This document shows positions 1 to 57,015 of a stretch of DNA of 57,015 bases, piece by piece. The translations under genes and the position numbers were made by a program. The notes beneath the pieces are model-generated. The model saw nothing but the letters and a program-made list of their open reading frames with translations. It had not been told where the DNA came from and did no database searches. The DNA is taken from IMG/VR virus record IMGVR_UViG_2522572023_000010. The stretch is one strand, 5' to 3'. The DNA comes from a virus. Taxonomy: Duplodnaviria; Heunggongvirae; Uroviricota; Caudoviricetes. How positions within the stretch are numbered: position 1 is the stretch's first letter; every line of letters starts with the position of its first letter.

Positions 1-8433: not shown

Positions 8434-9753
8434 TCATTCTCCTGTTCTGCCTGTATCACTGCCCACTTCATCCAGCCCCTTGACATCCTGCCACGGCCCG
8501 TCACCAAACCTGACCTGCAAATGCTGAAAAAAACCCTGAACCCGTGTGGCATCTTTGGGGTCAAGAAAGGTCAGTCCGGTGATGAGTGCGCCATCTGTAT
8601 CCGGGAACCAGCCATTGCTGTTTGTCTCAATAATGCTCGCCGGCCCCAGACGAAAACGGATTTGTGTCTCCCCCGGGTCGCCCTTCGGTCCCTGAGGTCC
8701 GGTTGCCCCCACCGGGCCAGCCGCACCTGTTTCTCCTTTCGGTCCCTGTGGGCCTGCCGGGCCTGCCGCACCGGTATCTCCCTTTGGACCCTGTGGACCT
8801 GCATTTCCCGTCAGACCGGTCTCTCCCCGCTCTCCCCTGTCACCTTTCGGCCCCTGCGGGCCTGCCGGACCAGCATCACCTGCCGGTCCCCGTTCGCCGG
8901 TTGCCCCGACAGGGCCGGTGTCACCGCGCTCTCCCTTATCACCCTTCGGCCCCTGAGGACCCGCGGGCCCCTGTTCCCCCTTTGGCCCGGGAGGTCCCAC
9001 CACGGTGGGGATTCGGTTTACGGCTTCTTCCGCCGCTATCCTGCTTTGTTCCGCTGACTGTGCGCTTTCTGCTGACTCCCGGGCTTTTTCTGTTGCGGTC
9101 GTTGCATCCCTGGCTGCATTACCGGCTGCACTTTCTGCCGTCTTTCTTGACAATTCAGCTTCTGCTGCACTTTGTGATGACTCACTGGCTTTTTGAGCGG
9201 CCGCAGAGGCCGAGGACGAGGACGCCTCCTCTGACTGCTTTGCAGCGGCTGCACTTTCTGCCGCCTGCCGGGCTGACTCCGATGCATCCCCTGCTGAAGT
9301 GTCAGCATTTGCAGCGCTCTCTTCTGCCTGACTGGCTGATATGCCGGCATTCCTCGCTGATGTCTCCGCCTCTCCGGCATTCTTCTTCGCCTCCTCAGCG
9401 TGACGCGCCGCTTCTTCCACCATCAGTTCAAAACGACGCAGTGCCTCCGGCCGGACGTCATCCTCCGACATGGCACCGAGAAAATCATTCAGCGTACCGG
9501 GTTGAGAATCTTCATACACGGTGATGGTCCCGGCATGTGACGGCGGGAATCCCTCCACCAACAGAATGACGCTGTACTGACCGTACTCAACGTCCATGCT
9601 GTAACGACCGGCTTCATCCGGATTTTCAGAGGCCACCGTGTTCACCACCACCGTGCTGCTGGTCCGTCTGGCTTTCAGTTGAATGGTGCAGTTCTCTACC
9701 GGTTTTCCTGTGCCGTCTTTCAGTACACCTGAAATCTTTACTGCCATATTCAC
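8434..9753 (-). CDS. tail fibre protein with collagen-like Gly-X-Y repeats
   Basis: 439 aa with over 30 consecutive G-X-Y triplets (GPPGPKGEQGPAGPQGPKGDKGERGDTGP...); position after lom as in lambda stf. Confidence 0.8.
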   Translation of the reverse strand: MNMAVKISGVLKDGTGKPVENCTIQLKARRTSSTVVVNTVASENPDEAGRYSMDVEYGQYSVILLVEGFPPSHAGTITVYEDSQPGTLNDFLGAMSEDDVRPEALRRFELMVEEAARHAEEAKKNAGEAETSARNAGISASQAEESAANADTSAGDASESARQAAESAAAAKQSEEASSSSASAAAQKASESSQSAAEAELSRKTAESAAGNAARDATTATEKARESAESAQSAEQSRIAAEEAVNRIPTVVGPPGPKGEQGPAGPQGPKGDKGERGDTGPVGATGERGPAGDAGPAGPQGPKGDRGERGETGLTGNAGPQGPKGDTGAAGPAGPQGPKGETGAAGPVGATGPQGPKGDPGETQIRFRLGPASIIETNSNGWFPDTDGALITGLTFLDPKDATRVQGFFQHLQVRFGDGPWQDVKGLDEVGSDTGRTGE

Positions 9754-9758
9754 CCCAC

Positions 9759-9784
9759 AAAAAAGCCCGCCTGAACCGGCGGGC
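9759..9784 (-). terminator. intrinsic terminator after lom
   Basis: Minus strand reads GCCCGCC-loop-GGCGGGC followed by TTTTTT. Confidence 0.6.
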
Positions 9785-9811
9785 TGTCATAACACTGTGT
9801 TACCTGGCTAA

Positions 9812-10411
9812 TCAGAATTTATAACCGACACCCACGATGAAACCGTCAGTGCGCCAGTCGCCACTGCCGGAGCCTTCATAAGCAATATCAATGGCCACGG
9901 ATTCGGTCGGGTTAAACTGCACGCCAGCTCCCCACGCCAGAGACGTGTTGCTGTGGCGACCGTCATCACTTCCGGTCAGCACATCGTGCGTTTTCCCCTT
10001 GTTGTCAGTTACGCGGAGATAATCCCCGGAGAAAGTCGACACACGGCTGTAAGCCACACCCGCCATCGCATACGCGCTGAACCATTCATTCACGCGCACA
10101 GACGGCCCCGCCATTACGCTGAACCAGCGGTTACGAACGGAATCTTCATGCCAGCGGGTATCGCTGTAACGGGTAAGCTGGCGATTCTTGTCTCCTGCAT
10201 AGCTGAATGACGTCACCATCCCCAGTGTGTCCGTAAACTCATAACGGTATTTCACGTTAATCCCGTTCAGATCATCGCTGCCGGGAACGTTCGTCGAGGC
10301 ATGAAGATACCCCGCGCTCAGCGTGGACTGATGTTCAGACGCCCATGCAGGCGCACCGGATACGGCCAGACAAATGGCTGCGGACAAAATGGCGGCATAA
10401 AGTTTACGCAT
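9812..10411 (-). CDS. lom: Lom/Ail-family outer membrane protein
   Basis: 199 aa with signal peptide and beta-barrel pattern ending [10 protein letters not shown]; position between J and tail fibre as in lambda. Confidence 0.9.
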
Positions 10412-10434
10412 AATTACCTCTCGCTTTTCTGCAA

Positions 10435-10459
10435 TAAAAAAGGCGTCATTTCTGACGCC
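10435..10459 (-). terminator. intrinsic terminator after J
   Basis: Minus strand reads GGCGTCA-loop-TGACGCC followed by a T-run. Confidence 0.55.
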
Positions 10460-10477
10460 CGTTCTGGGTTATAAAAT

Positions 10478-13400
10478 TCAGCTGATACTGATACCTGCTG
10501 TGGATTTTTTCATCACCACAACCAGCAGATCGCTGATACTGGTTGTTGGTGTCCAGTTATTCGCTCCTGATGAAGATACGGTGAATGTCAGTGTCAGCGT
10601 CCCCTGTCCGGCAGGCATATCTATAACTGAGGAAAATACGCCCTGAGCATCCGTCGTGGACTGATTAAAAATCTCCTGACCATTGCGGGTCACTCTTAAC
10701 CGGCAGGTTGAATACCAGTATGACTGTTGGTTATTACTGTTGAAATTCTCATGCTTACCACCGCGGAATAACACTGGCGGTATCATGACCTGCCGGTCAA
10801 ACTTCTGATCATCACTGATTCTTACCGTGATGGTGCCACTGGCATAAGTGCTCGTGCGGGGGAAAGACTTGCTGACCGTTTTGACAATATCGCCTTCAAT
10901 CTGGTTGGCTGACAGTTTCCCCTTAATCTGACAGTTCTCATTAATCGTGACGTTGTTGAGCGTCCCTGAGTTCGCATTCACACTGCCACTGATATCCGCA
11001 TTTTTCGCCGTCAGTCGCCCGTCCGGCGTCAGGGAAAACGTCGGGGGGTTGCCGGATGACGTGATACTCACCGCAAACAGTCGTTTCAGGAACACGTCGT
11101 TCATGAACAGCTGATTCCCCTGCGCCACAAATAACGGCGTGCTGTTGCCGCTCTCCGGATTTATCATCGCGATACGGTCAGCCAGCAGCAGTATGTTGCT
11201 CAGTGGCTGGCCATCAGTATCCTCAATCCCTGCACCAATCCCGGCCACATAGGGAATGCCGTCTTTCGTTTTTTGAACCTTCAGCATGTACAGCGCAGCC
11301 AGGTCATCATTTGTGTCCTTCTGCACGCGCTGTATCTGCTGTATGGTGGCGCTCTGGTTCTCCAGCGTTTTACTGACCGTCTGTGTGATTTCATTGCGGG
11401 TTTCCGTGATGGTGGTCTTCATCTCCGCCATCTCATCCGCAAGCTGGCTGTTGTCTATCAGCTCCCACAGCCCCTGAGCCAGATGCAGTTTTCCTATTTT
11501 TTCCCGAAACAGCCCCAGATACCCTTCTGCATCATTGCTGGCCCGGCCACTGGCTTCCACAAAAGCAGATTTCCCCACCAGGTTGACGCTGCGCACGTAA
11601 AACCAGAAATCCTTCCCGGGCTTAATGTGCGGGCCGGATACACTCCACTGACTGCCGGTCCCCAGATAACGGGCAGAGGTTTCCACCTGAGATGTGTCTG
11701 CAATTTTTGTCTCCGAAAACCAGAACTCAAACTGTACCGTCGGGTCATACACCGCAAGACGCGGGACCGCTGTTATCTGAAAATAGCCCGGTGTCAGCTC
11801 AATCGTGGCGGGTACCGCAGGTGCATTAATCCTGAACGTGGTGGTGGCCGGTTCCCCCTGCTGGCCATAACTGTTAATCGCCCTGACTGTCAGGGTGTAT
11901 TCCCCGAGCGGCAGACCACTGAAACGATGCTCTGTATCCGCAGTGATGGCGGTGGTCACCAGACGGCTGTCTTCTCCGCTTCCGCTGGTCAGGCGCAGAC
12001 TGAAGCGCACACCCTTCACCACCCGCGGCGTGTCCCATTTCGCCTGTGCCAGATACTGACCGTCAGCCGCGCTCACCTCCACCGTCAGGTGCTGCACTGC
12101 CGGTGGAATAACGCTGTTCAGGGTGCCGCTCTGGTCGCCGTCAAAGTGCGCCCCGTTATCCACGATGGCTTCTTTTTCCGGTACGTGCTGCACCGCCGTG
12201 ATGGCAAAGGTGCCGTCCGTGTTTTCCCGGATGGAGACACAGCGGAACAGGCGACGACGCAGTGACGGCAGGGAGAGTCCCCATACACCGTATGTCTCCA
12301 CACCATCAGGCAGGGTGCTGACCTGTATCCGGTCCGGCGCGGGGTGTGCAGTGATGGCCACGCTCACCGGCTTACCGCTGCCGTTAATCAGGTTCACCGT
12401 GGCGGCACCTGTCTCCGGCAGGGTCACCTCACGGTCCAGTGTCAGGGTGCGGCTGGCGGCATCGATGGACAGGATACGTCCGCCGGTCATGGTCCCGGCA
12501 TAGTCGTTATCACAGATTTCAATAATGTCACCGGGTGTGTGACGCAGCCCCTGTGACCCGAGCGTGAAATCCACCGTCTGCGTTTCCAGCAGTCCGGTCT
12601 TTATCACCCACAGCCCGGCACGGTGGGCCTGACCGCGACTGGTGCAGCCGAACGCATCCATCTTCAGCAGGTTGCGCCCGTAGCGCAGTATGGCTTCCGG
12701 GTCTTCCACCAGTTCCGTGGAGGTCTGCCAGCCGTTCTGCGGGTCGGTGTAATTCACCTCCACCGCCGTGTGGCGGTCCTTCAGGGCGCTGAAGCTGTAG
12801 CGAAACCCCACGCCGTTATCATCCACCACCACATCGCTGTTGGTGTACGGCCACACCACATCCGACGGGCGGTCCTGAACGAACGTCAGCGTCTGGCCGT
12901 TCCATACCGGCATACAGCGCATCGCCGAGCAGAAATCACTGAGCACGTCCCACGCCTTACGCTGTTGTGACAGGTACGCATTAAAGGTCATCCGCGGCTC
13001 TGTCCCTCCGAAGCCGTCCGGGACACGCTGGTCACAGTACTGCCCGATGGCATACAGCGCCCATTTGTCCACATCCGCCGCCCCCAGACGTTTTCCCATG
13101 CCGTAGCGCGGGTGAGTCAGCATGTCCCACAGGCACCAGGCCGGGTTGTTGCTGTATGCCGGTTTCAGGCTGCCGTCCCAGATGCCGCTGTACGTGCGTT
13201 TTTCCGGGTCATAGTTTGACGGCACCTGAATGATGCGACCGCGGATATGGTAGTTCACCGTCATCTGCTGACCGCCAAACTGCTCCGCATCCACCTGCAG
13301 CCCCACAATCGCCGTGTTCGGGTAGCACTGTTTCACATCGATGATTTCGGTGTATGACGACCAGAGCGTCTTATTCTGCAGCTGGTCCGTGGTGCTGTCC

Positions 13401-13957
13401 GCCGTCTCCCTGACCATCCGGATGTTAAAGGGCCGGGGAGGCAGATTATCCAGAATCACCGACGCCAGGAACTGTGAGGTGGTCTTGCCGTTAATGGTGA
13501 CATCCTTTTCCGTCACCCAGTTACCGTTACGCTGCAACTGAATCAGCAGTCGGACAGAAGAGGGATTACGGTCGCCCTTTGAGGTGGTCTCCAACAGTGA
13601 CTGCACCCCGAAGGTGACCCGCAGGCGGTCAATGTTCGCGGACGTAATGGTGCGCGTCACCGGCTTTGCCTTCGTCACTTCCACGCCCAGTGCGGTTTCA
13701 GCTCCGGAGGACTCAAAGCCTTCCGGTGGTGTCTGCTCCTGCTCCCCGGCGCGCCAGACCGCTGTCACACCATGTATCACAGGATTACCGTCCGTGTCCG
13801 TCAGCGGGGTTTTGTTCACCAGGATACTCTGCAGCCCCTTCACCGGACCTTCAATCGGCCCTTCACCAATGGCATCAATCACGCTCATCATCTGCGTGGA
13901 CTTAAGATTGTCCTTTGCCTCTACCGGCGTGTGCGCCTTGCCGCCACCTTTGCCCAT
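10478..13957 (-). CDS. J: tail tip host-specificity protein J
   Basis: Near-collinear match to lambda gpJ ([22 protein letters not shown]...); start set at the internal ATG with lambda-like N-terminus. Confidence 0.93.
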
Positions 13958-14194
13958 TGTCTCACCCTTTACTGTGATAACTGTTACGCACAAAAACAAC
14001 AGGCATCCCGGAGGATGCCTGTATCATGACTGAATAAAACTTCTGAATATCTTCACATTTTCACAAACTGACTGTGGCGCTTATAATTTCGCTGCGTTAG
14101 TGTTTTTTTGCCCGAGTAACAAAAACAACTCCTTAACTCTAATCTTTGTCTGTCCCCGCAGCTCCGCGATCACTGCGGGATTTTTTTATTCTTT

Positions 14195-14875
14195 TTACCC
14201 CTGCCGCCCGATAACCACGACCTTTCCGCCCCCGCCTTCATCACGGGTACTGATGTCCTGGGATATACGGCGGGAGCCAACCAGCATTTCCCCGTAAGGC
14301 ACCGGCATCGGGTTACCCTGGGCAATCATGTTGTCCAGCGACGAAAAGTACGTGTTCTGTTTACCGTTATCCGTTGCCCTGTATTCCGGTGTTTTTGGCT
14401 TCGGGGCCAGCATCTGTGCCACACCACCCAGTATCATGCTGGCACCCAGTGAAAACAGCATCGTGGTGGCAGAAAAACCACCGGCTGCCAGGGCTGAACC
14501 CCATAACGCCATCGATGCCCCGGCAGTGAAGAAAGAGCCCACGATGGCTGCCGCCCCCAGCACAATCTGCAGTCCACCCTTTCCGGCCCCGGCCAGTCGC
14601 GGCACAATGTGGATGACCGTTCCCTCACCCAGCTGTTCGTGAAGACGGGCGTACACCGCCTCCGGTGCCGTGTCATCACCGGCAATACGTATCTGGTACC
14701 AGCCTTCGTTCATCTGACGGCGGAATCCGGGCACCTGTAACGACAGCGCCCGGATGGCTTCCGCTGCCGTGTTCACATACAGGCTGAGGCGGCGGCCAAA
14801 TCGTTGTAAATCCCCGTGAAGGCAGATGCGTGCCAGTGGCGGTGACGCCAGACAGAATGCGTTCGTCGTTGCCAT
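14195..14875 (-). CDS. I: tail assembly protein I
   Basis: MATTNAFCLASPPLARICLHGDLQRFGRR... matches lambda gpI. Confidence 0.9.
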   Translation of the reverse strand: MATTNAFCLASPPLARICLHGDLQRFGRRLSLYVNTAAEAIRALSLQVPGFRRQMNEGWYQIRIAGDDTAPEAVYARLHEQLGEGTVIHIVPRLAGAGKGGLQIVLGAAAIVGSFFTAGASMALWGSALAAGGFSATTMLFSLGASMILGGVAQMLAPKPKTPEYRATDNGKQNTYFSSLDNMIAQGNPMPVPYGEMLVGSRRISQDISTRDEGGGGKVVVIGRQG

Positions 14876-15516
14876 TTTTCGGAATACCTCTCCCGTTTAC
14901 TCAGTTGTTCAGGCAGATGGTGAAGCAGTTCACCGTTGCCGCAGTAAATGGCGGCATGATTGGCCACCGATGCGCCAAAGCAGCACAGCAGGATATCGCC
15001 AGGCTGTGCGGAAGGCAGGGAAATCCTGTAAAAACCAGTCGCCTCCATATTGTCCAGGTACAGGTTCTGACCGTTGCGCCACCAGTCATCCTCACGCTCA
15101 AAATCCGGCATATCAATTCCCGCCAGATGGTAGGCATCCCGGAACAGCGTGTAACAGTCCGTCACCCCGTGCTCAAAGCGCCGTCCTGTCAGATGTGGCA
15201 CACAGCGGAATTTGTGAATGTCACCCCGGCAGACCAGCCACCAGGGCAGTGCGCTTTTTATCTGCAGCCGCCGGTCAGCCTCGCTCAGCCAGGGCAGACC
15301 ACCGGGATGACTGTGGACCAGTGCCACAATCTCCCCCTGCATCTCTGCCCGCAGCCAGTCTTCCGGTGCGATACGAAAATACGCCTCCGGCTCTGCAGAA
15401 ATATTCACACAAGGGATATACCACTCCCCCTCCGGCGTGCTTATCACGAAGCCGCACGACTCCGCAGGCGCACACCGCCGGGCATGCGCCAGAATCGCTG
15501 ATTCAGTCTGTGTCAT
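14773..15516 (-). CDS. K: tail assembly protein K (NlpC/P60 plus JAB/MPN domains)
   Basis: MTQTESAILAHARRCAPAESCGFVISTPEGEWYIPC... HSHP motif; start at ATG 15516; overlaps I as in lambda. Confidence 0.88.
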   Translation of the reverse strand: MTQTESAILAHARRCAPAESCGFVISTPEGEWYIPCVNISAEPEAYFRIAPEDWLRAEMQGEIVALVHSHPGGLPWLSEADRRLQIKSALPWWLVCRGDIHKFRCVPHLTGRRFEHGVTDCYTLFRDAYHLAGIDMPDFEREDDWWRNGQNLYLDNMEATGFYRISLPSAQPGDILLCCFGASVANHAAIYCGNGELLHHLPEQLSKRERYSEKWQRRTHSVWRHRHWHASAFTGIYNDLAAASACM

Positions 15517-15526
15517 AAACCGGGAT

Positions 15527-16225
15527 TTACTGCGAAAGTTTATTAATGGAAAGGAAACCGCCAAAATTAGCCACCATGCCGCGCATCTCACACCCGCGCA
15601 TGCACTTGCTGCATCTGTCCTTACGGATATCCGTGGTGGGGTTGTCGAACTCATCCGCCACCGCAGGACCGTTATACCCGCATTCATCTCCCCGGTAATC
15701 CCACATACAGGTGTTCGCCAGCATGATGCGACCGGGAAACAGCGCTCCGTCCGTCTCCGTCGGTGTTGCCAGCACAAACGAGGCTGTCATGGCCGTCAGC
15801 TCTGACATCTGCTCCACCACCCAGCGGTCTCTCAGCTCCTGCTCCGGGTCCGCTTCCGGATTGCCCGCCACAAAATTCACCGCATCCAGAAAACGGGCAT
15901 ACACCCGGCGGCGGACCACCGTGGCCCCCACCAGGCTCTGCAGGTCCTCCGCCATTCCGGTGACCAGACCGAACAGATTGGACACCGTCAGCGACGGGCG
16001 GGCACTGCTGCCCTTCCCGTTCATCTCAAAGCCGCTGCCGTCAATCGGGTATGCCTGATATTCCCGCCCCTGCCAGGTAACCGCCTCCCCTTTTTCATTC
16101 AGCTCATTGCAGAAAAAATACCGCTCACCACCCTGCACCGTCAGGTCGATTTCCCAGAGTACCACCCGCGGTGACTGCTCTGATTTAACCGACTCGTTCA
16201 GGCTTTCTTCATGAATATTCTGCAT
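15527..16225 (-). CDS. L: minor tail protein L
   Basis: 232 aa with C-terminal Cys cluster CSKCMRGCEMRG; lambda gpL order. Confidence 0.88.
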   Translation of the reverse strand: MQNIHEESLNESVKSEQSPRVVLWEIDLTVQGGERYFFCNELNEKGEAVTWQGREYQAYPIDGSGFEMNGKGSSARPSLTVSNLFGLVTGMAEDLQSLVGATVVRRRVYARFLDAVNFVAGNPEADPEQELRDRWVVEQMSELTAMTASFVLATPTETDGALFPGRIMLANTCMWDYRGDECGYNGPAVADEFDNPTTDIRKDRCSKCMRGCEMRGMVANFGGFLSINKLSQ

Positions 16226-16566
16226 CAGTTCACCACCTGCTCAATCGTACAGCTGAAATCACTGTACCGGGCGTTATCCGTGACGCTCCACTCCCGGCAC
16301 ACCACCCTCACCGTCCGGTTATGTTTCGGCGGTCGCCACAAAAAGGCACGGTAACCACCATGCCAGGATAAAAATTCATCCAGCCAGCGCCGGGTTGACT
16401 CATCCGTCACCCGGAACACCGCCTGAAACGTCTTCAGTTGAGGATTCAGCCCTGTGGGGCGGCGCTGTTCATAACCGTCACCAAACCGCACCCTCACCAC
16501 CGACGGCTTCTCACTCACCTGCATCCCTTCACGCGGGACCAGATGCAGCGTTTTTATCTCAGCCAC
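16225..16566 (-). CDS. M: minor tail protein M
   Basis: 113 aa; synteny between H and L. Confidence 0.85.
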   Translation of the reverse strand: MAEIKTLHLVPREGMQVSEKPSVVRVRFGDGYEQRRPTGLNPQLKTFQAVFRVTDESTRRWLDEFLSWHGGYRAFLWRPPKHNRTVRVVCREWSVTDNARYSDFSCTIEQVVN

Positions 16567-19500
16567 TCAGCATTCCTCCGTCACGTCGCATGGACAGCAT
16601 CACCGCCTGCACCCGCTGGTCAATCAGCTGCACAAGGCTGCCCGCAGCTTCCGGCCCTATCTGTCCGTTAGCCCCGTCATTCTGAATGGCGATGTGGTAG
16701 ACCGGGGAATACACCAGACCAGCACTGCCGTTCATACTGCCCACCGCGCGTACGCCCAGCGAGCCATCCGCCGCCCGGGTCAGGGGCATAATGGCTTCAG
16801 GTCCGGCTTCCCCCATCAGCCCGGCCCCTTTTGCAAACGCAAAGTACGTGGGCGTGTCCACAATGCTGTTGCTGTACGCGCTCAGGTTTGCCGAGGTATA
16901 CACGCCGCCTTTTGCATTGGCCACCGCACCGCCCAGCCAGTCACCAATGCTGCCGAGAAATCCTCCTGCACCGGACATACTGTTTGCCGCCGTCTTGATC
17001 CCGTTGACAATCGCGGCATTCATAAGAACTTTTGATATTTCCTGCAGCACTGATGAGGCCCAGCTGCGCCATTCCACTTTATTTCCGTTCAGCATCTCCG
17101 TGATGTTATTCACCATCCCTGAGATACCCTCCGTCGCAAGCTGTGCTGCCTGTGAGGCGTAATCGGACGCATTATCCACCCAGTTACTGAATCCCTCCTG
17201 CAGCCCTTTCTGCCAGTCCGCACGCTGCGCATCCGATTCGGCATAAAAAGTTTCCTGGTCTTTAAGGCGTTCACTCAGATACTGCGCGTTCTGTGCCAGA
17301 GCCTGTCTGTAAAAATCCTCACTGATATCCCCGCTCTGATACTGAGACTGAAGGTCCGCATCCTTCTGGCGGAAGCTGTCGCGGATCTGCTGCAACTCCC
17401 GCATGCGTTCTCTGGCTCGCTCCCCCTGCCCGTACCCCAGCAGTTCAGCATCATTCGACGCACGCGCAGCCGCATTCTCATTCTTCAGTGTCTCTTCCCG
17501 GGATCGCAACTGTTCCCGGATTTTTTGCTGGTCAATCAGGGTCGCGTTACGCAGCAGTTCCTGCTTCTGCATCTCCGTCAGGGTTTTCAGTTCACCCAGC
17601 GCTGTCTGGTATTTCAGCTTCGCCAGCTCTGTATTCTGCCCCACCAGTGCCAGTTGCTCTTTCTGCTGCTTCAGCAGCCGGGAAAAACTGTCTTCCGCTT
17701 TTTCCGTCTCTGATTTTCCACCCCGGGATTTGGGTTTATTCGCCTCGTTATTGCGCCAGGCTTCCAGGGCATTACTGATATAACGTTGTCTCGCCTCCTG
17801 ATACGGATCACCCACAAAACCGAGGTCATCCGCCGCATACCCCAGTCGGACACGCTCTTTTTCTTCCCCTTTCAGTCTGGACAGGGCCAGCTCACGCTCT
17901 GTTTTTGTCAGGGCACTCTGCTGTTTATCATCCAGGGTGGCCTGCGGCAGCCGTAACGGTACATTCACCAGTCCCTGACGCTGCTGAAGCAGTTCATTCC
18001 CCAGCCCCAGCAGACGGTTGAATTCCGTATGCTGACCGTTCATAACCAGCATGGACTGGTACACCTTATTCTGCTCTGCCGCCTGCTGACGAATTAACGC
18101 CACACGACGGTCTTCCAGCCCGGCAAGCACATCCTGAATGGACTGCGCTTTTTCCTGCATCTGTGCCAGACGGGACTGCTCAACGGCAAGCTGCTCTGTT
18201 GCCTGAGAAAGCCCTTCCGTTACGGTCTTCACCGATGTCAGATGGTTTATCATGAATCCGTCACCGGTCGTCCAGCCCGGGTTCGCCAGAACATACTGAT
18301 ATCCTGCGATTTTTTCCTGCAGGGATTTCACCCGACTGGCCTGTTCATCAATCAGCCGGTTCTGCTCTGTCAGCGCCGCCCGTGTTCGTCCTTCATTATC
18401 TGAGGCTTCAGGCAAAGACATTGACGGCGTTTTATGCGCGATTTCATCTATCGTCAGTGCATACTGGCGCGCAGACTCCCTGGCCTGCTCCTGATTCTGG
18501 TACAGCGTGTACCATGCTGCAGCCCCCAGCATCACCAGTCCGGGTACGCCACCAACCAGCCCCAGCGCACCGCTCATCAGACGTGAGCCCACCGCCGTTG
18601 TACTGTTCAGCGCATTCTGGGCGGCGCTTCTGGCAGCAATATTTCTGTTCAGGCGTTCCTGTGTGGCCGCCAGACGGGCCTCTGCAGCAATCTGCATCTC
18701 CGTCCCGCGGGCTGCCGCCACGGCCTGCTGAGCACGGTACACGGCTGCCCTTGCCCGCGCCGTGGCAATCTGCGTTCCCCTGAACTGTGCTTCCGCCAGT
18801 GCAACTTCATTACGTGCAGCCGTCACAAGTCCTGCCGTGGCAGACATCGCTCCGGAAGCCATATTGCCAAAGTACCGGGCAACCCCGACGGCAACCAGCG
18901 CGCCCACGGCTGTTGCCACATTATCAATCTGTCCGGCAACACCGTTCAGCATGCCGGAGAGCGTTTTTGTCACCCCGCTGGCCTCATTCGCACCGCCCAC
19001 CCAGGCCATAAAGGCGTTTTCCACCTTCGTGATACTACTGGAAACCGTTTCCGGCATGGCCGCATATTCATCACGTAATATCCCCAGCTGGCTGATTAAC
19101 GCGGGGACCACTTTATCCGCTGTCAGTTTTCCGTCATCCGCCATTGCCTTCAGATCTTTACGGGCCACGCCCATACCCGCAGCCAGTGCACGTACGATCC
19201 GGTCACCACTTTCATTGACCGAATTAAACTCCTCACCACGCAATACACCCTGCGCCAGCGCCTGACTGAACTGGGTGATCACCGAGCCCGCCTCTGCCGT
19301 ACTGGCACCGGAGATTTTCAGCCCTGTCGAAATGGCCTCCGTCACCTTCAGCACATCATCAGCACTGTAACCATATTCACGCATCGAGGCAGCCGAACGG
19401 GCAAACAGGGCCGCATTATCCGAAAATGCGGTGCCTGTCCGCTGGCTGATATCCATCAGCACTTTCTGTGATGACGCAAATTCATCCGATGACTGCGACG

Positions 19501-19801
19501 CCTGTTTCAGACGGGCATTCACGGAGCTCCATTCATCCGCCAGCGAAATCAGGTGTCCGGTGGCAAAGGCACCGGCAAACGCACCGGTCATTCCGACAGC
19601 CGAAGCGCGGATTTCCGTCAACTGGCTGTGCAGCTCAGCCAGAGCCCGGCGCTGCTCCCTGGCTGCCGCAGCAGCCTGACGTCCGCCATTCTGCAGGGTC
19701 CGGTAATATTCACTGCCCATACGGGACGCCCGCTGGATCTCCGACTGGAATGACTGTGAATTTGCCGAAATTTTGATAATCAGTTCACGTAACGTCGCCA
19801 T
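16559..19801 (-). CDS. H: tail tape measure protein
   Basis: 1080 aa, Ala/Gln-rich coiled coil with Gly-rich C-terminal region; position after the G/T chaperones. Confidence 0.9.
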   Translation of the reverse strand: MATLRELIIKISANSQSFQSEIQRASRMGSEYYRTLQNGGRQAAAAAREQRRALAELHSQLTEIRASAVGMTGAFAGAFATGHLISLADEWSSVNARLKQASQSSDEFASSQKVLMDISQRTGTAFSDNAALFARSAASMREYGYSADDVLKVTEAISTGLKISGASTAEAGSVITQFSQALAQGVLRGEEFNSVNESGDRIVRALAAGMGVARKDLKAMADDGKLTADKVVPALISQLGILRDEYAAMPETVSSSITKVENAFMAWVGGANEASGVTKTLSGMLNGVAGQIDNVATAVGALVAVGVARYFGNMASGAMSATAGLVTAARNEVALAEAQFRGTQIATARARAAVYRAQQAVAAARGTEMQIAAEARLAATQERLNRNIAARSAAQNALNSTTAVGSRLMSGALGLVGGVPGLVMLGAAAWYTLYQNQEQARESARQYALTIDEIAHKTPSMSLPEASDNEGRTRAALTEQNRLIDEQASRVKSLQEKIAGYQYVLANPGWTTGDGFMINHLTSVKTVTEGLSQATEQLAVEQSRLAQMQEKAQSIQDVLAGLEDRRVALIRQQAAEQNKVYQSMLVMNGQHTEFNRLLGLGNELLQQRQGLVNVPLRLPQATLDDKQQSALTKTERELALSRLKGEEKERVRLGYAADDLGFVGDPYQEARQRYISNALEAWRNNEANKPKSRGGKSETEKAEDSFSRLLKQQKEQLALVGQNTELAKLKYQTALGELKTLTEMQKQELLRNATLIDQQKIREQLRSREETLKNENAAARASNDAELLGYGQGERARERMRELQQIRDSFRQKDADLQSQYQSGDISEDFYRQALAQNAQYLSERLKDQETFYAESDAQRADWQKGLQEGFSNWVDNASDYASQAAQLATEGISGMVNNITEMLNGNKVEWRSWASSVLQEISKVLMNAAIVNGIKTAANSMSGAGGFLGSIGDWLGGAVANAKGGVYTSANLSAYSNSIVDTPTYFAFAKGAGLMGEAGPEAIMPLTRAADGSLGVRAVGSMNGSAGLVYSPVYHIAIQNDGANGQIGPEAAGSLVQLIDQRVQAVMLSMRRDGGMLSG

Positions 19802-19852
19802 TCACCTTTCTCCGGGCAAAAAAAACCTGCCACAGCAGGTTTTCATCATTAT

Positions 19853-20134
19853 TTATGACATTGCTGCAAGGCTCAGCGCGTCTTCCAGCGCCGCAAACGG
19901 ATCCACCTCCGGCTTATCCTCATCCTCGCCCCAGCAGAGCATGGCGTCCTTCAGTGCAACATTCATCCCCTGTGCCCCGAAAACCGCTTTCACGATCTGT
20001 GCATTACGGATATCCCCGCGCTCATCACCCAGCGGGGATACCCTGTCGAACTCCATCCACATCATCGCCTCGCTCGCACTCAGGCTGTGCCGCAGTTCGG
20101 ATAAGGTGCGCCCCAGACGGAGCGCAAGTCGCAT
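19853..20134 (-). CDS. T: tail assembly chaperone T segment, expressed as a G-T fusion by -1 frameshift
   Basis: ORF in the -1 frame continues open upstream through the G stop; slippery site A AAA AAG at the G terminus. Confidence 0.75.
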   Translation of the reverse strand: MRLALRLGRTLSELRHSLSASEAMMWMEFDRVSPLGDERGDIRNAQIVKAVFGAQGMNVALKDAMLCWGEDEDKPEVDPFAALEDALSLAAMS

Positions 20135-20157
20135 CAGAAAGCGAATTTCCGGGCGGG

Positions 20158-20532
20158 CTACTTTTTTCTGGCCGACTCTGCATCAGCGATCAGTTCCAGT
20201 GCCTGACGCAGCAACCGGGCATGTACCGGACCATAGACGGCCAGCACCTGCTCACGGTCGTCCGGAGTGAACACCCGTTGCAGGTCAGTATCACACAGGA
20301 CATCGCAGAACAGCGTCACATCCGCTTCCAGGTTACGGCGGGTTTTCGCCACCACCGACAGGGTATCGTCATCCTCTCCATCACCATTGAGCACTTCCTG
20401 CCACAGATACCAGGCCTCTGCCGAAGGCTCCCGCAGCACCACGCTGACATTTCTCCATTCCGGCACCTTCACCGTTTTATGACGGAACCCCGACAGTCTG
20501 GCCAGCGCCAGTGTTTTCAGATCTTTTGCCAT
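20158..20532 (-). CDS. G: tail assembly chaperone G
   Basis: 124 aa ending ...AESARKK with slippery heptamer at the last codons; between the major tail and tape measure genes. Confidence 0.85.
   Translation of the reverse strand: MAKDLKTLALARLSGFRHKTVKVPEWRNVSVVLREPSAEAWYLWQEVLNGDGEDDDTLSVVAKTRRNLEADVTLFCDVLCDTDLQRVFTPDDREQVLAVYGPVHARLLRQALELIADAESARKK
20161..20167 (-). other. programmed -1 ribosomal frameshift site (A AAA AAG) for the G-T fusion
   Basis: Minus strand reads GCC AGA AAA AAG TAG; the -1 frame continues KKVARPEIRFLMRLALRL... Confidence 0.75.
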
Positions 20533-20537
20533 AAGCC

Positions 20538-21254
20538 TTATCCGCCCGCACCATTAACCGTTACCGTACACGCATCAGAGGTAATGCTCTGCGGCTGTTC
20601 TGCAGAATCCATTACCATGCAGGTATAAGCCCCCTTATCACCTGACTGCGCATTGGCTTTACTGAAAGTGTCAGTAGTCTGTCCCTCGACCGGCTGACCA
20701 TCCTTCTTCCAGGCGTATTTATAAGGCGGCGTTCCCCCGTTGACACTGACTGACATTGTCAGCAGCGCACCGGTATTCACGGTAAGTGTCTTCTCCGGAT
20801 TTTTCACAAACGCCAGCGGTACCACATAGGACACCGGTTTACCCTTCAGGCGAAGTGAAAACGTTGCAGCCACCACGCCGTTGGTACCGGATGACCAGGT
20901 GTGCTGACGCACTTCCGCCAGGAACTTAAAGCCCTTACCGGACGGAAACTGCACCTTAAACGCATACACCGTGTCATTGTCATAGGCATCACGCAGGGCG
21001 TTCTGGGCCTGATTCAGATAAAAATTACCCGACATGGAAATCTCGGACGACGCCCCCAGACCGTTGATGTTCTCCTGCTCTGTGGAGCAGAGCGTGGTCA
21101 CATCAATATCCTGTTTCTGACCGGCGGTGAACTGGACTTCCTTGATGGCGCAGTCCAGGCGCAGATATTCCGCCTTATCCATAGTTTCAGCAGTCGCCGG
21201 GGCAGATGAAATCATCACCTGCGTCAGCAGTGAGCGTTCATACAAAGCAGACAT
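20538..21254 (-). CDS. V: major tail protein with C-terminal Ig-like domain
   Basis: Start at ATG 21254 preceded by AGGAGG; C-terminus resembles a Big_2 Ig-like domain. Confidence 0.85.
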   Translation of the reverse strand: MSALYERSLLTQVMISSAPATAETMDKAEYLRLDCAIKEVQFTAGQKQDIDVTTLCSTEQENINGLGASSEISMSGNFYLNQAQNALRDAYDNDTVYAFKVQFPSGKGFKFLAEVRQHTWSSGTNGVVAATFSLRLKGKPVSYVVPLAFVKNPEKTLTVNTGALLTMSVSVNGGTPPYKYAWKKDGQPVEGQTTDTFSKANAQSGDKGAYTCMVMDSAEQPQSITSDACTVTVNGAGG

Positions 21255-21321
21255 TCTGCCTCCTGATAATAAAAAACCCGCACGCGGCGGGGTATGGGTT
21301 TTGTAGAAAAAAAAGAAAAAG

Positions 21322-21666
21322 TCACACCGTGACCTGAAACTCCAGGGTTGCACGGTAACAGCGGTTTTCCGGAATATAGTCCTGCATTTCACTGACGGAT
21401 CCCGGGGCCAGCAGCATTATGGCTTCACGGGCGTCCTGACGTATCTGACGCGCCTGCGTCACAGTCCCGGCATAAACGTCTATCTGCACCGACACTGAGG
21501 ACTCCGCCTGCCCGCCCATCACGTCCGCCGACACCGATGAAATCAGGCTGAAAACCACCCACGGAAGCGCCACCGACGGCCTGCCATCCAGCAGGGGGAC
21601 CACATACGGGTACACCTGCCCGCCGGCAAGATGCGCCAGATAAGGATACAAATCCGCCTCCGTCAT
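21322..21666 (-). CDS. tail terminator-like protein (U-like)
   Basis: 114 aa; position immediately upstream of the major tail gene. Confidence 0.6.
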   Translation of the reverse strand: MTEADLYPYLAHLAGGQVYPYVVPLLDGRPSVALPWVVFSLISSVSADVMGGQAESSVSVQIDVYAGTVTQARQIRQDAREAIMLLAPGSVSEMQDYIPENRCYRATLEFQVTV

Positions 21667-22109
21667 CGTCTCAGTACCTCATCAATGGCCCGGTTCATCC
21701 GCGCAATCGCCACCTGAGCTGCCTGTTCACTGCGCACATCAAACGCCGGGCGCACAAACGGGTGCGGTGGCATATTCACGGTCCCCATTTCCACAAACCG
21801 CCAGTAGAAAGCATTGCGCGGGTTATCCGCCTTCATGGTGTTATCGCTGTTACCGGTGTCCGGATTAACACCACGGATATGGACACCGGATTCCATCCCG
21901 CCATCGCGGGAGCGCCGGGAAAGGACCACCACATTGCGGCGCAGTTTTCCCCTGCGTACCGGTGCCCGTGACACCACTTCTTCTTTCAGCACATTCGCAC
22001 CCGCACGGGTTGCCTCACGCAGCACCCGGTTATTTTCCGCACCACTCAGAAGCTGCAAATCGCGGCTGATGTCCTCCAGCCCCGAAAAATCCAGCAGGGT
22101 TTCGATCAT
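21663..22109 (-). CDS. HK97 gp10-family tail completion protein
   Basis: 148 aa; synteny within the head-tail joining block. Confidence 0.6.
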   Translation of the reverse strand: MIETLLDFSGLEDISRDLQLLSGAENNRVLREATRAGANVLKEEVVSRAPVRRGKLRRNVVVLSRRSRDGGMESGVHIRGVNPDTGNSDNTMKADNPRNAFYWRFVEMGTVNMPPHPFVRPAFDVRSEQAAQVAIARMNRAIDEVLRR

Positions 22110-22456
22110 TTTTCCCCTCCCAGCCGACAGAGAATTTCCAGACGCCCGCCGGTCGCATCCGGCACGGGCAGCCCGACAACGTTCAGGATCCGGTCACGCC
22201 ATGGACCACTCAGCACATGAAGTCGTGACGCTGCCGTGATTTCCCGGCCGGACTGACCGCGCACCCAGATGCGGATTTCCGCCTGCGCCATTTCCGCACC
22301 GGACTGCATCCGCTCCCGGCTGCTCCTGCCACGGATATCCGCATGAATTTTCCCGCATGACACCCATTCTTCCGTCATTTCTCCGGCAGCATTACGGGTT
22401 AACACCGGCTTCAGAACACTTATCATCTGTGTCAGACGACCTGCAGATATTGCCAT
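22106..22456 (-). CDS. head closure / head-tail adaptor protein
   Basis: 116 aa; synteny. Confidence 0.6.
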   Translation of the reverse strand: MAISAGRLTQMISVLKPVLTRNAAGEMTEEWVSCGKIHADIRGRSSRERMQSGAEMAQAEIRIWVRGQSGREITAASRLHVLSGPWRDRILNVVGLPVPDATGGRLEILCRLGGEK

Positions 22457-22466
22457 TCCTCCCTCC

Positions 22467-22793
22467 TCATAACACCGTCGGACAACGCAAATCGTAAATC
22501 AGCACGGACACAGAAAACGGCAGCTCCCCCTGAATCAGTTCTTCCCGCTCCGCAAGATCCGGATTCCGGTACAGCATCCCGGTCAGTCGCATGGCAGCCC
22601 CCTTCATCCGGGTTAATGCCTCGCCCGGGATCAGTTCACCGTCCTCACGAATCACCTTATCCCGGCTGCCCTGAATGTAGGCCAGCAGCACGGCGGTAGC
22701 CTGACGAACCTTGTCCATCAGCATGTCATCATCCGCGTCATGGTCGACACGCAGATGTGCCTTGATCTCTTCCAGTGTCAGTAATGCCGTCAT
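22467..22793 (-). CDS. head-tail connector (gp6-like) protein
   Basis: 108 aa; synteny. Confidence 0.6.
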   Translation of the reverse strand: MTALLTLEEIKAHLRVDHDADDDMLMDKVRQATAVLLAYIQGSRDKVIREDGELIPGEALTRMKGAAMRLTGMLYRNPDLAEREELIQGELPFSVSVLIYDLRCPTVL

Positions 22794-24013
22794 TTTCCGC
22801 CTCCTGCATCCCGTCCACGTTTGGCAGCCAGGGTCCAGCCTGATGAATGAGCTTCTCCGGGTTTATCACCGGTCATACTGTTGCAGTGCCACAGCGAGCC
22901 CCCCCACGTCACCGTATCACCGGGGTGGTAGGTTTCACCGGCTCTGAACACACCGCGGTAGAGCATCACCGGCAGGGAAAATGTTTTTTCCGTACGCTGG
23001 CCACTGCTCTGCCGGACCACCACAGTGAACGACCGTTCGCCGGTCATGCTGACGTCAATATCGGCCACCCCGTCAACCAGGCATTCCCATCCCCGCATCC
23101 CGTGCGTTTTTTCATACGCCCGCCAGAGTCCGCCCTGGTGTGTGGCATACGTGCCCCGGGGAAAGGATTTTTGATCGTCAATGGCGGGGATTATTTCCAG
23201 TGCCGTGGCATCACGCCCGTCCTGCGGAGCCGGCAGGGCTCTCACCGCATCCAGAACAGCCTTCTGCAGAACATCGGGATCATAGTCACGACCATCACGC
23301 GGAACAGGAATATGGCTTACCGCCTCTTTCACCATCTGTTCAAGCATCGGACGCACATCATCGGGGGTAATACTTTTGCCGTCCGCCGGTACCGGAATAT
23401 TCGCGACCGCATCATTCACCGCCTTCTGCAGTACTTCCGGATCGTAATCACGACCATCACGCGGAACAGGAATATGGCTTACCGCCTCTTTCACCATCTG
23501 CTCAAGCATCGGACGCACATCATCGGGGGTAATACTTTTGCCGTCCGCCGGTACCGGAATATTCGCAACCGCATCATTCACCGCCTGCTGCAGTACATCC
23601 GGATCATAATCACGACCATCACGCGGAACAGGAATATGGCTTACCGCCTCCTTCACCATCTGTTCAAGCATCGGACGCACATCATCGGGGGTAATACTTT
23701 TGCCGTCCGCCGGTACCGGAATATTCGCAACCGCATCATTCACCGCCTGCTGCAGTACATCCGGATCATAATCACGACCATCACGCGGTACCGGAATGGC
23801 CCCCACAGCATCATCCACCATCGCCTGCAGAACCGGACGCACCTCATCCACCGTCACATGCTTCTGTAATACCGCCGACAGGGAAGTCAGTTTCTCTTCA
23901 AACGCTTGTGCCTGCGAGGCCATCTTCCCCTCAAATGTGCGCTGTAAATCCGCCAGCACCGTGGAGAATTCTTCTCCCAGTGCACGAATAATGGACAGTT
24001 CCCGTTCCGTCAT
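22790..24013 (-). CDS. structural protein with tandem 59-aa repeats (function unknown; possible decoration or scaffold-like protein)
   Basis: 407 aa containing about 3.3 copies of PVPRDGRDYDPDVLQQAVNDAVANIPVPADGKSITPDDVRPMLEQMVKEAVSHI; sits between portal and connector. Confidence 0.6.
   Translation of the reverse strand: MTERELSIIRALGEEFSTVLADLQRTFEGKMASQAQAFEEKLTSLSAVLQKHVTVDEVRPVLQAMVDDAVGAIPVPRDGRDYDPDVLQQAVNDAVANIPVPADGKSITPDDVRPMLEQMVKEAVSHIPVPRDGRDYDPDVLQQAVNDAVANIPVPADGKSITPDDVRPMLEQMVKEAVSHIPVPRDGRDYDPEVLQKAVNDAVANIPVPADGKSITPDDVRPMLEQMVKEAVSHIPVPRDGRDYDPDVLQKAVLDAVRALPAPQDGRDATALEIIPAIDDQKSFPRGTYATHQGGLWRAYEKTHGMRGWECLVDGVADIDVSMTGERSFTVVVRQSSGQRTEKTFSLPVMLYRGVFRAGETYHPGDTVTWGGSLWHCNSMTGDKPGEAHSSGWTLAAKRGRDAGGGK
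23270..23800 (-). repeat. coding tandem repeat, about 177-bp unit in about 3.3 copies
   Basis: Near-identical DNA units visible on the plus strand (e.g. 23290-23466, 23467-23643, 23644-23820). Confidence 0.8.
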
Positions 24014-25374
24014 TTTCTCAGTATCCCCCTGAACATCGCTTTCACTGCATCATGCTCTGTTTCACTGATTGCCTTATTACCGTCAGATGCGCCGTCAGGC
24101 AGTTGTGCTGAAACTGTTTTCCCGGCCGACGCGAACGGGTCCTCACGGGCATCACGACGGGACAGCGCCTCCAGACTGTAGTTCTGCTGCTGAAGATACA
24201 GTGCATCACCGCCGGCAAGGGGCGGCAGGTTCTCACGTTTACGGGCCTCATTGGGCGTGAGAAGCGTATTTTTCACCGACTCACCCAGCGTTTTCATGCG
24301 CCGTTCGCTGTCCATTCTCAGCAGCGTGGTGACGTCAAACTCCGTACTCTCGTTTTCCCCCGTTTCCAGCGCCTCATCCAGTAACAGTTCAATGGACTCA
24401 ATCAGCGTCTGCAGGCACTGGGAATAATACTGCTGCTCCAGCGCCTCCACGTTGTCACTGGAAGGCGGGTGGCCAACGCCAATCTTGTAGGCCGGGACAC
24501 GGAACACCGAACAGACAATTTCAGCGGTCATCTTCAGTTGTTCCACCGTCTGCGCATCCACCGGTGAAAACGTCGTGGGGTTGTATTTTGCCCCGTTGCT
24601 CAGAATGGCCGTTTTCCCCGCATTTTCGCCTGTATACCCGCTGTCCCAGTTGCTCTTCAGTTTTTTCGCATTTTCTTCCGTAATACTGCCGGGGATCTCA
24701 ATCACCCCGGACGGCCTGCCGCCATTTCTGAAAAAAGACGTCGAATTTTCCTGAATATGATGCCCCTGCATGGCGGCCAGTCCTGCGGCATACACCGGCG
24801 GCAGCCCCACAAGCGGATGAAAAAAACAGTTAAACCGGTCGTGGATCACCTCCCGGGCAGGCACCGTCACCGCCTCCGTGATCCCGCAGTTCCGGTCCGG
24901 CGTGATGCGGTAGAACACCTCGCCGTCATCCGCCACCAGAGGTTCAACCCGGCTCCAGTCCAGAATACGCAGTTCTTTGATCTGCCCCCGGGAGTTACGG
25001 ATTTTCAGCACCACCGTATTGCCGTGACGCAATTTGGAATTCAGCCACAGTTCAAAAAACTGGATGCGATTCTGCTGCGCATTAGGACGACGACAGAGAC
25101 GGGCAATATCCCCCTGCCGTTTTTCACGGCGGATCCCCTGTGTATCCGTCTGCATCAGGCGCAGCCGCATTTTGGCAATATCCTGGGATATCAGCGAAAT
25201 GCATGAAAACACCGCATGAAAGGAGAGGACACTTTCCGGATCGGCTTTCACACCCTGCTGCCAGGCGCCGGCAAAGGGCTCAACCACCGCCTGAAACAGG
25301 CTGGTCCAGCCCACCTCTTTTACATCACGTCCTGATTTCTGGTTTTTTCGGGTTCGTCGCAAAAAGTTCCACAT
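24010..25374 (-). CDS. portal protein, HK97 family
   Basis: 454 aa with portal signature ...SVFRVPAYKIGVGHPP... Confidence 0.85.
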   Translation of the reverse strand: MWNFLRRTRKNQKSGRDVKEVGWTSLFQAVVEPFAGAWQQGVKADPESVLSFHAVFSCISLISQDIAKMRLRLMQTDTQGIRREKRQGDIARLCRRPNAQQNRIQFFELWLNSKLRHGNTVVLKIRNSRGQIKELRILDWSRVEPLVADDGEVFYRITPDRNCGITEAVTVPAREVIHDRFNCFFHPLVGLPPVYAAGLAAMQGHHIQENSTSFFRNGGRPSGVIEIPGSITEENAKKLKSNWDSGYTGENAGKTAILSNGAKYNPTTFSPVDAQTVEQLKMTAEIVCSVFRVPAYKIGVGHPPSSDNVEALEQQYYSQCLQTLIESIELLLDEALETGENESTEFDVTTLLRMDSERRMKTLGESVKNTLLTPNEARKRENLPPLAGGDALYLQQQNYSLEALSRRDAREDPFASAGKTVSAQLPDGASDGNKAISETEHDAVKAMFRGILRK

Positions 25375-25541
25375 TCGCTATGCTCCGCATCATGTTTCTT
25401 TTTCTGACCCGCCGGACGTCGCGCTGTGATGTACTCCGCCTTCCCCAGGCGAACCAGCACCTCCGCACACGGCTGTGCCACATCACGGATATCCCCGGCC
25501 CGGGCATCATGCGTGCCCTGCAGATATCGGATCTTTGCCAT
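25320..25541 (-). CDS. small hypothetical protein between capsid and portal genes
   Basis: ORF track only; weak ribosome-binding site; overlaps the portal start by 55 nt. Confidence 0.25.
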   Translation of the reverse strand: MAKIRYLQGTHDARAGDIRDVAQPCAEVLVRLGKAEYITARRPAGQKKKHDAEHSECGTFCDEPEKTRNQDVM

Positions 25542-25585
25542 AACCTGTTACGGGAGGCGCACGCCTCCCGTCCTCCTTATCAGAC

Positions 25586-27523
25586 TCAGCCGCCGGACGC
25601 ACTGCCGTAGTTCACTCCGGTGATCACCGCCACCGCCGCGGTACGGCGACGACGCCAGTTGATCCAGCGCTCCGCACGGATGGCCACGCTGCCTGTCTGG
25701 AACATGGAAACCAGCTCCACCGGGGACGGCGTGGTACTGTCGCCGGTCGGCTCAGACTGCATTTCCAGTGATGCCTCGCGGGACATATCCACTGCCACGC
25801 CGCCGTCATCCGCCAGATAAATATCCGGGGCATTCACCAGCACCAGCTGGTCACCCACGTACTGGGAGACAATCACCGGCAGCCCCTGGAAGGAGCCACC
25901 CAGCAGGGTCATGTCCGGGTATTCCTTCTGACCCAGCGCATTTTTACGCATGGACAGTGCCAGGGCATTGGTGCTGGACATCAGCCAGACCGCACCGGTG
26001 GGCTGCAGGTTTGCTGCCACAAACTGTCCAAACGCCGCCTCTGCATCCGCATCCGGGTTACCGGTTGATGCCGTGCCCTTCACATCATGGGTGATGGACG
26101 CCGGGGAGACATCTGCCACTGCGGCTTTTTTCGGGTCCACAAAGTCTGTATCCAGACGCGCCACCACCGCTTCCGCCAGCGCATTACGGACCAGTGCATC
26201 AGCAGCCGGACTGGAAAAACGGATCAATTCTTCCGTCAGTACCGCAATGGCCGACACCTTCGCATGACTGAAGGTGATGGATTCAAAATCAAACTTCGTC
26301 AGGGGTTTTGCCTTACCCTCACCCACCCAGCCGGCAGCACCGCCGGACACCTGGGCGTGCACACGGATATTGAACGGCACCTGACGAAGTGCAGGGATCC
26401 CGCCCTGACCAAATCGCCCGATAATGGTCTGCGGACGCAGGTAATCAATAAAGTCCTGTGCGTATTCCTGATATTCAGACAGGCTGCCTGCCCACTGCGG
26501 ATCCGTGGTGGTCCCCGCGCCCACTGCCGATTTCAGGACATGATGCAGACGACTGTCATCCGGATACTGACGACGGGCCACTTCCAGGGCTTCAGATCGG
26601 ACGCCTTTAGCCGCAGCCAGCGATTTGGCAAAGCGGGCGAAGCCAATCCCCTTATCCAGTTTCTGCTCAACACGGATCACCGGCGCTGAAGCCACCGTGG
26701 CCACATTCCCGTTACCGGCCTGTTTCACCGGCTGTGCCGTGGCGGCCTTACCGGCTTCCAGTTCACGCAGACGCTTCAGGTGCGCATCCACCTGACGGAT
26801 TTCCGCTGCGGTGTTGTCGTAGTGCTCTTCCTCTTCCACATCCAGTGTGCGGCCTTCCTCTGCGGCTTTGTTCATGATCTCCTCAAGGGAGGCTGCCAGC
26901 GCCGCACGCTTGTTTTCAAAACTTTTAATCTGTTCACCAGTATTCATTGCTGACTTTTCCTTATGAAAAGAGGTTATTGACTGTGCCGAAGCGCCGGCAG
27001 AAGATGCGATTTTCACCACCGGTTTCCGGTTGCCGGACGCGGCAGAAAACGGGCGGTCGTAAGATTTAATGGTCCGGATGGTGCATTCCGCATTCGCGGG
27101 CACGGTGACGGCAGACACCTCCATCAGCTCCCAGCGCAGAAAATGCAGTCCGCCTCCGTCCAGATAAGTGTATTCATGGGGCCGGAAGCCCACAGAAAGC
27201 CCCCTGACCAGCCCGGTCTTAATGGCAGCCCAGGCCTCATCCAGCCGGGCTGCCATCTGGGAGGGCATCCCCGGCTCCGGCTTCACCAGCATTGCCGTGA
27301 TTTCCAGCCCTTCCCTGACCCGACGCACCGTACACTGGCCTACAGGGCGGGAATGGTCATGCTGCCAGAGAAACGGGATCGTACTGCCAAACTCCGCCCC
27401 CTCCGGCTCCAGGATGTCACCATCCCGATCCGGAGAAGGCGTTGACGCAATCCCGGTGATCACCCGTTCATCCTCACTGAAGGATTTCACCGTCAGCAGG
27501 GAACAGGCCCGTTTAAGAGTCAC
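25586..27523 (-). CDS. prohead protease (HK97/S78-like) fused to HK97-fold major capsid protein
   Basis: N-terminus VITGIASTPSPDRDGDILEPEGAEF...PFLWQHDH resembles prohead protease; C-terminal 400 aa resembles HK97-type capsid. Confidence 0.85.
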   Translation of the reverse strand: MTLKRACSLLTVKSFSEDERVITGIASTPSPDRDGDILEPEGAEFGSTIPFLWQHDHSRPVGQCTVRRVREGLEITAMLVKPEPGMPSQMAARLDEAWAAIKTGLVRGLSVGFRPHEYTYLDGGGLHFLRWELMEVSAVTVPANAECTIRTIKSYDRPFSAASGNRKPVVKIASSAGASAQSITSFHKEKSAMNTGEQIKSFENKRAALAASLEEIMNKAAEEGRTLDVEEEEHYDNTAAEIRQVDAHLKRLRELEAGKAATAQPVKQAGNGNVATVASAPVIRVEQKLDKGIGFARFAKSLAAAKGVRSEALEVARRQYPDDSRLHHVLKSAVGAGTTTDPQWAGSLSEYQEYAQDFIDYLRPQTIIGRFGQGGIPALRQVPFNIRVHAQVSGGAAGWVGEGKAKPLTKFDFESITFSHAKVSAIAVLTEELIRFSSPAADALVRNALAEAVVARLDTDFVDPKKAAVADVSPASITHDVKGTASTGNPDADAEAAFGQFVAANLQPTGAVWLMSSTNALALSMRKNALGQKEYPDMTLLGGSFQGLPVIVSQYVGDQLVLVNAPDIYLADDGGVAVDMSREASLEMQSEPTGDSTTPSPVELVSMFQTGSVAIRAERWINWRRRRTAAVAVITGVNYGSASGG

Positions 27524-27586
27524 ATCAGCCTCCTGAAAATAAAAAAACCGCCGCAGCGGTTCATGATGGTTACAGGGTGAGCAGGG

Positions 27587-29248
27587 TTATATGAAAAAAA
27601 CCTCATACGCTTTCTTTTTCGGTTCCGGATTCAGGGACATCAGGGACACCGCATTGAAGAGCGCCATCAGCGGGTCAATTTTTCCCCGTCCGCTGGCCTG
27701 TTTGGTGATAAGAATGGCGTTACCTTTAGGCTCCACCCGGGCATTACCGACACACCAGGCCATCAGGGGCTGATCACCGTGAATCAGCACCCCTTCAGCC
27801 AGTTTGCGCTCGGTGGTTTTGATGGCCCCGCCCAGCTTCCAGCCCTGGCTTATCCCCACCACACTCTCATCGGGGATCCCGGCTTCCGCCAGTGAATCCA
27901 GAATCTGCCCCACACCTGACGGGTCAATACCGATATGATCCAGTAACTCAGCCTCATGAATACGACGCACATACTCCGCCACTTCCGCCGTGTCATCCCC
28001 GACCCGACGGACAATCGTCATGTCTCCACAGGCCACAAAATCCTGAAACCGGGATGCCTCACTCTTCCGTCTGACCACCGCGGTTTCATGCACCCAGGCA
28101 TGGCCCCAGCCCAGCCATTCGCGGGTTTCCCTGTCACGGCCAGTCACGTACATTCCCAGCAGATCATCCAGGCCCCCGCCGTCAATCCCCACCGTCACCA
28201 CATCAGCGCGCTGCAGGATATCGTCCAGGCTGACGCGCCTGCCCTGCTGCTCCCAGAAATCCGCGCCCGCCCAGCGGTCAGAACGCAGGGCAAGACCGAT
28301 TTCCACATTGGCGTGTTTTGACATGAAGCCACGAAATGCTTCCTCACCAGCCTCCCGGGCTTTACGGTACTCCCGGTACAGAAAGGCCTCATCCACCGAA
28401 TAACCGAGATTCGGGTTAACCATGGCGAGGTTTTCCATCAGCAGGTGAGCCCCGCTTTCCACCATTTCAGGAGGATGCTCAAAAATCACCGGCAGAAAGT
28501 GCGGATCATGAATTTTGCCGTCACGGACATCCCGGGCGTACTGCAGTTTCTGTCTGAACACCCCGGCGGGCGGTTCATTCGACTGGGTGGTCGTATACAC
28601 CACAAACCCTTCCGGGCGGGAGGCAAGGCCGCCTATGGCTTCACGTAACATGTCCTCCGCCTTGCACTGCTTGCCAAACAGCCACAACTCATCAATCAGC
28701 GTACCCACGGACTTGATACCGGACACCGTATTCGGATCGGCTGCCACCACCTTCAGGGTGGTGTCCGTCACCCGGTGGGTGATGGTCCGGATATGGGTCT
28801 GTACCTGGCAGAGGTCATCCAGATCATCGTCACGTCGTACCATATCCCGGGCAGGGTTGAAGGCGTTGGCCGCCACCTCCACAGTCGGGGCCAGAATCGT
28901 GTAACCCGCCGCCTGCCGCCAGTTCAGTAACAGTGCAGTCATCATGATCCCCGCGGCCAGCGTGGACTTCGAGTTTTTCTTGGGGATAAGGATAAAAACT
29001 TCCTTGATATGGCGTACACCGGTCTGCGCATCGTAGGAGCCAAACAGGGCCGCCACCAGGTCAAACACCCACGGTGCACAGGACTCCCCGAACGTAGGGC
29101 TACCAGGTGCATCCACAATCCGCAGTTGTTTAAAAATCGCCAGGGCATGTGCGGCCTCGTCCGGATAAATCGGATCCGGAATAATCGACAGCCCCTTTTT
29201 CAGGCGCTCTGCCCAGTCCGGGCAGGCTGTGCTCCATACAGGTATCAT
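27587..29248 (-). CDS. terminase large subunit
   Basis: 553 aa; ATPase P-loop-like ILIPKKNSKST and C-terminal nuclease region; follows the small subunit. Confidence 0.9.
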   Translation of the reverse strand: MIPVWSTACPDWAERLKKGLSIIPDPIYPDEAAHALAIFKQLRIVDAPGSPTFGESCAPWVFDLVAALFGSYDAQTGVRHIKEVFILIPKKNSKSTLAAGIMMTALLLNWRQAAGYTILAPTVEVAANAFNPARDMVRRDDDLDDLCQVQTHIRTITHRVTDTTLKVVAADPNTVSGIKSVGTLIDELWLFGKQCKAEDMLREAIGGLASRPEGFVVYTTTQSNEPPAGVFRQKLQYARDVRDGKIHDPHFLPVIFEHPPEMVESGAHLLMENLAMVNPNLGYSVDEAFLYREYRKAREAGEEAFRGFMSKHANVEIGLALRSDRWAGADFWEQQGRRVSLDDILQRADVVTVGIDGGGLDDLLGMYVTGRDRETREWLGWGHAWVHETAVVRRKSEASRFQDFVACGDMTIVRRVGDDTAEVAEYVRRIHEAELLDHIGIDPSGVGQILDSLAEAGIPDESVVGISQGWKLGGAIKTTERKLAEGVLIHGDQPLMAWCVGNARVEPKGNAILITKQASGRGKIDPLMALFNAVSLMSLNPEPKKKAYEVFFI

Positions 29249-29808
29249 CCGTTGCCCTCATTATCGTTATTCACCACCAGTCGGGGTGGCGGTGGCACCG
29301 CAAAACGGTTAGCCGCTTTTTTCGCCGCGTCACCTTTTGCCGATTTTTTACCGGCATCCCCTTTTTTGTGGTGCGTGAACTGCGCCAGCTTATAAGCCGC
29401 ATCCAGCGCCAGCCTGGGGTCGGTATTAATGTTCTCCACCAGAAGACGCCCCATCGCTTTCACCGGATCGGGAAGACCATCCTCCATATATTCAATACCA
29501 GGAGACATCACCGCGGACGGTGGCATCTCCAGATTGTTTTCGTCCGGCTGTGGTATTGCAGCCGCCTCACGGCGACGGGGTTTATCCTCCTGCTCTGATT
29601 TTTTCTGCCGGTAAACAGGAACCTCATCCACCTCCACCGTCTCGCATTGTTTACGGGCTATAAACGCAAGCACCTCCGGATCTTTTGCCAGCTGCGAGCC
29701 TTTAACCCTGGCGGTCTTCGCCGAATAACCAGCGGCAATGGCTGACGCTGTTTTGTTTTTCCCGGACATGAGCGCCAGCGCAAATTTTCGTTTTTGCGTT
29801 GTCAGCAC
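29245..29808 (-). CDS. terminase small subunit
   Basis: 187 aa with N-terminal helix-turn-helix-like region; directly upstream of and overlapping the large subunit. Confidence 0.75.
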   Translation of the reverse strand: MLTTQKRKFALALMSGKNKTASAIAAGYSAKTARVKGSQLAKDPEVLAFIARKQCETVEVDEVPVYRQKKSEQEDKPRRREAAAIPQPDENNLEMPPSAVMSPGIEYMEDGLPDPVKAMGRLLVENINTDPRLALDAAYKLAQFTHHKKGDAGKKSAKGDAAKKAANRFAVPPPPRLVVNNDNEGNG

Positions 29809-29882
29809 AGCCTCCTCCCGGGTCCAGAACGCACTCAGCCGGGTATGGTTCAGCCCATTTTTCCCGGCGTCTCATGCCGCAA

Positions 29883-30006
29883 ATGTTAACTGCTGCCTGG
29901 TTAACATTTGCTGAAAAAGCCAGTTAACATTTTTTCCGCACAACAAACTGAATAATAAAGATAAAAACCGCAAAAATGCCCGGACAGCCAGTTAACATGT
30001 TAACTG
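29883..30006. promoter_or_regulatory. putative cos / terminase recognition region with GTTAAC-centred palindromes
   Basis: ATGTTAAC-TGCTGCCTG-GTTAACAT at 29883-29907 and perfect 18-bp palindrome CAGTTAACATGTTAACTG at 29989-30006, between the HNH gene and the terminase small subunit. Confidence 0.45.
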
Positions 30007-30096
30007 CCCTGAAACGGGAATTTTTTCTCTGCGTGAGACGGGGGGCGGTGTCCGGAGCGATCGTTTTTTACGCCGAATGATACCCCCCCGGTCGGG

Positions 30097-30462
30097 TTAC
30101 AGTCCGATGATGTCGTCCGCTCTGCCACTACCTCCGGACACCTCCGGCAGCGTCGGGTCCGGCATACCACCCGCCGCTTCACGAGCAGACTTTTGTCGAT
30201 GGCATTCGGTACAGAGCGTCCAGAGATTCGTCTCCTCATTACCACCACCGAACTGAAGTGCAATTCGGTGATCGAGTTCACTGTCACAGAGGTCAACCAC
30301 ACGACCACAGAGACAGCACTGCCCGGCATCCCTGAGCCAGATATGACGCTTGAGGGAAACACGTGCACTGCCACTGACACGACGCTGTTCACCCTTCAGA
30401 ATATTCACCCGCCGGGTGTTCAGAGTTTTGATTCTGCCCGGTAACGTACGAAGCACAGCCAT
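30097..30462 (-). CDS. HNH endonuclease (terminase-associated)
   Basis: Motif CCLCGRV...LDHRIALQFGG...NLWTLCTECHRQK; located just upstream of the terminase genes. Confidence 0.85.
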   Translation of the reverse strand: MAVLRTLPGRIKTLNTRRVNILKGEQRRVSGSARVSLKRHIWLRDAGQCCLCGRVVDLCDSELDHRIALQFGGGNEETNLWTLCTECHRQKSAREAAGGMPDPTLPEVSGGSGRADDIIGL

Positions 30463-30503
30463 GTAAAATCCTCGCCATATAGCTTGTCACCAGAGGAAAG
30501 AAA

Positions 30504-30704
30504 ATGTCATCGAAAAACCGGCCCCGCAGAACAACAACCCGCAACATCCGTTTCCCCAATCACATGATTGAACAGATCAATATCGCCCTTGAACATAAAG
30601 GTTCCGGTAACTTTTCAGCGTGGGTTATTGAAGCCTGCAGGAGAAGGCTGGCAACAGATGCAACGCATCTGCGTCCGGCCAGCATGACAAATAACGAGAA
30701 ATGA
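30504..30704 (+). CDS. small hypothetical protein (66 aa)
   Basis: ORF with AGGAAAGAAAATG ribosome-binding context; no motif recognised. Confidence 0.3.
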   Translation: MSSKNRPRRTTTRNIRFPNHMIEQINIALEHKGSGNFSAWVIEACRRRLATDATHLRPASMTNNEK

Positions 30705-30835
30705 ACGTTCGGTTACAGGAGCAGGTACCCACTGTCCTCCAACAATATTTCATCTTCATACCCGGCGGAACAAGACTTACCCAGCCGGAATGTACAGAAT
30801 AACAACAGAGTGATAATTAATTTCTGATGAAATAA

Positions 30836-31177
30836 TCAGGGTGCAGAAGGACTAAAGATAAACGTTTTCTTCACGCCTTTACGCGGCCTGTCCTTCTCAA
30901 ATCGCCATTTTGCCATCGCCTTTACAACCTGCTCATCAAACAGATGGTGCGGCTCTGAACGGATAAACTCAATTCGGGTGACAGTACCATCAGCACCAAT
31001 ATCAAACTTCACATCAACCCGTCCCTTTATATAATTTGCCGCTGCATAGGCCGGATATTGTGGTAATGCCTTAACCAACTGTCGGGGCATATCTGTTTTA
31101 TGTTGCGTACAGCCCATAACCAGAGAAGACAACAAAATAATTAACGGAAGATTTCTTTTCATTTTCATTCCCGGCAC
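30836..31177 (-). CDS. lipoprotein with TonB C-terminal-like domain (cargo gene at the bor position)
   Basis: Signal peptide with lipobox LVMGC; C-terminal PQYPAYAAANYIKGRVDVKFDIGADGTVTRIEF resembles a TonB C-terminal domain. Confidence 0.6.
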   Translation of the reverse strand: MPGMKMKRNLPLIILLSSLVMGCTQHKTDMPRQLVKALPQYPAYAAANYIKGRVDVKFDIGADGTVTRIEFIRSEPHHLFDEQVVKAMAKWRFEKDRPRKGVKKTFIFSPSAP

Positions 31178-31500
31178 AGATAAGAATAAGTCTTATTCTA
31201 ACAATGCCACCCTGTCGGCCATCAATCCTCTGCTTAATGGCAACGACAATTATCCGACTTAAATCACAAATCAGACACATGACATAACAGGTCTTGCGAG
31301 GTAACACATCGTCCGGTTTCTTCCACCATCGCACCGAACCAGCGACCATGAGGGGACAACGCCGCGCTCCGTTAACGCGGTAAACCCCGGTGTGTATCGT
31401 TTTTGATTATCCCCGCACACTCGCGCAGAGGAGTCTCCCTGTCGGGCTGCGGTCTCTGTTAATGAGGGAATACAGCGACGATACGGCGCATCAGCAAAAC

Positions 31501-31959
31501 TTAGTTCAGGCACTGAGTGCGGATATAGTCCTGTGCCCCTTCCAGCTGCTTCTGCATTGTCATCAACCGTTCTCTGAGGATGAAATAATCCCGTTCAGCG
31601 GTGTCTGCCAGTCGGGGGCCGGTTGCATTATCCACGCCGGAGGTGCCGGTGGCTTCACGCACGGTACCGGAGCAGGTGGCGTTGATCCGCAGGCGCTTAC
31701 GACCAGCGGCAACATCAGCACGCAGAGTTTCATTTTCAGCTCTCGCATCGGCTAATTCCCTCGAGTATTTTGCATCGAGCGCAGCAACATCGCGCTGGCG
31801 CACCTGCATATCAGTAATGGTTGCGTTTGCCAGCTCCAGCTCTCTGGCTTTTTTATCGCGCTGCGCTTTGTAGGTGATGACGTTATCGCGGTAATGATTC
31901 AGCCCCAGACTAAGCGCACCACAGACCACCAGCAGAATAACGGTAAACGCGGAAAGCAT
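31501..31959 (-). CDS. Rz: Rz i-spanin
   Basis: N-terminal transmembrane segment then coiled-coil; contains embedded Rz1 in the +1 frame; start set at internal ATG (MLSAF...). Confidence 0.8.
   Translation of the reverse strand: MLSAFTVILLVVCGALSLGLNHYRDNVITYKAQRDKKARELELANATITDMQVRQRDVAALDAKYSRELADARAENETLRADVAAGRKRLRINATCSGTVREATGTSGVDNATGPRLADTAERDYFILRERLMTMQKQLEGAQDYIRTQCLN
31563..31748 (-). CDS. Rz1: Rz1 o-spanin lipoprotein embedded in Rz
   Basis: MRELKMKLCVLMLPLVVSACGSTPPAPVPCVKPPAPPAW: signal peptide, lipobox Cys, Pro-rich. Confidence 0.75.
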   Translation of the reverse strand: MRELKMKLCVLMLPLVVSACGSTPPAPVPCVKPPAPPAWIMQPAPDWQTPLNGIISSSENG

Positions 31960-32196
31960 TCGGTTTATGCTCACCCCACCAGCCCTGCCGAAGTCAACGC
32001 CATCCAGGTTATGGAAAGAAAAAGAACAACCAGCATTAGTGAAAATGAAATACCGACGATTACACAAAGGCCCTTCGCCAGCATTATGAGTTTGTCTGAC
32101 ATCTTTACCCCTTAATAGCAGTAATTAACCGGGCAACCACCCATAAAAACGGAATCAGCCAGACCAGCAAAAATTTCCAGTCCGTTTTTATCATCT

Positions 32197-32892
32197 TCAT
32201 GCTGCGGTAGCTCTCCATGCAGCAAGCAGACCAGCAATCCACTGAACACCTTTTGGGGTGAATTTAACCTGCGTAAAAGCATGACCATTGCCCGCCTCGC
32301 CCGTTTTCACGCTAAACCGCCCCGCATCCAGGTGATGCGAGTAAGGCGTCATTTTTCCAGCGAGGCGATACATTATTCCGTTCTCCAACAAAAACAGCCG
32401 GAAATCGGTTTCTTTGATACCGAGTAACTTAGCAACTTCCCGGAATCCCATCAGACCAGATGCTTCAACATAGTTATCAACAAATTCAGCCTTCGGCGCT
32501 GCTATTGCCAGTTGATTTTCCAGCACTGCTTTCTGTTCAGCCAGTTTTGCCGCAAATCGCAACGCCTCAGGTAAAGTCCGGGGGATCTGAATACCATGCA
32601 TCGCTTTGAGTCTTGCCAGCACAGAACGACGAACGGCCTTTGACTCCCTCATGCCAACGAGCATCATCTGGTCAAAATCCAGATCATAGTATGCCGTTCT
32701 TGTCTGGTTATTGTTTAACCGGAATTTTTTTCCGGTTCCATCAAGCTCTAGCTCATCCTCAATTTTTGCAAGAAACTTACGCGGTTCATGAGGGACTTCT
32801 CCGGCTTCTGCCCGGGCTGGATTAATAATGTTATTCAGAAAATCCAGACTACTCATGGATATTTCATGATCGATAGAAATCATCTCTTTCAT
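32197..32892 (-). CDS. phage antirepressor-like protein (KilAC/Ant-type)
   Basis: 231 aa; sits between endolysin and Rz as in Stx-phage lysis cassettes. Confidence 0.65.
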   Translation of the reverse strand: MKEMISIDHEISMSSLDFLNNIINPARAEAGEVPHEPRKFLAKIEDELELDGTGKKFRLNNNQTRTAYYDLDFDQMMLVGMRESKAVRRSVLARLKAMHGIQIPRTLPEALRFAAKLAEQKAVLENQLAIAAPKAEFVDNYVEASGLMGFREVAKLLGIKETDFRLFLLENGIMYRLAGKMTPYSHHLDAGRFSVKTGEAGNGHAFTQVKFTPKGVQWIAGLLAAWRATAA

Positions 32893-33165
32893 GGTTGATT
32901 CCTTTTAGTGATGAACCCTGCGCACAGGAATAACCAGCCCAAAGAGGGTTAACCAGACCACTGCCGGTTATCCACTAGGGCTCATCCTGAAAGGTTCTTT
33001 GGTTTATTTACGCTTGTGCGAAGCGCAGAAATGACAAAGGCACCATTACGGTGCCTCTGCGTGAAATAATCTGCCTAACTTTATTCACTTACATTTTGCC
33101 AGTTCGCAGGATTTCGTGTTATCCGCCCGCGCTGGCCAACGTCATTTTTCAGCAAAATATTCTGC

Positions 33166-33699
33166 TTATCTGTCGATTCCCCAGCACGCCAGAGCGCTCT
33201 CCTGGTCACGACGGGATACCTGACCATAACAGTTATTTGAGCGAATACGGCAGTCTCTGCCACCGTCCTTAATCCACCAGCGAATCGCCTCGCATGCTCC
33301 CCTGCGGTCACCAGCATTAATCCGTCTGTAAAACGTCGACGGGAAACACTTACCGGGGCCAATGTTGTACGGACAGAATGACGCAATCCCCGCTTTCTGG
33401 GGTTCGGTCAGTGGCACTCTGATGTTTTTCGCCACCCATGCCAGCGCCTTATCACGCTCAATGGCGTTAACCCGGTCGCATTTTTCCTTCGACAACTTCA
33501 TGCCCGGAACGACAGGTTTACCATCCACCAGGATGGCACCGCGGCAGATGGTCCAGATACCCGCGCCATCACGGTATGCCGTGGTGTGGTTACCTTCCTT
33601 TTCATCCAGAAACTGGTCGAGGATTTCAGGCGCAGGCGCACCTGCGGCAATCAGCGCCAGAACGGCAGCCGACAGGCCGTATCTGATTTTGGTGTTCAT
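33166..33699 (-). CDS. R: SAR endolysin (lysozyme, GH24-like)
   Basis: N-terminal signal-anchor-release segment LSAAVLALIAAGAPA followed by a lysozyme-like region (catalytic Glu inferred, not aligned). Confidence 0.88.
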   Translation of the reverse strand: MNTKIRYGLSAAVLALIAAGAPAPEILDQFLDEKEGNHTTAYRDGAGIWTICRGAILVDGKPVVPGMKLSKEKCDRVNAIERDKALAWVAKNIRVPLTEPQKAGIASFCPYNIGPGKCFPSTFYRRINAGDRRGACEAIRWWIKDGGRDCRIRSNNCYGQVSRRDQESALACWGIDR

Positions 33700-33749
33700 G
33701 GATATTTATCAGGGTTTATCGATTTCAAATCCCTGGATATGTTAAGTCT

Positions 33750-34094
33750 TCAGGCCAGCGGTGGAGTCTTCAGAGAACCAGTAATTATTCCCGGTAGTTT
33801 TCCTCTGTAGGTTATCAACACATCCTGCGCCTCTAAAATGATGGGCCGCTTTTCCGGCAACGGACCATCCCCTTCACATAACCCGGCAGCAACATCCATG
33901 AAAAACTGCTTCGCCTGCTTTTTCGCCTCAGCTTCGTAAAACTCCAGCGTGGCTCCTTCAGTACGGTCAAGACTAATCGCCACATCTGGCAACAACAACG
34001 ACGGATGCCCGCCAATTTCAAGTGCCACAGTAACAGCAATCTTATCCGGGTAATTATTTATCTCTTTAACAACCAGTTCGTATTTTTTCTTCAT
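33750..34094 (-). CDS. hypothetical protein between holin and endolysin (DUF1327-like)
   Basis: 114 aa; conserved position in Stx-type lysis cassettes. Confidence 0.55.
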   Translation of the reverse strand: MKKKYELVVKEINNYPDKIAVTVALEIGGHPSLLLPDVAISLDRTEGATLEFYEAEAKKQAKQFFMDVAAGLCEGDGPLPEKRPIILEAQDVLITYRGKLPGIITGSLKTPPLA

Positions 34095-34098
34095 CGCT

Positions 34099-34305
34099 TT
34101 AGTCTCCCCGCGCCGTCTTACGGCGGTCCTCCCTGATTTTGAAATACAGGTTAGTCAGATACGTCAGCAGGCCAAACAGCAGACTCCCCAGTACACCTAT
34201 TGCCACCCACTGGGACGGAGAGACTTTGTCCAGCAGCTGCAGTAACCAGTATCCCGTCCCCACCGCTGACGTGGTGTATGACACACCTGTTGTGATTTTT
34301 TCCAT
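34099..34305 (-). CDS. S: holin (class II, 933W/phage 21-type S)
   Basis: [63 protein letters not shown]: two transmembrane segments. Confidence 0.85.
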
Positions 34306-34597
34306 CTGATGTATGTCTCCGTCACCGCCGACAGAAAATGAAAGTAAAGGAAAACAAAAAGCCGCCAGTGTCACCCACTGACGGCCAACTCCGGGAGCCG
34401 TGATTATGGCATTCAGGCTCTGCTAAAAATGCCAGATAACATTCCGACCAACCCCTGATTCAGGTTATAAATGACACAATATCTTGACAACATCCGTCAC
34501 TGTCTGTCAGAAAATGTACTGCCAAATATAAGTATCATGTGAAGTACATCTACCCGTTTTAGCCAGCGTCCTTCAGAGTGGGCGCTGGCTTTTTTTA

Positions 34598-36448
34598 TTA
34601 TGCTGCCGGTGCATTTATCTCCAGCATCAGACTTTCTATCTCAACGCCATACGCTGCATTTTTTGTAACATCCGTCAGCGTCAGCGCATTCAGTCCCAGT
34701 GTCAGACTGTCTTTTATAACCTGGAATGCCGGGCCAGCCACTCCATTCAGTTTCGGAGTAACCGTGGTACTGCCGGCGGTGAACACCAGCTCCAGCGTCT
34801 GCCAGTCGTTACCGTAATCGCCGAACTCCCCCAGCTTCGTGTTTCCGGCTTTCCTGTGATGCATCAGATTCACTCTGCCGTCAGTGGTCTGAGTGAAGTA
34901 CGACATCAGGAACGGATTACCGGTACCCGTCATCGCCACACCATCAGGAACGGGAGCATCCGTATACAGATAAATCCCCAGCCCGAACTGATTGTTGGTC
35001 AGTGCGCCTGACAGGCGGAACTTACAGGTCAGTCTGCCGCCCTGTGTCAGCAGGGTAATTGCGTCATCCACCGGATGCGTCAGGGACCAGGTTTTATTGC
35101 TCTGCTTGGTGATCTTAAATACACCATCTGACAACTGAATTCCGCCATCCTTAATGCTCCAGCCCTGCGCAGCAGCCTCTCCGGCTGCCGGCAGCAGGGA
35201 GATTGTGCGAACGGACGTATCTGCAGACGGACCCGATGGCGTGTTGCCGCCGGGCGAGGGTTTGATTTCCGGTGCCTTACCACTGATGAAGGCTGAGGTG
35301 CGCCCGGCTGCGTTCAGAATAGCGGTTGCCAGACGATCCGGAATAATGCTCCTGCGCGCCCATGAACTGAAATGTGTCGGGCGGTTTGATGATACCTGGT
35401 TTCCATTCGTTCTCGATGCCGCACCGTAATATCCTGATGCCGGAATATCCGGATCTTCTGCCGGCGCGTTAGTGGCGGTATTGACGCCGTTACCGTCTGT
35501 CATGAAGGGCACAAAATAAACGCCCTCACTCTCCCTGTTTTTATACCCGCCGTACACGGTGTCGTACTGGGTAGCGTATGTATTTTTCCAGTAATACGTC
35601 GTGTCACCACAAATCCACGGCACATCTGCAGCACTGCCACCATGGCACTGCGCGTTAAACACGGAGAGGTCAGCACGAAACTGTGTCAGCATGGCTGTAA
35701 ACAGCGCAGGTTGCTGTGCGTGGGTGGCGGCGCTCATGTCAAACTCACCCTGCATCCAGCAGACGGCCAGCAGAACGTTTTTGGGATTTTTCTGCAATGC
35801 CGCTTTTGTGCGGGAAATCAGATCCTGATATAACGGCTTGCCCACCCCCCAGCGTGCCGAATCCTGACTGGCCCCCGTGGACTCGCTGAATGTCCCCTCC
35901 GCGCCCTGGGTAAATGCCGAACCACCACGACAGCATGGTACCAGCAGGATCCCCGCGTTATTCGGGATATACGGGAGCAGTTTTTTGGCAATATGTAAAC
36001 CCTGACCGACACAGCCGTACTGCCCTTTGCTCAGGTCAGCCCTCGGATGATTCAGCGTACTCATATCCTGCACATCATGCAGACAGTGGTCAGCCGGAAT
36101 AATATCGTTATATCTGCAGGCAGCCCCGCCCGGCGTCACTGTACTGCGGCGCGCCAGCTGTTTAATGCGCGGATCCGGAGCATCGTATGAATCCGGCAGC
36201 GGAAGCCCTTCACCGTAAGCCATGGCATTGGACTGCCCGGCCAGTACGATGACGTAGTACCAATCCGGCTCAGATGAAGGGCCGACCTGTGGCTCTCCTT
36301 CAATAGCCACCGCCTGCATCAGTGTGTACGGCGTAATGGCAACCGGTCCGCCGTATGGCTGCCAGCCCTCTTTCAGTTTGTGTGTCAGCTTTTCCGCAAG
36401 GTCTGACGGCGACGCCGCCCTGACAACATCATAATGTTTAATCGACAT
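34598..36448 (-). CDS. nanS-p: prophage sialate O-acetylesterase (NanS-p-like; DUF1737 N-terminus plus SASA esterase)
   Basis: 616 aa beginning MSIKHYDVVRAASPSDLAEKLTHKLKEGWQPYGGP; downstream of the stx slot as in Stx phages. Confidence 0.8.
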   Translation of the reverse strand: MSIKHYDVVRAASPSDLAEKLTHKLKEGWQPYGGPVAITPYTLMQAVAIEGEPQVGPSSEPDWYYVIVLAGQSNAMAYGEGLPLPDSYDAPDPRIKQLARRSTVTPGGAACRYNDIIPADHCLHDVQDMSTLNHPRADLSKGQYGCVGQGLHIAKKLLPYIPNNAGILLVPCCRGGSAFTQGAEGTFSESTGASQDSARWGVGKPLYQDLISRTKAALQKNPKNVLLAVCWMQGEFDMSAATHAQQPALFTAMLTQFRADLSVFNAQCHGGSAADVPWICGDTTYYWKNTYATQYDTVYGGYKNRESEGVYFVPFMTDGNGVNTATNAPAEDPDIPASGYYGAASRTNGNQVSSNRPTHFSSWARRSIIPDRLATAILNAAGRTSAFISGKAPEIKPSPGGNTPSGPSADTSVRTISLLPAAGEAAAQGWSIKDGGIQLSDGVFKITKQSNKTWSLTHPVDDAITLLTQGGRLTCKFRLSGALTNNQFGLGIYLYTDAPVPDGVAMTGTGNPFLMSYFTQTTDGRVNLMHHRKAGNTKLGEFGDYGNDWQTLELVFTAGSTTVTPKLNGVAGPAFQVIKDSLTLGLNALTLTDVTKNAAYGVEIESLMLEINAPAA

Positions 36449-36926
36449 CGAATTTCTCCCGTGTACAGGAACAGAGTTAAAAAGCCGGAACCGGAATCAA
36501 ATCACAGGATGACCATCTGCCAGTGGCTGGTCGTAAAAAAAAGGCCGCGCCATGCGCAGCCGAAAATAAAGGGATAACGATGATAGTTTGAGAAAAACAG
36601 AAATAACACTTTTGTGGCAAAGCATGGTGCCGGGTGCCTCCCGGTGAATTCAGTACCAGCACCTGAATCCGCGATTATCCCATATACCTACTCGCTGATT
36701 GCCCCTCCGCACAGGGGGATTCACCATGCAGTAGTATTTTTAATAAACAGTAAACAAAAAAATCAAGCATTATGCAGGCTGTTTCTTTTTATCACCGGCC
36801 ACAGCAATACCACAATGCCGCAGACCAGCACCCCATCCGCCAGCACCGACATGATTCTGCTGGTGAAATCCACCATCACCACCAGAAACAGCAGGAGTGC
36901 AGCCACAGCCAGGCGCAGTTTTACCG

Positions 36927-37358
36927 TCACTGGTGATTCTCCAGACGAAGACCCAGAACACCGGCAATCTCTTCCAGCACCTTGCGCTCTTCCGGCTCAA
37001 TTTCGCCGTCTGCCTCCGCAATGGCCACCGCCACATCCAGCACATCTTCCGCTTCACGCGTATCGTGTTTCACATCTTCAATTTCACGCAATGCCGCTCG
37101 ACGACCAATTTTAAAGTTCGTATCCAGCTGACCGATAATGGTTGCGCTAATCGCATTAATTTCTGACGTAAACGCGGACAACGCAGGCTGGTTACGCAAG
37201 ATCTGCTCGATCTTCGCTTTCTCTGAAGCCTCACATTCACCATCTGCATAGGCCACCAGATAGGCAGCATTAATAACCGCCTGTGCCAGATCACGTTTCT
37301 CAAACTTTTTAATTTCCACTGCCGCTCGGCGGGCTTTTTTACCAAAAATACCAAACAT
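36927..37358 (-). CDS. TerB-family (tellurite resistance-like) protein
   Basis: MFGIFGKKARRAAVEIKKFEKRDLAQAVINAAYLVAYADGECEASEKAKIEQIL... typical TerB; AAGGA ribosome-binding site before the internal ATG at 37358. Confidence 0.8.
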   Translation of the reverse strand: MFGIFGKKARRAAVEIKKFEKRDLAQAVINAAYLVAYADGECEASEKAKIEQILRNQPALSAFTSEINAISATIIGQLDTNFKIGRRAALREIEDVKHDTREAEDVLDVAVAIAEADGEIEPEERKVLEEIAGVLGLRLENHQ

Positions 37359-37489
37359 CGTGACGTTCCTTTGGGTGGGTGAGCCAACGCCCGGGAGCGA
37401 TCTGCCCACAGAGAAAGTCACACTGACCACTCCGTAAGCTCACCCCCGAAAGGCTCTGTGGTTGATATGCGCCGGGCGTGGCGCGGATA

Positions 37490-37513
37490 CAAAAAAGGCC
37501 GCCAATAGCGACC
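37490..37513 (-). terminator. intrinsic terminator-like hairpin plus T-run (one copy of a 30-bp direct repeat)
   Basis: ggatacaaaaaaGGCCGCCaataGCGACC; paired with a near-identical element at 38071-38101. Confidence 0.5.
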
Positions 37514-37547
37514 TCAGTTACGGGATTATTCTGGGGTTAAACGACTG

Positions 37548-37757
37548 TTACTCCCCCCAGACAAAATCATCACTTCCTGTTCGATGCGAGCCATAGTGAA
37601 CCTCGTACTTATCTCCCATCTTTCTTGCTTCCGTTTCTGCGTCTTCCTCTGTCGCAAAAACCCCAACAAGATGCCAGGGCGAGCTTCTTACCACAGCCCA
37701 ACCTTTAACCCATCCTTTGTTGTCCTTATCTTCCATTAACACTTCAGAAACAAACAT
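37548..37757 (-). CDS. hypothetical 69-aa protein in the stx slot
   Basis: ORF track; no motif recognised. Confidence 0.5.
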   Translation of the reverse strand: MFVSEVLMEDKDNKGWVKGWAVVRSSPWHLVGVFATEEDAETEARKMGDKYEVHYGSHRTGSDDFVWGE

Positions 37758-37809
37758 ATTTATCTCCTTGTGGGTACCCAGAGATATTTTATGATTGCTC
37801 CCGGTCAGA

Positions 37810-38034
37810 TCAATAAAGTGGCTTCAATTTTGCCTTAATGATCAAATCAGGGTGATTGACGGAATCGTACACCACCTCAATATTTTCATCCGTGGCGTCG
37901 ATAAGATATTCTTTTACATAAGGACCTGTTGATTTTCCATGAAATACATCTTCAACAAGTACACTCTCCCCCTGAACAACACGAAAACTAACTTCTGTTT
38001 CGAACGGACCAATCGTCACCATCAGTTTTTTCAC
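37810..38034 (-). CDS. hypothetical 74-aa protein in the stx slot
   Basis: ORF track; no motif recognised. Confidence 0.5.
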   Translation of the reverse strand: MKKLMVTIGPFETEVSFRVVQGESVLVEDVFHGKSTGPYVKEYLIDATDENIEVVYDSVNHPDLIIKAKLKPLY

Positions 38035-38076
38035 ATAGCCTCCTGATAAGCACTCGATTTATTAGTTAATGGTGTA

Positions 38077-38101
38077 ACGCAGATACAAAAAAAGGCCCGC
38101 A
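38077..38101 (-). terminator. intrinsic terminator after the tRNA cluster
   Basis: Minus strand reads GGCUCGC-UUUU-GCGGGCC followed by UUUUUUU. Confidence 0.6.
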
Positions 38102-38124
38102 AAAGCGAGCCAAGTAAATAAATA

Positions 38125-38201
38125 TGGCGCGTTGTACTGGATTCGAACCAGTGACCGATTGCTTAGAAGGCAATTGCTCTGTCCGACTGAGCTAACAACG
38201 C
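38125..38201 (-). tRNA. argO: tRNA-Arg (anticodon UCU)
   Basis: 77 nt GCGTTGTTAGCTCAGTCGGACAGAGCAATTGCCTTCTAAGCAATCGGTCACTGGTTCGAATCCAGTACAACGCGCCA; cloverleaf with anticodon loop CTTCTAA. Confidence 0.9.
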
Positions 38202-38214
38202 ATGATGCTGATAA

Positions 38215-38291
38215 TGGACCGCCATCGGGGACTTGAACCCCGCACAGCCAGCTTCGAAGGCTGACGCTCTATCCCGATGAGCTAATGGCGG
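38215..38291 (-). tRNA. argN: tRNA-Arg (anticodon UCG)
   Basis: 77 nt CCGCCATTAGCTCATCGGGATAGAGCGTCAGCCTTCGAAGCTGGCTGTGCGGGGTTCAAGTCCCCGATGGCGGTCCA; anticodon loop CTTCGAA. Confidence 0.85.
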
Positions 38292-38298
38292 TATGTGA

Positions 38299-38374
38299 TG
38301 GTGGCCCTTGCTGGATTTGAACCAGCGACCTGGCGATTATGAGTCGCTCGCTCTCACCACTGAGCTAAAGGGCC
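38299..38374 (-). tRNA. ileZ: tRNA-Ile2 (anticodon CAU, lysidine type; formally Met-like)
   Basis: 76 nt GGCCCTTTAGCTCAGTGGTGAGAGCGAGCGACTCATAATCGCCAGGTCGCTGGTTCAAATCCAGCAAGGGCCACCA, close to E. coli tRNA-Ile2. Confidence 0.85.
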
Positions 38375-38745
38375 GGGCGCAGGATAATAACGGTACGTAA
38401 CTAATTCTGCAATATCATCCGTTCTGACTGACTACATTCTGAACTTCCCTGACCGTCTGCTCAAAACGCCCGCTCTCCAGCTCAACGCCAATTGCACGAC
38501 GCCCCAGCGCCATTGCTGCTTTGACGCTACGGACATAAAAAAGCCAGCCACTGGGGGAGGCTGGCGAAACTCGTAGAGCAAAAGTGTTGTTACACTAACT
38601 TCGTCACAGGGTTATCCTGCAATACTCAAAATACACAATATTTACAAAACTAATAGTATACAAGGCGATCTTTAAGATTTTGTTATAAATTATTGCCTTT
38701 CTCCTCTTTCCATGAGCTTTCTGGATAGCCACAGAATTCCGGGTA

Positions 38746-38770
38746 CAGAAAAACCCGCTCAGCGGCGGGT
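38746..38770 (-). terminator. intrinsic terminator on the late strand (tR'-like) upstream of the tRNA block
   Basis: Minus strand reads ACCCGC-loop-GCGGGU followed by UUUUU. Confidence 0.5.
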
Positions 38771-38890
38771 TTAAGTTGTGTGGCGAAGTAACCACTCTTA
38801 ACACGATATAATACTTTTTGCGTACGCGTTAGGATTTTTATAAACTATGCGTCCCCATTCTCGCTATCTTTAGTCGGTCCTGGAATACAC

Positions 38891-39817
38891 ATGAAAGTTA
38901 GAAGCATAGGATTTACAATAAATAACAATAACAAAAATATTAATACCGTTGACGTAATGAATGCTTTTATCAACGCATCAAACAGAGAACACAGTCGCAC
39001 AGACTATACTCGTAAAATTCTCATTTCGGATGTGAATGATTTCTATTATGGATTAGTTGTCACATTCAGAAACCAAAAAAAGAACTGTAAGTCGCAATTT
39101 GTTGATGGTAAATTCCAGCTTAAAATTGAAGATCTTCAAGGAAGTGACAAACTTGCTAATTTCAACTTTTTCTTAATTAAAAAATCTAATCTTTCTGGTC
39201 TCTATATGTATCACCACGGTTCATGCAGTCTGAACACTCTCTTTTCTCATTTAGAAACAATAAGTAATGAATTTATCAGAAATCAAAATAAAGAAGAAAT
39301 AAAAAAACTTGGTGATAAACCAAAACAAAAAGAAGTAACTGCAATAAATAAAAAATACAAAGAAAGACTGACTTTCAGCCTTATGACAAATAAAAACAAC
39401 ATTCAGAGTGTTTTATGTCAATTCAAAGAGATTAAAAGCACAAGCTTTAAATTTAATTATATAGATTTTAAAGGTGGACCAATGACTGCGCTTGAACAAT
39501 TTGTTAACACCACCACAATAGATATGAATTTTAATTCTAGCGACAGAACAAAAGTGCAACAACTATCTCAGAATCTTTCAAATATTTATAATTCTATGAG
39601 TGGAGTTGCTAAAGCACAGGTTATTGCAGTAAACCATGCAGGAATAGAAAAAACCATTGATTTTATGAACTGCCCTGTTTTTTTTGAAACATACGATTTC
39701 GATATAATTGCCGATAAAGTCAATGGATTGACAAACGATAATTATACAACAAACCCTGTTTTTGATATGATAAAAGAAGAAATGCTGAACGGGACGAATA
39801 AAAATGCCTTTATATGA
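38891..39817 (+). CDS. hypothetical 308-aa soluble protein, first gene of an AT-rich two-gene cassette (candidate defence or accessory system)
   Basis: Long ORF with Asn/Lys/Ile-rich, AT-rich coding sequence; TATAAT at 38807-38812 upstream; overlaps the next ORF by 14 nt. Confidence 0.65.
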   Translation: MKVRSIGFTINNNNKNINTVDVMNAFINASNREHSRTDYTRKILISDVNDFYYGLVVTFRNQKKNCKSQFVDGKFQLKIEDLQGSDKLANFNFFLIKKSNLSGLYMYHHGSCSLNTLFSHLETISNEFIRNQNKEEIKKLGDKPKQKEVTAINKKYKERLTFSLMTNKNNIQSVLCQFKEIKSTSFKFNYIDFKGGPMTALEQFVNTTTIDMNFNSSDRTKVQQLSQNLSNIYNSMSGVAKAQVIAVNHAGIEKTIDFMNCPVFFETYDFDIIADKVNGLTNDNYTTNPVFDMIKEEMLNGTNKNAFI

Positions 39818-40352
39818 ATGGCTAATAAATAAAAGATTGAGGTATCAGTACCTTACACTGCTTGCATTCTCGATCCTGGCATTGCTTGCACTTTACCTAT
39901 TGTACAGAAACACACCTAAAGTAAGTGTTAACTTTTTTGATTTTTATCATAAAAACTTACGAGGCTATCTCTTCTCCGGTTTTATTTCCGTGGGCTCATT
40001 TTTATTGAGCCTGCATACCTTTGTCATAATAAATTTACGCGATAAGGTTTTTGCAACTCAGGAATATAAGGAAATTTATAGCATTGCCACTGGTATACCT
40101 ATTGACAAAATCAATGATAGTGTACTTTATAAACCTTTAGACAATTTATCCTCATTTATTAATACATCAATATTATGTTCTATCACAACAGCAATTGCAC
40201 AATTCACTATTGGACTTTCAACTAATTTATATGCATGCTTATTTTGCGTATGGCTTGCAATACTAACGGTATTTCTTTTATTACATTGCCTCATCATAAT
40301 CAGACAAAATATTAAAATTTTATTAAAGCAACAGAGAAAAAAAGGGGGGTAA
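39804..40352 (+). CDS. hypothetical 182-aa membrane protein with about four hydrophobic helices, second gene of the cassette
   Basis: Hydrophobic segments LTLLAFSILALLALYLLY, GYLFSGFISVGSFLLSLHTFVII, SILCSITTAIAQFTIGL, LYACLFCVWLAILTVFLLL; start overlaps the upstream gene. Confidence 0.65.
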   Translation: MPLYEWLINKRLRYQYLTLLAFSILALLALYLLYRNTPKVSVNFFDFYHKNLRGYLFSGFISVGSFLLSLHTFVIINLRDKVFATQEYKEIYSIATGIPIDKINDSVLYKPLDNLSSFINTSILCSITTAIAQFTIGLSTNLYACLFCVWLAILTVFLLLHCLIIIRQNIKILLKQQRKKGG

Positions 40353-40364
40353 TTCCCCCTAATA

Positions 40365-40706
40365 TTACAACATTGAAAGCACACCATCCAGAAAACCAAG
40401 AGCTGTTTGCAACTCTTTTCTTATTGTCCCATCAGAACACTTCTGCTTCTTTGCAATAGTTCTTAGTGAGATGCCGATAACAAAATGAGCAATAACCAAC
40501 TCATACTCTTCGGGCTTATATTTCCGCAATCGCGCAACACAGCTGTCAATCATGATTCCTTCATCATCATCGCATTGTTGGCGTGTTTTCTTTCCATGAG
40601 GTAGTAAACCTTTAAACCCTGCAGCAACAGGCTGCCAGTCCACACCACTGTTATCTGCTGCAGCCCATGCACCCCAGCGGTCCAATACTTCATACATATC
40701 ACGCAT
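40365..40706 (-). CDS. Q: late-gene antiterminator Q (QuuD / phage 82-type)
   Basis: MRDMYEVLDRWGAWAA...VAAGFKGLLP...CDDDEGIMIDSCVARL...CSDGTIRK closely parallels DLP12 QuuD. Confidence 0.85.
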   Translation of the reverse strand: MRDMYEVLDRWGAWAAADNSGVDWQPVAAGFKGLLPHGKKTRQQCDDDEGIMIDSCVARLRKYKPEEYELVIAHFVIGISLRTIAKKQKCSDGTIRKELQTALGFLDGVLSML

Positions 40707-40723
40707 CAACTTTCTCCACAAAA

Positions 40724-41713
40724 TCAGGCCAGCACGCCAATTGCCAGTGCACGATCGATAAAACGAAATATCAGCTCCAGCTGGGAGCCATACTTCTCTT
40801 CAAATGCCACGGTATCCGCATGCAGCTCGTCGTGATGCTTTCTGCACAAAGGCAACACAAAGAGGTCATGCGCTTTTGTAGCCATTCCACCCTGACCGTG
40901 ACCTATCAGGTGGTGGGGATCATCAGCAGGTTTTCCACAACATGCGCACGGCTGCGTCTTAACCCATCGCGTGTACTTTTCATTAACCCAGCGGCGACGT
41001 TTTGGGCGTAACATAAAAGACTCCGGCGACTCCGGATCCACTTTCAGCGCCAGCACCTTTTTTGCCTTATCCTGGATGATGCTGGTGGCAGGAACCGAAG
41101 GCACAAGGTCACTTTCCCGGGTGACAGACGGCACAACAGGCTTCGGTAATCTCAGTGCCTTACGGGCTGCACTTTCCGGTAAGGCATCCGCCAGATCATT
41201 ACGAATCAGCCACCAGCACAGTTCCGGCATTGTCACAACGTGACTGTCATCAAAACCGAGATCCCGACGCACGACAGACAACACCCAGCGGGCACAGTTA
41301 TCCGTTGCCATTGACTCCAGCCGTTCCGTGAACTGATCACGCAGCTGGTTATCGCAGTGCCAGCACAGACGGATTGCGCCCGGCGCGTGTCGCATTGTGG
41401 TCATGTTCTCGCTGTGCCAGTCGGAATGAGGCCACTGACAGCCCTTTTCACGAAGTAACCAGCTTTCAAGGCATTCCACGCCACCAGCACGACGGATCAC
41501 TGCCTCATTGCGGAACACGGCCCGAACGACAGGATCATCCGCCAGCGGTTGTGATGCCGCCGGAACGGCACCACTGGCGAAAGATGAATAACGTTCCGGC
41601 TCAGGCTCCAGCAGGACACGCCCCTGCATAAACAGGGGCATCAGCTCTGAACCTAGCCTGAACAACACGATCCCCATACGTGGGGCAATTTCAGGGGGCA
41701 GTAGTGCTCTCAA
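40724..41713 (-). CDS. DUF968-type prophage protein with C-terminal HNH-like Cys/His cluster
   Basis: 329 aa; ...QPCACCGKPADDPHHLIGHGQGG...CRKHHDELH. Confidence 0.65.
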   Translation of the reverse strand: MRALLPPEIAPRMGIVLFRLGSELMPLFMQGRVLLEPEPERYSSFASGAVPAASQPLADDPVVRAVFRNEAVIRRAGGVECLESWLLREKGCQWPHSDWHSENMTTMRHAPGAIRLCWHCDNQLRDQFTERLESMATDNCARWVLSVVRRDLGFDDSHVVTMPELCWWLIRNDLADALPESAARKALRLPKPVVPSVTRESDLVPSVPATSIIQDKAKKVLALKVDPESPESFMLRPKRRRWVNEKYTRWVKTQPCACCGKPADDPHHLIGHGQGGMATKAHDLFVLPLCRKHHDELHADTVAFEEKYGSQLELIFRFIDRALAIGVLA

Positions 41714-41722
41714 CGTAGAACC

Positions 41723-42238
41723 TCACAGCACAATCTGTTTCAGTTTCTGTACCGCTTTCCCCATATCCGCCATAGCATCAACAAACTCATCAAATTTACG
41801 ACTTGCCATTCCATACGCCTGGAGGATTTCCAGTCTCAGAGGATCCAGTTGCTTTTTAATTTCCGCACGATCATTAAATTTCTTCTCTGCTTCTTCCGCA
41901 GCCCTGATCAGCTCCTCAGCATGCCTGCGTAATTCATCCGGAGTAACGGTCTTTTTAATCACAACGGGTTCCTCTGTTTTTACTGGTATTTCACTATTTA
42001 CTGCCTGATGTCCAAATTTAGGATGATGTAACGTTGTAGTTCTTCCATCATTCGCAACGACCAGAAGTCCACTGTCGCGGATAATGCCAATGAGTATCTC
42101 CTTATCCCTTTTATTCAGCAGACTGTACGCCTGCACTTTCTGTGATATCTGGGTCAGTGTTGCGCCTTCCGGCATTCGTTCAACAAAACGTTTAACCCTG
42201 GATAAAACTGGCTGCAGATGGGGTGGTGTAATTCTCAT
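41723..42238 (-). CDS. hypothetical nin-region protein (171 aa)
   Basis: ORF track; synteny. Confidence 0.5.
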   Translation of the reverse strand: MRITPPHLQPVLSRVKRFVERMPEGATLTQISQKVQAYSLLNKRDKEILIGIIRDSGLLVVANDGRTTTLHHPKFGHQAVNSEIPVKTEEPVVIKKTVTPDELRRHAEELIRAAEEAEKKFNDRAEIKKQLDPLRLEILQAYGMASRKFDEFVDAMADMGKAVQKLKQIVL

Positions 42239-42253
42239 GCTCCACGCCTCCCA

Positions 42254-43063
42254 TCAGTGAACGGTATCGAGCAGCTTTAACAGCTCAGGGAATCGGGATT
42301 CGAAGAAATGCGGCTGCGTCTCGCGCGGATTTGCAGGACTGGTGATGTTCTTGCCGAACATGCAGCCTTTCGCCGTCAGCGACCAGAATTTTTTGATGTT
42401 GTTAATCGCGGTACGGCTGTATCGTTCGCGTTGTTCAACGATCCCCAGCTTCGCCATCTGGTGATATGCCTGATTAGCCGTCAGGCGGATACCATATTGC
42501 TTCAGCAGTGCACTCAGCGACAGCGTGGGGCGACTTGAGCCATCAGGCGCGTCAGCAGGAGCATCAATGGCATAGCGCGGTGCCAGATTCGGTAAGCCAA
42601 CAGCCTCCTGGAGTTTCTGACAGGCACCAAGCACAGATGAGTTAGACAGGTTTAACTCCCGACGCATAAAGTCCAGCAGAATCACACCAGCCTGCATCTT
42701 GTCAGCAGCCTGCCCGGATAATTTTTCCGGTGCGCTGGTTACCATGTCGAAAGTACGGATCACCTTCAGATGGAATGACGGGCTGATCCACATTGCATAG
42801 GCATACACCAGTTCCTTACAGACATACGTTCCCCGTTCATTTCCCCCATGAATCACACTCACCGGGTCAACACCCAAATTCTGGGTGTTGGTCAATTCAT
42901 GAACAAGCTCAACAGTTTGTTGGCTGGAAAGAAACTTTCCTGGCTCCTTGGTTCTGGCATTTGCACCAGATGCTACTGCTGCGCGATGCAGATCGTTCAG
43001 GCTGTAACGCCCATAAGCATCACGACGAACTTCAATACCATCAATGACCATCAGATTATTCAT
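42254..43063 (-). CDS. KilA-N domain protein / antirepressor-like
   Basis: N-terminal MNNLMVIDGIEVRRDAYGRYSLNDLHRAA resembles a KilA-N domain. Confidence 0.65.
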   Translation of the reverse strand: MNNLMVIDGIEVRRDAYGRYSLNDLHRAAVASGANARTKEPGKFLSSQQTVELVHELTNTQNLGVDPVSVIHGGNERGTYVCKELVYAYAMWISPSFHLKVIRTFDMVTSAPEKLSGQAADKMQAGVILLDFMRRELNLSNSSVLGACQKLQEAVGLPNLAPRYAIDAPADAPDGSSRPTLSLSALLKQYGIRLTANQAYHQMAKLGIVEQRERYSRTAINNIKKFWSLTAKGCMFGKNITSPANPRETQPHFFESRFPELLKLLDTVH

Positions 43064-43082
43064 ACTTCGTTTCTCCTCTTAA

Positions 43083-43472
43083 TCAGGCGGCTGCACCCGC
43101 CGTTTTCTCGTACTTACTGATAGTGATCTCGACCTTCCCTTCCGGGATAACCGGTCCCCACTCCACCAGCATTCTTTTCACCTGGCTGTCGTCTTCCCAC
43201 ACACCCGCGTGTGTCAGGGCGTCAAACAGTGCCTTGTTATAGTTGTCCAGATCGCGGATCCTGTTATCAGGAGGAAACAACACGATCTCCACTGAAGCAG
43301 GTGCCGACGTTGGTTTTGGCAGACGACGTAACTGCTCAACTATTGCTGCACACGCCGCGCTCTGAAATTTTCGCCCCGCCGCGCTTATCAGGCTCTTACC
43401 AGCAAATGCCCCTTTGTTGGGGTGTCGCCAGTACGTGTTCACGCTGGGCGGGAAAGGCAGGATCAGCTTCAT
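43083..43472 (-). CDS. rusA: Holliday junction resolvase RusA
   Basis: 129 aa; PPSVNTYW...DLDNYNKALFDALTHAGVWEDDSQV matches RusA motifs. Confidence 0.85.
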   Translation of the reverse strand: MKLILPFPPSVNTYWRHPNKGAFAGKSLISAAGRKFQSAACAAIVEQLRRLPKPTSAPASVEIVLFPPDNRIRDLDNYNKALFDALTHAGVWEDDSQVKRMLVEWGPVIPEGKVEITISKYEKTAGAAA

Positions 43473-43795
43473 ACTTTCAGGCCTCTCTCATGTAACCAGT
43501 GAGTTGCACGCAGCCTTGCGTTTTCCTCACCGGCAAGCAGTGAGCGGATAATCCCGACCGCTTCGCTGTCGTCGTCCTTCACTGCGGTATGAAGCGTGAT
43601 CCCCCGGGCCACACCACGCTTTATCGTGATGACGCCTTTTTTCTCCAGTGCGCGAAGATGCTCCACCGCTGCATTCACTGAACGGTATCCCAGCATGGTT
43701 GCCACCTCCTGATTGGTTGGCGGGAAGCCACGTTCTTTCTGATAAGAAATCAGCATATCCAGCACCTGCTGCTGGCATTGAGTTAACGTCGTCAT
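43469..43795 (-). CDS. LexA N-terminal-like DNA-binding protein (no peptidase domain)
   Basis: 108 aa with winged-helix region ...FPPTNQEVATMLGYRSVNAAVEHLRALEKKGVI. Confidence 0.6.
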   Translation of the reverse strand: MTTLTQCQQQVLDMLISYQKERGFPPTNQEVATMLGYRSVNAAVEHLRALEKKGVITIKRGVARGITLHTAVKDDDSEAVGIIRSLLAGEENARLRATHWLHERGLKV

Positions 43796-44478
43796 GCCGC
43801 CATCTCCCTGACCAGTTTTTCTGCCTGCTGGCGAACCTGCGCCAGAAAGGCCTCACCACATGCCTCAAGTTCATCGCGCCCGATGTAGCTGATTGCCGGT
43901 CCCTTCCAGGTCTTGTCGAAAACAGCAATAGCACCAGCGAAGAAAGCGCCTGTCGGTACCTGCTTCTCGTCTTTCGGGATAAACCAGGCAGGCAGTTCAA
44001 AACCAATACGCCCTCGAATAAAAGCAATATGGTCCGCATCTTCCGGCCACCACACTTCGCTGGTGGCAGCTTTGATCAGGAAAACATAGCGCCCCCCCTT
44101 ATCACGCATGGCACTGGCATGTTTCATGATGTAACGCATGCCGGTGATGTATTGCCCCTCATGCTGACTGGCGCGGCTGTATGGGGGATTACCAAAGGCA
44201 GCCCCTTTAAGCTCCGCAAGACGTTCTGACCAGTCATGCGCCAGCGCGTTGTCTTCCGCCGTGTAATACGCAGCACATTTGGCGTTATCACCGTCAGTGA
44301 ACAGATCCAGAACAAACGGGCCAAACAGGGTGTTAATTCCCCAGAAAATGTTGTCCGGCGTGCGCCACTGATCGCCCACTTCCTTCAGTTCATGGGCTGG
44401 TTTGTTCCGCAGTTCCACCAGCGCCTGGCAATATTTATTACTCATTAAGCCCCCACGAAATTCCCTGACAGATACCAC
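43792..44478 (-). CDS. phage N6-adenine DNA methyltransferase (Dam-like)
   Basis: Catalytic motif FGNPPY; 228 aa. Confidence 0.8.
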   Translation of the reverse strand: MVSVREFRGGLMSNKYCQALVELRNKPAHELKEVGDQWRTPDNIFWGINTLFGPFVLDLFTDGDNAKCAAYYTAEDNALAHDWSERLAELKGAAFGNPPYSRASQHEGQYITGMRYIMKHASAMRDKGGRYVFLIKAATSEVWWPEDADHIAFIRGRIGFELPAWFIPKDEKQVPTGAFFAGAIAVFDKTWKGPAISYIGRDELEACGEAFLAQVRQQAEKLVREMAA

Positions 44479-44939
44479 TCTTCACCCGATGCAGCGCGCT
44501 TGCTGCTTTTCCGTAAGCACCGCTCACGACGTGCCAGAAAATTGTTTCGTTCTGGCTGGGAGTGGCTTTCACGGAATGCCGCCATCCACACCGTTGCAGC
44601 ACGACGGTATAAGCCCCTGGACTCCAGTTCTTCAGCCTGGCGGGTCAGGCACAAAATCACACGGGGATCGTTAGTGCCGACATAGAAATTGCGCACAGGT
44701 CTGGTTTCACGAACTGGTTGTGGTTCCGGTTCCTGCGCTCTCTCAGTCAGGCGCGGGAAATGTCTGCGTGTATCTCCTTCACAACGGTGAGCCACACGCC
44801 CACTCTGACGTAACTTGCTTGCTGACTGCAGAACGCGCTGCCGTGAGTAACCTGTAAAAGCATCCGCAATGTCTCCGGAAGTACACCCCGGATGGGCTTC
44901 AATGAATTTCTGAACGTCATTTAACAGACTCATGATCAC
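44445..44939 (-). CDS. PerC-like transcriptional regulator (HTH N-terminus plus PerC-type C-terminus)
   Basis: C-terminal LESRGLYRRAATVWMAAF resembles the PerC/Pch signature GLWRRAAxRW. Confidence 0.5.
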   Translation of the reverse strand: MIMSLLNDVQKFIEAHPGCTSGDIADAFTGYSRQRVLQSASKLRQSGRVAHRCEGDTRRHFPRLTERAQEPEPQPVRETRPVRNFYVGTNDPRVILCLTRQAEELESRGLYRRAATVWMAAFRESHSQPERNNFLARRERCLRKSSKRAASGEEWYLSGNFVGA

Positions 44940-45877
44940 CCCCTGAATCCTGCCGGGATCTGGCTGTAGTCCACGTTGTCGTAACTGGATTTGAAGTACG
45001 GGTCTTCGCGTTTTTCGGTGTACGTGCTGACGGACGGCGATAAGCGCAGGGAAAGCTCATCCCATTTTTCCCGCAGCTTCGACGGGCTGAGCACGTTACG
45101 GCACCAGAACGGATCGCGGCTGACGCGGCTGTACATCTCGCAGATTTGTTTGTGAGTACGACCATCCTGCACACACATAAGGCGAATTTCGTTTGCCCAG
45201 GCTGTCCAGTTCGGTTCTTTGGGACGAACCACCTCGCCGTCACATTCGGCGGCCTGCTCGTACAGGGCGATGATTTTTTTCCAGAGCCACTGTGCGCAGG
45301 TCAAATCATCCTGCGTTCCCCACTGGCGCTTTTTAGGGCTGAATACAACCGCATCAGGATGGCGAGTTAAAAACTCCTGTTCAGCCGTCTGCGTGTCCGG
45401 TTGCGAAGCGTCCGGACGAGAAGTTTTTTTATCTGACGGATCATGTTTTGATTTTACTGACGGATCCCCGCCAGATTCTGACGGGTGAAAACCCGCTTTT
45501 TTGCCAGATTTCGACGCATCAAATTTTGACTGGTCAGATTTTGATGCGTCAGATTTTGACGGGTCAGAATCTGACAGTTGAGAAAATGCCGCTGCCTGAA
45601 GCTTCGCAACGTTAAGCTGATAAACATTCGACGCATTGCGGTTACCCTGGCGACGCGCCTTACGCGTTAACCAGCCTTCTGCTTCCAGCCGTGCGATAGC
45701 CGTTCTGACGGTGCTCATCCCCGCACCAATCTGGCGGGCAATGGTTTCAATTGATGGCCAGCACACACCTTCGTCATTACTGAAATCAGCCAGGCGGGCC
45801 ATAATTGCCACGCTGGATAACTTCATGCCTGACGCAGCGCAACCATCCCATACATAGCCGGTTAATTTAGTGCTCAT
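44936..45877 (-). CDS. replication initiator (O-like, winged-helix N-terminus) with internal iteron origin
   Basis: N-terminal HTH region; central SKSDASKSDQSKFDASKSG repeats encoded by DNA iterons; position after the cro/cII-like genes. Confidence 0.75.
   Translation of the reverse strand: MSTKLTGYVWDGCAASGMKLSSVAIMARLADFSNDEGVCWPSIETIARQIGAGMSTVRTAIARLEAEGWLTRKARRQGNRNASNVYQLNVAKLQAAAFSQLSDSDPSKSDASKSDQSKFDASKSGKKAGFHPSESGGDPSVKSKHDPSDKKTSRPDASQPDTQTAEQEFLTRHPDAVVFSPKKRQWGTQDDLTCAQWLWKKIIALYEQAAECDGEVVRPKEPNWTAWANEIRLMCVQDGRTHKQICEMYSRVSRDPFWCRNVLSPSKLREKWDELSLRLSPSVSTYTEKREDPYFKSSYDNVDYSQIPAGFRG
45425..45590. repeat. iterons (about 7 copies of a 15-bp motif CAGATTTTGACGGGT) inside the replication gene; putative origin
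   Basis: cagattctgacgggt / cagatttcgacgcat / caaattttgactggt / cagattttgatgcgt / cagattttgacgggt / cagaatctgacag at regular spacing. Confidence 0.7.
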
Positions 45878-45886
45878 GACCGACCT

Positions 45887-46225
45887 CTATTTCCCTGAAT
45901 TTACGACGAAACTGTTCGAGCGGGCTGAAGCACTCATGCTCATAGCCTTCGCGGAGGTAGATAACCCGTTGTGTTTCCGGTTCCCAACGAATGACTCTGA
46001 CGGGCACTCCGTAGTGATCTTTGAACCAGCGGTTAACTTGTTGCAAAGGACTGTCTCCTTCTGCCGGTTGAAATCACCCACAGCCCACTCTGCAAAGCTG
46101 TGGGTTACAATTTCCCTGTCACCTGGTACATTCACCGCATAGCAATACTCCACCTTCGCTTTTCCACCCGGTACAGGAAGCGCAATCAGTTGCGAGCGAC
46201 GGTAGTGTGTTGTTAAACTGTTCAT
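45887..46225 (-). CDS. hypothetical protein (112 aa), translationally coupled to the upstream gene
   Basis: GGAG ribosome-binding site; ATGA start/stop overlap with the preceding gene. Confidence 0.45.
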
Positions 46226-46806
46226 GCGTTAGTTTCTCCACAACCAGAAGCAATCGACGCCACGACGCCCGGAGCTGCACACTCGCGGGCGTTACTCTTT
46301 TCCGGCGCACAAAAAACACGAAATAACAGTGTTAAATGCTCCTGCCACTTCGCCATTACTTGGTAGCTGTTCTCTTCGATTTGCTCACGCTCAGCCTGGT
46401 CAATAACTCCATCAGCAGTTGCCTTGCGTAAGTACTGGGAATGCTTGCCAATCCATTCTATTGACTCCATCAGCCGCTGATTAATGTCACCATTGTCAAT
46501 GTCATCAATGTCCACCAGCGGCACAAACACCCCATTACTACGACGCGCTATCGCATCCGTTACATGCCTGGTACCACTGGCATCCTGTAAAACCATGGCC
46601 CACTCAAGTGGAAAAATTTGATCCCCACCGCTACGCAGTCTGTTATGCAATTGATCTTTCGCTGGGGTGATATCATCAGATTTATACAAACCAAGAATTT
46701 CCGCTGCTTCCTCATAGCCATGAGGTAAATCAGCAATCGTTCTTCGTATTGCTGCCACCAGCCATGCTGGTTGCTTATCAACTTTCCATTCAGGTTCTTT
46801 ACCCAC
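46222..46806 (-). CDS. hypothetical early regulator in the cII position (194 aa)
   Basis: ORF immediately downstream of the cro-like gene; no motif recognised. Confidence 0.5.
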
Positions 46807-46834
46807 GGTTCATTCCTCGTTTCTGTGGTTACGT

Positions 46835-47098
46835 TTACGCAGTTGAACCGCTAACTTTTGAATAGCACTCAGGTAATCCATCATTTGGATTGGGGTAAAT
46901 ATCAGGACGCAGTTCATGAGGGGTCACGGACCAGTTTCCCAACTCACAAAGTTGTAAAACCCGTTCTGACGGGACTTGATTGTTAATTACCCAATTGGCG
47001 ACGGATTGAGTGGACTTAAAACCAAAGCGACGGGCTACTTCAGATAAAGACTTTCCCGCAGCCTTTACTGCTTTCTCTGTGTAGTTTTGAGATGACAT
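46835..47098 (-). CDS. cro: Cro-like (YdaS-type) helix-turn-helix regulator
   Basis: 87 aa; HTH LSEVARRFGFKSTQSVANWV; divergent from the repressor gene; GAGGAGAAAGG ribosome-binding site. Confidence 0.75.
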   Translation of the reverse strand: MSSQNYTEKAVKAAGKSLSEVARRFGFKSTQSVANWVINNQVPSERVLQLCELGNWSVTPHELRPDIYPNPNDGLPECYSKVSGSTA

Positions 47099-47104
47099 AC
47101 CTTT

Positions 47105-47165
47105 CTCCTCTGAAATTCAGAGGGATGATGCTACTTAAAATAGCAAATTGCAACTACTTAAAATA
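47105..47165. promoter_or_regulatory. right operator/promoter region (OR-like) between cro and cI
   Basis: Perfect 17-bp palindrome CCTCTGAAATTCAGAGG (47107-47123) and two copies of GCTACTTAAAATAGC-like near-palindromes (47131-47145, 47151-47165). Confidence 0.6.
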
Positions 47166-47909
47166 GAAATGACTAGCGCGTGTGATGTGAGTAATCTTCT
47201 ACCTATGGTAGAAGAACAGAAGTATCCAGATTTCGCCAAGAGACTAAACGAATTGATGACAATCAAAGGAATCTCTGTCACTCAACTCAAAAGTCTTGTG
47301 GGCGTTACATATGAAATGGCTCGTCGATACACAATCGGCGCAGCGAAGCCACGTGTCTCTGTCATGAGTAAACTTGCGTTGGCTCTTGGAGTATCAGCTT
47401 CATATCTAGAATATGGTGTTGGAGATAGAGAGGAATGTAAGGAAATGGCAAGCATCCCCAATCCAACAAAGCCCGATGTATACAGGATAGAAGTTTTGGA
47501 TCTTAGCGTTAGCGCAGGACCTGGGACCTATATGCTTTCAGACTATGTTGATGTGCTCTACGCCATTGAGTTCACAACTGAACATGCCCGTTCTCTTTTC
47601 GGAAACCGTTCTCAGAATGATATAAAAGTTATGACGGTAAATGGAGATAGTATGTCCCCAACTCTTGTTTCCGGGGATCGATTGTTTGTCGACATTTCCG
47701 TTCGCCACTTCCAGACTGATGGAGTTTACTCTTTCGTTTACGGTAAGACTTTCCATGTTAAACGTCTACAAATGCAAGGCAACAAACTAGCTGTTCTTTC
47801 GGATAACCCCGCCTATGAGAAATGGTACATTGATGAGAAGTCGCAAGATCAGCTTTATGTTATGGGTAAGGCACTGATTCATGAGTCGATTAAATATAAT
47901 CGACTTTAA
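47148..47909 (+). CDS. cI: CI-like repressor with S24 (LexA-type) autopeptidase domain
   Basis: N-terminal HTH (MTIKGISVTQLKSLVGVTYEMARRY), C-terminal S24 motifs including GDSMSPT (catalytic Ser) and a downstream Lys; exact start uncertain (ATG overlaps an operator). Confidence 0.85.
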   Translation: MQLLKIEMTSACDVSNLLPMVEEQKYPDFAKRLNELMTIKGISVTQLKSLVGVTYEMARRYTIGAAKPRVSVMSKLALALGVSASYLEYGVGDREECKEMASIPNPTKPDVYRIEVLDLSVSAGPGTYMLSDYVDVLYAIEFTTEHARSLFGNRSQNDIKVMTVNGDSMSPTLVSGDRLFVDISVRHFQTDGVYSFVYGKTFHVKRLQMQGNKLAVLSDNPAYEKWYIDEKSQDQLYVMGKALIHESIKYNRL

Positions 47910-48142
47910 TTAGGCATCTAGCAATCGTTAAAGCAAACGAGCACAGATGATAAAAGATAAGGATAGAAAATCTTTATACAAATTTTATTTGGCACATTGG
48001 TCCATAAAAATGGATTAACACTGAGCTGTTACCCTAAGTAAGAAAAGATAAAGACCATATGTTATCTTTGGGTGCGTTACTAACACAAAAAAACCAAAAT
48101 AAAACATAAATAATAGACAATTCTATACAACAGGATACGATA

Positions 48143-49228
48143 ATGATTAATGAACGTACTGAAGCGACAGATGGGGTAGCAGATATGATTTCCACCAATA
48201 CAAAATATTTAGTATGGAACAACAAAGGTGGTGTAGGAAAAACTTTTCTTACATATAATCTTGCCGTTGAGTTTGCTATATCTCATCCGGATCAAGATGT
48301 TGTGGTTATTGACTCATGCCCTCAATCAAACGTTTCAGAAATTATTCTTGGTGGCAATGGTACCGGGGAAGAAAATCTAAATAAATTGCGAGACAGAAAT
48401 GTTACAATCGCAGGTTATATCAAGGAGCGTTTTAGCAAATCTCCTTTGTCTCGTTTAGGAAATGAATCTTCTTACTTTGTACGAGCCCATGATGTTAATG
48501 CAAAAATGCCAGAGAACTTATATATTCTTCCTGGTGATGTCGATCTTGATATCTGTTCACGCTTAATATCTCACATTGGCTCATCCCCAGTAAAAGAAGC
48601 ATGGAAGAAAAGCCGATCTTTGCTGGTAGATCTAATAGCATCTTTTGAAGCCGATAAAAACATTTCTGACAGAGCAAAAACATTTTTTATTGATTGTAAT
48701 CCAAGTTTTGCCAGCTACACAGAATTGGGAGTAGTCGCGGCAAATAGAATAATTATCCCTTGCACTGCCGATGCTGCATCAATTCGCGGAATAAAAAACC
48801 TTGTTAAACTTATTTATGGAGTGTCTATTGACAAGTCAGAACAAGATGAAATGTTCTTAGATTTCAACAAAGAAGCAAAGCAAAACCTTATCGAACTACC
48901 TGAACTACACCTTTTCGTACAAAACCGCTCAAGAACTAATGAAAGTGATGCAGCAAAAGCATTCAAATCACATGCAGAAGAGATCAAAAGAATCACGGAT
49001 GACCTGTTAAATACACATCCTCATCTGTTCACAAATGTGGCTACTTTCGAGAGAGTTCAAAATGTCAAAGATGGTAATACTCTTGCAGCAATAATAAACC
49101 ATGAGGGATGCCCTTTAAGTAGGCTGCAGCATAAGAGTTACACTATCTATGGTATGGCGACCCAAGCTAATAGAGCACAAATTGAAGCACTAGAATCTGA
49201 TGTTTCAACAGTAGTCAAGTGTCTGTAA
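48143..49228 (+). CDS. ParA/MinD-family ATPase (361 aa), lone gene in the rexAB position; candidate exclusion or defence gene
   Basis: Deviant Walker A KGGVGKT, Walker B-like FFIDCNPSF; AT-rich coding sequence; followed by an intrinsic terminator. Confidence 0.75.
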   Translation: MINERTEATDGVADMISTNTKYLVWNNKGGVGKTFLTYNLAVEFAISHPDQDVVVIDSCPQSNVSEIILGGNGTGEENLNKLRDRNVTIAGYIKERFSKSPLSRLGNESSYFVRAHDVNAKMPENLYILPGDVDLDICSRLISHIGSSPVKEAWKKSRSLLVDLIASFEADKNISDRAKTFFIDCNPSFASYTELGVVAANRIIIPCTADAASIRGIKNLVKLIYGVSIDKSEQDEMFLDFNKEAKQNLIELPELHLFVQNRSRTNESDAAKAFKSHAEEIKRITDDLLNTHPHLFTNVATFERVQNVKDGNTLAAIINHEGCPLSRLQHKSYTIYGMATQANRAQIEALESDVSTVVKCL

Positions 49229-49263
49229 TACAATAACCATGATTTAGAACGAACATAATTCTC

Positions 49264-49288
49264 GCCCGACCAACCGGTCGGGTTTTAT
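49264..49288 (+). terminator. intrinsic terminator after the ParA-like gene
   Basis: CCCGACC-aacc-GGTCGGG followed by TTTTAT. Confidence 0.65.
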
Positions 49289-49525
49289 ACTCGTAGCCTG
49301 CTTAATAACACTGTTCCTGACCCGTTGTATCCATAGTTCCCACTATTTTCCCCCAAATTATTACTATCTAATTAACCTAATAATTAAACCAAAACAAAAG
49401 ACACTCGATATTTTCTATACGTAACTACGCCACATCACCCCATCTGTGAAAAACCTTTTAATTCATAACGTTATATAGAAAACTAAAAATTAAATACACA
49501 CTTCTACTTTTTGTTGTTGATTTTT

Positions 49526-49572
49526 GCTACTTTTAGTAGCATCATTATCTGAACAAACAACAGACTGTTGTT
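49526..49572. promoter_or_regulatory. left operator (OL-like) palindromes
   Basis: GCTACTTTTAGTAGC (49526-49540) shares the GCTACT half-site with the OR repeats; perfect 17-bp palindrome AACAACAGACTGTTGTT (49556-49572). Confidence 0.5.
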
Positions 49573-50160
49573 AACGAAAGGTTGGTTGTAACACGGCGTA
49601 TGGCACATGCGTCGTTAGCGGTCTGGGGACGTTAAAGGGGACAATCCACTCCTTGCTCGGGCAAACAAACCAGGTAGCCGGAATGTGCAAGTCAATGAGG
49701 ATGCTGATAAGACGCCTAACCAGCGTGGCGATTCGGTTTGACGCCTGGGAAGAGACCAGGGTGCAACGATGAGGGCATTTATGGAACCGCGACAAAGTGT
49801 GGTGCCGTAACTGGCTAAGTGCTCTCAGCGTTGTGGTGAATGCGCAGGCTGATGCGCGAAAGACATTGCAGCTATTGCGGAAAAGAGCTGTTCGGCGGGG
49901 CAATTAAACGCCCGTGAGAGTCTGAAATAACCGCAAGCCGGAGATCAGCACCGGTCACCACAACAGCCACTGCTTTGGCGGTACCAGTTTGTACACTTGC
50001 TTCCGGCTGGTACCGCTCTTTTTACAAAACAGAGAAGAGCATCACCGGACGACGGGCTCATAACCCAATCCACCCGGGCGGCTGCCACCGCAGGTGCTCT
50101 TCTCTGTTTTGTGGAGAAACCAACCGACCTTGCAGGGTCGATATGATGAGGAGCAGCAAA

Positions 50161-50523
50161 ATGGCTAGCGAACGCAGTACTGATGTGCAGGCATTTATCG
50201 GGGAGCTGGACGGCGGCGTATTTGAAACCAAAATCGGCGCTGTTCTCAGTGAAGTCGCTTCAGGTGTGATGAACACGAAAACCAAAGGGAAGGTCTCGCT
50301 CAACCTGGAAATCGAACCGTTTGATGAGAACCGTGTGAAAATAAAACACAAACTCTCATATGTTCGTCCGACTAACCGCGGGAAAATTTCCGAAGAAGAC
50401 ACCACCGAAACGCCGATGTATGTCAATCGCGGTGGTCGCCTGACTATTCTGCAGGAAGACCAGGGACAATTACTGACTCTTGCCGGTGAACCTGACGGAA
50501 AACTCCGCGCAGCAGGTCATTAA
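50161..50523 (+). CDS. YfdP-like early protein (CPS-53-type)
   Basis: 120 aa; GAGGAG ribosome-binding site before ATG 50161; first gene of the rightward early operon. Confidence 0.55.
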   Translation: MASERSTDVQAFIGELDGGVFETKIGAVLSEVASGVMNTKTKGKVSLNLEIEPFDENRVKIKHKLSYVRPTNRGKISEEDTTETPMYVNRGGRLTILQEDQGQLLTLAGEPDGKLRAAGH

Positions 50524-50588
50524 TATCGTTCTTAATTAACTGATTATTTATCTCATCACTGAATATCCTTATATAGTGAGGACTTATT

Positions 50589-51413
50589 ATGTCTCAGAAC
50601 TTAGACGCAACCGCAATTAATCAAATCCATGCCCTTATTTCTGCTCAGGGTGTTAATGAAATTATTAGTAAGATTGGTGCCGATGCTGTGGCATTGCCTG
50701 AGAATTTCCGCATTCATGATCTGGAAAAATTTAATTTAAATCGCTTCCGTTTCCGTGGTGCGCTTTCCACTGCCAGCATCGATGACTTTACCCGTTATTC
50801 TAAAGATCTTGCAGATGAAGGCACCCGCTGCTTTATCGATGCCGATAATATGCGTGCCGTCAGTGTGCTTAACCTGGGTACTATTGATGAACCAGGTCAC
50901 GCAGATAACACCGCCACTCTCAAACTGAAAAAGACAGCACCGTTCTCTGCTCTGTTGTCTGTTAATGGCGAGCGTAACTCCCAAAAGTCACTGGCAGAAT
51001 GGATTGAAGACTGGGCCGACTACCTTGTGGGCTTTGATGCTAATGGTGACGCCATTCAGGCAACCAAAGCGGCTGCGGCGATCCGTAAAATCACAATTGA
51101 AGCGAACCAGACCGCTGATTTTGAAGACAATGACTTCAGCGGCAAACGCTCCCTGATGGAGTCTGTCGAAGCGAAGACCAAAGACATTATGCCAGTGGCA
51201 TTTGAATTTAAATGCGTTCCGTTTGAAGGCCTGAAAGAACGTCCGTTTAAATTACGCCTCAGCATTATCACTGGCGATCGTCCTGTACTGGTTCTGCGCA
51301 TTATTCAGCTGGAAGCGGTGCAGGAAGAAATGGCTAACGAATTTCGTGATCTGCTTGTTGAGAAATTTAAAGACAGCAAAGTAGAAACCTTTATTGGTAC
51401 TTTCACCGCCTGA
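50589..51413 (+). CDS. YfdQ-like protein (DUF2303 family)
   Basis: 274 aa; synteny with the following HD-domain gene. Confidence 0.55.
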
Positions 51414-51540
51414 TTTCATTACTGCAAATGCCCCTGCGGGGGCATTTATGGAAACATAATTAACTCAATAATCGCCGGATGGTGAGGGCTTCCTTTTACC
51501 AGAATTCAGCGCGGTGCAGCGCATATACGTGGAGAACAAA

Positions 51541-52077
51541 ATGTCATTTATTAAAACTTTTTCCGGGAAGCATTTTTATTATGACAAGATAAATAAAGAC
51601 GACATCGTTATTAACGATATCGCGGTTTCCCTTTCAAATATCTGTCGCTTTGCAGGACATCTTTCACACTTCTACAGCGTCGCCCAACATGCGGTGCTTT
51701 GCAGCCAGCTGGTACCGCAGGAATTTGCTTTTGAAGCGTTAATGCATGATGCAACAGAAGCATATTGCCAGGACATCCCCGCACCACTGAAACGCCTTCT
51801 TCCTGACTATAAACGGATGGAAGAAAAAATAGACGCCGTAATCCGTGAGAAATACGGGTTACCCCCGGTTATGAGCACGCCTGTGAAATATGCCGATCTC
51901 ATCATGCTGGCAACCGAACGCCGCGATCTCGGGCTTGATGATGGCTCTTTCTGGCCTGTACTGGAAGGCATCCCGGCAACAGAGATGTTCAACGTGATTC
52001 CACTGGCACCGGGCCATGCCTACGGGATGTTTATGGAACGTTTTAACGAGTTATCGGAGTTACGCAAATGCGCATGA
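51541..52077 (+). CDS. HD-domain phosphohydrolase (YfdR-like)
   Basis: MSFIKTFSGKHFYYDK... with H...HD metal-binding motifs (FAGH, MHDATEAY); GGAG ribosome-binding site. Confidence 0.65.
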   Translation: MSFIKTFSGKHFYYDKINKDDIVINDIAVSLSNICRFAGHLSHFYSVAQHAVLCSQLVPQEFAFEALMHDATEAYCQDIPAPLKRLLPDYKRMEEKIDAVIREKYGLPPVMSTPVKYADLIMLATERRDLGLDDGSFWPVLEGIPATEMFNVIPLAPGHAYGMFMERFNELSELRKCA

Positions 52078-52430
52078 ATGTTTTCGAAATGGAAGGGTTT
52101 CTTCGCGGGAAATGTGTACCGCGAGATCTGAAAGTGAACGAAACAAATGCTGAGTACCTGGTACGTAAATTCGACGCGCTTGAAGCTAAATGTGCGGCAC
52201 TGGAAAACAAAATAATACCAGTGTCAGCTGAACTGCCACCAGCAAATGAAAGTGTTCTGTTATTTGATGCTAATGGAGAAGGCTGGCTGATTGGCTGGCG
52301 TTCTCTCTGGTACACCTGGGGACAAAAAGAAACCGGAGAATGGCAGTGGATATTTCAGGTCGGGGACCTTGAAAACGTCAATATCACTCACTGGGCAGTA
52401 ATGCCGAAAGCACCGGAGAATAAGAAATGA
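52068..52430 (+). CDS. DUF551-type protein (YfdS-like)
   Basis: 120 aa ending ...NITHWAVMPKAPE. Confidence 0.5.
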   Translation: MRMNVFEMEGFLRGKCVPRDLKVNETNAEYLVRKFDALEAKCAALENKIIPVSAELPPANESVLLFDANGEGWLIGWRSLWYTWGQKETGEWQWIFQVGDLENVNITHWAVMPKAPENKK

Positions 52431-52630
52431 GCGTGATAAAAACTCATACAGGAATTGTTATCACCCGAGACGGTCCGCAGGTAAAAAAACTGCACCAGAC
52501 AAAGCGGATGTGGGTCGTCGGAAAAAACGAGTTTTACCACAAAGAAACCGGACGCCGCCATTTTGCAGAAAATACGCGCCGCCGACTGCTGTTAGACACC
52601 ATCAAGCCTATCGAGGTGAAGCATGTTTAA
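52427..52630 (+). CDS. small hypothetical early protein
   Basis: ATGA stop/start coupling with neighbours. Confidence 0.4.
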   Translation: MSVIKTHTGIVITRDGPQVKKLHQTKRMWVVGKNEFYHKETGRRHFAENTRRRLLLDTIKPIEVKHV

Positions 52631-52862
52631 ACAGAACGAAAAAGCTATCGCTCAAATTGCTGATTATATCCCGCGTGCGTGCCGGGGTATGCAGTTGCAG
52701 GAAGCCAAAGCGCGCCTGGAGAAAAAAATTGCGCTCTATATTGATGACGGCTGTGATGCTGCCGTTCTTAACGCAGCGTTCGCGCCAGCTCTTAACAGTC
52801 ATACGCGGGAGTCTTTTTTTTCGCGCATCGCAGCGCAGATCCGTAAAGGAGGCAACCAGTGA
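52623..52862 (+). CDS. small hypothetical early protein
   Basis: ATGA stop/start coupling with neighbours. Confidence 0.4.
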   Translation: MFKQNEKAIAQIADYIPRACRGMQLQEAKARLEKKIALYIDDGCDAAVLNAAFAPALNSHTRESFFSRIAAQIRKGGNQ

Positions 52863-53410
52863 GCGAGATTAACTATCAGGCTCTGCGACTGGCGGCAGAA
52901 AATGCAACACCAGGCGAATGGTGTGCTGATGACTACCATGGAGTAATTGCCGATGCCGGACTGAACGCCAATTACTACATAGCATCATGCTCAGGACCAG
53001 ATAATCGCGCCAATAAACGATTCATAGCCGCCGCCAATCCTGCCACCGTCTTGGCGCTGCTGGATGAGCTGGAAGCAGCAGAGAAGCGAAACGCTGAATT
53101 ACAAAGCGAGAATGCATACATCCGCAACCGGTACAAAGAACTGGACCTATTAATCGGGAAAAACATTCTGGTCATGCAGACTGCCATTATCGAATGGCAG
53201 GCAACTGGCGACGCTAAGAGCGGACTGGCATGGATTTATAACACACTGTTTGGCCCTGGCGAATTACCGGACGAATCTGAGAAAGATGCTCAGGCCTACT
53301 TTAATCGCAAATATGCACCGATTGACGAAAAGCTTATGGCGCTTCACAAGTGGTTTTGGGAACAAAGTGAAGCAGAGCGCGCCGCAGGCGCTCGCATTAA
53401 AGGAGGGTGA
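52859..53410 (+). CDS. Ead/Ea22-like early protein
   Basis: 183 aa with coiled-coil centre; typical early-left operon position. Confidence 0.5.
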   Translation: MSEINYQALRLAAENATPGEWCADDYHGVIADAGLNANYYIASCSGPDNRANKRFIAAANPATVLALLDELEAAEKRNAELQSENAYIRNRYKELDLLIGKNILVMQTAIIEWQATGDAKSGLAWIYNTLFGPGELPDESEKDAQAYFNRKYAPIDEKLMALHKWFWEQSEAERAAGARIKGG

Positions 53411-53415
53411 GAAAG

Positions 53416-53603
53416 TGAATCGAACAATAATAGTGACAACAGTAATTTCAGTCCCTGCCAATGCTCCGCATCAGGATATTGATGATTTTGTCGAGAGTAA
53501 ATTCGGGCAAGACAAGGATATGAAACCGGATAACTTATGTTATGGAGATGTTACTGAAATAATTAGCCATCATTGGGAGTATGGCTCTCATTACATGAAT
53601 TAA
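53416..53603 (+). CDS. small hypothetical protein (GTG start)
   Basis: GGAGGG ribosome-binding site then GTG; 62 aa. Confidence 0.35.
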
Positions 53604-53693
53604 TTACATCATATCGTTAATTTAATCCTTAACCGGAGGGATTTCTGCACCCTCAGAACATCAGGAGGCAGCCCGAAAGGGCGGTAACAAATA

Positions 53694-54170
53694 ATGCAAG
53701 ACATCAAAGAAAATATCAGGCAACAGCTTTACGGGTTTTATATTGCTTATGATTTGTGGCTGAAGAACGGGGCAAAACCCGGCGGAGTGTTTTCTCAAAA
53801 TTATGGTTTATGCGCCAATCTTTTCGATTATCTCACATTAATTGGTACCCCCTGTGAGGCAGCGCTGGAGCAATTACACGCTGATTTCAGAAGTGCCGGG
53901 CTGAATGAGGCGTTGCCGTTTAACGAGGGTAAAGAGCATTACCATGAAGAAAGAGGGCACAACATGTGCCATATGAATCCGGCACGAGTGGCGTGGGTCA
54001 GGGCGCAGACAGGGCAGCCAGCGCCGGAAGGACTGGTTAAAGCGGTGCGCTTCTATGAACAGGTTAAGCGTGAAAATCCGCCAGTCGAAACCGGAGCATG
54101 GAAAGACGCTGTTGATTGGGTGTTCAAAGAGGCTTGTCAGGCTGTAAACATTCGCATCAAAGGAGAGTGA
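53694..54170 (+). CDS. hypothetical early protein (158 aa)
   Basis: ORF track; coding-like composition. Confidence 0.5.
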   Translation: MQDIKENIRQQLYGFYIAYDLWLKNGAKPGGVFSQNYGLCANLFDYLTLIGTPCEAALEQLHADFRSAGLNEALPFNEGKEHYHEERGHNMCHMNPARVAWVRAQTGQPAPEGLVKAVRFYEQVKRENPPVETGAWKDAVDWVFKEACQAVNIRIKGE

Positions 54171-54363
54171 GATGAACGGACAAATATCAATTATTCGCCC
54201 TGGCGCTTGTGACGAAGACAATAAGGCTGATTATCCGCCTTGCGATGGGTAGAACAATAACTGCTCTCATTACTCCAGAAAATCTCGCATTAGCATTAAC
54301 CGGAAAGTCAGACCTGCCAGTAGAGCTAAAGCTGCGAAATGTTGAGATTAAGGTGAAATAGCT

Positions 54364-54954
54364 ATGACCACTTTTACCAATAGCAAACTAACAGACGAAT
54401 ACGTTTCAAATGCAACGTTGATTCGGCTCATTCTGTGGGCTGACCAGCACAATAGCCATTATGTTGTAGCGGCTCTGCGCGAGCTACAGGAGCGCCGCAA
54501 GGCTGATAGTGCAGAACCTGGAAGCCAAACTTACAAGTTGCCAGTTAATACACCTTGCCAAGATGCGCCAGCCCATATCTGGCTGCAAACGGCTGGAGTA
54601 TGGCCAGAAGATGGCGAGTTAAGCGAATTAACGTGGTGCAGCCACAATCAACACCATGATGACACGCTATATGTTCGAGCTGACCTTGTGAATGGCAACT
54701 ATCCGGCAACTCCGGATGGTTGGATAAGCTGTAGTGAGCGAATGCCTGAAATGGGAGAGCGACAATGCTATGTGTTAGCAGCTGACTTTAAAAACAACTA
54801 CCCACCAAACATCCCCAACACTCAGGTCGGCGTATATGGCGACTGGTTTAATGATGGCAAGCCCACTTGGGATGACGGTGATGGCGAAGACCTGTATCTC
54901 AAAGAGGTAACCCACTGGATGCAGCTACCAGAACCGCCGCAGGAGGTGAAATGA
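54364..54954 (+). CDS. DUF551 domain protein
   Basis: C-terminal VTHWMQLPEPP motif. Confidence 0.55.
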   Translation: MTTFTNSKLTDEYVSNATLIRLILWADQHNSHYVVAALRELQERRKADSAEPGSQTYKLPVNTPCQDAPAHIWLQTAGVWPEDGELSELTWCSHNQHHDDTLYVRADLVNGNYPATPDGWISCSERMPEMGERQCYVLAADFKNNYPPNIPNTQVGVYGDWFNDGKPTWDDGDGEDLYLKEVTHWMQLPEPPQEVK

Positions 54955-55041
54955 TGAATTGGCCTGAAGCATTCACCGCAGTTGGAGTTGCAATAGCGGT
55001 GGCATTTATTCTGTATTCGCTTTTCCGCTGGGGATAAAGGA

Positions 55042-55284
55042 ATGTTCGCTCTGATTCAACGTGGTCAGATATACACGGACAGAGCCGGATACCCTGTGGT
55101 GATTACTCGCAGTACTCAGCACTCAGTGTTCTTTCGACGCATGGACGGGCGCTCCGGACGGGTACGCATTGGTGAGTTCAACAACCTGTTCGAACATATT
55201 GACCAACAGGAGTACCGCAAAATTCTGGCGGGCACTGAGCAGGAAATGCGCCTGAAAAAATTACGCGCAATGCAACGGAGGTGA
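55042..55284 (+). CDS. hypothetical early protein (80 aa)
   Basis: ORF track; GGAA ribosome-binding site. Confidence 0.45.
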   Translation: MFALIQRGQIYTDRAGYPVVITRSTQHSVFFRRMDGRSGRVRIGEFNNLFEHIDQQEYRKILAGTEQEMRLKKLRAMQRR

Positions 55285-55440
55285 TACATGCATACGGCTT
55301 TTGAGTTCTGGGTTCGCAAGACATTCGGCAATCGCTACGACCTGACCCGTGATGTCGACGGCTTCTACTGCCGTGAAGTTGTGAAACGAATGTTTGACGT
55401 GTGGTGCCACTGCCGTGGATGAAAGTTTTATGAGGTTGGC

Positions 55441-55695
55441 ATGCAGACAATCATCTATCAGATAACCCCCAGCAAATGGTGTACGGAGAGAGTCCTTATT
55501 GCATCAACAGGGCTAAAGCCCGGCACCATCGAGCGGGCCAGAAGAAAGTCATGGATGCAGGGAAAAGAATACCGCCATTACGCTGTAGAAGGTGATCCTG
55601 GGCATTACAGTGAATGCCTGTACAACATCGAAGAAATTATGCGATGGATCGAAAACCAGAAACAACCAGGTGCCAAAAATGCAAGTTCCGGTTAA
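55441..55695 (+). CDS. xis: excisionase-like protein
   Basis: 84 aa; IYQITPSKWCTERVLIASTGLKPGTIERARRK resembles E. coli prophage excisionases; directly upstream of the integrase. Confidence 0.7.
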   Translation: MQTIIYQITPSKWCTERVLIASTGLKPGTIERARRKSWMQGKEYRHYAVEGDPGHYSECLYNIEEIMRWIENQKQPGAKNASSG

Positions 55696-55728
55696 CCTGT
55701 TAATGCTCCTGGACGTCTGGGAGGTTTA

Positions 55729-57015
55729 ATGAGTAACGCATCATACCCGACAGGCGTTGAAAACCATGGAGGATCACTCCGTATATGGTTTCACTATAAT
55801 GGCAAACGTGTCAGAGAAAACCTCGGTGTTCCTGACACAGCCAAAAACCGGAAGATCGCTGGTGAACTTCGCACTTCCGTTTGTTTTGCAATCAGAATGG
55901 GGAGTTTCGACTACGCCGCGCAGTTCCCTAATTCCCCTAACCTGAAACACTTTGGTCTGGGAAAAAGAGAGATAACCGTTAAGGCACTTTCGGAAAAATG
56001 GTTGGACCTTAAGAAAATTGAGATTTGTGCGAATGCACTTAACCGTTACCAGTCAGTAATTAAAAACATGTTACCAATGTTAGGTGAAAAAAAACTGGTT
56101 TCATCCATAACAAAAGAGGATTTACTTTTCGTAAGGAGAGATTTGTTGACCGGTTACCAAAAGCTTTCTAATGGAAAGACTTCTTCCATAAAAGGGCGCT
56201 CAGTGGTCACGGTAAACTACTATATGACAACCATAGCTGGAATGTTTCAATTTGCAACAGATAATGGTTATACCTCAGGAAACCCATTTAACGGTCTGGC
56301 TCCCTTAAAAAAGTCCAAGGTAAAACCAGATCCTCTCACCCGTGACGAATTTATTCGTTTTATTGAGGCTTGCCGTCATCAACAAACAAAAAACCTGTGG
56401 ATTCTCGCTGTATACACGGGTATTCGTCACGGGGAGTTGGTATCGCTGGCATGGGAAGATATAGACCTTAAAGCAAGGACTATAACCATCCGTAGAAATT
56501 ATACAAAACTTGGCGAATTCACTCCACCAAAAACCGATGCAGGCACCGGAAGGACAATTCATCTGGTTCAACCAGCTATTGATGCTCTTAAAAGCCAGGC
56601 GGAAATGACCATGCTTGGAAAGCAACATTCTGTAGAGGTGAAGCAGAGGGAATATGGGAGAACTGCTGTGCATAAATGCACTTTTGTTTTTAGTCCTCAG
56701 GTAACAAAACAGCAGCAGTTGTCCGGACCTCACTACAAGGTTGACTCCATCAGGGAGTCATGGACAAGTATCTTAAAACGCGCAGGTCTGAGACACAGAA
56801 AATCGTACCAATCCAGGCATACTTATGCATGCTGGTCACTTGCCGCAGGAGCTAATCCTAGTTTTATCGCAAGCCAGATGGGCCACACAAACGCACAAAT
56901 GGTATTCAATGTTTACGGAGCATGGATGAAAGACAACAATCACGAACAGATAGAACTCCTTAACAAAAGACTATCTGAAAGTGTCCCATGTATGCCCCAT
57001 AAGAAAGCAGGGTAA
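55729..57015 (+). CDS. int: tyrosine recombinase / phage integrase
   Basis: 428 aa; C-terminal catalytic region with R...HxxR...Y (RHTYACWSL...HTNAQMVFNVY); complete ORF ending at the window edge. Confidence 0.9.
   Translation: MSNASYPTGVENHGGSLRIWFHYNGKRVRENLGVPDTAKNRKIAGELRTSVCFAIRMGSFDYAAQFPNSPNLKHFGLGKREITVKALSEKWLDLKKIEICANALNRYQSVIKNMLPMLGEKKLVSSITKEDLLFVRRDLLTGYQKLSNGKTSSIKGRSVVTVNYYMTTIAGMFQFATDNGYTSGNPFNGLAPLKKSKVKPDPLTRDEFIRFIEACRHQQTKNLWILAVYTGIRHGELVSLAWEDIDLKARTITIRRNYTKLGEFTPPKTDAGTGRTIHLVQPAIDALKSQAEMTMLGKQHSVEVKQREYGRTAVHKCTFVFSPQVTKQQQLSGPHYKVDSIRESWTSILKRAGLRHRKSYQSRHTYACWSLAAGANPSFIASQMGHTNAQMVFNVYGAWMKDNNHEQIELLNKRLSESVPCMPHKKAG

Follow-up and report, generated by a model that had tools for sequence, protein, structure and literature searches.

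The 57,015-nt stretch of phage DNA analysed here (the window) carries, directly after the portal gene, a prophage gene comprising a 407-aa ORF with tandem repeats, to which we give the name Ext. By sequence comparison, Ext is a distinct conserved gene family and an uncharacterised partner of the portal. Our preferred reading, which we hold tentatively, is that Ext is a low-copy portal-bound minor head protein and that its repeats are a length-variable spacer; both its location and its function are what we infer. As a repeat the array is ordinary, and the more interesting lead is a dimorphism of the E. coli lineage in which portal and Ext are either split into two proteins or fused into one.

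The Ext gene and its repeat array

The Ext gene lies at 22790..24013 on the minus strand, with its ATG at 24013-24011 and its TGA at 22792-22790 according to the ORF list and the sequence. Upstream of it is the 454-aa portal gene (24010..25374, minus strand; PF04860, E 4.7e-81), in which the PF04860 domain spans aa 54-382 and ends well short of the portal-Ext junction. Downstream is the head-tail connector gene (22467..22793, minus strand; PF05135), and the repeat gene thus stands between portal and head-tail connector, as the earlier note had placed it. An ATGA (24010..24013, minus strand) combines the portal stop, TGA at 24012-24010, with the Ext start, ATG at 24013-24011; this overlap is kept in Enterobacterales relatives, and the ATG of the connector overlaps the Ext stop as a second ATGA. 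A tract of five G residues (G5; 24025..24029, minus strand), located 15 nt upstream of the portal stop, doubles as a Shine-Dalgarno-like AGGGGG for Ext. The 645-aa major capsid gene encodes an N-terminal protease and a capsid domain as assigned by Pfam, and, from the ORF sequence, the stretch between the two can be read as a coiled-coil, scaffold-like segment.

The window Ext protein gave no above-threshold match in the Pfam, NCBIfam or PDB sequence search, and the portal domain PF04860 was not matched by Pfam in the 407-aa ORF. The libraries searched held no curated Pfam or NCBIfam model for the family, except for a precomputed PF28083 tag.

Tandem Repeats Finder reported one array, at 23259..23797 on the minus strand (period 162 bp, or 54 aa; 3.3 copies; score 994, 96% matches, no indels), and a second repeat search found a 162-bp spacing with three in-register copies. 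Such an array cannot be due to chance. The earlier note had described tandem near-identical units of 177 bp or 59 aa; the units were confirmed, the period was a miscount, and the unit sequence that it quoted is exactly correct, though 54 residues long. The copies run head to tail within the 407-aa ORF with a period divisible by three, which agrees with the further claim that they are in-frame modular units. Unit 1 occupies 23633..23794 (aa 74-127). Unit 2 (23471..23632, aa 128-181) is identical to it at 158/162 nt and 54/54 aa, and unit 3 (23309..23470, aa 182-235) at 155/162 nt and 52/54 aa, giving a range of 155-158/162 in DNA (96-98%) and 52-54/54 in protein for the three full units. A diverged half unit of the 25-aa sub-repeat type follows (23234..23308, aa 236-260), all four being on the minus strand. 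Within each 54-aa unit, a 25-aa and a 29-aa sub-repeat are related to each other and share the pattern IPVPxDG...D.V...V..AV. Weak matches to TetR_C_35, FliG_N and DUF4244 land on the repeats; being below the cut-off, they were dismissed.

Predicted structure and a CBM5/12-like domain

Modelling predicts a three-part protein, consisting of a long N-terminal helix, a variable number of helix-loop modules of ~27 aa, and a C-terminal beta domain with a CBM5/12-like fold. The N-terminal region (23798..24013, minus strand; aa 1-72) is predicted to contain the long helix (aa 3-50) and then a diverged helix of the 29-aa type; the AlphaFold2 model assigned a pLDDT of 74-86 to aa 1-50. After the aa 3-50 helix, the model has eight helices of 13-17 aa with 12-aa loops between them and then the beta domain, and each 54-aa unit is accordingly predicted to form two helix-plus-loop modules, the repeat region being modelled at low confidence (pLDDT about 40-65).

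The conserved C-terminal beta domain (22793..23233, minus strand; aa 261-407), when modelled alone with AlphaFold2, has ten strands at a mean pLDDT of 90.8. Its fold is most like those of tail fibres, tailspikes and viral proteins with collagen repeats and a chitin-binding domain, and some Ext relatives end in collagen-like G-X-Y tails. The CBM5/12-like sub-domain (22823..22951, minus strand; about aa 355-397) has a small three-stranded beta fold that can be superposed on chitin-binding domains. The window protein scored 20.7 bits against the Pfam CBM5/12 model (gathering cut-off, 26.2), and the relatives P0125, P0148 and P0157 scored 29.8, 24.8 and 21.9, respectively, the first of these passing the cut-off.

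Repeat number varies by whole units

Intact E. coli-type Ext alleles in IMG/VR have lengths of 245, 299, 353, 405/407, 461, 515 and 569 aa, with increments of exactly 54 aa that cover 0.3 to 6.3 units. Alleles therefore differ by whole units, and copy number does differ among related phages, as had been anticipated; the Ext of phage BP-4795, for instance, has 461 aa. A crude motif count gave about 0 to 20 modules for the wider family. The mean identity of units within one gene was 94.9%, vs 91.9% for same-index units of different genes, and this higher within-gene identity fits recent unequal recombination or slippage. Most likely, near-identical units would expand and contract through unequal recombination or replication slippage.

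The 407-aa allele is not an assembly artefact, since the 1224-bp gene is 100% identical to a sequence in the finished chromosome of E. coli O145:H28 RM12761, and alleles of the same match length are present in many complete genomes and phage genomes. Matches to the Ext gene occurred in 1247 of the 5426 complete E. coli genomes, with a median of 5 match places in the genomes that carry it. Short-read assembly errors at the repeats, another expectation of the earlier note, are plausible, as the database homologues are mostly 'partial' proteins located where contigs end.

Ext follows the portal gene across relatives

Relatives in genome contigs were found by a profile search with the C-terminal domain only. 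In all the relatives examined, which ranged from Enterobacterales to Rhizobium, Ext lay directly 3' of the portal gene, and the ATGA overlap was usually present. Ext forms a separate ORF in the gene order MCP-portal-Ext-connector at 27 species-level loci from Enterobacterales, Pseudomonas, Paraburkholderia, Marinobacter, Rhizobium and Caulobacteraceae, and both the ATGA overlap and a Shine-Dalgarno-like site (AGAGGA or AGGGGG) are conserved among relatives. In three of four further distant relatives a PF04860 portal gene lies directly upstream of Ext, two of these three having quite different genes downstream; in the fourth, a truncated 446-aa uncharacterised ORF is found upstream. Clustering at 50% identity divided the Ext family into 5661 clusters.

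The Ext C-terminal domain is 47-70% identical to that of relatives from Kosakonia to Rhizobium. The identities of the C-terminal domain, the portal and the MCP were 70, 68 and 76% for Kosakonia, and 61, 50 and 50% for Pseudomonas. On these values, the evolutionary rate of the C-terminal domain does not exceed that of the portal or the MCP, which is unlike a host-range determinant.

A G5/G6 tract splits or fuses portal and Ext

In the E. coli lineage, a G5 tract, as in the window, gives separate portal and Ext proteins, and a G6 tract gives a single portal-Ext protein of about 860 aa; tract length thus differs between alleles and shifts the reading frame. Tract state and ORF state were perfectly correlated in 81 loci (G5 and split, 52; G6 and fused, 29). 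Among the 135 junctions in IMG/VR, 94 had G5, 41 had G6, and none had G4 or G7. The split allele is present in phages FSL SP-016, BP-4795 and JLK-2012, and the fused allele is carried by vB_EcoS-783R2 and by phage 2851, which is reportedly infectious. Sequencing error was rejected as the source of the two states in view of the 94 vs 41 distribution, the lack of G4 and G7, and the presence of both states in deposited phage genomes. The dN/dS of the non-repeat parts of Ext was 0.29-0.31 (0.29 in G5 alleles, 0.31 in G6 alleles), by which measure both alleles, each of them common, are under purifying selection. On a tree of flanking sequences G6 was polyphyletic, and identical 1.1-kb flanks were found with either state.

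Fused alleles retain both the Ext ATG and the Shine-Dalgarno-like G tract. Internal initiation could therefore still produce free Ext from them, and the fusion might be no more than tolerated. Two separate metagenomes contain P0219, a natural portal-Ext fusion of independent origin (1237 aa; 48% portal identity). Beyond E. coli, fusions are infrequent (1 of 149 representatives) and preserve the Ext Met codon, which counts against our preferred reading. Literature searches returned nothing specific on a described portal frameshift or repeat in Stx or lambdoid prophages; some portal genes of Sakai prophages were scored as defective, without detail (Asadulghani 2009).

Proposed role and alternative readings

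Within the E. coli lineage the G5 tract has become the ribosome-binding site of Ext, and a single additional G makes the portal read on into Ext. Translational coupling would have Ext made in portal-like low amounts; a portal-like low copy number is suggested by the conservation of the ATGA overlap across genera together with the in-frame fusion in about 30% of E. coli-type alleles. The N-terminal helix would bind the portal, and Ext would probably sit at the portal crown inside the head, because fusions at the portal C-terminus are apparently tolerated. The repeats would then be a flexible spacer, its length not critical, by which the conserved carbohydrate-binding-like C-terminal domain is tethered. 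Possible roles for such a protein are genome retention or ejection, or binding of a conserved glycan, for example peptidoglycan, after ejection. Literature searches and the PDB sequence search found no virion proteomics or structure for any member of the Ext family.

The outward-facing-fibre-like C-terminal domain and the collagen-like tails count against an internal location and fit better with an external neck, collar or head fibre, in which a helix would hold Ext to the portal vertex, the repeats would make up a variable-length shaft, and a CBM5/12-like tip that binds cell-surface glycans would aid adsorption. The fusions would then be tolerated accidents, with free Ext still made from its own start, as the kept ATG and G tract would allow. 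We regard such a fibre as possible but doubtful. The Ext fold matches tail fibres, tailspikes and viral proteins in which collagen repeats and chitin-binding domains are combined, a helix with a variable repeat and a distal binding domain is a typical fibre layout, and the gene adjoins neck genes; however, the invariant neighbour is the portal and not the connector genes, and the tip is the most conserved part of the protein, evolving like the portal and the MCP rather than like a receptor-binding tip. In known portal structures the C-terminus points to the head interior, yet 30% of junctions are fused, with purifying selection like that on split alleles, and fusion has arisen independently in another lineage. 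The earlier note had instead taken the repeat protein for a scaffold or decoration protein, its length set by the repeat number. A helical acidic N-terminal half, as in many scaffolds, and a position within the head module would suit this proposal, and capsid decoration of the Hoc type is conceivable for a sugar-binding-like domain. Scaffold and decoration proteins, however, are needed in hundreds of copies, whereas Ext is coupled in translation to the low-copy portal and fused to it in many alleles, which points to a low copy number. Moreover, the 645-aa capsid gene is already a fusion of protease and capsid, a 2.3-fold variation in length between near-identical capsid modules is unlikely for a scaffold, and Ext matched no such family in Pfam, PHROG or NCBIfam. 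We therefore consider this assignment improbable.

The G tract itself might be a functional switch, by programmed -1 slippage at AGG GGG AUA or by heritable G5/G6 phase variation, that sets the ratio of free to covalently attached Ext. The occurrence of only G5 and G6 among the 135 junctions, the polyphyly of G6 and the identical flanks with both states are consistent with such a switch; slippage of tRNA-Gly by -1 on G GGG would yield precisely the protein of G6 alleles, and the rare codons AGG and AUA flank the tract. Programmed frameshifting was considered and set aside, as its canonical signals are absent: there is no X XXY YYZ heptamer, the zero-frame AGG GGG AUA permits only a single-tRNA slip, no stimulatory structure was found 5-9 nt downstream (the sole clear hairpin, z -2.8, has its start about 41 nt from the tract), and the site is not conserved, other genera having CAGAGGAT (AGAGGA) without a homopolymer. 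In addition, five or six G residues are short for a contingency locus, prophage-encoded tRNAs probably read AGG and AUA, and prophage recombination can also yield polyphyly; a switch of either kind seems unlikely to us. The same low likelihood attaches to a broader proposal, in which Ext, comparable to the P22 barrel but modular, would extend the portal within the head as a detachable piece of variable length, with a peptidoglycan- or glycan-binding domain that accompanies the DNA. The E. coli G5/G6 tract would then be under selection as a switch with two states, genetic and perhaps also translational, by which Ext is attached to the portal either covalently or non-covalently. Least credible, and in our judgement very improbable, is the view that the portal is a frameshifted, decaying pseudogene and the 407-aa ORF its dead C-terminal half. 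This view follows the PGAP annotation in RefSeq, which joins 24010-25374 and 22790-24013 as one 'frameshifted' portal pseudogene, and the alignment of the Ext ORF to positions 455-859 of the 859-aa PHROG 2271 'portal protein' agrees with it. However, the split arrangement with the ATGA overlap is shared without exception by the 27 other species, and also by phages FSL SP-016, BP-4795 and JLK-2012, indicating that the split state is ancestral. The ORF is intact in most fully readable split alleles, dN/dS in split alleles is 0.29, and the portal Pfam domain ends well before the junction. The PHROG name 'portal protein' was rejected for Ext as an annotation carried over from fused alleles.

Comparison with known systems

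SPP1 gp7 and Mu gpF are portal-associated minor head proteins packaged inside the head. The reading of Ext as a portal-bound minor head protein likens it to this type in that its gene lies immediately downstream of the portal gene, in a low copy number, implied for Ext by the portal coupling, and in a modular layout with a presumed portal-binding N-terminal part and a variable C-terminal part. Ext had no Pfam sequence match to the Mu F family (Mu F-like domain, E <= 0.01), gp7 is unlike its repeat-plus-CBM5/12-like architecture, and the presence of Ext in the virion and its binding to the portal are putative. The 48-aa helix and further helices predicted for fused alleles would extend the portal C-terminus into the head, in the manner of the C-terminal helical barrel of the P22 portal. 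Ext differs from that barrel in being normally a separate polypeptide, with conserved PxPxDG loops, variable length and a terminal beta domain, and its model is of a single chain.

With fibre-type virion proteins that have coiled or collagen-like shafts and CBM5/12-type tips, such as tail fibres, T4 fibritin whiskers and phi29 head fibres, Ext shares a plan of N-terminal anchor, repeat shaft and small distal beta domain; its fold is matched by tail fibres and by viral collagen/ChiC_BD proteins, and the number of shaft repeats often varies in proteins of this type. In contrast to these, the Ext tip is conserved and not hypervariable, and the gene is locked to the portal rather than to tail genes and in many alleles forms a natural fusion with the portal C-terminus, which points inward. 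Ext resembles the coding VNTRs and homopolymer contingency loci of bacteria and phages in having in-frame units that vary between strains and a short G tract that toggles the frame; the Ext units are long (162 bp), its G tract is short (5/6), and neither G state abolishes the protein, the outcome being two proteins vs one fusion.

Implications

Ext is named 'portal protein' in the E. coli records inspected and appears as a 'frameshifted' portal pseudogene in the single RefSeq record examined. Its 162-bp units and the presence of several near-identical prophage copies in one genome create a risk of collapse or contig breaks in short-read assemblies of Shiga-toxin-producing E. coli, and the repeat locus could serve as a prophage-typing marker. 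Invariably placed after the portal, fused to it in two lineages, and combining elastic repeats with a conserved domain that is sugar-binding-like in its predicted fold, Ext is a tractable candidate for a new portal-vertex component of HK97-type siphoviruses, including long-tailed Stx phages.

The repeat lies in a gene that directly follows the portal gene

Tandem Repeats Finder returned a single indel-free array at 23259-23797 (score 994), in which a 162-bp period recurs 3.3 times with 96% matches, and a repeat search likewise gave a 162-bp spacing with three copies in register. The array is carried by a minus-strand ORF of 407 aa (22790-24013), here named Ext. Translation of the ORF placed three full units at aa 74-127 (23633-23794), aa 128-181 (23471-23632) and aa 182-235 (23309-23470), followed by a diverged half unit at aa 236-260. 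The full units share 155-158 of 162 nucleotides and 52-54 of 54 residues. Each 54-aa unit divides into a 25-aa and a 29-aa sub-repeat that are related to each other (IPVPxDG ... D.V...V..AV); eight modules of this type stand consecutively in Ext, and a diverged 29-aa-type remnant is found just upstream of the first. The earlier note had given the period as 177 bp (59 aa), which is wrong; the unit sequence that it quoted matches the repeat exactly, though it counts 54 residues and therefore itself indicates a period of 162 bp. Two other tandem arrays, both short, were detected in the window. A 45-bp repeat in two copies (84% matches) lies at 8712-8802; judged by eye, the triplets on its reverse strand read as collagen-like G-X-Y, and the gene is presumably that of a tail fibre.

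The minus-strand neighbours were identified by Pfam. In transcription order, they are the large terminase, a 645-aa fusion of prohead protease (S78) and major capsid protein (25586-27523), portal (24010-25374; PF04860, E 4.7e-81), Ext, a gp6-like head-tail connector (22467-22793), a head completion protein, an HK97 gp10-like protein, a tail completion protein and a tail tube protein with an Ig domain. In the capsid gene, a coiled-coil-looking linker joins the S78 domain to the HK97-type capsid domain. That the capsid gene precedes the portal gene makes for an unusual order of head genes, and the start of portal is overlapped by a 73-aa ORF (25320-25541). The window is a lambdoid prophage; its Ext gene is 100% identical in E. 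coli O145:H28 RM12761 and 99.7-99.8% identical in 'PPompW' prophages, and has a match in 1247 of 5426 complete E. coli genomes. ATGA stop/start overlaps within the same AAAATGACGG motif occur at both ends of Ext (22790-22793 and 24010-24013), which suggests serial translational coupling of portal, Ext and connector.

Copy number varies in 54-aa steps

In IMG/VR, the intact Ext ORFs of E. coli type fell into length classes that differ by 54 aa: 245 aa (2 loci), 299 aa (6), 353 aa (23), 405/407 aa (41), 461 aa (8), 515 aa (1) and 569 aa (1). One more 569-aa allele was present in the set of 81 loci used for the junction analysis, and roughly twelve ORFs that fitted no class were truncated. The copy-number variation among related phages that had been anticipated from the sequence was thus borne out between 245 and 569 aa. 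Several loci with differing unit number appear to share one genome, as contigs with the prefix 638341086 carry Ext of 515 aa (locus L055) and 353 aa (L069 and L070). Units were more alike within a gene (mean identity, 94.9%) than were same-index units between genes (91.9%), which indicates recent duplication or homogenisation. Variable-copy tandem coding repeats in phage virion genes are already a familiar feature.

Portal and Ext are either split or fused

The window portal gene ends ...AGG GGG ATA CTG AGA AAA TGA, and the Ext ATG overlaps that TGA. A tract of five Gs (G5) lies at 24025-24029 on the minus strand, 15 nt upstream of the portal stop. Among 81 E. coli-type loci the tract was G5 or G6 and nothing else: the 52 G5 loci had two ORFs in every case, and the 29 G6 loci always had one ORF of ~812-1028 aa, reading ...MFRGDTEKMTERE.... 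Across the whole of IMG/VR, exact-pattern scans recovered 94 G5 and 41 G6 junctions; G4 and G7 were both absent.

Outside E. coli, 27 species-level loci were compared, including those of Kosakonia, Enterobacter, Citrobacter, Kluyvera, Buttiauxella, Pantoea, Morganella, Pseudomonas, Paraburkholderia, Marinobacter, Rhizobium and a Caulobacteraceae MAG. The order major capsid protein-portal-Ext-connector held in all. The Enterobacterales junction, ...CAGAGGATTgcttaccAAATGA, has the ATGA overlap and a purine-rich Shine-Dalgarno-like site in the same place as the window, and no homopolymer was found there in non-E. coli Enterobacterales. Ext is a separate ORF in 27 of these 27 loci, and the split arrangement is therefore the ancestral state. 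In the E. coli lineage, AGAGGA became AGGGGG(A), in which one extra G produces the fusion.

In a neighbour-joining tree built from 1.1 kb of flanking sequence, G6 occurred at no fewer than four or five separate places, and two flanking haplotypes were found with both states. The non-repeat parts of Ext are under purifying selection, with dN/dS values of 0.29 for G5 alleles, 0.31 for G6 alleles and 0.29 between them. The 353, 405/407, 461 and 569-aa classes included both states; among the loci seen, G5 alone accompanied the less common lengths of 245, 299 and 515 aa. The genes are fused in phages 2851 (859 aa) and vB_EcoS-783R2 and split in BP-4795 (Ext, 461 aa), JLK-2012 and Salmonella phage FSL SP-016; 2851 and BP-4795 are both reportedly infectious. 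Both states look functional. The only fusion among 149 diverse representatives was P0219, a natural portal-Ext protein of 1237 aa seen with the same synteny in two separate metagenomes (L121/L122, 4001-7714). Its portal part is 48% identical to that of the window and its C-terminal domain is the same as in Ext, with repeats of a different type (LPEPEPLPDI...); this fusion evidently arose in another lineage, independently of that in E. coli.

That the G tract serves in programmed frameshifting or phase variation is speculative. In favour of such a role are the existence of two states only, their polyphyletic distribution and the fact that slipping by -1 on G GGG would give exactly the fusion; however, the canonical heptamer and a well-placed downstream structure are absent, and the tract is unconserved outside E. 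coli. Three prophage tRNA genes, Arg(UCU), Arg(UCG) and a CAU-anticodon 'Met', lie at 38125-38374 on the minus strand. We take the last, by analogy with Stx-phage tRNA clusters, to be probably of the ileZ type, reading AUA; with these tRNAs, the prophage would be able to read the rare codons AGG and AUA on either side of the tract (AGG GGG AUA).

Predicted architecture and location of Ext

The AlphaFold2 model, made from a 32-sequence alignment, has three parts. It opens with a long helix (aa 3-50, pLDDT 74-86), continues with eight helices, each 13-17 residues long and set apart from the next by a 12-residue loop with PxPxDG (low confidence, ~40-65), and has a beta domain at aa 289-397. Weaker structural matches fell on small tail-fibre and tailspike domains, and BFVD matches were viral proteins with collagen repeats and ChiC-type binding domains. 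The CBM_5_12 Pfam model scored 20.7 bits on the window Ext, below the cut-off of 26.2, and 29.8 in a 47%-identical relative. Ext is acidic overall (pI 4.9), and its C-terminal domain is near neutral.

The scaffold or decoration role proposed in the earlier note found no direct support in Pfam, PHROGs or NCBIfam. We propose instead that Ext would be made in low amounts, like portal, and bind portal through its N-terminal helix. In known portal structures the C-terminus is directed towards the head interior; because of this, and because C-terminal fusion is apparently tolerated in two lineages, the most likely place for Ext is inside the head, at the portal crown. As a flexible tether of non-critical length, the repeats would hold a conserved glycan-binding-like domain. 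That Ext is an external neck or head fibre is less likely, but this is kept as a serious rival because the domain repertoire resembles that of an outward-facing fibre, the strongest counter-argument to an internal location; the fusions would then be tolerated accidents, with the retained start codon still yielding free Ext. Against a fibre, the portal is the sole invariant neighbour, even where downstream genes differ, and the C-terminal domain evolves no faster than portal or capsid protein (identities to the window for C-terminal domain, portal and capsid, respectively, 70/68/76% in Kosakonia and 61/50/50% in Pseudomonas).

A widespread family under misleading names

Databases call the Ext ORF 'portal protein': it matches positions 455-859 of PHROG 2271 (859 aa), its close homologues are mostly fused or partial portal proteins, and RefSeq treats it and the true portal together as a single pseudogene, labelled 'frameshifted'. 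This naming and merging is due to the G tract, and the pseudogene label falls on G5, the ancestral two-gene arrangement. The pseudogene view is contradicted by that ancestral state, by the dN/dS values and by the presence of both states in phage genomes.

The wider family comprises 5661 clusters at 50% identity (E <= 0.001), with representatives of 123 to 1237 aa (median 400) and, by a crude motif count, 0 to 20 modules; variable length is, on these sequences, a hallmark of the family. In the distant relatives L249 (5294-8186) and L250 (4472-9475), the Ext-family gene still follows portal. Downstream are faint MptE-like matches and an acyltransferase-type hexapeptide-repeat protein, as well as a weak methyltransferase match and a radical SAM/SPASM gene, the connector genes being replaced; these genes may be a virion- or glycan-modification cassette. 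PF28083 is a precomputed Pfam tag on Ext-containing proteins (P0023, P0024 and others, including the stand-alone 353-aa form), and Ext may thus in part belong already to a family of very recent date. The searchable literature yielded no account of the repeat, the Ext family or the fuse/split tract. Ext sits in well-sequenced genomes, yet under misleading names, and the main interest lies in a portal-coupled, uncharacterised family and its G5/G6 dimorphism more than in the repeat itself.

What the first reader, a model, noticed from the sequence alone, without database searches (positions are those of the whole stretch)
36927..38374. Stx-phage architecture with the toxin slot occupied by two small unknown ORFs bracketed by a 30-bp direct repeat
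The order Q, tRNA-Ile2 / Arg(UCG) / Arg(UCU), cargo slot, TerB-like gene, NanS-p esterase, holin, SAR endolysin, Rz/Rz1 is the layout of Shiga-toxin phages, yet no stxA/stxB-like ORFs are present. Instead the slot between the tRNAs and the TerB-like gene holds two small genes (74 and 69 aa, no motif recognised). They are flanked by near-identical terminator-like elements: agatacaaaaaaaggcccgcaaaagcgagcc at 38071-38101 and ggatacaaaaaaggccgccaatagcgacc at 37486-37513. The repeated boundary element suggests a cassette-exchange site.
Basis: partly seen in the sequence, partly recalled or inferred. Interest (0 to 1): 0.55.

Follow-up and report, generated by a model that had tools for sequence, protein, structure and literature searches.

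The report
Two-gene accessory cassette in Shiga-toxin slot
A non-toxigenic lambda-like prophage of E. coli O145:H28 carries, where Shiga-toxin phages carry stx, a 597-bp two-gene accessory cassette of unknown function bounded by two similar transcription terminators at which phages have swapped cargo; it is a new example of a known kind of phage "moron" rather than a new system.

Summary
No stx homologue is present.

Stx2 phages share only the tRNAs plus terminator 1. They rejoin the window at STnc100, so the toxin slot here holds two stacked modules: ORF74/ORF69 with terminator 2, and tciAB.

The cassette is a 597-bp indel.
- It is present in about 93-110 of 5,426 complete E. coli genomes.
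- The tRNA-terminator-tciA junction without it occurs in 807.
- A Salmonella prophage has the same cassette with both terminators but a different right flank.
- The shared tail GGCC-T6-GTATC joins at least 3 different left and 4 different right partners.

This is the known PR'-proximal moron site. Exchange at repeated regulatory hairpins has a precedent in T4-type phages.

ORF74 and ORF69 are a conserved pair in Enterobacterales prophages, always beside the lysis genes. The ORF69 domain also occurs fused to TIR, trypsin-like and Mrr effectors in defence islands. That hints at a phage-host conflict role, which is unproven.

The parts
40365..40721 (-). Late-gene antiterminator Q (RefSeq aa of it)
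   Evidence: PF06530 Phage_antitermQ, E = 2.5e-45. Annotated 'antiterminator Q family protein' in RM12761.
38125..38374 (-). tRNA cluster: Ile2 (CAT), Arg (TCG), Arg (TCT). This is the proximal anchor of the slot.
   Evidence: ARAGORN and Rfam tRNA. About 95-96% identical to ileZ-argN-argO of Stx2 phages.
38078..38111 (-). Terminator 1: hairpin GGCTCGC-TTTT-GCGGGCC, T7, tail GTATCTGCG. It terminates the tRNA cluster and is the left copy of the repeat.
   Evidence: Terminator scan. Folds at -13.8 kcal/mol, z = -4.1. Conserved upstream of stx2A in 933W and annotated there as a terminator. Homology with Stx2 phages ends at 38078.
37810..38034 (-). ORF74: 74 aa, GTG start 5 nt after AGGAGG, all-beta, no signal peptide or TM segment
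   Evidence: ORF list. phrog_2571, E = 1.9e-26. AlphaFold2 pLDDT 91, six strands. No significant PDB match. RefSeq WP_000735807.1, hypothetical.
37548..37757 (-). ORF69: 69 aa, motifs SPWHLxGV and YGSxRxGSDDF
37482..37515 (-). Terminator 2: hairpin GAGGTCGCT-ATT-GGCGGCCTT, T6, tail GTATCCGCG. This is the cassette's own terminator and the right copy of the repeat.
   Evidence: Terminator scan. Folds at -12.7 kcal/mol. Homology with phages Evi and JLK-2012 ends at 37514. Also present after ORF69 in Salmonella L017.
37497..38093 (.). The 597-bp insertion/deletion unit: leader, ORF74, ORF69 and terminator-2 hairpin. The boundaries can slide by about 19 nt within the repeat.
   Evidence: Alignment with the empty sites of the O121:H19 prophage and phage Evi. 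GC is 39-44% against 52-58% in the flanks.
36763..37358 (-). Second cargo module: tciA (TerB family, 36927-37358) and tciB (DUF3927, 36763-36930)
   Evidence: Pfam TerB E = 1.4e-16 and DUF3927 E = 4e-17. Named tciA/tciB in phage JLK-2012. Absent from 933W and PhiR49_2, which join terminator 1 (933W: via stx2AB) to the STnc100 element.
36589..36755 (-). STnc100 sRNA element, the distal anchor of the slot
   Evidence: Rfam RF02076, 101 bits, E = 8e-22. The same family lies directly downstream of stx2B in 933W and in all comparator phages.
34598..36448 (-). NanS-p-type esterase (DUF1737 + SASA + DUF6645), the conserved ORF after the slot
   Evidence: Pfam. Annotated 'SASA family carbohydrate esterase' in RefSeq.

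Best explanation
The interval is a terminator-bounded accessory cassette (a moron). It sits in the known moron insertion site downstream of PR'/Q of a lambdoid prophage of E. coli O145:H28. This is the site that holds stx1/stx2 in Shiga-toxin phages.

Shown:
- The slot runs from the tRNA-cluster terminator to the STnc100 sRNA.
- Here it contains two stacked modules: ORF74-ORF69-terminator 2 (a 597-bp indel) and tciA-tciB.
- The two terminators share the tail GGCC-T6/7-GTATC(T/C)GCG.
- Across phages, homology breaks fall exactly at this tail.

Inferred, expression:
- I found no convincing promoter for the cassette.
- It lies downstream of three intrinsic terminators in the late-operon direction.
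- ORF74 and ORF69 are therefore most likely expressed like stx, by Q-modified RNA polymerase reading through the terminators after prophage induction.
- At most a leak from the tRNA promoter would occur in lysogens.

Inferred, mobility:
- The cassette is gained and lost by recombination between the roughly 20-nt shared terminator tails. This could be short-homology recombination by phage or host recombinases, or slippage at hairpins.
- It does not use a dedicated integrase.

Inferred with low confidence, function:
- The two small cytoplasmic proteins act together.
- They probably act in phage-host or phage-phage conflict rather than as a toxin for the animal host.
- For example, ORF69 could be a free-standing copy of a sensor or regulatory domain that bacterial TIR, protease and nuclease defence effectors carry at their C-termini.
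For: Architecture:
- Searches give the parts.
- Stx2 phages match only 38078-38400.
- 933W has tRNAs, the same terminator, stx2AB and then STnc100.

Indel and distribution:
- Empty sites exist in phage Evi and in an O121:H19 prophage with the same Q and insert backbone. Alignment A4 defines the 597-bp indel flanked by the repeat.
- The cassette is in 93 genomes at >= 80% coverage, and in about 110 at >= 95% identity including partial copies, out of 5,426.
- The contiguous empty junction is in 807 of 5,426.
- The Salmonella prophage L017 carries the same module (about 93-96% identical) with both terminators, joined on the right to a different sequence.

Linker partners:
- The tail plus tciA leader follows the tRNA-Arg terminator in about 45 IMG/VR loci.
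- It follows ORF69 and terminator 2 in 9 loci.
- It follows a different 198-aa cargo with its own hairpin in L046.
- It follows tRNA-Gly in JLK-2012.
- Terminator 1 is followed by the tciA leader, the ORF74 leader, the stx2A leader or STnc100.

Footprint and composition:
- Ten tRNA-adjacent empty sites carry the terminator-2-type tail (T6-GTATCC). At least five of them (L028, L036, L064, L078, L135) combine it with the window-type terminator-1 hairpin. That is the product expected of a terminator 1 x terminator 2 crossover.
- The cassette has foreign base composition.

The pair:
- ORF74 and ORF69 are adjacent in mEp237 (after Rz), in Xenorhabdus, in Salmonella and in two metagenome phages.
- They are adjacent in 9 of 10 Enterobacterales species genomes.

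Conflict link:
- The ORF69 domain is fused to TIR, Trypsin_2, Mrr_cat and Imm53.
- These fusions lie beside type I R-M, AAA_13, ThsB-TIR and STAND-like NTPase genes.
- Acb2/Tad1-hairpin genes lie near the pair in two loci.

Literature:
- The PR' moron site with convergent sRNAs is described in PMC4104026.
- Recombination between repeated promoter/terminator stem-loops shuffles genes in T4-type phages, PMC2839356.
Against: - Expression by Q read-through is inferred from position only. No transcript data were examined.
- Within the window the two terminators share only an 11-nt exact core. BLAST significance is marginal. Intrinsic terminators resemble each other for functional reasons, and a third terminator at 36536-36546 matches equally well.
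- No recombination intermediate or recombinase dependence was shown. The direction of the event (insertion or deletion) is unknown.
- In every context found, the module's left neighbour is the same tRNA-Arg terminator. The left boundary is therefore less well tested than the right.
- No family, fold or motif assigns an activity to either protein.
- The ORF69 model is confident in only one of five AlphaFold runs.
- No second ORF69-type domain lies near the effector fusions.
- The consistent position next to lysis genes could instead indicate a lysis-related role.
Confidence: 0.7

Rival explanations
1. The two similar elements are simply two ordinary intrinsic terminators, one for the tRNA cluster and one for the cassette. 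Their resemblance is functional convergence. The cassette arrived by a single illegitimate recombination, and the repeat plays no part in exchange.
For: Both are canonical hairpin-plus-T-tract terminators. The hairpin stems differ. The exact core in this window is 11 nt, with blastn-short E = 0.27. An unrelated terminator at 36532-36561 matches the probe about as well.
Against: The shared part extends beyond what a terminator needs: GTATC(T/C)GCG follows the T-tract. It is conserved with both copies in Salmonella. Homology breaks in independent comparisons fall at this tail. Hybrid empty sites (terminator-1 hairpin with terminator-2 tail) exist. A third cargo with an unrelated hairpin is fused to the same tail.
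Confidence: 0.15
2. ORF74 and ORF69 are accessory lysis-module proteins, for example modulators of holin, endolysin or spanin timing, and are not conflict proteins.
For: In every phage context the pair lies directly before the holin or directly after Rz. ORF74-like genes alone sit immediately after Rz in Stx1a, Stx2a and Stx2c phages and H-19B, in one case with overlapping stop and start codons.
Against: Neither protein has a TM segment, signal peptide or lipobox, which lysis regulators usually have (sequences). The late-operon ends are generic moron sites. The ORF69 domain also occurs in non-phage chromosomal loci fused to TIR, protease and nuclease effectors. Most related prophages lack the pair.
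Confidence: 0.15
3. The pair is a prophage-encoded defence or superinfection-exclusion module that protects the lysogen, rather than a counter-defence used by the phage.
For: The ORF69 domain is found on defence-type effectors in defence islands. Prophage accessory slots often hold defence genes. The neighbouring tciAB and the plus-strand insert are also accessory cargo.
Against: No effector-like domain is present in either small protein. No promoter for lysogenic expression was detected above chance. The genes lie behind three terminators in the late operon. There are no PADLOC hits.
Confidence: 0.15
4. The pair is a small type II toxin-antitoxin or addiction module.
For: Two adjacent small genes on a mobile element. 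TA modules (RelE/HTH, HicAB, ParDE) occur in the same region of related prophages.
Against: There is no match to any TA family in Pfam, NCBIfam or PADLOC. A 52-nt spacer separates the genes rather than an overlap. ORF74 and ORF69 each occur alone in many phages. ORF74 is a plain beta-sandwich.
Confidence: 0.04

Closest known systems
The stx2 locus of Stx2-converting phages (933W, Sp5): the PR'-proximal moron insertion site (Tree et al. 2014, PMC4104026)
   Same: Same order: Q, PR' region, ileZ-argN-argO tRNAs, the same terminator, cargo, STnc100 with convergent sRNA region, nanS-p, lysis genes. The cargo is in the late-operon orientation behind terminators. Q-dependent read-through is therefore the expected mode of expression.
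   Different: The cargo is not stxAB. It is two cytoplasmic proteins without signal peptides, plus tciAB. The stx2 module has no terminator-2-type hairpin and tail after stxB. No AsxR or AgvB anti-sRNA is detected in this window.
Morons of lambdoid phages (the concept of Juhala/Hendrix, as cited in PMC4104026 and PMC3252337)
   Same: Extra DNA lies between elements that are adjacent in related phages. It has its own terminator and foreign base composition.
   Different: No promoter of its own was detected. The flanking terminator tails are repeated and reused as junctions.
PeSL mobile regulatory cassettes of T4-type phages (Arbiol et al. 2010, PMC2839356)
   Same: Repeated regulatory stem-loop terminators flank small non-essential genes, and recombination between them produces insertion, deletion and replacement. 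This matches the pattern.
   Different: PeSLs include a strong early promoter and are numerous per genome. Here only the terminator and its tail are shared, in a temperate lambdoid late operon. Mini-circles were not tested.
Phage mEp237 gp60-gp61 (phrog_2571 / phrog_4280)
   Same: A homologous ORF74-like plus ORF69-like pair in the same order, with a conserved ribosome-binding region and followed by a similar terminator.
   Different: 35% and 65% protein identity. It is located after Rz near the right genome end, not between the tRNAs and the lysis genes.
C-terminal ORF69-like domains of TIR, trypsin-like and Mrr-type proteins in defence islands
   Same: The same conserved core, GW.V.R..PWH..G ... 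YG..R.G.DDF.
   Different: There the domain is the C-terminal appendage of an effector of 275-477 aa in a bacterial chromosome. Here it is a free-standing 69-aa phage protein paired with ORF74.

Membership tests
Shiga-toxin-converting phage | Carries stxA and stxB | tested here: not met
   tblastn with 933W Stx2A and Stx2B against the window gives best E = 0.7. No Stx-like ORF lies in the slot.
Shiga-toxin-converting phage | Late-region layout: Q, tRNAs (ileZ-argN-argO), terminator, cargo, STnc100 region, nanS-p, holin/endolysin/Rz | tested here: met
Moron at the PR'-proximal insertion site of lambdoid phages | DNA present between elements that are adjacent in related phages | tested here: met
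   Empty sites in phage Evi, in the O121:H19 prophage and in 807 of 5,426 E. coli genomes.
Moron at the PR'-proximal insertion site of lambdoid phages | Own factor-independent terminator | tested here: met
   Terminator 2 at 37482-37515 travels with the cassette in E. coli and Salmonella.
Moron at the PR'-proximal insertion site of lambdoid phages | Own sigma-70 promoter | tested here: inconclusive
   No promoter-like site lies in the 46-nt leader. The number of sites in the region is not above the shuffled expectation (13 against 11.4). No transcript data were examined.
Moron at the PR'-proximal insertion site of lambdoid phages | Base composition differing from the flanks | tested here: met
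   GC 39-44% against 52-58%.
PeSL-like mobile regulatory cassette system | Repeated terminator stem-loops flanking variable genes, with breakpoints at the repeats | tested here: met
PeSL-like mobile regulatory cassette system | Strong promoter as part of the repeat; excised mini-circles | not testable with these tools
   No promoter is evident. Circles would need PCR on induced lysogens.
Integron or other site-specific gene-cassette system | Dedicated recombinase next to the site, with attC/att-type recombination sites | tested here: not met
   No recombinase gene lies between Q and the lysis genes. The repeats are terminators, not imperfect palindromic att sites.
Type II toxin-antitoxin module | Similarity to a toxin or antitoxin family; tightly coupled gene pair | tested here: not met
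   No hits. A 52-nt spacer separates the genes. Each gene also occurs alone.
Known anti-phage defence systems (PADLOC) | Match to a defence-system protein model | tested here: not met
   ORF74 has none. ORF69 has only a chance-level Cas7c hit at E = 0.014.
Pfam DUF7336 | Score at or above the gathering cut-off (25 bits) | tested here: not met
   17.1 bits, with a partial match to profile positions 17-40 only.
Anti-defence (counter-immunity) protein | Inhibits a defence system, or binds its sensor or signal | not testable with these tools
   Only indirect evidence: the domain is shared with TIR, protease and nuclease effectors, and the pair lies near Acb2/Tad1-like genes in two loci.

The most novel reading that the evidence does not exclude
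ORF69 is a phage-borne, free-standing copy of a previously undescribed sensor or regulatory domain. Bacterial TIR, serine-protease and Mrr-nuclease immune effectors carry this domain at their C-termini. Together with its partner ORF74 it would form a new counter-defence pair, acting as a decoy or competitor for that domain. The pair rides in the same Q-controlled slot that carries Shiga toxin, and it moves between phages by recombination at a conserved terminator tail.
Probability: 0.2. Interest if true: 0.65.

Novelty: new member of a known kind. Interest (0 to 1): 0.35.

Why it matters
The case shows base by base how cargo is swapped at the position that makes E. coli phages toxigenic. The tRNA-cluster terminator and its GTATC tail act as a common joint for stx2, tciAB, the ORF74/ORF69 pair and at least one other cargo. 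This helps explain how stx-negative and stx-positive prophages with the same backbone arise in EHEC lineages such as O145, O26 and O121.

It also flags an uncharacterised protein domain, with 289 clusters at 50% identity. The domain is shared between phage accessory genes and TIR, protease and nuclease proteins in defence islands. That gives a concrete, testable lead for phage-immunity work.

The architecture itself is not new. The moron site, the terminators and the sRNA anchor are all known.

Tried and rejected
- **Toxin or Stx-like cargo.** Rejected. There is no similarity, and neither protein has a signal peptide.
- **TA module.** Rejected. There are no family hits, the genes are not coupled, and each occurs alone.
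- **Known defence system.** No PADLOC match.
- **Fold-based function.**
  - The ORF74 model is confident, but the best PDB hits are generic beta-sandwiches at E >= 0.15.
  - The weak top hits to AcrIIC1 and ClpS are not significant and were not used.
- **Effector-associated-domain hypothesis** (homotypic pairing between an effector and a neighbouring protein with the same domain). Not supported. No second ORF69-type domain was found in the three loci checked with the ORF69 profile (TIR, L019; trypsin, L140; Mrr, L141), nor in the trypsin-fusion locus L166 checked.
- **Pseudomonas phage upstream gene as an ORF74 homologue.** Rejected, hhalign probability 0.3%.
- **Literature searches.** Searches for DUF7336, the WP accessions, the old locus tags and the PHROG numbers found nothing.
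- **Partial cassette copy in O145 RM12581.** It is an IS-truncated remnant and is not informative.
- **Within-window statistics.** These alone could not establish that the two terminators are homologous. The comparative evidence was needed.
Full report
**What is in the window**

The window is 100% identical to a prophage of E. coli O145:H28 RM12761/RM13516 at about 2.74 Mb. The late operon runs on the minus strand. In transcription order:

- Q lies at 40721-40365 (PF06530).
- A low-GC (27-34%) pair of plus-strand ORFs lies at 38891-40352, with no family assignment.
- A methyltransferase remnant follows.
- The tRNAs are Ile2 (CAT), Arg (TCG) and Arg (TCT), at 38374-38125.
- Terminator 1 lies at 38111-38078.
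- ORF74 lies at 38034-37810. It has a GTG start behind an AGGAGG ribosome-binding site.
- ORF69 lies at 37757-37548.
- Terminator 2 lies at 37515-37482.
- The TerB-family gene lies at 37358-36927 and the DUF3927 gene at 36930-36763. They are named tciA and tciB in phage JLK-2012.
- An STnc100 sRNA element lies at 36755-36589 (Rfam, 101 bits).
- A further terminator lies at 36561-36543.
- The NanS-p-type esterase lies at 36448-34598.
- Holin and endolysin follow.

No stx homologue exists anywhere in the window.

**Checking the observation**

- One repeat copy is 10 nt from the stated position (38081-38111).
- The copies are about 83% identical over 34-35 nt with one gap, not near-identical. The exact core here is TTTTTTGTATC.
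- The TerB gene is cargo, not backbone.

Both copies are good intrinsic terminators on the late strand, at -13.8 and -12.7 kcal/mol. Inside this window alone the similarity is only modestly beyond chance.

- A probe with up to 3 mismatches gives 4 hits against 0.08 expected. One of those hits is an unrelated terminator.
- blastn-short gives E = 0.27.

The case for significance therefore rests on comparison with other genomes.

**The slot and its boundaries**

About 300 phage records, mostly Stx2-converting phages, match the window only at 38078-38400. That stretch is the tRNAs plus terminator 1. In 933W the same terminator is annotated as a 'possible rho-independent terminator upstream of the stx genes'. 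It is followed by stx2A and stx2B. Downstream of stx2B, homology with the window resumes at STnc100, next to AsxR.

Three comparators differ from the window as follows.

- Phage PhiR49_2 joins terminator 1 directly to STnc100. This is a fully empty slot.
- Phage Evi, phage JLK-2012 and an O121:H19 prophage join a tRNA terminator directly to the tciA leader. The O121:H19 prophage has the same Q and the same plus-strand insert as the window.

The toxin slot runs from the tRNA terminator to STnc100. In this window it holds two stacked modules: ORF74/ORF69 with terminator 2, and tciAB. Tree et al. describe this position as the moron insertion site downstream of PR', with convergent sRNAs between the moron and the next conserved ORF (PMC4104026).

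**The cassette as an indel**

Alignment with the empty sites defines a 597-bp indel, 38093-37497. It is flanked by GGCC-T6/7-GTATC(T/C)GCG. Its GC content is 39-44%, against 52-58% in the flanks.

| State in 5,426 complete E. coli genomes | Genomes |
|---|---|
| Cassette at >= 80% coverage | 93 |
| Cassette at >= 95% identity, including partial copies | about 110 |
| Contiguous tRNA-terminator-tciA junction (empty) | 807 |

The cassette copies are nearly clonal and occur mainly in O145:H28 and O26:H11. No phage record contains the cassette DNA.

A Salmonella enterica prophage carries the same module, with proteins 93-96% identical. It has the same terminator 1 after tRNA-Arg and the same terminator 2 with its T6-GTATCC tail. 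Immediately after that tail, its sequence differs from the window.

A scan of IMG/VR for GGCCTTTTTTGTATC recovered several combinations.

- In about 45 loci, the tail plus tciA leader follows the tRNA-Arg terminator.
- In 9 loci, it follows ORF69 and terminator 2.
- In one locus (L046), it follows a different cargo: a 198-aa membrane-anchored ORF downstream of tRNA-Thr/Gly, with an unrelated hairpin.

Terminator 1 therefore has at least four right-hand partners: the tciA leader, the ORF74 leader, the stx2A leader and STnc100. The tail plus tciA leader has at least three left-hand partners.

Ten tRNA-adjacent empty sites carry the terminator-2-type tail (T6-GTATCC). At least five of them (L028, L036, L064, L078, L135) combine it with the window-type terminator-1 hairpin. 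This is what a crossover between the two repeats would leave. The interpretation of a cassette-exchange joint is supported.

Nothing suggests a dedicated recombinase. Recombination between repeated regulatory stem-loops is already known to shuffle small genes in T4-type phages (PeSLs, PMC2839356).

**Expression (inferred)**

No promoter-like site lies in the 46-nt leader. Promoter-like sites in the region are not above the shuffled expectation. The genes sit in late-operon orientation behind terminators, as stx does. Q-dependent read-through after induction is the most likely mode of expression. Leak from the tRNA promoter is a possible minor source. I examined no transcript data.

**The two proteins**

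- ORF74 (phrog_2571) and ORF69 (phrog_4280) are annotated as hypothetical.
- Neither has a signal peptide or a membrane segment.
- ORF74 is modelled with confidence (pLDDT 91) as a six-stranded all-beta domain. It has no significant PDB neighbour.

The pair is conserved as a unit, in the same order and always next to the lysis genes.

- In mEp237 it is gp60/gp61, located after Rz, with 35% and 65% identity.
- It occurs in Xenorhabdus, in Salmonella and in two metagenomic phages.
- It occurs in 9 of 10 Enterobacterales species genomes that have an ORF69 homologue.

ORF74-like genes alone follow Rz in Stx1a, Stx2a and Stx2c phages and in H-19B. ORF69-like genes alone occur in Pseudomonas phages and in other Proteobacteria.

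**A functional lead**

A profile of ORF69 finds 289 clusters at 50% identity. Most of the retrieved members are free-standing proteins of 100 aa or fewer (126 of 166). About a dozen proteins longer than 200 aa carry the domain, mostly at the C-terminus.

- Partner domains include TIR (2), trypsin-like protease (at least 6), Mrr-type nuclease (1) and Imm53 (1). The conserved core GW.V.R..PWH..G...YG..R.G.DDF is intact in these fusions.
- The fusions are uninterrupted ORFs.
- They lie beside type I restriction-modification genes, AAA_13, ThsB-type TIR and a STAND-like NTPase.
- In two phage loci, Acb2/Tad1-hairpin genes lie within 1-3 kb of the pair.

This association suggests a role in phage-host conflict. 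ORF69 could be a decoy or competitor for a sensor or regulatory domain of immune effectors. That is inference only. No second copy of the domain lies near the fusions, so a homotypic-adaptor model is not supported. The constant position beside lysis genes keeps a lysis-accessory role open.

**Verdict**

It describes a further cargo at a known moron site, bounded by known terminators, with exchange of a kind already documented in principle.

Two things are new here.

- The base-level definition of the shared terminator tail as the joint for several cargos, including stx2.
- The link between the ORF69 domain and TIR, protease and nuclease effectors.

Novelty: new member of a known kind. Interest: 0.35.

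Noticed in passing
window 38891-40352 (+), with hairpin 40343-40360: Two overlapping plus-strand ORFs of 308 aa (phrog_2802) and 182 aa (several hydrophobic segments), at 27-34% GC. They are wedged antisense between the Q stop codon and the tRNA leader. They have no Pfam, NCBIfam or PADLOC family. The same pair is present in an O121:H19 prophage. At least 80% of 38380-40730 is found in 217 of 5,426 E. coli genomes. This looks like another accessory cassette, possibly for defence or exclusion. Q-driven late transcription would have to read through it in antisense.
   Followed up: partly
window about 38745-38830 (-) and 38535-38567 (-): A short hairpin with a T-run (AACCCGCCGCTGAGCGGGTTTTT) lies downstream of an AT-rich promoter-like stretch, and a second terminator follows. 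This resembles the PR'-tR' arrangement annotated in 933W. PR' may therefore lie about 1.5 kb from Q because of the plus-strand insert. This is inference only.
   Followed up: no
window 36589-36755 (-): An STnc100 sRNA (RF02076) is present, with an internal deletion relative to the model. No AgvB or AsxR anti-sRNA is detected in the window at E <= 0.1. By contrast, 933W has AsxR and the O121:H19 prophage has AgvB beside STnc100.
   Followed up: partly
L028, L036, L064, L078, L135 (IMG/VR), at the GGCCTTTTTTGTATC match: These empty tRNA-to-tciA junctions have the window-type terminator-1 hairpin and the terminator-2-type tail (T6-GTATCC). This is as expected for deletion of the cassette by a crossover between the two repeats.
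   Followed up: partly
L046 3372-4196, 5496-5649, 5939-6535, 6599-6614: A related prophage has a CPBP-like 274-aa membrane protein after Q. It then has tRNA-Thr/Gly, and then a different cargo: a 198-aa ORF with an N-terminal hydrophobic segment. That cargo ends in its own hairpin, fused to the same T6-GTATCC-GCGCCACGCC tail ahead of a 42%-identical tciA.
   Followed up: partly
L013 6891-7133; L014 5385-5678: Genes with the Acb2_Tad1_hairpin domain (PF24729, anti-CBASS/anti-Thoeris sponge family) lie 1-3 kb from the ORF74/ORF69 pair, in a Xenorhabdus prophage and in a metagenomic phage. L014 also has a SIR2_2 protein and a TerB gene upstream.
   Followed up: no
L166 3996-5183 and 5355-6758 (Bordetella petrii): A trypsin-like protease with a C-terminal ORF69-type domain is followed by a STAND-like NTPase (AAA_16/nSTAND1). 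This looks like an uncharacterised two-gene conflict system.
   Followed up: partly
P0026 (125 aa, E. coli): An ORF74-like domain is fused to DUF1737. DUF1737 is also the N-terminal domain of the NanS-p esterase that follows the slot.
   Followed up: no
L012 (O145:H28 RM12581) 3034-4509: In this strain the cassette is truncated by an IS3-family element just upstream of ORF69, and the TerB gene carries an internal stop. This is a decaying copy of the same prophage region.
   Followed up: yes

Follow-up and report, generated by a model that had tools for sequence, protein, structure and literature searches.

The PerC-like gene in the replication region of an Escherichia coli prophage is a yfdN-type gene

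Does the open reading frame at positions 44445..44939 of the viral record IMGVR_UViG_2522572023_000010 encode an activator of ler, the LEE master regulator? This had been proposed from the sequence of the 57,015-nucleotide stretch, which we call the window, together with the suggestion that the prophage might supply both type III secretion effectors and their regulator; a PerC-family profile search and an alignment with PerC/Pch proteins had been named as checks. The minus-strand ORF at 44445..44939 was confirmed in the ORF list. The window matches E. coli O145:H28 RM12761 (NZ_CP007133.1, 2708900-2765914): the stretch 44401-57015 is identical to the base, and the 15 SNPs found over 1-44501 all lie between 11084 and 15253. 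On the identical interval, RefSeq annotates yfdN in RM12761 as a 'PerC family transcriptional regulator' (WP_072141877.1), so that the gene is already known, already annotated and a common prophage component. The gene and its probable ribosome-binding site are as follows.

44445..44933, minus strand: yfdN-type coding sequence, 162 aa plus stop (ORF list, RefSeq on the identical sequence, identity to K-12 YfdN, phrog_1324)
44939..44944, minus strand: Shine-Dalgarno-like AGGGGG, 5 nt upstream of ATG 44933 (read from sequence)

The RefSeq model uses a GTG start at 44939, which gives 164 aa. We consider the ATG at 44933 to be the likelier start, since it is preceded by the AGGGGG motif at a distance of 5 nt and most of the aligned homologues, down to 25% identity in the family alignment, begin with MSL, MSI or MSM. 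The AGGGGG motif falls within the last codons of the preceding initiator gene, the TGA stop of which is at 44936-44938.

The encoded protein shares 159 of 164 residues (97%) with K-12 YfdN (b2357), which is encoded in the cryptic prophage CPS-53, and it matched phrog_1324 over residues 1-161 (4.6e-78). This identity gives a name, not a function. Our literature search found no experiment on any YfdN-type protein and three passing mentions: a ler::lacZ reporter strain from which yfdN, termed the unique PerC homologue of K12, had been removed as a precaution (PMC5931665), a screen by overexpression (PMC2853380) and a predicted interactome (10.1101/2025.05.07.652715). A yfdN-type gene was present in about half of the complete E. 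coli genomes (2674 of 5426). It was also found, at 94-99% identity, in records of Stx2c phages, of mEp460 and of the Shigella phages SfV (orf40), SfII and SfIV, while ST64B-like phages of Salmonella carry a relative at 68% identity and further relatives occur in Citrobacter and Kosakonia. The family is narrow: when 1.84 billion representatives were searched exhaustively with HMMER, just 99 proteins passed E <= 1e-3, and full-length two-domain relatives (25-46% identity) made up about 20 of them. Judging by the genomes and phage records that were retrieved, it is enterobacterial; the library of representatives carries no taxonomy, and the host range rests on these genomes and records.

Indeed, the protein contains the PerC-like segment that the original prediction had recognized. 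Pfam PF06069 (PerC) matched residues 98-149 with 36.1 bits (E = 7.7e-9), above its gathering cut-off of 22.6 bits. PerC from EPEC pMAR2 and PchA, PchD and PchE from O157 Sakai were all matched by BLASTP (PchE 4e-10, PchA 1e-7, PerC 1e-6, PchD 1e-5), with identities of 33-41% over 44-52 residues. They were matched by hhalign as well, in which a profile built from 35 family members was aligned to these four proteins over 54 columns (probability 98.2%, E = 5.5e-14). All 35 aligned members, down to 23% identity, matched the Pfam PerC model at E <= 0.01. Judged by sequence comparison, the resemblance to PerC is far beyond chance. The PerC/Pch signature had been placed at the C-terminus of the protein: LESRGLYRRAATVWMAAF, at residues 103-120 counted from the ATG (44574-44627, minus strand), does lie inside the C-terminal domain, but not at the very end, as 42 residues follow it. 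No second PerC-like or YfdN-like ORF turned up when all six frames of the window were scanned with each of the YfdN domains, within the limited sensitivity of single-sequence phmmer.

The likeness extends over a part of PerC only. The YfdN-type protein and the N-terminal segments of PerC and PchA/B/C have the pattern A..LE.KG.YRRAA.RW...R...RR..C in common (37-41% identity). The Pfam match covered positions 5-56 of the 90 in the PerC profile, and hhalign paired YfdN residues 98-151 with PerC residues 6-59 and nothing further. The C-terminal block that is conserved in PerC, PchA, PchD and PchE (N..DIK.AV...MG...FR.Y) is gapped in the YfdN-type protein. The alignments thus place the homology in the first ~55 residues of PerC/Pch, with the conserved C-terminal half, which both PerC (89 aa) and PchA (104 aa) possess, being absent. 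Furthermore, the PerC/Pch proteins are small and consist of a single domain (~89-104 aa), whereas the YfdN-type protein has 162 aa with an additional winged helix and a 30-residue linker. The best pairwise match of its C-terminal domain was PchE (ECs_1588), encoded on the O157 Sakai prophage Sp7, with 40% identity over 52 residues and E = 4e-10; the pchE gene likewise lies directly behind genes for replication (primase, SSB) on a mobile element. PchE, however, is a single-domain protein of 90 aa that covers the full PerC profile and has neither the winged helix nor the tail of YfdN.

We used an AlphaFold2 model built on the alignment of 35 sequences (mean pLDDT 85) to delimit four parts of the protein.

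44754..44933, minus strand: N-terminal winged-helix domain, aa 1-60, three helices and a beta-hairpin wing (AlphaFold2 pLDDT 92-97)
44667..44753, minus strand: variable linker, predicted to be disordered, aa 61-89 (AlphaFold2 pLDDT, family alignment)
44505..44666, minus strand: PerC/ANR-like three-helix domain, aa 90-143, containing the motif at 44574-44627 (Pfam, hhalign, AlphaFold2)
44448..44504, minus strand: C-terminal tail, aa 144-162, predicted to be disordered (pLDDT 50-71), with the family motif (W/C)xLxGx(Y/F)xG

In the model, the winged helix consists of helices 3-13, 19-25 and 31-44 and strands 47-52 and 55-60. Foldseek matched it to BlaI/MecI, ArsR/SmtB, MarR and F-93 with an rmsd of 1.4-2.6 A over ~60 residues, at weak E-values of ~0.02-0.1, and the Pfam MarR_2 match to this domain was weak as well (21.4 bits, below the cut-off of 27). 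The pLDDT of the linker was 54-58 over residues 61-80 and rose to 78 for residues 81-90; both the length and the sequence of the linker vary across the family alignment. The helices of the PerC-like domain (90-106, 109-122 and 126-143) were modelled at a pLDDT of ~95-97, and A100, L103, R111, A112, A113, R136 and C139 are invariant or nearly so in the family. In the tail, at least 90% of the 35 members have G157 and G161, and its motif does not occur in the aligned PerC/Pch proteins. A PDB sequence search gave no match even at E <= 10, and Foldseek against PDB and BFVD returned generic winged helices only and nothing informative for the three-helix domain. The model establishes the predicted architecture as a winged helix, a disordered linker, a three-helix module homologous to PerC/Pch and a short conserved tail. 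This order of winged helix, PerC-like domain and tail is kept in the 35 family members.

The segment that is shared with PerC is the same part of the protein that resembles the ANR proteins, such as Aar and Rnr. The NCBIfam ANR model (NF033650) aligned to residues 96-142 over positions 5-51 of its 54 positions with 23.6 bits (E = 3.5e-5), a score below the cut-off of 32. The published ANR signature comprises A10, E14, A22, W26, A29, W43 and R47, distributed over three conserved helices (PMC4983702). The YfdN-type domain also has three predicted helices, and five of the seven signature residues map exactly and with equal spacing (A100, E104, A112, W116 and A119), while F132 and R136 are one position off. 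ANRs are stand-alone proteins of less than 10 kDa, whereas the YfdN-type module is a domain of a larger protein. They accompany AraC-family regulators, and no AraC-family gene is annotated in the prophage of the window. ANRs repress and do not activate; they bind activators of the AraC type and H-NS, with AggR and H-NS as the partners of Aar (PMC4983702, PMC5570504).

YfdN-type proteins owe the label 'PerC family transcriptional regulator' to ~55 residues that they have in common with PerC/Pch and ANR proteins. The proposed link to the LEE started from the statement that PerC homologues on EHEC prophages activate ler, which holds for some of them: ler is activated only by PchA, PchB and PchC, and not by PchD or PchE (PMC5931665, PMC6265319). 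When overexpressed, PchE represses csgD and curli, and flagellar genes go up (PMC6265319, PMC7369912). EcCIMP1_025, a PerC-family protein that is encoded beside replication genes on a mobile element (a PICI) and that we liken to the YfdN-type protein by description only, represses LEE1, as it silences LEE1-lux in Citrobacter rodentium (PMC11773190). Since full-length PerC homologues span LEE activators (PchA/B/C), ler non-activators (PchD, PchE) and one LEE1 repressor (EcCIMP1_025), membership in the PerC family is a poor predictor of LEE activation.

If the YfdN-type protein were nonetheless a Pch-like activator of LEE1/ler, the prophage would supply type III secretion effectors together with their regulator. 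The expected effector genes are in place: a variant of nleA at 2314-3549 (87% nucleotide identity to O157 nleA) and, as an nleG-like gene, nleG7 at 5759-6409 (RefSeq), both at an AT-rich end of the prophage with 42.5% GC. The PerC-family homology is genuine by Pfam and hhalign, with 41% identity to PchA over 44 residues. PerC and PchA/B/C are proven LEE1 activators, and Pch acts solely by relieving H-NS/StpA/Hha silencing, raising LEE1 activity in K-12 W3110 110-fold from a low level (PMC4764244); the common module might displace H-NS likewise. Uhlich et al. also deleted yfdN as a prudent step in their K-12 ler::lacZ reporter (PMC5931665). However, we regard this activator role as very unlikely. 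The protein lacks the C-terminal half that is conserved in PerC, PchA, PchD and PchE and has a different architecture, BLASTP matches it best to PchE, a non-activator of ler (PMC6265319), and even full-length PchD and PchE do not activate ler, while the PICI homologue represses LEE1 (PMC5931665, PMC11773190). The genetic context differs as well: perC sits in the plasmid-borne perABC cluster and pchA is a separate gene (a moron) on the strand opposite to the adjoining early and Q genes, whereas yfdN lies within a repressor-controlled early-right operon. Moreover, yfdN-type genes are conserved in hosts without the LEE, which is absent from K-12, Shigella, Salmonella and Kosakonia. W3110 presumably carries CPS-53 and with it yfdN. 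The LEE1 promoter in this strain has a low activity as long as Pch is not provided (PMC4764244). In the literature, we found no direct ler assay of a YfdN-type protein. The step from a PerC-like protein to a LEE/ler activator is not supported, and yfdN is not to be counted as evidence for LEE regulation by the prophage of the window.

The gene was correctly assigned to the replication/nin region. It lies in the early-right operon, between the genes for an O-like initiator and a Dam-type methyltransferase.

44936..45877, minus strand: O-like replication initiator, 313 aa (phrog_391 'replication initiation O-like', 1.3e-134; Pfam HTH_36)
45502..45584, no strand: iteron-like array of 5-6 copies with 15-bp spacing, inside the initiator gene (repeat search)
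43792..44445, minus strand: phage Dam-type N6-adenine methyltransferase (Pfam Dam, 1.1e-45; RefSeq start 44445)

The iteron-like array is presumed to be the origin of replication. On the minus strand, the genes follow one another in the order cro-like, cII-like (46222-46806), DUF4222, O-like initiator, yfdN, Dam, a protein consisting of a LexA DNA-binding domain only, RusA, KilA-N, DUF968/HNH and Q. The stop of the initiator gene overlaps the start region of yfdN, the stop of yfdN overlaps the ATG of the Dam gene (TAATG, read from the sequence), and no promoter or terminator consensus was found in the interval between the initiator gene and yfdN. The gene arrangement establishes yfdN as a predicted member of the early-right operon, in which it is transcribed along with the genes for replication and the nin genes. 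Relatives have a conserved gene order: repressor, cro, cII-like, DUF4222, initiator, YfdN-like, methyltransferase, LexA DNA-binding domain, RusA, KilA-N/ANT, DUF968, Q. This order accompanies YfdN proteins that are 64% identical in Shigella, 46% in Citrobacter and 27-30% in Kosakonia, an NCBI assembly and two metagenome contigs.

The position behind the initiator suggests another possible function, namely that of a replication accessory in the slot of lambda P, either as an adaptor from the O-like initiator at the iterons to the host helicase or primosome, or as a factor that frees the origin of nucleoid proteins. In the window, K-12, Shigella, Citrobacter, Kosakonia, mEp460, the Salmonella phage and distant members, the yfdN-type gene directly follows and overlaps the initiator gene, and the operon order recurs with at least three initiator architectures. 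The C-terminal domain of the initiator is homologous to that of lambda O, with 35% identity over initiator residues 131-277. In lambda, this domain binds P. No homologue of P, DnaB or DnaC is annotated in the prophage, and the conserved disordered tail of YfdN resembles a docking peptide. Nevertheless, we consider a replication role unlikely. By hhalign, YfdN is not homologous to lambda P (probability 0.1%, E = 0.61). A Klebsiella phage record contains a full-length initiator that is 71% identical to that of the window, followed by an unrelated 70-aa ORF in the yfdN slot and then Dam, and the phages Flotzy and YeP2 have related initiators and no yfdN. Since these three have related initiators without yfdN, the gene is not obligatory for the initiator. 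Different initiators end in a nearly identical C-terminal tail (REDPYFK.SYDNVDYSQIPAGFRG), which we rejected as a contact site for YfdN, because the initiators of the Klebsiella phage and Flotzy, with no yfdN downstream, keep VDYS..P..GFR(G/S); as this motif is present whether or not yfdN is there, it gives no evidence of YfdN contact.

The same post-replication slot is occupied by ren in lambda, and the N-terminal domain of YfdN could be related to Ren, with an accessory or exclusion function. Residues 3-67 matched phrog_142 'Ren-like exclusion protein' (E = 0.0035), and hhalign aligned YfdN with lambda Ren over 46 columns, starting at residue 2 in each of the two (E = 0.0027). The hhalign probability was just 11%, though, such weak matches are frequent among small winged-helix domains, YfdN had no match among the PADLOC defence families, and a Ren-like function would leave the conserved PerC-like domain unaccounted for. 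We regard the link to lambda Ren as too weak to use and a Ren-like function as highly improbable.

The reading that we favour, tentatively and with a probability of about 0.45, is that the gene encodes an unremarkable YfdN-family protein, which combines a winged helix with an ANR/PerC-type contact module and modulates nucleoid or regulator proteins after induction. It would be one of the conserved early or delayed-early proteins of a widespread lambdoid group among the temperate phages of Enterobacteriaceae, made only when the prophage repressor is inactivated or upon infection. Its PerC/ANR-like module may contact a nucleoid-associated or transcription-factor partner of the H-NS/StpA/Hha or the AraC type, since Pch relieves H-NS silencing and Aar binds both AggR and H-NS, as published. 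The winged helix, judging from its fold, would anchor the protein on DNA or direct it there. The protein would mainly serve the phage by tuning the expression of phage or host genes during lytic development, and LEE activation would not be a dedicated role of it. Against this reading, the constant position behind the initiator fits a replication role equally well, the NCBIfam ANR score is below its cut-off, and the DNA binding is read from a fold whose search E-values are weak (0.007-0.1).

A more specific idea is that YfdN-type proteins are DNA-tethered counter-silencers: after SOS induction of the prophage, the winged helix would bring the ANR/PerC-like module onto DNA, where it would disturb H-NS/StpA/Hha filaments and de-repress the AT-rich nleA/nleG cargo and possibly LEE1. 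We consider this decidedly unlikely; if it were true, a latent modulator of xenogeneic silencing, coupled to induction, would be present in about half of the E. coli strains. Modulation of H-NS-type silencing by YfdN upon induction, if shown, would be important because the gene is so widespread. For the window itself, yfdN as an ordinary family member matters little, being a common and annotated part of the lambdoid replication/nin module.

The neighbourhood of yfdN in K-12 is recognizably the same, with the initiator remnant yfdO upstream and the methyltransferase remnant yfdM downstream. CPS-53 is a remnant with a truncated initiator, whereas the module in the window is intact and its prophage largely complete, with some frameshifted genes. 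The left-arm genes yfdP/Q/R are also common to CPS-53 and the prophage of the window.

The O-like replication initiators of the window and seven retrieved comparison loci differ in their middle and C-terminal domains, and in the sequence comparison they were found to end in a common motif, ..(N/G)VDYS(Q/L)(IP|PEN)xGFR(G/S)*. The initiator gene of the window also contains a repeat array.

44936-45010 (-), initiator tail motif, also present at L009, L012, L014, L016, L017, L020 and L021
45502-45584, five to six copies of a 15-bp iteron-like repeat within the initiator gene

Initiators with this tail include the lambda-O-like type (window), the SfV/mEp460 type of 272 aa, the Phg_2220_C type and a Klebsiella phage type. 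Because none of these initiator modules (window and seven loci) encodes a homologue of the lambda helicase loader P, of DnaB or of DnaC, the tail may be a peptide to which a replication factor of the host docks. The iteron-like repeats are presumably the origin of replication of the prophage.

In most of the yfdN-bearing loci examined, the slot directly 3' of this PerC-like early gene is occupied by a DNA methyltransferase gene, but not at the Citrobacter locus L012. These genes encode enzymes of unrelated families (Dam, PF05869; D12-class, PF02086; and a 607-aa phrog_116 enzyme). Further genes of the early-right operon and of the early-left arm are as follows.

43792-44445 (-), methyltransferase gene following yfdN; in the same slot at L014 (4429-6252) and L024 (4444-5268)
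43469-43795 (-), 108-aa LexA DNA-binding-domain protein (Pfam, 2.9e-19)
47205-47909, cI-like repressor gene
48143-50160 (region), ParA-family ATPase gene, located downstream of the repressor gene on the early-left arm

The LexA-type protein consists of the DNA-binding domain without the S24 peptidase domain, and this domain-only gene is kept in the same operon of distant relatives. The protein could be a non-cleavable SOS-box binder. The ParA-family gene is followed by a stretch of about 930 bp in which no gene is annotated and all ORFs start with TTG or GTG.

At the right end, the integrase gene terminates at the window edge, and mlrA starts 21 nt beyond it in NZ_CP007133.1, which places the prophage at mlrA (yehV). 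When prophages insert at this locus, csgD/curli regulation is affected (PMC5931665).

55729-57015 (+), integrase gene

All 15 differences from RM12761 fall within 11084-15253, in the genes for gpJ, tail assembly and the C40 peptidase; the remaining ~53 kb are identical. This clustering points to a short recombined stretch within the host-range region. Several genes are decayed according to RefSeq (3883-7771 and 22790-25374): NleG is a pseudogene, an IS3 transposase is interrupted by an internal stop, another transposase is present as a fragment, and EspS and the portal gene are frameshifted. The prophage may be only partly functional.

The end of the window that holds the nleA variant has a GC content of 42.5%, compared with 50.5% overall. 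Two ORFs of this end are listed here.

454-1662 (+), hypothetical 402-aa ORF shortly upstream of the nleA variant
2314-3549 (+), 411-aa nleA variant, ~87% identical to O157:H7 nleA at the nucleotide level

The latter is annotated in RM12761 just as 'hypothetical protein'.

What the first reader, a model, noticed from the sequence alone, without database searches (positions are those of the whole stretch)
45425..45590. Iteron array (putative origin) embedded in the replication initiator gene
About seven 15-bp repeats related to CAGATTTTGACGGGT are spaced at regular intervals inside the O-like gene, where they encode the SKSD/SKFD peptide repeats. This mirrors the lambda origin lying within O. 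The following gene is a PerC-like regulator rather than a P or DnaC-type helicase loader, so replication probably relies on host loading factors.
Basis: partly seen in the sequence, partly recalled or inferred. Interest (0 to 1): 0.45.

Follow-up and report, generated by a model that had tools for sequence, protein, structure and literature searches.

The report
Prophage replication origin inside initiator gene
The repeats are very probably the replication origin of a common E. coli/Shigella lambda-like prophage, built like the origin inside lambda's O gene, except that the phage has no helicase loader and its initiator ends in a copy of the host DnaT protein's tail.

Summary
Window 45503-45577 has five head-to-tail 15-bp units with a 13-bp near-palindromic core (GTCAAAATCTGAC on the coding strand). 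A sixth, more symmetric copy lies at 45467-45485. Next comes an AT-rich segment (45421-45466) of two 24-bp repeats, each starting with GATC. All lie in the linker of a 313-aa initiator (44936-45877, minus strand).

Across 80 Enterobacterales loci the array persists: 68 keep at least 3 in-phase copies. The constraint is on the DNA, not the peptide. Same-amino-acid codons are identical in 92% of cases in the repeats, against 43% in the better-conserved N-domain. Lys is AAA in 213 of 213 cases. The repeat sequence changes when the N-terminal winged-helix domain changes, not when the C-terminal domain changes.

No P, DnaC or DnaB homologue exists in the 57-kb window, nor is one annotated in phage SfII. 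The next gene is PerC-like.

Extra finding: the initiator ends in the conserved C-terminal motif of host DnaT (SQIPAGFRG against SQIPPGFRG). Among related loci, initiators with such an end-module almost never sit next to a loader gene (3 of 67). Those without it always do (5 of 5).

Verdict: a lambda-like in-gene iteron origin, loader-less variant. Origin activity is untested.

The parts
44936..45877 (-). Replication initiator gene, 313 aa: N-terminal winged helix, repeat-coded linker, lambda-O-like C-terminal domain, DnaT-like tail
   Evidence: ORF. PHROG 391 'replication initiation O-like', E 1e-134. Pfam HTH_36, E 4e-11. 99.4% identical to the phage SfIV replication protein. Present in 2724 of 5426 complete E. 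coli genomes.
45593..45877 (-). Codons 1-95: winged-helix DNA-binding domain (HTH_36), the presumed iteron binder
   Evidence: Pfam HTH_36, GntR, MarR and DnaD_N hits over aa 21-94. PDB MarR-type matches over aa 42-119. The iteron sequence changes with this domain.
45503..45577 (-). Five head-to-tail 15-bp iterons; 13-bp cores at 45563-75, 45548-60, 45533-45, 45518-30 and 45503-15
   Evidence: Conserved in phase in 68 of 80 related loci, mostly 4-9 copies. Synonymous sites are frozen.
45483..45502 (-). Spacer: A-run, about 6 nt, then T-run (coding strand AAAAAAGCGGGTTTTCACCC)
   Evidence: Read from the sequence. The A-run/T-run pattern recurs in orthologues. Function unknown.
45467..45485 (-). 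Sixth, isolated iteron: 19-bp imperfect palindrome CCCGTCAGAATCTGGCGGG
   Evidence: Present at the same place in nearly all orthologues. In divergent ones it becomes CCTCCAGAATCTGGAGG.
45421..45466 (-). AT-rich segment: two 24-bp repeats that begin with GATC (GATC at 45439-45442 and 45463-45466); candidate DNA-unwinding element
   Evidence: 30% GC, the minimum of the 2-kb profile. Across 74 loci the segment is 62% AT against 48% for the genes, 57 loci have exactly two GATC, and the spacing is 24 bp in 59 of 71 pairs. The Asp codon there is GAT in 126 of 129 cases.
45032..45382 (-). Codons 166-282: helical domain homologous to the C-terminal domain of lambda O
44939..44980 (-). Last 14 codons (DNVDYSQIPAGFRG): copy of the conserved C-terminal motif of host primosomal protein DnaT
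   Evidence: 8 of 9 identical to the E. coli DnaT C-terminus, both at the very end of the protein. The motif is conserved in 105 DnaT orthologues and in 47 related phage initiators. Predicted disordered.
44445..44939 (-). Next gene: MarR-like winged helix plus PerC domain (YfdN-like); not a helicase loader
   Evidence: Pfam PerC, E 7.8e-9, above cutoff; weak MarR_2. PHROG 1324 'transcriptional activator'. It follows the initiator in only 16 of 47 tail-bearing loci.
45867..46046 (-). Small DUF4222 gene that overlaps the initiator start codon
   Evidence: Pfam PF13973, E 6e-19. Found just upstream of the initiator in 69 of 84 loci.
43792..44478 (-). Phage Dam (GATC) methyltransferase in the same operon
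   Evidence: Pfam Dam, E 1e-45. A Dam homologue follows the initiator in many related loci.

Best explanation
This is the phage's replication origin, placed inside the gene of the protein that fires it, as in lambda.

Shown:
- There is a tight array of five 13-bp near-palindromic sites, plus one more symmetric site.
- An AT-rich segment made of two GATC-led 24-bp repeats follows.
- The whole lies in the linker between the winged-helix N-domain and the lambda-O-like C-domain.
- Selection holds it at the DNA level.
- Its sequence changes with the N-domain.

Inferred:
- After the rightward early promoter is derepressed, the initiator is made. Its N-domain binds the sites as dimers and forms a compact nucleoprotein array.
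- That array strains and opens the neighbouring AT-rich segment.
- The C-terminal part then brings in the host DnaB helicase, because the phage has no P, DnaC or DnaB gene of its own.
- The most likely handle is the last 11-18 residues, a copy of the conserved C-terminus of host DnaT. It would connect the origin complex to the host primosome or to DnaB-DnaC.
- The paired GATC sites, with a phage Dam gene in the same operon, may add methylation or SeqA control.
For: Repeats and their statistics.

Conservation: 68 of 80 loci from Escherichia, Pantoea, Providencia, Proteus, Yersinia, Rahnella, Ewingella, Tatumella and others keep at least 3 in-phase copies at 15-bp spacing, starting at gene nt 297-327.

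DNA-level constraint:
- Against the reference, N-domain amino-acid identity is 85% but same-amino-acid codons are identical in only 43% of cases (n=3236). In the repeats amino-acid identity is 75% but codon identity is 92% (n=646), p about 1e-130.
- With repeats defined by peptide alone: Lys is AAA 213/213 (62% elsewhere in these genes), Glu is GAA 86/87, Ser at unit position 4 is TCT 79% (9% elsewhere), Asp is GAC 82%.
- The least conserved unit positions are the whole first codon, including its first and second bases, which form the spacer between cores.

Covariation:
- phiP27-type N-domains (44-47% identity) have TTCAGAATCTGAA.
- L074, L080 and L082 have CCTCCAGAATCTGGAGG.
- L089 has a 67%-identical N-domain but a 97.5%-identical C-part and a 91%-identical PerC gene. 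Its sites are GTCAAnnnTTGAC.

AT-rich element with conserved GATC pairs.

Same position and order as the lambda origin in O.

No loader. SfIV, with a 99.4% identical initiator, is an isolated, characterised phage (PMC3851460).

Tail. End-module against loader gene: 3 of 67 against 5 of 5, Fisher p 4e-6, on both C-domain backgrounds.

Literature: iterons inside the initiator gene are the rule in lambda, P22 and L (PMC8022706).
Against: - There is no experimental evidence of origin activity or of protein binding here, and none was found in the papers I could search.
- Covariation with the N-domain is partly confounded with the neighbouring upstream genes.
- The AT-rich segment is short (about 46 bp) and only moderately AT-rich. 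No DnaA box lies nearby.
- A 15-bp spacing puts neighbouring sites on nearly opposite faces of the helix, unlike lambda's 20-24 bp, so the geometry of the complex is unknown.
- The target of the DnaT tail is unknown. The latest structural paper suggests that the DnaT N-domain, not its tail, recruits DnaB/DnaC (PMC13377028).
- Two loci (L080, L082) have both a tail and a DnaC-like gene.
- The loci are phylogenetically related, so the p-values overstate independence.
Confidence: 0.75

Rival explanations
1. The DNA repeats are only a by-product of a repetitive, flexible Ser/Lys/Asp peptide linker that expanded by slippage. They have no role as DNA.
For: The repeats encode a low-complexity peptide in a linker. 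Copy number varies between loci, mostly 4-9, as slippage would give.
Against: Synonymous sites are far more conserved in the repeats than in the better-conserved N-domain, 92% against 43%. Lys is AAA in 213 of 213 cases, and K-to-N changes (AAA to AAT) occur while the silent AAA-to-AAG never does. The peptide itself varies freely at the first residue of each unit. The same Asp residue is coded GAC in the iterons but GAT in the GATC repeats.
Confidence: 0.03
2. The repeats are binding sites for the initiator, but they serve autoregulation, copy control or exclusion of related phages, and the true origin is elsewhere.
For: Iterons of plasmids also act in copy control and handcuffing (PMC4980987). 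Cloned lambda iterons inhibit related phages (PMC3349717).
Against: No other cluster of the motif exists in the window; two scattered hits match chance expectation. The array is joined to a conserved AT-rich element in the lambda order and position. The block of N-domain plus repeats plus AT-rich segment moves as one unit among different C-terminal modules, as an initiator-origin pair should.
Confidence: 0.1
3. The sites are bound by another protein of the operon (the PerC/MarR-like protein or DUF4222) or by a host factor, not by the initiator's N-domain.
For: The next gene has a weak MarR-like winged helix. DUF4222 is a frequent upstream neighbour.
Against: The PerC-like gene follows the initiator in only 16 of 47 tail-bearing loci, while the repeats are nearly universal. 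In L089 the PerC-like protein is 91% identical but the sites differ. DUF4222 is missing in 15 of 84 loci, most of which still have repeats. No DnaA box is nearby.
Confidence: 0.05
4. Helicase recruitment does not use the DnaT-like tail. The lambda-O-like C-domain binds host DnaB or DnaC directly, or an unrecognised small phage protein acts as the loader.
For: The C-domain has weak fold similarity to the SPP1 G39P loader and to DnaD domains. YeP2-type initiators lack the tail and also have no known loader. Several neighbouring genes are of unknown function.
Against: The tail is conserved on two unrelated C-domain backgrounds and is nearly exclusive with loader genes. In some phages it matches up to 18 residues of DnaT, including the host-type variant GFRGAK.
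Confidence: 0.3

Closest known systems
Bacteriophage lambda ori and the O-P replicon
   Same: Iterons lie inside the initiator gene, between its DNA-binding N-domain and its C-domain. An AT-rich segment follows them in the direction of transcription. The C-domain is homologous to lambda O aa 139-270 (35% identity). The setting is the same: the rightward early operon after cro- and cII-like genes.
   Different: The N-domain is Pfam HTH_36, not Phage_rep_O. There are five 13-bp sites packed at 15 bp plus one more, against four 18-bp sites at 20-24 bp. The AT-rich part is made of GATC-led 24-bp repeats. There is no P gene. The initiator ends in a DnaT-like tail, whereas lambda O ends ...TDWIYGVDL.
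P22 gene 18/12 and phage L origins
   Same: These are lambdoid initiators with their own iterons inside the coding region. L has six imprecise 11-bp repeats (PMC8022706).
   Different: Those phages carry their own DnaB-type helicase (gp12). This module carries no helicase or loader.
Iteron plasmids (pSC101, R6K, RK2 and P1 oriR type)
   Same: A single winged-helix initiator binds tandem direct repeats next to an AT-rich region and must take DnaB-DnaC from the host (general knowledge; PMC4980987). Clustered GATC sites in the unwinding region recall P1 oriR and oriC (my own knowledge).
   Different: The origin here lies inside the initiator's reading frame. No DnaA box is nearby. No small plasmid was seen that uses this gene as its only replicon.
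E. coli primosomal protein DnaT
   Same: The extreme C-terminal motif is shared...D[VI]N..S.PD..IPxGFRG in DnaT...SQIPAGFRG here; up to about 12 of 18 identical in some related phage initiators. This is probably why databases call these phage proteins 'primosomal protein I'.
   Different: The Pfam DnaT domain is not detected, and the profile comparison gives 0.3% probability. There is no PDB hit with the C-domain profile, and DnaT is absent from the listed fold matches. Only the tail is shared.

Membership tests
Lambda-type in-gene iteron origin | Several direct repeats inside the initiator gene, between the DNA-binding domain and the C-terminal domain | tested here: met
   Five tandem copies plus one at codons 101-137. 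The lambda iterons lie at O codons 117-145.
Lambda-type in-gene iteron origin | AT-rich segment directly after the iterons in the direction of transcription | tested here: met
   45421-45466, 30% GC, the minimum of the 2-kb profile. Conserved across 74 loci at 62% AT.
Lambda-type in-gene iteron origin | Repeats conserved as DNA, and changing together with the initiator's DNA-binding domain | tested here: met
   Codon tests. Covariation.
Lambda-type in-gene iteron origin | Initiator binds the repeats and the segment supports replication | not testable with these tools
   Needs a footprint or EMSA and an ori-plasmid or initiation-mapping experiment.
Lambda O-P replicon (strict membership) | N-terminal domain of Pfam family Phage_rep_O | tested here: not met
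   The window protein hits HTH_36 and has no Phage_rep_O hit. Lambda O hits Phage_rep_O at E 6e-36.
Lambda O-P replicon (strict membership) | C-terminal domain homologous to that of lambda O | tested here: met
   tblastn: 35% identity over about 149 aligned positions, E 9e-23.
Lambda O-P replicon (strict membership) | Adjacent P-type helicase loader gene | tested here: not met
   No hit of lambda P, DnaC or DnaB-like queries in the window at E up to 1. The next gene is PerC-like.
PerC family (next gene) | Pfam PerC domain above the curated cutoff | tested here: met
   36.1 bits against a cutoff of 22.6, aa 100-151. The NCBIfam ANR hit is below its cutoff.
DnaT family | DnaT DNA-binding domain (three-helix bundle, Pfam PF17948) | tested here: not met
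   No Pfam hit. hhalign probability 0.3%. DnaT is not among the PDB sequence or listed fold matches.
DnaT family | Conserved extreme C-terminal motif IPxGFRG | tested here: met
   SQIPAGFRG against SQIPPGFRG at both C-termini. The motif is nearly invariant in 105 DnaT orthologues.
DnaD-like / G39P-like helicase-loading adaptor fold (C-domain) | Fold similarity to DnaD C-terminal or G39P N-terminal domains | tested here: inconclusive
DnaA-dependent origin | DnaA boxes near the iterons | tested here: not met
   No TTWTNCACA between 40.9 and 49.4 kb; 6 in the window against 5 expected.

The most novel reading that the evidence does not exclude
The conserved C-terminal tail of DnaT is a portable docking peptide for the host helicase-loading machinery (DnaB-DnaC, PriA or PriB). 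A large group of loader-less lambdoid phages has copied it onto their origin-binding initiators. By doing so they fire a sequence-specific origin through the host's replication-restart primosome. The phage data would then point to the still-unknown element by which DnaT recruits DnaB/DnaC.
Probability: 0.35. Interest if true: 0.7.

Novelty: new variant of a known kind. Interest (0 to 1): 0.45.

Why it matters
The initiator gene matches DNA in about half of complete E. coli genomes (2724 of 5426; about 1580 carry it near full length). It also serves Shigella serotype-converting phages SfII and SfIV, so locating its origin helps in reading prophage induction and in designing replicon typing.

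More generally, the family is a natural swap experiment. One DNA-binding domain plus origin is joined to at least five different helicase-recruitment solutions: a DnaT-like tail, a YeP2-type extension, a P-like gene, a DnaC-like gene, or DnaC-like plus DnaB-like genes.

How the DnaT-containing preprimosome recruits DnaB/DnaC is stated to be unknown (PMC5778457, PMC13377028). A phage initiator that carries only DnaT's tail and needs no loader gives a simple genetic handle on that question.

Tried and rejected
- **PDB sequence searches.** The whole protein found only generic MarR winged helices. A C-domain profile found nothing.
- **Homology of the C-domain to DnaT.** Profile-profile comparison was negative, so I dropped the idea that the whole C-terminal half derives from DnaT; only the tail does.
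- **DnaA boxes.** None near the array.
- **Plasmid collection.** I looked for a small plasmid that uses this gene as its sole replicon, which would have been near-proof of origin function. Hits were prophages in megaplasmids, mislabelled chromosomes or phage-sized circles.
- **Literature.**
  - The SfV genome paper (PMC134923) is not held.
  - The SfIV paper says nothing about an origin.
  - The Stx-phage replication-region paper mentions no iterons, DnaT or PerC.
  - Reviews and the 2026 preprimosome paper do not describe a role for the DnaT tail.
- **PerC-like protein as an obligatory replication partner.** Considered and rejected.
- **Single-linkage clustering of C-terminal regions.** It merged everything because of composite proteins; I replaced it with domain-wise searches.

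Full report
**1. What is there**

The finding lies inside a 313-codon gene on the minus strand, window 44936-45877. Its product has four parts:
- An N-terminal winged-helix domain (Pfam HTH_36, E 4e-11, aa 23-70; weaker GntR, MarR and DnaD_N hits).
- A low-complexity linker, aa about 96-165.
- A helical C-terminal domain that tblastn aligns with lambda O aa 139-270 (35% identity, E 9e-23).
- A short, predicted-disordered tail.

PHROGs places the whole protein in 'replication initiation O-like' (phrog_391, E 1e-134).

The gene sits in a standard lambdoid early-right operon:
- A cI-like repressor (47148-47909, + strand), divergent from the operon.
- A cro-like gene (46835-47098).
- A YmfL/CII-like gene (46222-46806).
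- The initiator (44936-45877).
- A PerC-like gene (44445-44939).
- Dam, a LexA-DNA-binding-domain protein, RusA, KilA-N, an HNH/DUF968 protein and Q.

The module is 97-98% identical in phages SfII, SfIV, Kati, PhiR49 and several vB_Eco phages. The gene matches DNA in 2724 of 5426 complete E. coli genomes. The window is 100% identical over this gene to E. coli O145:H28 RM12761.

**2. The repeats**

The repeat finder and TRF give five strictly tandem 15-bp units at 45505-45579, with TRF scores of 79 at period 15 and 93 at period 30. A sixth unit lies at 45472-45486.

Two degenerate copies sharing TGACGGATC lie at 45428-45442 and 45452-45466.

Read on the coding strand, each unit is xxG TCA AAA TCT GAC, which gives P/A/Q-S-K-S/F-D. 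The core GTCAAAATCTGAC is a near-palindrome. The outermost tandem copy (45563-45575) reads as the exact palindrome GTCAGAATCTGAC with one mismatch. The sixth copy extends to a 19-bp imperfect palindrome, CCCGTCAGAATCTGGCGGG.

With up to 2 mismatches the 13-mer has 9 hits in 57 kb. Seven are within 106 bp, two of them on opposite strands of one site, against 1.2 expected for the whole window. The cluster probability is about 1e-16.

**3. DNA signal or peptide signal?**

This is the key question, because a slippage-prone peptide linker would also give tandem DNA repeats.

I fetched 80 loci that encode relatives of the N-domain, one genome per species, across Enterobacterales. Sixty-eight keep at least 3 in-phase 13-mers at 15-bp spacing. 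These start at gene nt 297-327, and copy number is mostly 4 to 9.

- *Test A.* I compared 43 orthologues with the reference codon by codon. The N-domain is 85% identical in protein, but codons for identical residues are the same in only 43% of cases (n=3236), so synonymous sites there are close to saturated. The repeat codons 101-120 are less conserved as protein (75%), yet identical residues use the identical codon in 92% of cases (n=646) (p about 1e-130).
- *Test B.* I defined repeat units by peptide pattern only, so there was no selection on DNA:

| Residue in the repeat unit | Codon in the repeats | Same codon elsewhere in these genes |
|---|---|---|
| Lys | AAA 213/213 | 62% |
| Glu | GAA 86/87 | 57% |
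| Ser, unit position 4 | TCT 79% | 9% |
| Asp | GAC 82% | 46% |

- *Test C.* The most variable positions of the unit are the three bases of the first codon, including its first and second bases. Third positions inside the core are nearly fixed. AAA-to-AAT (Lys to Asn) occurs 63 times and the silent AAA-to-AAG never.

The constraint is therefore on the DNA sequence.

**4. Who reads the sites?**

The repeat sequence follows the N-domain:
- N-domains at least 65% identical to the window's keep GTCAAAATCTGAC.
- phiP27 and L078 (44-47% identity) have TTCAGAATCTGAA.
- L074, L080 and L082 (about 43-45%) have CCTCCAGAATCTGGAGG. In L080 a related unit repeats with a longer period of roughly 33 bp.

L089 is a natural domain swap. 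Its N-domain is 67% identical, its C-part 97.5% and its PerC-like gene 91%. It carries five 15-bp units of a different core, GTCAAnnnTTGAC.

The PerC-like gene follows the initiator in only 16 of 47 tail-bearing loci.

So the initiator's own N-domain is the likely binder. This rests on covariation, not on a binding assay.

**5. The rest of the origin**

Directly after the sixth site comes window 45421-45466, the lowest-GC 40-mer of the 2 kb examined (30%). On the coding strand it reads GATCCGTCAGTAAAATCAAAACAT GATCCGTCAGATAAAAAAAC. These are two 24-bp repeats, each beginning with GATC and each carrying a half-iteron (CCGTCAG).

Across 74 loci:
- The segment averages 62% AT, against 48% for the genes.
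- 57 loci have exactly two GATC.
- The GATC spacing is 24 bp in 59 of 71 pairs.
- The Asp codon that creates GATC is GAT in 126 of 129 cases, the opposite preference from the iterons a few codons upstream.

Order and position match lambda: iterons first, then the AT-rich part, read in the direction of transcription, between the two protein domains. The lambda iterons lie at O codons 117-145.

A phage Dam gene lies two genes downstream. A Dam homologue follows the initiator in many related loci. A link between Dam methylation or SeqA and this origin is a hypothesis only.

No DnaA box is near.

**6. Helicase loading**

None was found:
- tblastn of lambda P, E. coli DnaC and the phiP27 DnaC-like and DnaB-like proteins finds nothing in the window at E up to 1.
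- PHROG scans of 20 further genes of the early, lysis and integration regions find no helicase or loader.
- The complete SfII genome has none annotated.
- SfIV, with a 99.4% identical initiator, was isolated and characterised as a phage (PMC3851460).

The phage must therefore use host DnaB, and almost certainly host DnaC.

**7. The DnaT-like tail**

The protein ends ...YDNVDYSQIPAGFRG. E. coli DnaT ends ...VSEPDSQIPPGFRG. That is 8 of 9 identical, both at the very C-terminus.

In 105 Enterobacteriaceae DnaT orthologues the motif [IVL]S[EQ]PDxxIPxGFRG is among the best-conserved parts of the protein. A minority variant ends GFRGAK.

Related phage initiators match it over up to 18 residues. L022 has DVNAVSQVDTTIPAGFRG and L031 has DINAISQPNDTIPPGFRG. 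L023 and L024 have GPDKAIPAGFRGAK, matching the minority DnaT variant.

The rest of the protein is not DnaT-like. The database name 'primosomal protein I' therefore probably rests on the tail alone.

Domain-wise classification of the related initiators shows a combinatorial design. The central domain is either lambda-O-like (A) or Pfam Phg_2220_C (B).

| Initiator ending | Loci | Recognisable loader gene downstream |
|---|---|---|
| DnaT-like tail (5 on A, 40 on B, 2 on another domain) | 47 | 3 (L080 and L082 with an adjacent DnaC-like gene; L070 with a distant P-like ORF) |
| About 70-aa YeP2-type extension (8 on A, 12 on B) | 20 | 0 |
| Neither end-module (L074 and L050; L065 and L073; L078) | 5 | 5 (P-like; DnaC-like; DnaC-like plus DnaB-like) |

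Lambda and phiP27 also have no end-module and have a loader gene. The contrast of 3 of 67 against 5 of 5 gives Fisher p 4e-6. The loci are related, so this overstates independence, but the pattern recurs on both the A and B backgrounds.

This suggests that the end-modules replace a phage loader by coupling the initiator to host machinery.

What the DnaT tail binds is not stated in the papers I could read. [quoted passage not shown]

**8. Comparison and novelty**

Iterons inside the initiator gene are the known rule for lambda, P22 and L (PMC8022706). A specialist would expect an origin here.

It is not a strict member of the lambda O-P replicon:
- The N-domain family differs.
- There is no P gene.
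- The sites are shorter and packed at 15 bp.
- The AT-rich part is a GATC-led repeat.

It works like an iteron plasmid in relying on host DnaB-DnaC.

I found no description of this origin, or of the tail-against-loader pattern, in the searchable literature. The SfV genome paper and the Weigel and Seitz review of phage replication modules could not be read, so prior description cannot be excluded.

**9. Verdict**

- It is best filed as a loader-less variant of the lambdoid in-gene iteron origin.
- The ordinary part is an origin in an O-like gene. The more interesting part is the borrowed DnaT tail and its near-exclusivity with loader genes.

Noticed in passing
window 44939-44980 (-); L022, L023, L031 and other loci: The initiator ends in the conserved C-terminal motif of host DnaT (IPxGFRG). 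In related loci this tail, or a YeP2-type extension, is nearly exclusive with phage loader genes (3 of 67 against 5 of 5).
   Followed up: yes
window 45439-45442 and 45463-45466: Two GATC sites exactly 24 bp apart in the AT-rich segment are conserved across genera by a forced GAT Asp codon (126 of 129). A phage Dam methylase gene lies in the same operon (43792-44478). This hints at methylation or SeqA control of the origin.
   Followed up: partly
window 45867-46046 (-) against 45887-46225 (-): A 59-aa DUF4222 ORF (Pfam E 6e-19) overlaps the initiator start codon by 11 nt. It also overlaps, in another frame, the 112-aa ORF that phage records annotate (PHROG 1170). DUF4222 sits just upstream of the initiator in 69 of 84 loci and is absent from all loci with a DnaC-like loader. 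Which ORF is real, and what DUF4222 does, is open.
   Followed up: partly
L012-L018, L032, L056 and others (Providencia, Proteus, Yersinia, Rahnella, Ewingella): Instead of the DnaT tail, these initiators carry a conserved C-terminal extension of about 70 aa (...W[KQ]..A.QR...AA) with no Pfam match, and also have no loader gene. It may be a second kind of host-recruitment module, and it is seen mainly in Morganellaceae and Yersiniaceae.
   Followed up: partly
L077, L087 (E. coli chromosomes): These e14-like loci keep only the first 79 residues of the initiator, fused to unrelated sequence (455 aa), with no iterons. They look like decayed replication modules.
   Followed up: no
window 48143-49228 (+): A ParA-like ATPase gene (PHROG 164, E 2e-46) lies next to the cI-like repressor in an integrated prophage. 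A 'partition protein' lies near cI in Klebsiella phage 1 LV-2017 too.
   Followed up: no
window 45483-45502: The conserved spacer between iterons 5 and 6 has an A-run, about 6 nt, then a T-run (AAAAAAGCGGGTTTTCACCC on the coding strand). On the + strand it resembles a small hairpin plus T-run. It may be a bend or a protein site; function unknown.
   Followed up: no
window 43469-43795 (-): A 108-aa protein consisting only of a LexA DNA-binding domain (Pfam E 3e-19), without the protease domain, is encoded in the replication operon.
   Followed up: no

Follow-up and report, generated by a model that had tools for sequence, protein, structure and literature searches.

A lone gene for a ParA/Soj-fold ATPase, situated in the immunity region of an Escherichia coli prophage, very probably represents gipd474 in its E. 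coli form, gipd474 being a prophage-borne determinant of anti-phage defense that consists of one gene. The window (the whole stretch of 57,015 nucleotides that we analyzed) is a lambdoid prophage, 100% identical to sequence of E. coli O145:H28 RM12761 and integrated between btsS and mlrA. The Salmonella gene, gipd474 (STM474_RS13505 / STM474_2742, 1086 nt), is the sole immunity-region gene that S. Typhimurium 4/74 carries in its Gifsy-1 prophage (Bosma, Noireaux & Bowden, Appl Environ Microbiol 2025;91(12):e01384-25; PMC12724215), and it is also carried by Gifsy-3 of strain 14028s (PMC12724215). The window protein is 92.8% identical (335/361 residues) to the Salmonella proteins P0134 and P0001, in comparison with the at least 70% identity and at least 70% coverage by which the published survey defined GiPD474 homologs (PMC12724215), and all three proteins fall into one 90% cluster. 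The knock-out primer arms reported for gipd474 translate to DNGRVEATDRPTE and ALESDVSTVVKC (PMC12724215), and both peptides, the former spanning residues 2–14 and the latter forming the C terminus, occur exactly in P0001 and P0134. The E. coli gene and gipd474 also have in common their length of 1086 nt and a GGVGKT motif at residues 29–34. The 26 differences between the E. coli and Salmonella alleles spare the 80 alignment columns that do not vary in the family, and nine of the 26 lie within residues 2–18, which include the disordered N-terminal tail. The phage specificity of the E. coli allele could differ from that of the Salmonella allele.

What the Salmonella gene does is documented by plaque and spot assays (PMC12724215). 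Deleting gipd474 in S. 4/74 restored the plating of Felix O1 (FO1), and returning the gene on a low-copy plasmid restored resistance (PMC12724215). When the plasmid was introduced into LT2 or E. coli K-12, plating dropped by ~5 logs for T4 and by ~5–5.5 logs for Alf5 and was strongly reduced for FO1, whereas T7, SP6, S16, Jbel, VpaE1 and LPST153 were unaffected (PMC12724215). The transcript exceeded 500 TPM in exponentially growing lysogens, the authors suggested (as a point still unconfirmed) that GiPD474 acts after adsorption, and their Clade I of GiPD474 homologs explicitly takes in Escherichia (PMC12724215). The literature already contains the defense role of this gene family, with homologs from E. 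coli among those covered. The initial annotation of the window had argued for exclusion or defense by a lysogen-expressed protein, as opposed to partition, a proposal now supported through the Gifsy-1 ortholog by deletion, complementation and expression in E. coli K-12; its statement that no stand-alone ParA-like defense gene had been described has been out of date since the report of gipd474 in November 2025 (PMC12724215). For the E. coli allele itself, we infer from this ortholog both expression in the lysogen and a block to T4, Felix O1 and Alf5. Within the literature that we searched, the name 'gipd474' was used by PMC12724215 alone, and a search by the RefSeq accession of the E. coli protein found no paper.

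The sequence of the product places it in the ParA superfamily. Pfam AAA_31 matches residues 24–227 (3e-16), with CbiA matching too, and PHROG 164, 'ParA-like partition protein', matches residues 9–350 (2e-46). As the initial annotation had reported, the 361-residue protein bears a ParA signature and a deviant Walker A motif, KGGVGKT at residues 28–34, which conforms to the P-loop KGGxxGK[ST] with its N-terminal signature lysine (K28-G-G-V-G-K33-T34). Both K28 and K33 are invariant across 63 family members and across relatives down to 31% identity; D57, D184 and P187 are likewise invariant to that depth and N186 is nearly so, while T34 is nearly invariant among family members with at least 55% identity. 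The residues needed for ATP-dependent dimerization and hydrolysis are thus conserved. Pfam and PHROG scans of the product returned ParA-type families only, without RexA or RexB homology. A scan of PADLOC-DB 2.0 (2023), a release older than the GiPD474 paper, gave Drt5 at noise level only (E 0.007, 13.6 bits), and Rfam, run over the whole window, gave no match in or near the locus. We rejected M15 (ATG at 48185) as the start codon because the arrangement AGGA-N7-ATG at 48132–48145 is kept across divergent orthologs. Points in favor of M15 were that many homologs begin there, that residues 1–14 are disordered as well as hypervariable, and that a version of 347 aa has been annotated.

The gene lies within a lambda-like immunity region (Table 1). 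The order of genes is cII-like (−), cro-like (−), cI-like (+), the ParA-like gene (+), a 930-nt gap, and then yfdP, yfdQ, yfdR and onward to xis, int and mlrA. The operator palindrome TGCTACT-N3-AGTAGCA, when at most one mismatch was allowed, occurred at just two sites in the 57 kb, 47129–47145 (TGCTACTTAAAATAGCA) and 49525–49541 (TGCTACTTTTAGTAGCA), and there were 0 matches across 100 shuffles of the sequence. Because the two palindromes are housed in the two arms of a 47-nt inverted repeat that is 79% complementary, OR and OL bracket cI together with the ParA-like gene, in the same layout by which OR and OL of lambda bracket cI-rexA-rexB. Two observations of the initial annotation are thereby upheld, namely that the gene follows the CI-like repressor on the same strand in what would be the rexAB slot, and that palindromes sharing the half-site of the cro–cI operators lie downstream. 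In the 233-nt spacer between the repressor gene and the ParA-like gene we found no terminator-like site, and the two genes may be co-transcribed; a promoter-like element directly upstream of the ParA-like gene weighs against this. That putative element, TAGACA-16-TACGAT at 48114–48141, is a match to consensus only.

Table 1. Features of the immunity region, with positions in the window, strand and details.
cro-like (YdaS/HTH) gene	46835–47098	−	divergent from cI
OR operator region	47125–47171	.	between the cro-like and cI-like genes; TGCTACTTAAAATAGCA and a second CTACTTAAAATAG copy 23 nt on
cI-like repressor gene	47205–47909	+	HTH_3 and Peptidase_S24; directly upstream of the ParA-like gene
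Leader travelling with the gene	48100–48142	+	Shine-Dalgarno AGGA at 48132–48135, 7 nt before the ATG
Probable gipd474 allele, ParA/Soj-fold ATPase gene	48143–49228	+	361 aa; RefSeq WP_000606712.1, 'ParA family protein'
Intrinsic terminator	49264–49290	+	GCCCGACC-AACC-GGTCGGGT followed by TTTTAT
OL operator region	49499–49545	.	inverted copy of OR; contains the perfect palindrome TGCTACTTTTAGTAGCA at 49525–49541

Several features set the gene apart from its surroundings as a unit. The GC content falls to 36% at 48001–49000, versus 48–54% in the four preceding 1-kb bins, and downstream of the coding sequence a hairpin of eight pairs (six of them GC) at 49264–49283 leads into TTTTAT, in agreement with the AT-rich gene and intrinsic terminator of the initial annotation. 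Among orthologs with unrelated upstream flanks, conservation begins ~45 nt before the ATG and takes in AGGA-N7-ATG. At the other end, the hairpin CCCGGCC..GCCGGGTTTTT is kept in all seven of the orthologs aligned, and the sequence past the hairpin diverges. The gene is a self-contained cassette comprising a ribosome-binding leader, an ORF and its own terminator, all three of which are shared by enterobacterial orthologs.

The ParA fold, the deviant Walker A motif, the name of PHROG 164 and the RefSeq label 'ParA family protein' would all suit a true partition ATPase that serves a plasmid-like stage of the phage, but the genomic evidence makes this reading extremely improbable. The prophage, inserted at mlrA, encodes an integrase and an excisionase, and the RefSeq annotation of the whole prophage contains no ParB, the genes adjacent to the locus being cI upstream and yfdP downstream. 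Neither TRF nor repeat scans of 44–52 kb found a centromere-like array; tandem repeats in this neighborhood were limited to iteron-like units in the replication gene (45505–45568), an A-rich tract and, within the cII-like gene, a repeat of two copies. Against the NCBIfam model ParA_partition (NF041546) the product scored 48.9 bits, with a cut-off of 180, and all ParA, MinD, BcsQ and ArsA models of NCBIfam were far under their cut-offs. An intact E. coli allele, at least 99% identical, was present in 71 of 5426 complete E. coli genomes (~1.3%), and 70 of these copies were chromosomal, the remaining one being on an IncF plasmid together with the same prophage segment. In addition, P1-like IncY phage-plasmids have a full-length relative of 35% identity that adjoins the immI (ant / kilA / HTH) genes and retain their own repA-parA-parB 7 kb from it, which shows that the relative adds to the partition system and does not replace ParAB. 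We therefore rejected a partition function, having found no ParB, no centromere repeats, no equivalog-level score and no extrachromosomal replicon. The initial annotation had already remarked on the lack of a ParB partner and centromere-like repeats nearby and on how poorly partition suits an integrated lambdoid prophage, and the cognate ParB/parS that it had named as evidence against a defense role was not found.

Also highly improbable is a role in lysogenic conversion, in which a MinD- or FleN-type ATPase would act on host physiology (division, the nucleoid or virulence) and resistance would be an artefact of over-expression. In S. 4/74, loss of the native gene, present as one copy, was enough to restore the plating of FO1, which argues that over-expression alone does not account for the phenotype. 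Moreover, the product scored only 15.9 bits against the MinD equivalog TIGR01968, whose cut-off is 212.9, and its C terminus (...ALESDVSTVVKCL), as judged by eye and not by a formal comparison of tails, is without a MinD-type amphipathic membrane-targeting tail.

We then turned to the long C-terminal extension that the initial annotation had ascribed to the protein. An AlphaFold2 model built on 63 homologs was of high predicted quality (pLDDT 87.6, pTM 0.89), with only residues 1–14 below a pLDDT of 50. Past residue 222 the model runs through a helix, beta6, a long helix, beta7, a helix, a hairpin and a C-terminal helix, an order that we take to be that of the canonical C-terminal third of Soj. 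When aligned by hhalign to B. subtilis Soj (an approximate sequence), residues 20–222 paired with Soj 3–163, with ~42 inserted residues in this span and, by difference, ~50 more over the last third. Pfam AAA_31 ends at residue 227 because that model spans only the N-terminal two-thirds of the fold. The model, the comparison of folds and the hhalign alignment together indicate that the ParA/Soj fold is complete, without a separate C-terminal module, and the C-terminal 150 residues, for which HMM and structure comparison had been suggested, read as the last third of the Soj fold and not as an added domain. The extension excepted, the original observation on the gene is confirmed. Nor did ten longer distant relatives (449–595 aa), when scanned for fused domains, have anything besides AAA_31 and CbiA, plus weak matches to ParA/ArsA_ATPase in three. 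By eye, R264 aligns with R189 of Soj, but MAFFT misaligned the C-terminal third and hhalign covered residues 20–222 only, and we treat the possible equivalence of these two residues as a lead only; R264 is invariant in the close family alone, with T or Q in its place in branches at 31–38% identity.

Within the ParA superfamily, the sequence searches mark out the family as a small clade with sharp limits. The window protein matched 1041 clusters at E ≤ 1e-5, and an exhaustive HMMER search of 1.84 billion representatives gave 334 at E ≤ 1e-10 and 66 at E ≤ 1e-30. Proteins of 340–362 aa with 54–68% identity occur in Campylobacter, Aggregatibacter, Acinetobacter, Moraxella, Alysiella, Gallionella, Azospirillum and cable bacteria. 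Among viral contigs, 80 carried a relative and 76 had upstream sequence to examine, and in 65 of these 76 an ORF of 100 aa or more, on the same strand, ended at most 700 bp upstream. These 65 ORFs represent 37 distinct proteins with a mean column identity of only 19%, and domain matches among the 37 were to HTH_3 (24), Peptidase_S24 (18) and Phage_CI_repr (7). Because the upstream repressors are so diverse, the gene is associated with the slot and not with one immunity type. Relatives that follow a repressor on the same strand include those of Klebsiella phage ST11-VIM1phi8.2 (83% identity) and Pseudomonas phage phi297 (38%).

Such a strong association with repressor genes over very different immunity types, together with the RexA slot between cI and OL, is what might be expected if the primary role of the protein were in the life cycle of the prophage, either in tuning lysis versus lysogeny, like lambda RexA, or in stabilizing the genome, with exclusion as a side effect. 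We consider this improbable, because homologs at 54–68% identity reside without a surrounding phage (among housekeeping genes, in a type I R-M locus and beside Cas9), and because the Salmonella gene on a plasmid protects in prophage-free contexts, E. coli K-12 included. In Azospirillum, one family member is embedded in a type I R-M locus alongside Mrr and RhuM, and another adjoins Cas9-Cas1-Cas2 and RhuM; both loci are associated with IS1595 and DUF6471, which at the Cas9 locus flank the gene on both sides. An Acinetobacter prophage has a family member beside HicAB, a Campylobacter integrative element has one with ParE and RhuM, and in one further distant context the family member is near an integrase. 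Single-gene inserts amid housekeeping genes were seen in Aggregatibacter, Alysiella, Electrothrix and Moraxella, so that four of ten non-enterobacterial contexts are lone inserts without defense neighbors, which counts against the defense reading. No neighbor was conserved across the ten distant contexts.

How a defense ATPase of this kind might act is suggested by its fold, and we tentatively propose that a phage protein engages the face of the dimer and traps or misdirects the DNA-bound ATPase, such that replication or handling of phage DNA fails. Judging from the fold and the motifs, ATP-bound monomers would pair into a sandwich dimer by way of K28, the signature lysine, and the dimer would associate with DNA non-specifically, as do those of its nearest relatives by structure. 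Among these relatives, pNOB8 ParA has a structure in complex with nonspecific DNA, and the remaining top-ranked ParA neighbors bind DNA as well. Helical insertions specific to the family (~63–125 and ~226–250) would remodel the face on which peptides of ParB, MinE or McdB dock, and a phage-specific protein would stand in for these partners. Its engagement would lock or misdirect the ATPase on DNA and so interfere directly with the replication or handling of phage DNA, the cycle of ATP binding and hydrolysis serving as the switch. Specificity is narrow within phage families, with T4 blocked but not S16 or Jbel, and FO1 and Alf5 blocked but not VpaE1 (PMC12724215), and this pattern fits a protein trigger, or counter-defense in the insensitive phages, better than it fits a general feature of DNA. 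The lack of a terminator-like site between cI and the gene means that expression of the gene might drop at induction, and membership of the cI unit could in this way provide a simple self-immunity.

The main alternative to direct interference is abortive infection, which we regard as possible but somewhat unlikely: a phage cue would make the ATPase toxic to the host, through coating of the nucleoid or runaway hydrolysis of ATP, and the cell would die without releasing phage. We found no effector domain in the product by Pfam, or in the longer relatives, and on this alternative the ATPase or DNA-binding activity would itself be the effector. Drops in plating of ~5 logs are compatible with such a route. 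Moreover, exclusion by lambda RexAB, a system of the same slot, acts abortively. So, reportedly, does BstA, which also occupies this slot (PMC8585504). Against an abortive route, high constitutive expression (more than 500 TPM) speaks for a non-toxic resting protein, a point that is silent on the triggered state.

On a broader reading, GiPD474-type ATPases might be the founders of a widespread, cassette-like immune module of one gene, in which ParA/MinD chemistry does the work of sensor and effector alike. An ATP-dependent dimer on DNA would be switched when a phage protein plays the part of 'ParB', and would block replication or handling of phage DNA with no need for a nuclease, protease or membrane effector, while shut-off of the cI unit at induction would give self-immunity. 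Although we hold this broader reading to be doubtful, it is compatible with our results because the ATPase motifs are intact, the longer relatives have no extra domain, and the range extends from Enterobacteriaceae to cable bacteria, partly within R-M and CRISPR loci.

With the gene itself already known, the remaining interest lies in its mechanism and its wider distribution. New here are the reach of the family past Enterobacteriaceae (the scope of the survey in PMC12724215), the lone-gene cassette, the diversity of the associated repressors, the R-M and Cas9 loci, and the co-occurrence with ParAB in P1-like plasmids. The class of ParA and MinD ATPases is known for positioning DNA and cell components, and a lone member with an immune role represents a mechanistic gap worth filling, for which the wider family, the bounds of the cassette, the company of R-M and Cas9 genes, the co-existence with ParAB and the single-domain build offer starting points. 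The 71 E. coli genomes with the gene probably hold a barrier to T4-like and Felix O1-like phages, and the O145:H28 and O157-type lysogens that carry it are relevant to the phage biocontrol of Shiga-toxigenic E. coli.

Among proteins of known structure, the product most resembles the type Ib ParA/Soj and McdA positioning ATPases (PDB 8ray, 6noo, 6iub and 2bek), to which it is 17–19% identical and relative to which it has ~110 extra residues, as insertions. The E. coli gene has no ParB or McdB partner gene and no centromere, and its product is under the cut-off of the partition equivalog; the role known for the GiPD474 family is defense, and that of type Ib ParA/Soj and McdA is positioning. The best sequence match in the PDB (E 8e-6) was DIP2308 of Corynebacterium diphtheriae (3pg5, a structural-genomics entry), which, like the product, has 361 residues, a WNNKGGVGKT-like P-loop and a DxxPQxN motif, but is only ~20% identical to it.

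With regard to genomic position, the slot between cI and OL is filled by rexAB in lambda, bstA in BTP1, remAIN in Gifsy-1 of 14028s and the ParA-like gene in the E. coli mlrA prophage. RexA and RexB resemble the ParA-like gene in their place between OR and OL, where they follow cI in the same orientation, and in the exclusion of T-even type phages by products expressed in the lysogen (in the case of the E. coli allele, probably so), but there is no kinship of sequence or fold, and Rex consists of two genes and includes a membrane component, whereas the ParA-like system is one gene without one. The bstA gene of BTP1 and other prophages likewise lies downstream of the repressor, with its own Rho-independent terminator and high expression in lysogens, but BstA is an unrelated protein and has a cognate self-immunity DNA element, aba (PMC8585504), of which the ParA-like gene is not known to have a counterpart. 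The remAIN defense genes are three genes downstream of the Gifsy-1 repressor of 14028s, and their proteins are unrelated to the ParA-like product (PMC12724215). Closest of all is GiPD474 itself, which, like the E. coli gene, is a single gene in a slot beside a cII/cro/repressor module with an integrase further downstream, and which differs from the E. coli allele in its repressor and its host prophage, that of the E. coli allele being a lambdoid prophage of O145/O157 type at mlrA.

Although residues equivalent to M15 of the window protein serve as the start in many distant homologs, as well as in one 347-aa database annotation, the annotated start of the ParA-like gene is supported by a conserved AGGA-N7-ATG ahead of it. 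The first 14 residues (codons 1–14, 48143–48184) form a hypervariable stretch that is disordered in the structure model (pLDDT below 50), and residues 2–18 hold 9 of the 26 differences between the E. coli and Salmonella proteins.

The gene or its relatives were found on a plasmid and on phage-plasmids, as well as within a restriction-modification locus and beside a Cas9 locus. On P1-like IncY phage-plasmids, a lone ParA-family gene is directly preceded by immI ant, kilA and HTH genes, an arrangement found in about 150 phage-plasmid records, and is carried in addition to a canonical repA-parA-parB (at 1–3633). This gene may represent a second branch of the window gene's defence family. In E. 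coli strain E18005, the cI-ParA-yfdPQR segment resides on a 205-kb conjugative IncF plasmid, not the chromosome, and contains the sole plasmid-borne copy of the ParA-like gene among 71 E. coli genomes. An IS1595 transposase is linked to both Azospirillum homologs, as are small DUF6471 genes; in L101 these lie on both flanks. One of the two sits as an insertion in a type I R-M locus, with hsdR on one side and hsdS/hsdM on the other, and Mrr and RhuM belong to this locus too. The second homolog adjoins Cas9-Cas1-Cas2 and RhuM.

Features of the window and of loci carrying related genes
Feature	Sequence	Position	Strand	Remarks
Long branched hairpin	window	50019-50117		within 49546-50160; basal stem ~25 bp
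Replication-initiator-like gene	window	44936-45877	-	
Iteron-like 15-nt repeats (CAGATTTTGACGGGT)	window	45505-45568		4-5 copies; inside replication-initiator-like gene
STnc100 sRNA and three tRNA genes (cargo regions)	window	36589-36755 and 38128-38374	both -	Rfam / RefSeq
Type III secretion effector cargo	window	~3880-7520		prophage end; NleG pseudogene, nleG7, frameshifted espS
Lone ParA-family gene	L017 / NZ_AP028844.1	10592-11647		351 aa; 35% identical to window protein; P1-like IncY phage-plasmid
cI-ParA-yfdPQR prophage segment, as in window	L018 / NZ_CP126947.1	155841-168923		APEC strain E18005
Azospirillum homologs of window protein	L009; L101	7001-8038; 7001-8038		

The ~600 nt between the OL/PL palindrome and yfdP (49546–50160) contain no plus-strand ORF of at least 40 aa and match nothing in Rfam. 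The branched hairpin within this stretch has a predicted RNA minimum free energy of −51.6 kcal/mol (z = −6.6 relative to shuffled sequences) and may act in the processing, termination or antitermination of the early-left transcript. The iteron-like repeats are probably the phage origin.

The effector cargo, whose window coordinates are those of L010 minus 2000, is interrupted by IS3-family remnants. The prophage also carries an STnc100 sRNA (101 bits in Rfam) and three tRNA genes (Arg, Arg and Ile in RefSeq), with the Q antiterminator region upstream. In Stx-type lambdoid phages, cargo usually lies downstream of the Q antiterminator region, and the STnc100 and tRNA genes of the window prophage occupy this same position.

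What the first reader, a model, noticed from the sequence alone, without database searches (positions are those of the whole stretch)
49290..50160. Long structured, ORF-poor leader between the left operator and the first early gene; no N gene evident
Between the ParA terminator and the first early gene there are about 870 nt with no ORF of 60 aa or more on the + strand. It begins AT-rich with the operator-like palindromes and then becomes GC-rich with strong secondary structure: an 8-bp stem GGTACCAG...CTGGTACC (about 49975-50010), a boxA-like CGCTCTTTTTA, and a stem of about 18 bp (AAAACAGAGAAGAGCATCACC ... GGTGCTCTTCTCTGTTTT, about 50025-50112). The position corresponds to pL-nutL-N of lambda. 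The absence of an obvious N ORF together with large hairpins suggests RNA-based antitermination (HK022 put-like) or an unannotated small Arg-rich ORF (a 29-aa ORF MCKSMRMLIRRLTSVAIRFDAWEETRVQR lies at about 49688-49777).
Basis: partly seen in the sequence, partly recalled or inferred. Interest (0 to 1): 0.55.

Follow-up and report, generated by a model that had tools for sequence, protein, structure and literature searches.

The report
Modular structured RNA leader of prophage early operon
The 600-base gap before the first early gene of this E. coli prophage is a transcribed, non-coding leader built from four separately conserved RNA structures: one new RNA family, one new conserved hairpin, and relatives of the known prophage small RNAs STnc100 and DicF. 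It is not an HK022-type put antiterminator and it does not hide an N gene.

Summary

- **Not put.** A covariance model built from 24 put RNAs finds HK022 putL, HK022 putR and HK639 putL, but nothing in this window.
- **No N.** No N homologue was found. The 29-aa Arg-rich ORF is not conserved.
- **boxA-like motif.** It is the 3' strand plus U-run of a terminator hairpin.

The leader is a chain of modules that occur separately in other phages:
- **Module A (49590-49763, plus hairpin P6 to 49833).** A roughly 170-nt pseudoknotted RNA absent from Rfam 15. Support is strong (96% of cells paired, 10-12 covarying pairs in two independently ascertained sets) and it carries a near-invariant 19-mer. It occurs in pL leaders across Enterobacterales, in P1's ban operon, and next to tRNA-Arg in epsilon15-like phages.
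- **Module B (49830-49964).** A divergent STnc100/PasD-type unit.
- **H1 (49977-50023).** A DicF-type intrinsic terminator.
- **H2 (50019-50117).** A three-way hairpin with an invariant tip, almost always in leaders downstream of a cI-like ORF.

The most likely mechanism is a non-coding RNA cassette plus attenuator, as in the dicF region of prophage Qin. RNA-based antitermination by A or H2 remains a live rival.

The parts
49518..49546 (+). Putative pL promoter (TTGATT-17 nt-CATCAT) overlapping the operator OL, TGCTACTTTTAGTAGCA (49525-49541). The transcription start is inferred at about 49553.
   Evidence: The operator differs at two positions from the OR operator at 47129-47145. Homology with phages of other immunity types starts just downstream, at 49572. 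The promoter hexamers were read by eye (8 of 12 matches) and fall below the scan threshold. This part is inferred.
49590..49763 (+). Module A core, a new structured RNA family. Helices: P1 49594-49614; P2 49618-49626 with 49670-49678, closing a variable arm; P4 49712-49726; pseudoknot 49718-49721 with 49735-49738; P5 49744-49760 with loop GAAGAGA. A near-invariant 19-mer, GGUAGCCGGAAUGUGCAAG, lies at 49673-49691.
   Evidence: Model R1 scores 140.7 bits here, and this is the only copy in the window. On 33 sequences that are less than 93% identical, 95.8% of cells pair against 26-47% in slid controls, with 12 covarying pairs and 0 of 500 shuffles as good. An independently ascertained set from 16+ bacterial species gives 96.5% paired and 10 covarying pairs. 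The 19-mer is exact in 21 of 22 of that set. There is no Rfam 15 match.
49764..49833 (+). P6, a long hairpin (CAACGAUGAGGGCA ... UGCUCUCAGCGUUG) with a variable tip. It is an optional 3' extension of module A and a paralogue of the outer stem of H2.
   Evidence: Fold energy is -31.2 kcal/mol, z -4.6. The stem strands are conserved around variable inserts in phiV10, Tyrion, SPN1S and BUCT711. P6-like and H2-like units both occur in ST64B.
49830..49964 (+). Module B, a divergent STnc100/PasD-type unit. Closing helix: GUUGUGGUG (49830-49838) with CACCACAAC (49956-49964). Hairpin a: 49842-49857. Then a variable middle. Hairpin b: 49937-49955.
   Evidence: It has the same architecture and flanks as the SfV, ST64B and e14 units, which hit Rfam STnc100 at 39.5, 35.1 and 29.2 bits, below the cut-off of 47. 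The canonical STnc100 at 36589-36755(-) has that architecture too. Hairpins a and b show compensatory changes in 21 type-1 units. The window copy itself gives no STnc100 hit even at E up to 10.
49977..50023 (+). H1, a DicF-type intrinsic-terminator hairpin (13-bp stem, 49977-49989 with 50005-50017) followed by the U-run UCUUUUU.
   Evidence: Fold energy is -21.2 kcal/mol, z -4.3. Nine of 10 stem pairs covary, while YUUUUUAC is invariant. In SfV it aligns with the terminator of the STnc100 model. The e14 homologue hits Rfam DicF over the full model at 28.5 bits. The window copy aligns with DicF nt 12-59.
50019..50117 (+). H2, a 25-bp stem closing a three-way junction. The tip CACCGGRCGACGGGCUCAUWACCCAAUCCACCCGGGC (50043-50079) is invariant. 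The base of the stem pairs the U-run of H1 with a conserved GGAGA (50113-50117).
   Evidence: Fold energy is -51.6 kcal/mol, z -7.4. Five outer-stem pairs and two pairs of the side hairpin covary, and one internal mismatch is conserved. It lies 250-1300 nt downstream of a cI-like ORF at most of the distinct loci listed (122 distinct loci scanned) and precedes different first genes. There is no Rfam match.
50125..50163 (+). Small hairpin (50125-50140), Shine-Dalgarno sequence GAGGAG (50148-50153) and the ATG of the yfdP-like first early gene (50161-50523).
   Evidence: Read from the sequence. The hairpin is no better than shuffles here (z 0.06), but a hairpin of different sequence occupies the same place in relatives. 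yfdP is annotated in relatives.

Best explanation
Window 49550-50160 is the untranslated 5' leader of the repressor-controlled early-left (pL) operon of a yfdP-type lambdoid prophage (the SfV / ST64B / mEp460 group; 100% identical over this leader to a stretch of the E. coli O145:H28 RM12761 chromosome).

It is a tandem array of self-contained RNA modules, which phages shuffle independently:
- module A plus P6, a new pseudoknotted RNA;
- module B, a divergent STnc100/PasD-type unit;
- H1, a DicF-type intrinsic terminator;
- H2, a conserved three-way hairpin that abuts the terminator.

Proposed working, which is inferred:
1. When the repressor leaves OL, RNA polymerase transcribes the array.
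2. A fraction of transcripts ends at H1. This releases a non-coding RNA of about 470 nt (A + B), possibly trimmed further, as DicF and STnc100 are.
3. The rest reads through.
4. H2 then forms, swallows the terminator's U-run, and marks or stabilises the 5' end of the yfdP...xis-int message. A perfect 25-bp stem is a plausible RNase III site.

The leader would thus act as an RNA-gene cassette combined with an attenuator, like the dicF region of the Qin dicB operon. Module A, with its invariant unpaired nucleotides, most probably binds a conserved host partner rather than acting by base pairing.
For: Shown:
- The operator is shared with OR, and the mosaic boundary lies at 49572.
- Covariation supports every module.
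- There is no conserved reading frame, and database annotations conflict in strand.
- G-U pairs such as GU:33 and UG:33 in P2 fix the transcribed strand as +.

The modules occur separately:
- A plus P6 lies directly 5' of tRNA-Arg in phiV10, SPN1S and BUCT711. A lies 3 nt 3' of tRNA-Ile before ban in P1, P7 and SJ46.
- B-type units with P6 occur in the unrelated phages swi2 and UPM2146.
- B + H1 + H2 occur without A in SfV, ST64B and e14.
- H2 lies downstream of a cI-like ORF at most distinct loci. Module A is present in about 35% of them and B-type flank motifs in about 50%.

Links to known elements:
- H1 corresponds to the terminator of the STnc100 model in SfV and is DicF-like in e14.
- In Qin, dicF and its terminator are followed by an STnc100-like unit before dicB.
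- STnc100 is a detected RNA, measured by RT-PCR in vesicles and cited as an sRNA (PMC12370729; bioRxiv 10.64898/2026.05.13.724894).
Against: - No transcript ends, processing sites or termination efficiencies are available. Termination at H1 and cleavage at H2 are inferred from sequence alone.
- H1 has a long loop of 15-19 nt, which usually weakens a terminator.
- The window's B and H1 copies do not reach any Rfam score. Their assignment rests on architecture, flanks and intermediates.
- The function of STnc100 is itself unknown.
- Nothing explains the 19-mer of module A or the invariant tip of H2.
- If H1 terminates well, the phage still needs a way to express xis and int 5-7 kb downstream. 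This model does not supply one.
Confidence: 0.5

Rival explanations
1. RNA-mediated processive antitermination without put homology. Module A (where present) and/or H2 binds the transcribing RNA polymerase. The polymerase then ignores H1 and later stop signals all the way to xis and int. This would be the functional counterpart of N/nut or put in this N-less phage group.
For: - The position is right: module A begins about 40 nt after the inferred pL start, as putL does in HK022.
- The phage group has neither N nor put (PMC12315714).
- A terminator (H1) lies between pL and the first gene, ahead of a 7-kb operon ending in xis-int.
- Invariant unpaired nucleotides on covarying stems (the 19-mer and the H2 tip) are what a polymerase- or protein-binding RNA looks like.
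- Module A and put share the strands of their first stem (ACGGCG...CAUGCGUCG) at the same place.
- put stays active after being cut from the transcript, so the tRNA-adjacent copies would be compatible.
Against: - Module A is missing from SfV, ST64B, phiNP, LLS and e14, which have the same H1-H2 and the same operon.
- H2 lies downstream of H1, so it cannot rescue H1.
- In epsilon15-like phages module A heads a very short unit (tRNA plus one gene).
- No strong + strand terminators were found inside 50160-57015 by the simple scan.
- There is no second copy on the pR side.
- The shared 6+9 nt with put is within chance for a 57-kb window (blast E about 21).
Confidence: 0.25
2. Module A is a ligand- or signal-sensing element (riboswitch-like). 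It sets how much pL transcription continues by switching between the P1 hairpin and the long-range pairing GGCACAU (49603-49609) with AUGUGC (49683-49688).
For: - RNAalifold prefers the long-range pairing, and both partners are invariant, while P1 is independently supported by covariation. The two structures are therefore mutually exclusive.
- It has pseudoknotted, aptamer-like conservation.
- It always lies at the 5' side of genes or tRNAs on the same strand.
Against: - There is no consistent expression platform. The element is followed by a tRNA, by P6, by ban, or by a convergent terminator in different phages.
- H1 lies more than 200 nt away.
- The long-range pairing has no covariation, because it never varies.
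Confidence: 0.1
3. The region encodes a small N-like protein: the 29/39-aa Arg-rich ORF at 49653/49688-49777, or a protein on the - strand (110 aa, 49571-49903, annotated as gp37 in mEp460).
For: ORFs of these sizes exist. One is annotated in mEp460. The 29-aa peptide is Arg-rich.
Against: - From the conserved ATG, relatives read 5 to 96 aa in three different frames.
- Substitutions follow base-pairing, not codons.
- The - strand ORF has no Pfam match.
- Annotations in relatives disagree in strand and extent.
- Many G-U pairs would be C-A mismatches on the other strand.
Confidence: 0.03

Closest known systems
dicF region of the dicB operon, cryptic lambdoid prophage Qin, E. coli K-12
   Same: - It is an early-left type operon under a cI-like repressor (DicA).
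- It has a long non-coding stretch before the first well-known gene.
- That stretch contains a DicF hairpin with a U-run terminator and an STnc100-like unit.
- H1 of the window aligns with DicF nt 12-59.
- From my own knowledge (Faubladier et al. 1990), DicF is released by termination and by RNase III/RNase E processing.
   Different: - The order is reversed: DicF then the STnc100-like unit in Qin, but the STnc100-like unit then H1 here.
- The window copy lacks the DicF 5' part and gives no Rfam DicF hit.
- Qin has neither module A nor H2 in the stretch read.
STnc100 (Rfam RF02076) / PasD prophage small RNAs
   Same: - Module B has the same plan: a closing helix UGGUG/CACCA, hairpin a, a variable middle, and hairpin b with a conserved loop. 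A terminator follows.
- A canonical copy sits in the same window at 36589-36755(-) (101 bits).
- Intermediates in SfV, ST64B, e14 and P1 score 29-40 bits.
   Different: - The window's leader copy has different hairpin sequences (type 1: GCGCAGGCUGAUGCGC and GCCGGAGAUCAGCACCGG) and no Rfam score.
- It sits in the pL leader rather than the late region.
- The function of STnc100 is unknown.
HK022 / HK639 put antiterminator RNA
   Same: - It is a cis RNA placed right after pL in an N-less lambdoid phage.
- It has strongly conserved nucleotides on paired scaffolds.
- It shares the strands ACGGCG...CAUGCGUCG of the first stem.
   Different: - put is about 70 nt with two stem-loops. Module A is about 170 nt with five helices and a pseudoknot.
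- The put model finds no match in the window, and the module A model finds none in HK022 or HK639.
- There is no right-operon copy.
Lambda pL-nutL-N leader
   Same: - The genomic position is the same, downstream of cI (plus a moron) and OL/pL.
- It is a long structured leader before the first early-left gene.
   Different: - There is no N.
- The boxA-like string is not conserved.
- No boxB-type hairpin tied to an N-like protein was found.

Membership tests
HK022-type put RNA | Sequence and structure fit the two-stem put consensus (stem I AGUCGAACGGCGCGAC..UAAACCAUGCGUCGG; stem II ..GGCGGG-hairpin-CGGCAAU..). | tested here: not met
   Model R2, built from 24 put sequences, finds HK022 putL (92.6 bits), HK639 putL (91.3) and the held-out HK022 putR (31.2). 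It finds nothing in the window with default filters. In 46000-50600 with filters off the best score is 6.4 bits, and it lies elsewhere.
HK022-type put RNA | Promotes read-through of downstream terminators in cis and depends on the beta' zinc-binding domain. | not testable with these tools
   This needs reporter or in vitro transcription assays.
Lambda N / nut antitermination | An N-family protein is encoded as the first pL gene or elsewhere. | tested here: not met
   Pfam scans of 20 ORFs in 40365-57015, including the larger ORFs of the early-left operon, found Q (PF06530) but no N family. The first gene is yfdP-like, is not Arg-rich at its N terminus, and has no Pfam hit.
Lambda N / nut antitermination | A conserved boxA (CGCUCUUA) next to a boxB hairpin. 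| tested here: not met
   In relatives the GCTCTT string is replaced by GTCCTT, GACCTT, GCCCTT or CACCTT, because it is the covarying 3' strand of H1.
STnc100 (RF02076) | Scores at or above the Rfam gathering cut-off of 47 bits. | tested here: not met
   There is no hit in 49780-50040 even at E up to 10. The late-region copy at 36589-36755(-) scores 101 bits.
STnc100 (RF02076) | Architecture: closing helix UGGUG/CACCA, hairpin a, a variable segment, hairpin b, then a terminator. | tested here: met
   In the window these are 49830-49838 with 49956-49964, 49842-49857, 49937-49955 and H1. Compensatory changes occur in both hairpins across 21 units. Positional homologues in SfV, ST64B and e14 hit the model at 29-40 bits.
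DicF (RF00039) | A 53-nt RNA with a 5' targeting part and a 3' GGCGG...CCGCC terminator hairpin plus U-run. | tested here: inconclusive
   H1 aligns with DicF nt 12-59, and UUUGGCGGUAYCAGUUU is shared. The e14 homologue hits the full model at 28.5 bits, below the cut-off of 48. The window copy lacks the 5' part and gives no Rfam hit.
Module A (new family proposed here) | P1-P2-P4/pseudoknot-P5 fold with the 19-mer GGUAGCCGGAAUGUGCAAG. | tested here: met
   Model R1 scores 140.7 bits at 49590-49763. Covariation holds in two sets ascertained by different patterns. The 19-mer is exact in 21 of 22 sequences in the set not selected for it.

The most novel reading that the evidence does not exclude
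Module A (and perhaps the invariant tip of H2) is a new class of host-factor- or RNA-polymerase-binding phage RNA. On this reading it gives N-less, put-less lambdoid phages their early antitermination or another takeover function. The same portable element would be used by P1 in the ban operon and by epsilon15-like phages in front of a tRNA.
Probability: 0.22. Interest if true: 0.85.

Novelty: new variant of a known kind. Interest (0 to 1): 0.6.

Why it matters
- **An open question becomes testable.** Many lambdoid phages (the SfV, ST64B, mEp460, LLS and several Stx2 phage groups) have no N protein and no put RNA. How they express their early-left genes is unknown, and recent literature states it only as a guess. 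This work gives defined RNA elements with exact borders to delete or fuse to reporters. One homologous set (STnc100-like, DicF-like and H2) lies in the e14 prophage of E. coli K-12, where public transcriptome data already exist.
- **Two conserved RNAs appear to be undescribed.** Module A and H2 are absent from Rfam 15, and a full-text search for their core sequences found nothing. Some part of the leader occurs in 2950 of 5426 complete E. coli genomes.
- **Annotation clean-up.** Several annotated 'hypothetical proteins' (ymfH in e14, gp36/gp37 of mEp460) are probably RNA, not protein.
- **A shared toolkit.** STnc100- and DicF-type units, module A and tRNAs appear to form a kit of RNA modules that unrelated phages exchange.

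Tried and rejected
- **Rfam 15** at permissive thresholds on the leader and on the whole window found nothing in 49290-50160.
- **put family membership** was rejected by covariance model. The module A model was also absent from HK022 and HK639.
- **Protein coding** was rejected: the 29/39-aa ORF and the - strand 110-aa ORF.
- **tRNA or tmRNA** in the leader: ARAGORN found only the three late-region tRNAs.
- **HNH-endonuclease remnant.** The idea that 49840-49917 (MRRLMRERHCSYCGKEL) is one was dropped once the segment proved to be the 5' hairpin and variable middle of an STnc100-type unit.
- **Pas small RNAs.** Identity of module A with them was rejected. They are confined to Escherichia and Shigella, and PasB lies in structural operons.
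- **Full-text search** for six core sequence strings gave no papers.
- **King et al. 2011** (PMC3187212), on HK639 put, is not held.
- **Module B alone** (49836-49975) folds no better than shuffles (z +0.5). Its structure only became clear by comparison.
- **A second copy of module A** on the pR side: none found.
Full report
**1. Setting**

The window carries a lambdoid immunity region.
- On the - strand lie a cII-like gene (46222-46806) and a cro-like gene (46835-47098).
- On the + strand lie an S24/HTH cI-like repressor (47148-47909) and a ParA/AAA_31 ATPase (48143-49228) with a clear terminator (49264-49283 plus T-run).
- Downstream on the + strand come a yfdP-like gene (50161-50523), yfdQ (DUF2303), a yfdR-like gene, DUF551 and Ea22 genes, an excisionase (55441-55695) and an integrase (55729-57015).

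This is an early-left operon of about 7.5 kb. Pfam finds a late antiterminator Q at 40365-40721(-) but no N family anywhere I looked. The leader sequence (49550-50165) is 100% identical to a stretch of the E. coli O145:H28 RM12761 chromosome.

**2. The observation**

The gap holds no conserved ORF.
- The palindrome TGCTACTTTTAGTAGCA at 49525-49541 matches the operator TGCTACTTAAAATAGCA at 47129-47145 between cro and cI. OL, and with it pL, lies at about 49518-49546. My reading is TTGATT-17-CATCAT, with a start near 49553; this is inferred.
- Homology with phages of other immunity types begins at 49572. That is where a boundary downstream of the immunity-specific operators should fall.
- The whole 606-nt stretch has z = -5.1 on the + strand.

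**3. The leader is a mosaic**

A distant BLAST search showed that different parts of the 600 nt match different, unrelated phages. I therefore treated the parts separately.

**4. Module A (49590-49763) plus P6 (49764-49833)**

*Where else it occurs.* This stretch is conserved at 78-83% identity, with no annotation, in these places:
- epsilon15-like phages (phiV10, SPN1S, Tyrion, BUCT711), where it ends 0-3 nt before tRNA-Arg(UCU);
- P1, P7 and SJ46, where it starts 3 nt after tRNA-Ile and precedes ban.

It yielded 130 copies and 33 representatives below 93% identity.

*Fold.* On their alignment I read five helices:
- P1, a 9-bp hairpin;
- P2, which closes a variable arm;
- P4, with loop YUCACCA;
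- a pseudoknot between that loop and GGUG downstream (CACC:GGUG, becoming AACC:GGUU in the window lineage);
- P5, with loop GAAGAGA.

*Support.* 95.8% of cells pair, against 26-47% when partners are slid. Twelve pairs change on both sides, and 0 of 500 shuffles do as well.

*Independent set.* The first set was chosen through the 19-mer, so I took a second set from one-genome-per-species bacterial contigs, using a pattern in P1 instead. It gave 21 loci. All are Enterobacterales, apart from one 1.7-kb contig labelled as a Bacillota MAG. The model scores them at 128-169 bits. They give 96.5% paired and 10 covarying pairs, and the 19-mer is exact in 21 of 22.

*Other points.*
- RNAalifold also proposes a long-range pairing of two invariant strings, GGCACAU with AUGUGC, which excludes P1. 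It cannot be tested because neither side varies.
- The many G-U pairs fix the RNA strand as +.
- Rfam 15 has no match, and a full-text search for the core strings found no paper.

*Context.* In 18 of 33 representatives, module A lies 100-200 nt after a cI-like ORF of 210-280 aa with a divergent cro-like ORF. The genes that follow vary. The window has one copy and none on the pR side.

**5. Module B (49830-49964)**

On its own this piece folds no better than chance. Comparison explains it.
- The unrelated phages swi2 and Klebsiella UPM2146 share its two ends: GUUGUGGUGAAUGCGCAGGCUGAUGCGCG and GCCGGAGAUCAGCACCGGYCACCACA.
- A permissive Rfam scan of relatives gave sub-threshold STnc100 (RF02076) hits exactly at the homologous place: SfV 39.5 bits over the full model, ST64B 35.1, P1 33.4 and e14 29.2, against a cut-off of 47.
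- The STnc100 plan is a closing helix UGGUG/CACCA, hairpin a, a variable middle, hairpin b, then a terminator. This is the plan of 49830-50023.
- Across 21 'type 1' units, hairpin a changes from GCGCA/UGCGC to GGCGG/CCGCC, GCACA/UGUGC and GCCCA/UGGGC with a constant loop. Hairpin b changes from GCCGG/CCGGC to GCUGG/CCAGC and GUCGG/CCGAC.
- The window's own copy gets no Rfam score. I therefore call it a divergent relative, not a member by Rfam's criterion.
- A canonical STnc100 (101 bits) sits in the late region of the same window at 36589-36755(-).
- STnc100 is a detected prophage RNA of unknown role, recently linked to PasD.

**6. H1 (49977-50023)**

This is a 13-bp GC-rich stem followed by UCUUUUU.
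- Among 23 diverged relatives the stem sequence is almost wholly replaced while pairing is kept (9 of 10 pairs covary). YUUUUUAC stays fixed.
- It is therefore a terminator-type hairpin.
- In SfV it aligns with the terminator of the STnc100 model.
- In e14 the same segment hits the full DicF model (28.5 bits against a cut-off of 48).
- The window copy aligns with DicF nt 12-59.
- In Qin, dicF and its terminator are followed by an STnc100-like unit before dicB. The same pieces thus occur there in the opposite order.

**7. H2 (50019-50117)**

A 25-bp stem closes a three-way junction.
- The outer stem covaries (for example GC:14/CG:9, AU:17/GC:5 and CG:16/AU:4) and keeps one conserved mismatch. 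The side hairpin covaries too.
- The 37-nt tip never varies across Escherichia, Salmonella, Citrobacter and Klebsiella phages. This is partly due to how the sequences were ascertained.
- The base of the stem pairs the U-run of H1 with a conserved GGAGA.
- H2 is the most constant piece of this leader type. It lies 250-1300 nt after a cI-like ORF at most of the distinct loci listed (122 distinct loci scanned). Among the 113 with at least 1200 nt of upstream sequence, module A is present in about 35% and B-type motifs in about 50%. It precedes different first genes: yfdP, xisE in e14, and others.
- ST64B has two 'terminator, then CAACAG...GUUGUGG hairpin' units, which shows that P6 and H2 are paralogues.

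**8. Is it put?**

From a pattern scan I collected 50 distinct put sequences. I aligned 24 of them and built a model.
- The model recovers HK022 putL, HK639 putL (annotated in that record) and the held-out HK022 putR.
- It finds nothing in the window, mEp460, ST64B or SfV, and only a 7.6-bit chance-level match (E 6.6) in LLS.
- It also finds nothing in 46000-50600 with filters off.
- Module A and put share only ACGGCG...CAUGCGUCG, the two strands of their first stem. That is a lead, not a test.

**9. Mechanism**

*Shown:* the anatomy, conservation, strand, position after OL/pL, absence of N and put, and the independent mobility of the modules.

*Inferred:*
- transcripts from pL partly stop at H1, giving a non-coding RNA that carries A and B;
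- read-through transcripts fold H2, which may be cut (it is a long perfect duplex) or may protect the message.

This parallels what is known for DicF. That statement rests on my own knowledge of Faubladier et al. 1990, which was not checked here.

*Main rival:* A and/or H2 is a new antiterminator RNA.
- For it: the position, the lack of N and put, a terminator in the leader, and invariant unpaired nucleotides.
- Against it: A is absent from close relatives with the same operon, H2 lies after H1, and no strong internal terminators were seen.

I give the cassette-plus-attenuator reading 0.5, antitermination 0.25, a sensing switch 0.1 and coding 0.03.

**10. Novelty and limits**

The kind of region is known: prophage early-operon leaders that carry small-RNA modules, as in dicF and STnc100. 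New here are this composition, module A and H2. All functional statements are inferences from sequence.

Ascertainment bias applies.
- Exact-pattern scans inflate the apparent invariance of the 19-mer. This was checked with the second set.
- The same applies to the H2 tip, which was not independently checked.

Noticed in passing
L225 (phage swi2) about 1003-1035 and L226 (Klebsiella phage UPM2146) about 1027-1059, with the following roughly 300 nt: Two unrelated virulent phages carry a tmRNA-tag-like reading frame: GCA AAC GAA GAA AUG UAU CUG GCC GUA GCU UAA = ANEEMYLAVA*, and ANDNTFLAVA*. It lies upstream of a P6-like hairpin that contains a T-arm (GGCGGUUCGACUCCGC) and a type-1 STnc100-like unit. 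This may be a phage tmRNA-like RNA. Rfam gives only weak tmRNA hits, and ARAGORN's call in swi2 borrows the neighbouring tRNA-Met.
   Followed up: partly
window 36589-36755 (-) and 38125-38374 (-): A canonical STnc100 small RNA (101 bits) lies in the late region, downstream of three tRNA genes (Met, Arg-UCG, Arg-UCU) and of Q (40365-40721). The phage therefore carries both a canonical and a divergent STnc100-type unit.
   Followed up: partly
L368 (K-12-type e14 prophage) 2330-2675; L001 (mEp460) 3963-4516; L002 3946-4562: The annotated CDSs ymfH (e14), gp36/gp37 (mEp460) and _14 to _16 (phiSTEC1575-Stx2k) lie on the structured RNA modules and disagree in strand between records. They are probably not genes. 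In e14 the STnc100-like, DicF-like and H2 elements sit directly upstream of xisE-intE.
   Followed up: partly
window 48143-49228: A ParA/AAA_31-type ATPase with its own terminator sits between cI and OL/pL, the place held by rexAB in lambda. It may be a lysogen-expressed moron, perhaps with an exclusion or defence role.
   Followed up: no
window 49937-49954: Hairpin b of module B (GCCGGAGAUCAGCACCGG) is nearly identical to nt 30-47 of the E. coli small RNA rydB (Rfam alignment, 13.7 bits).
   Followed up: no
window 49830-49833: The four bases GUUG are claimed both by the base of P6 (CAACG/CGUUG) and by the closing helix of module B (GUUGUGGUG/CACCACAAC). The two pairings exclude each other.
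   Followed up: no
L003 (phage P1) 280-381, 837-990, 1569-1688, 2422-2497, 2501-2683: P1's ban operon is packed with RNA elements in a row before ban: a dicF-like region, tRNA-Asn, tRNA-Thr, an STnc100-like unit (33 bits), tRNA-Ile and module A.
   Followed up: partly
L009 (SPN1S) about 1640-1720: The variable tip of P6 in SPN1S contains sequences resembling the 3' half of a tRNA (CUGGUUCAAUUCCAG...).
   Followed up: no
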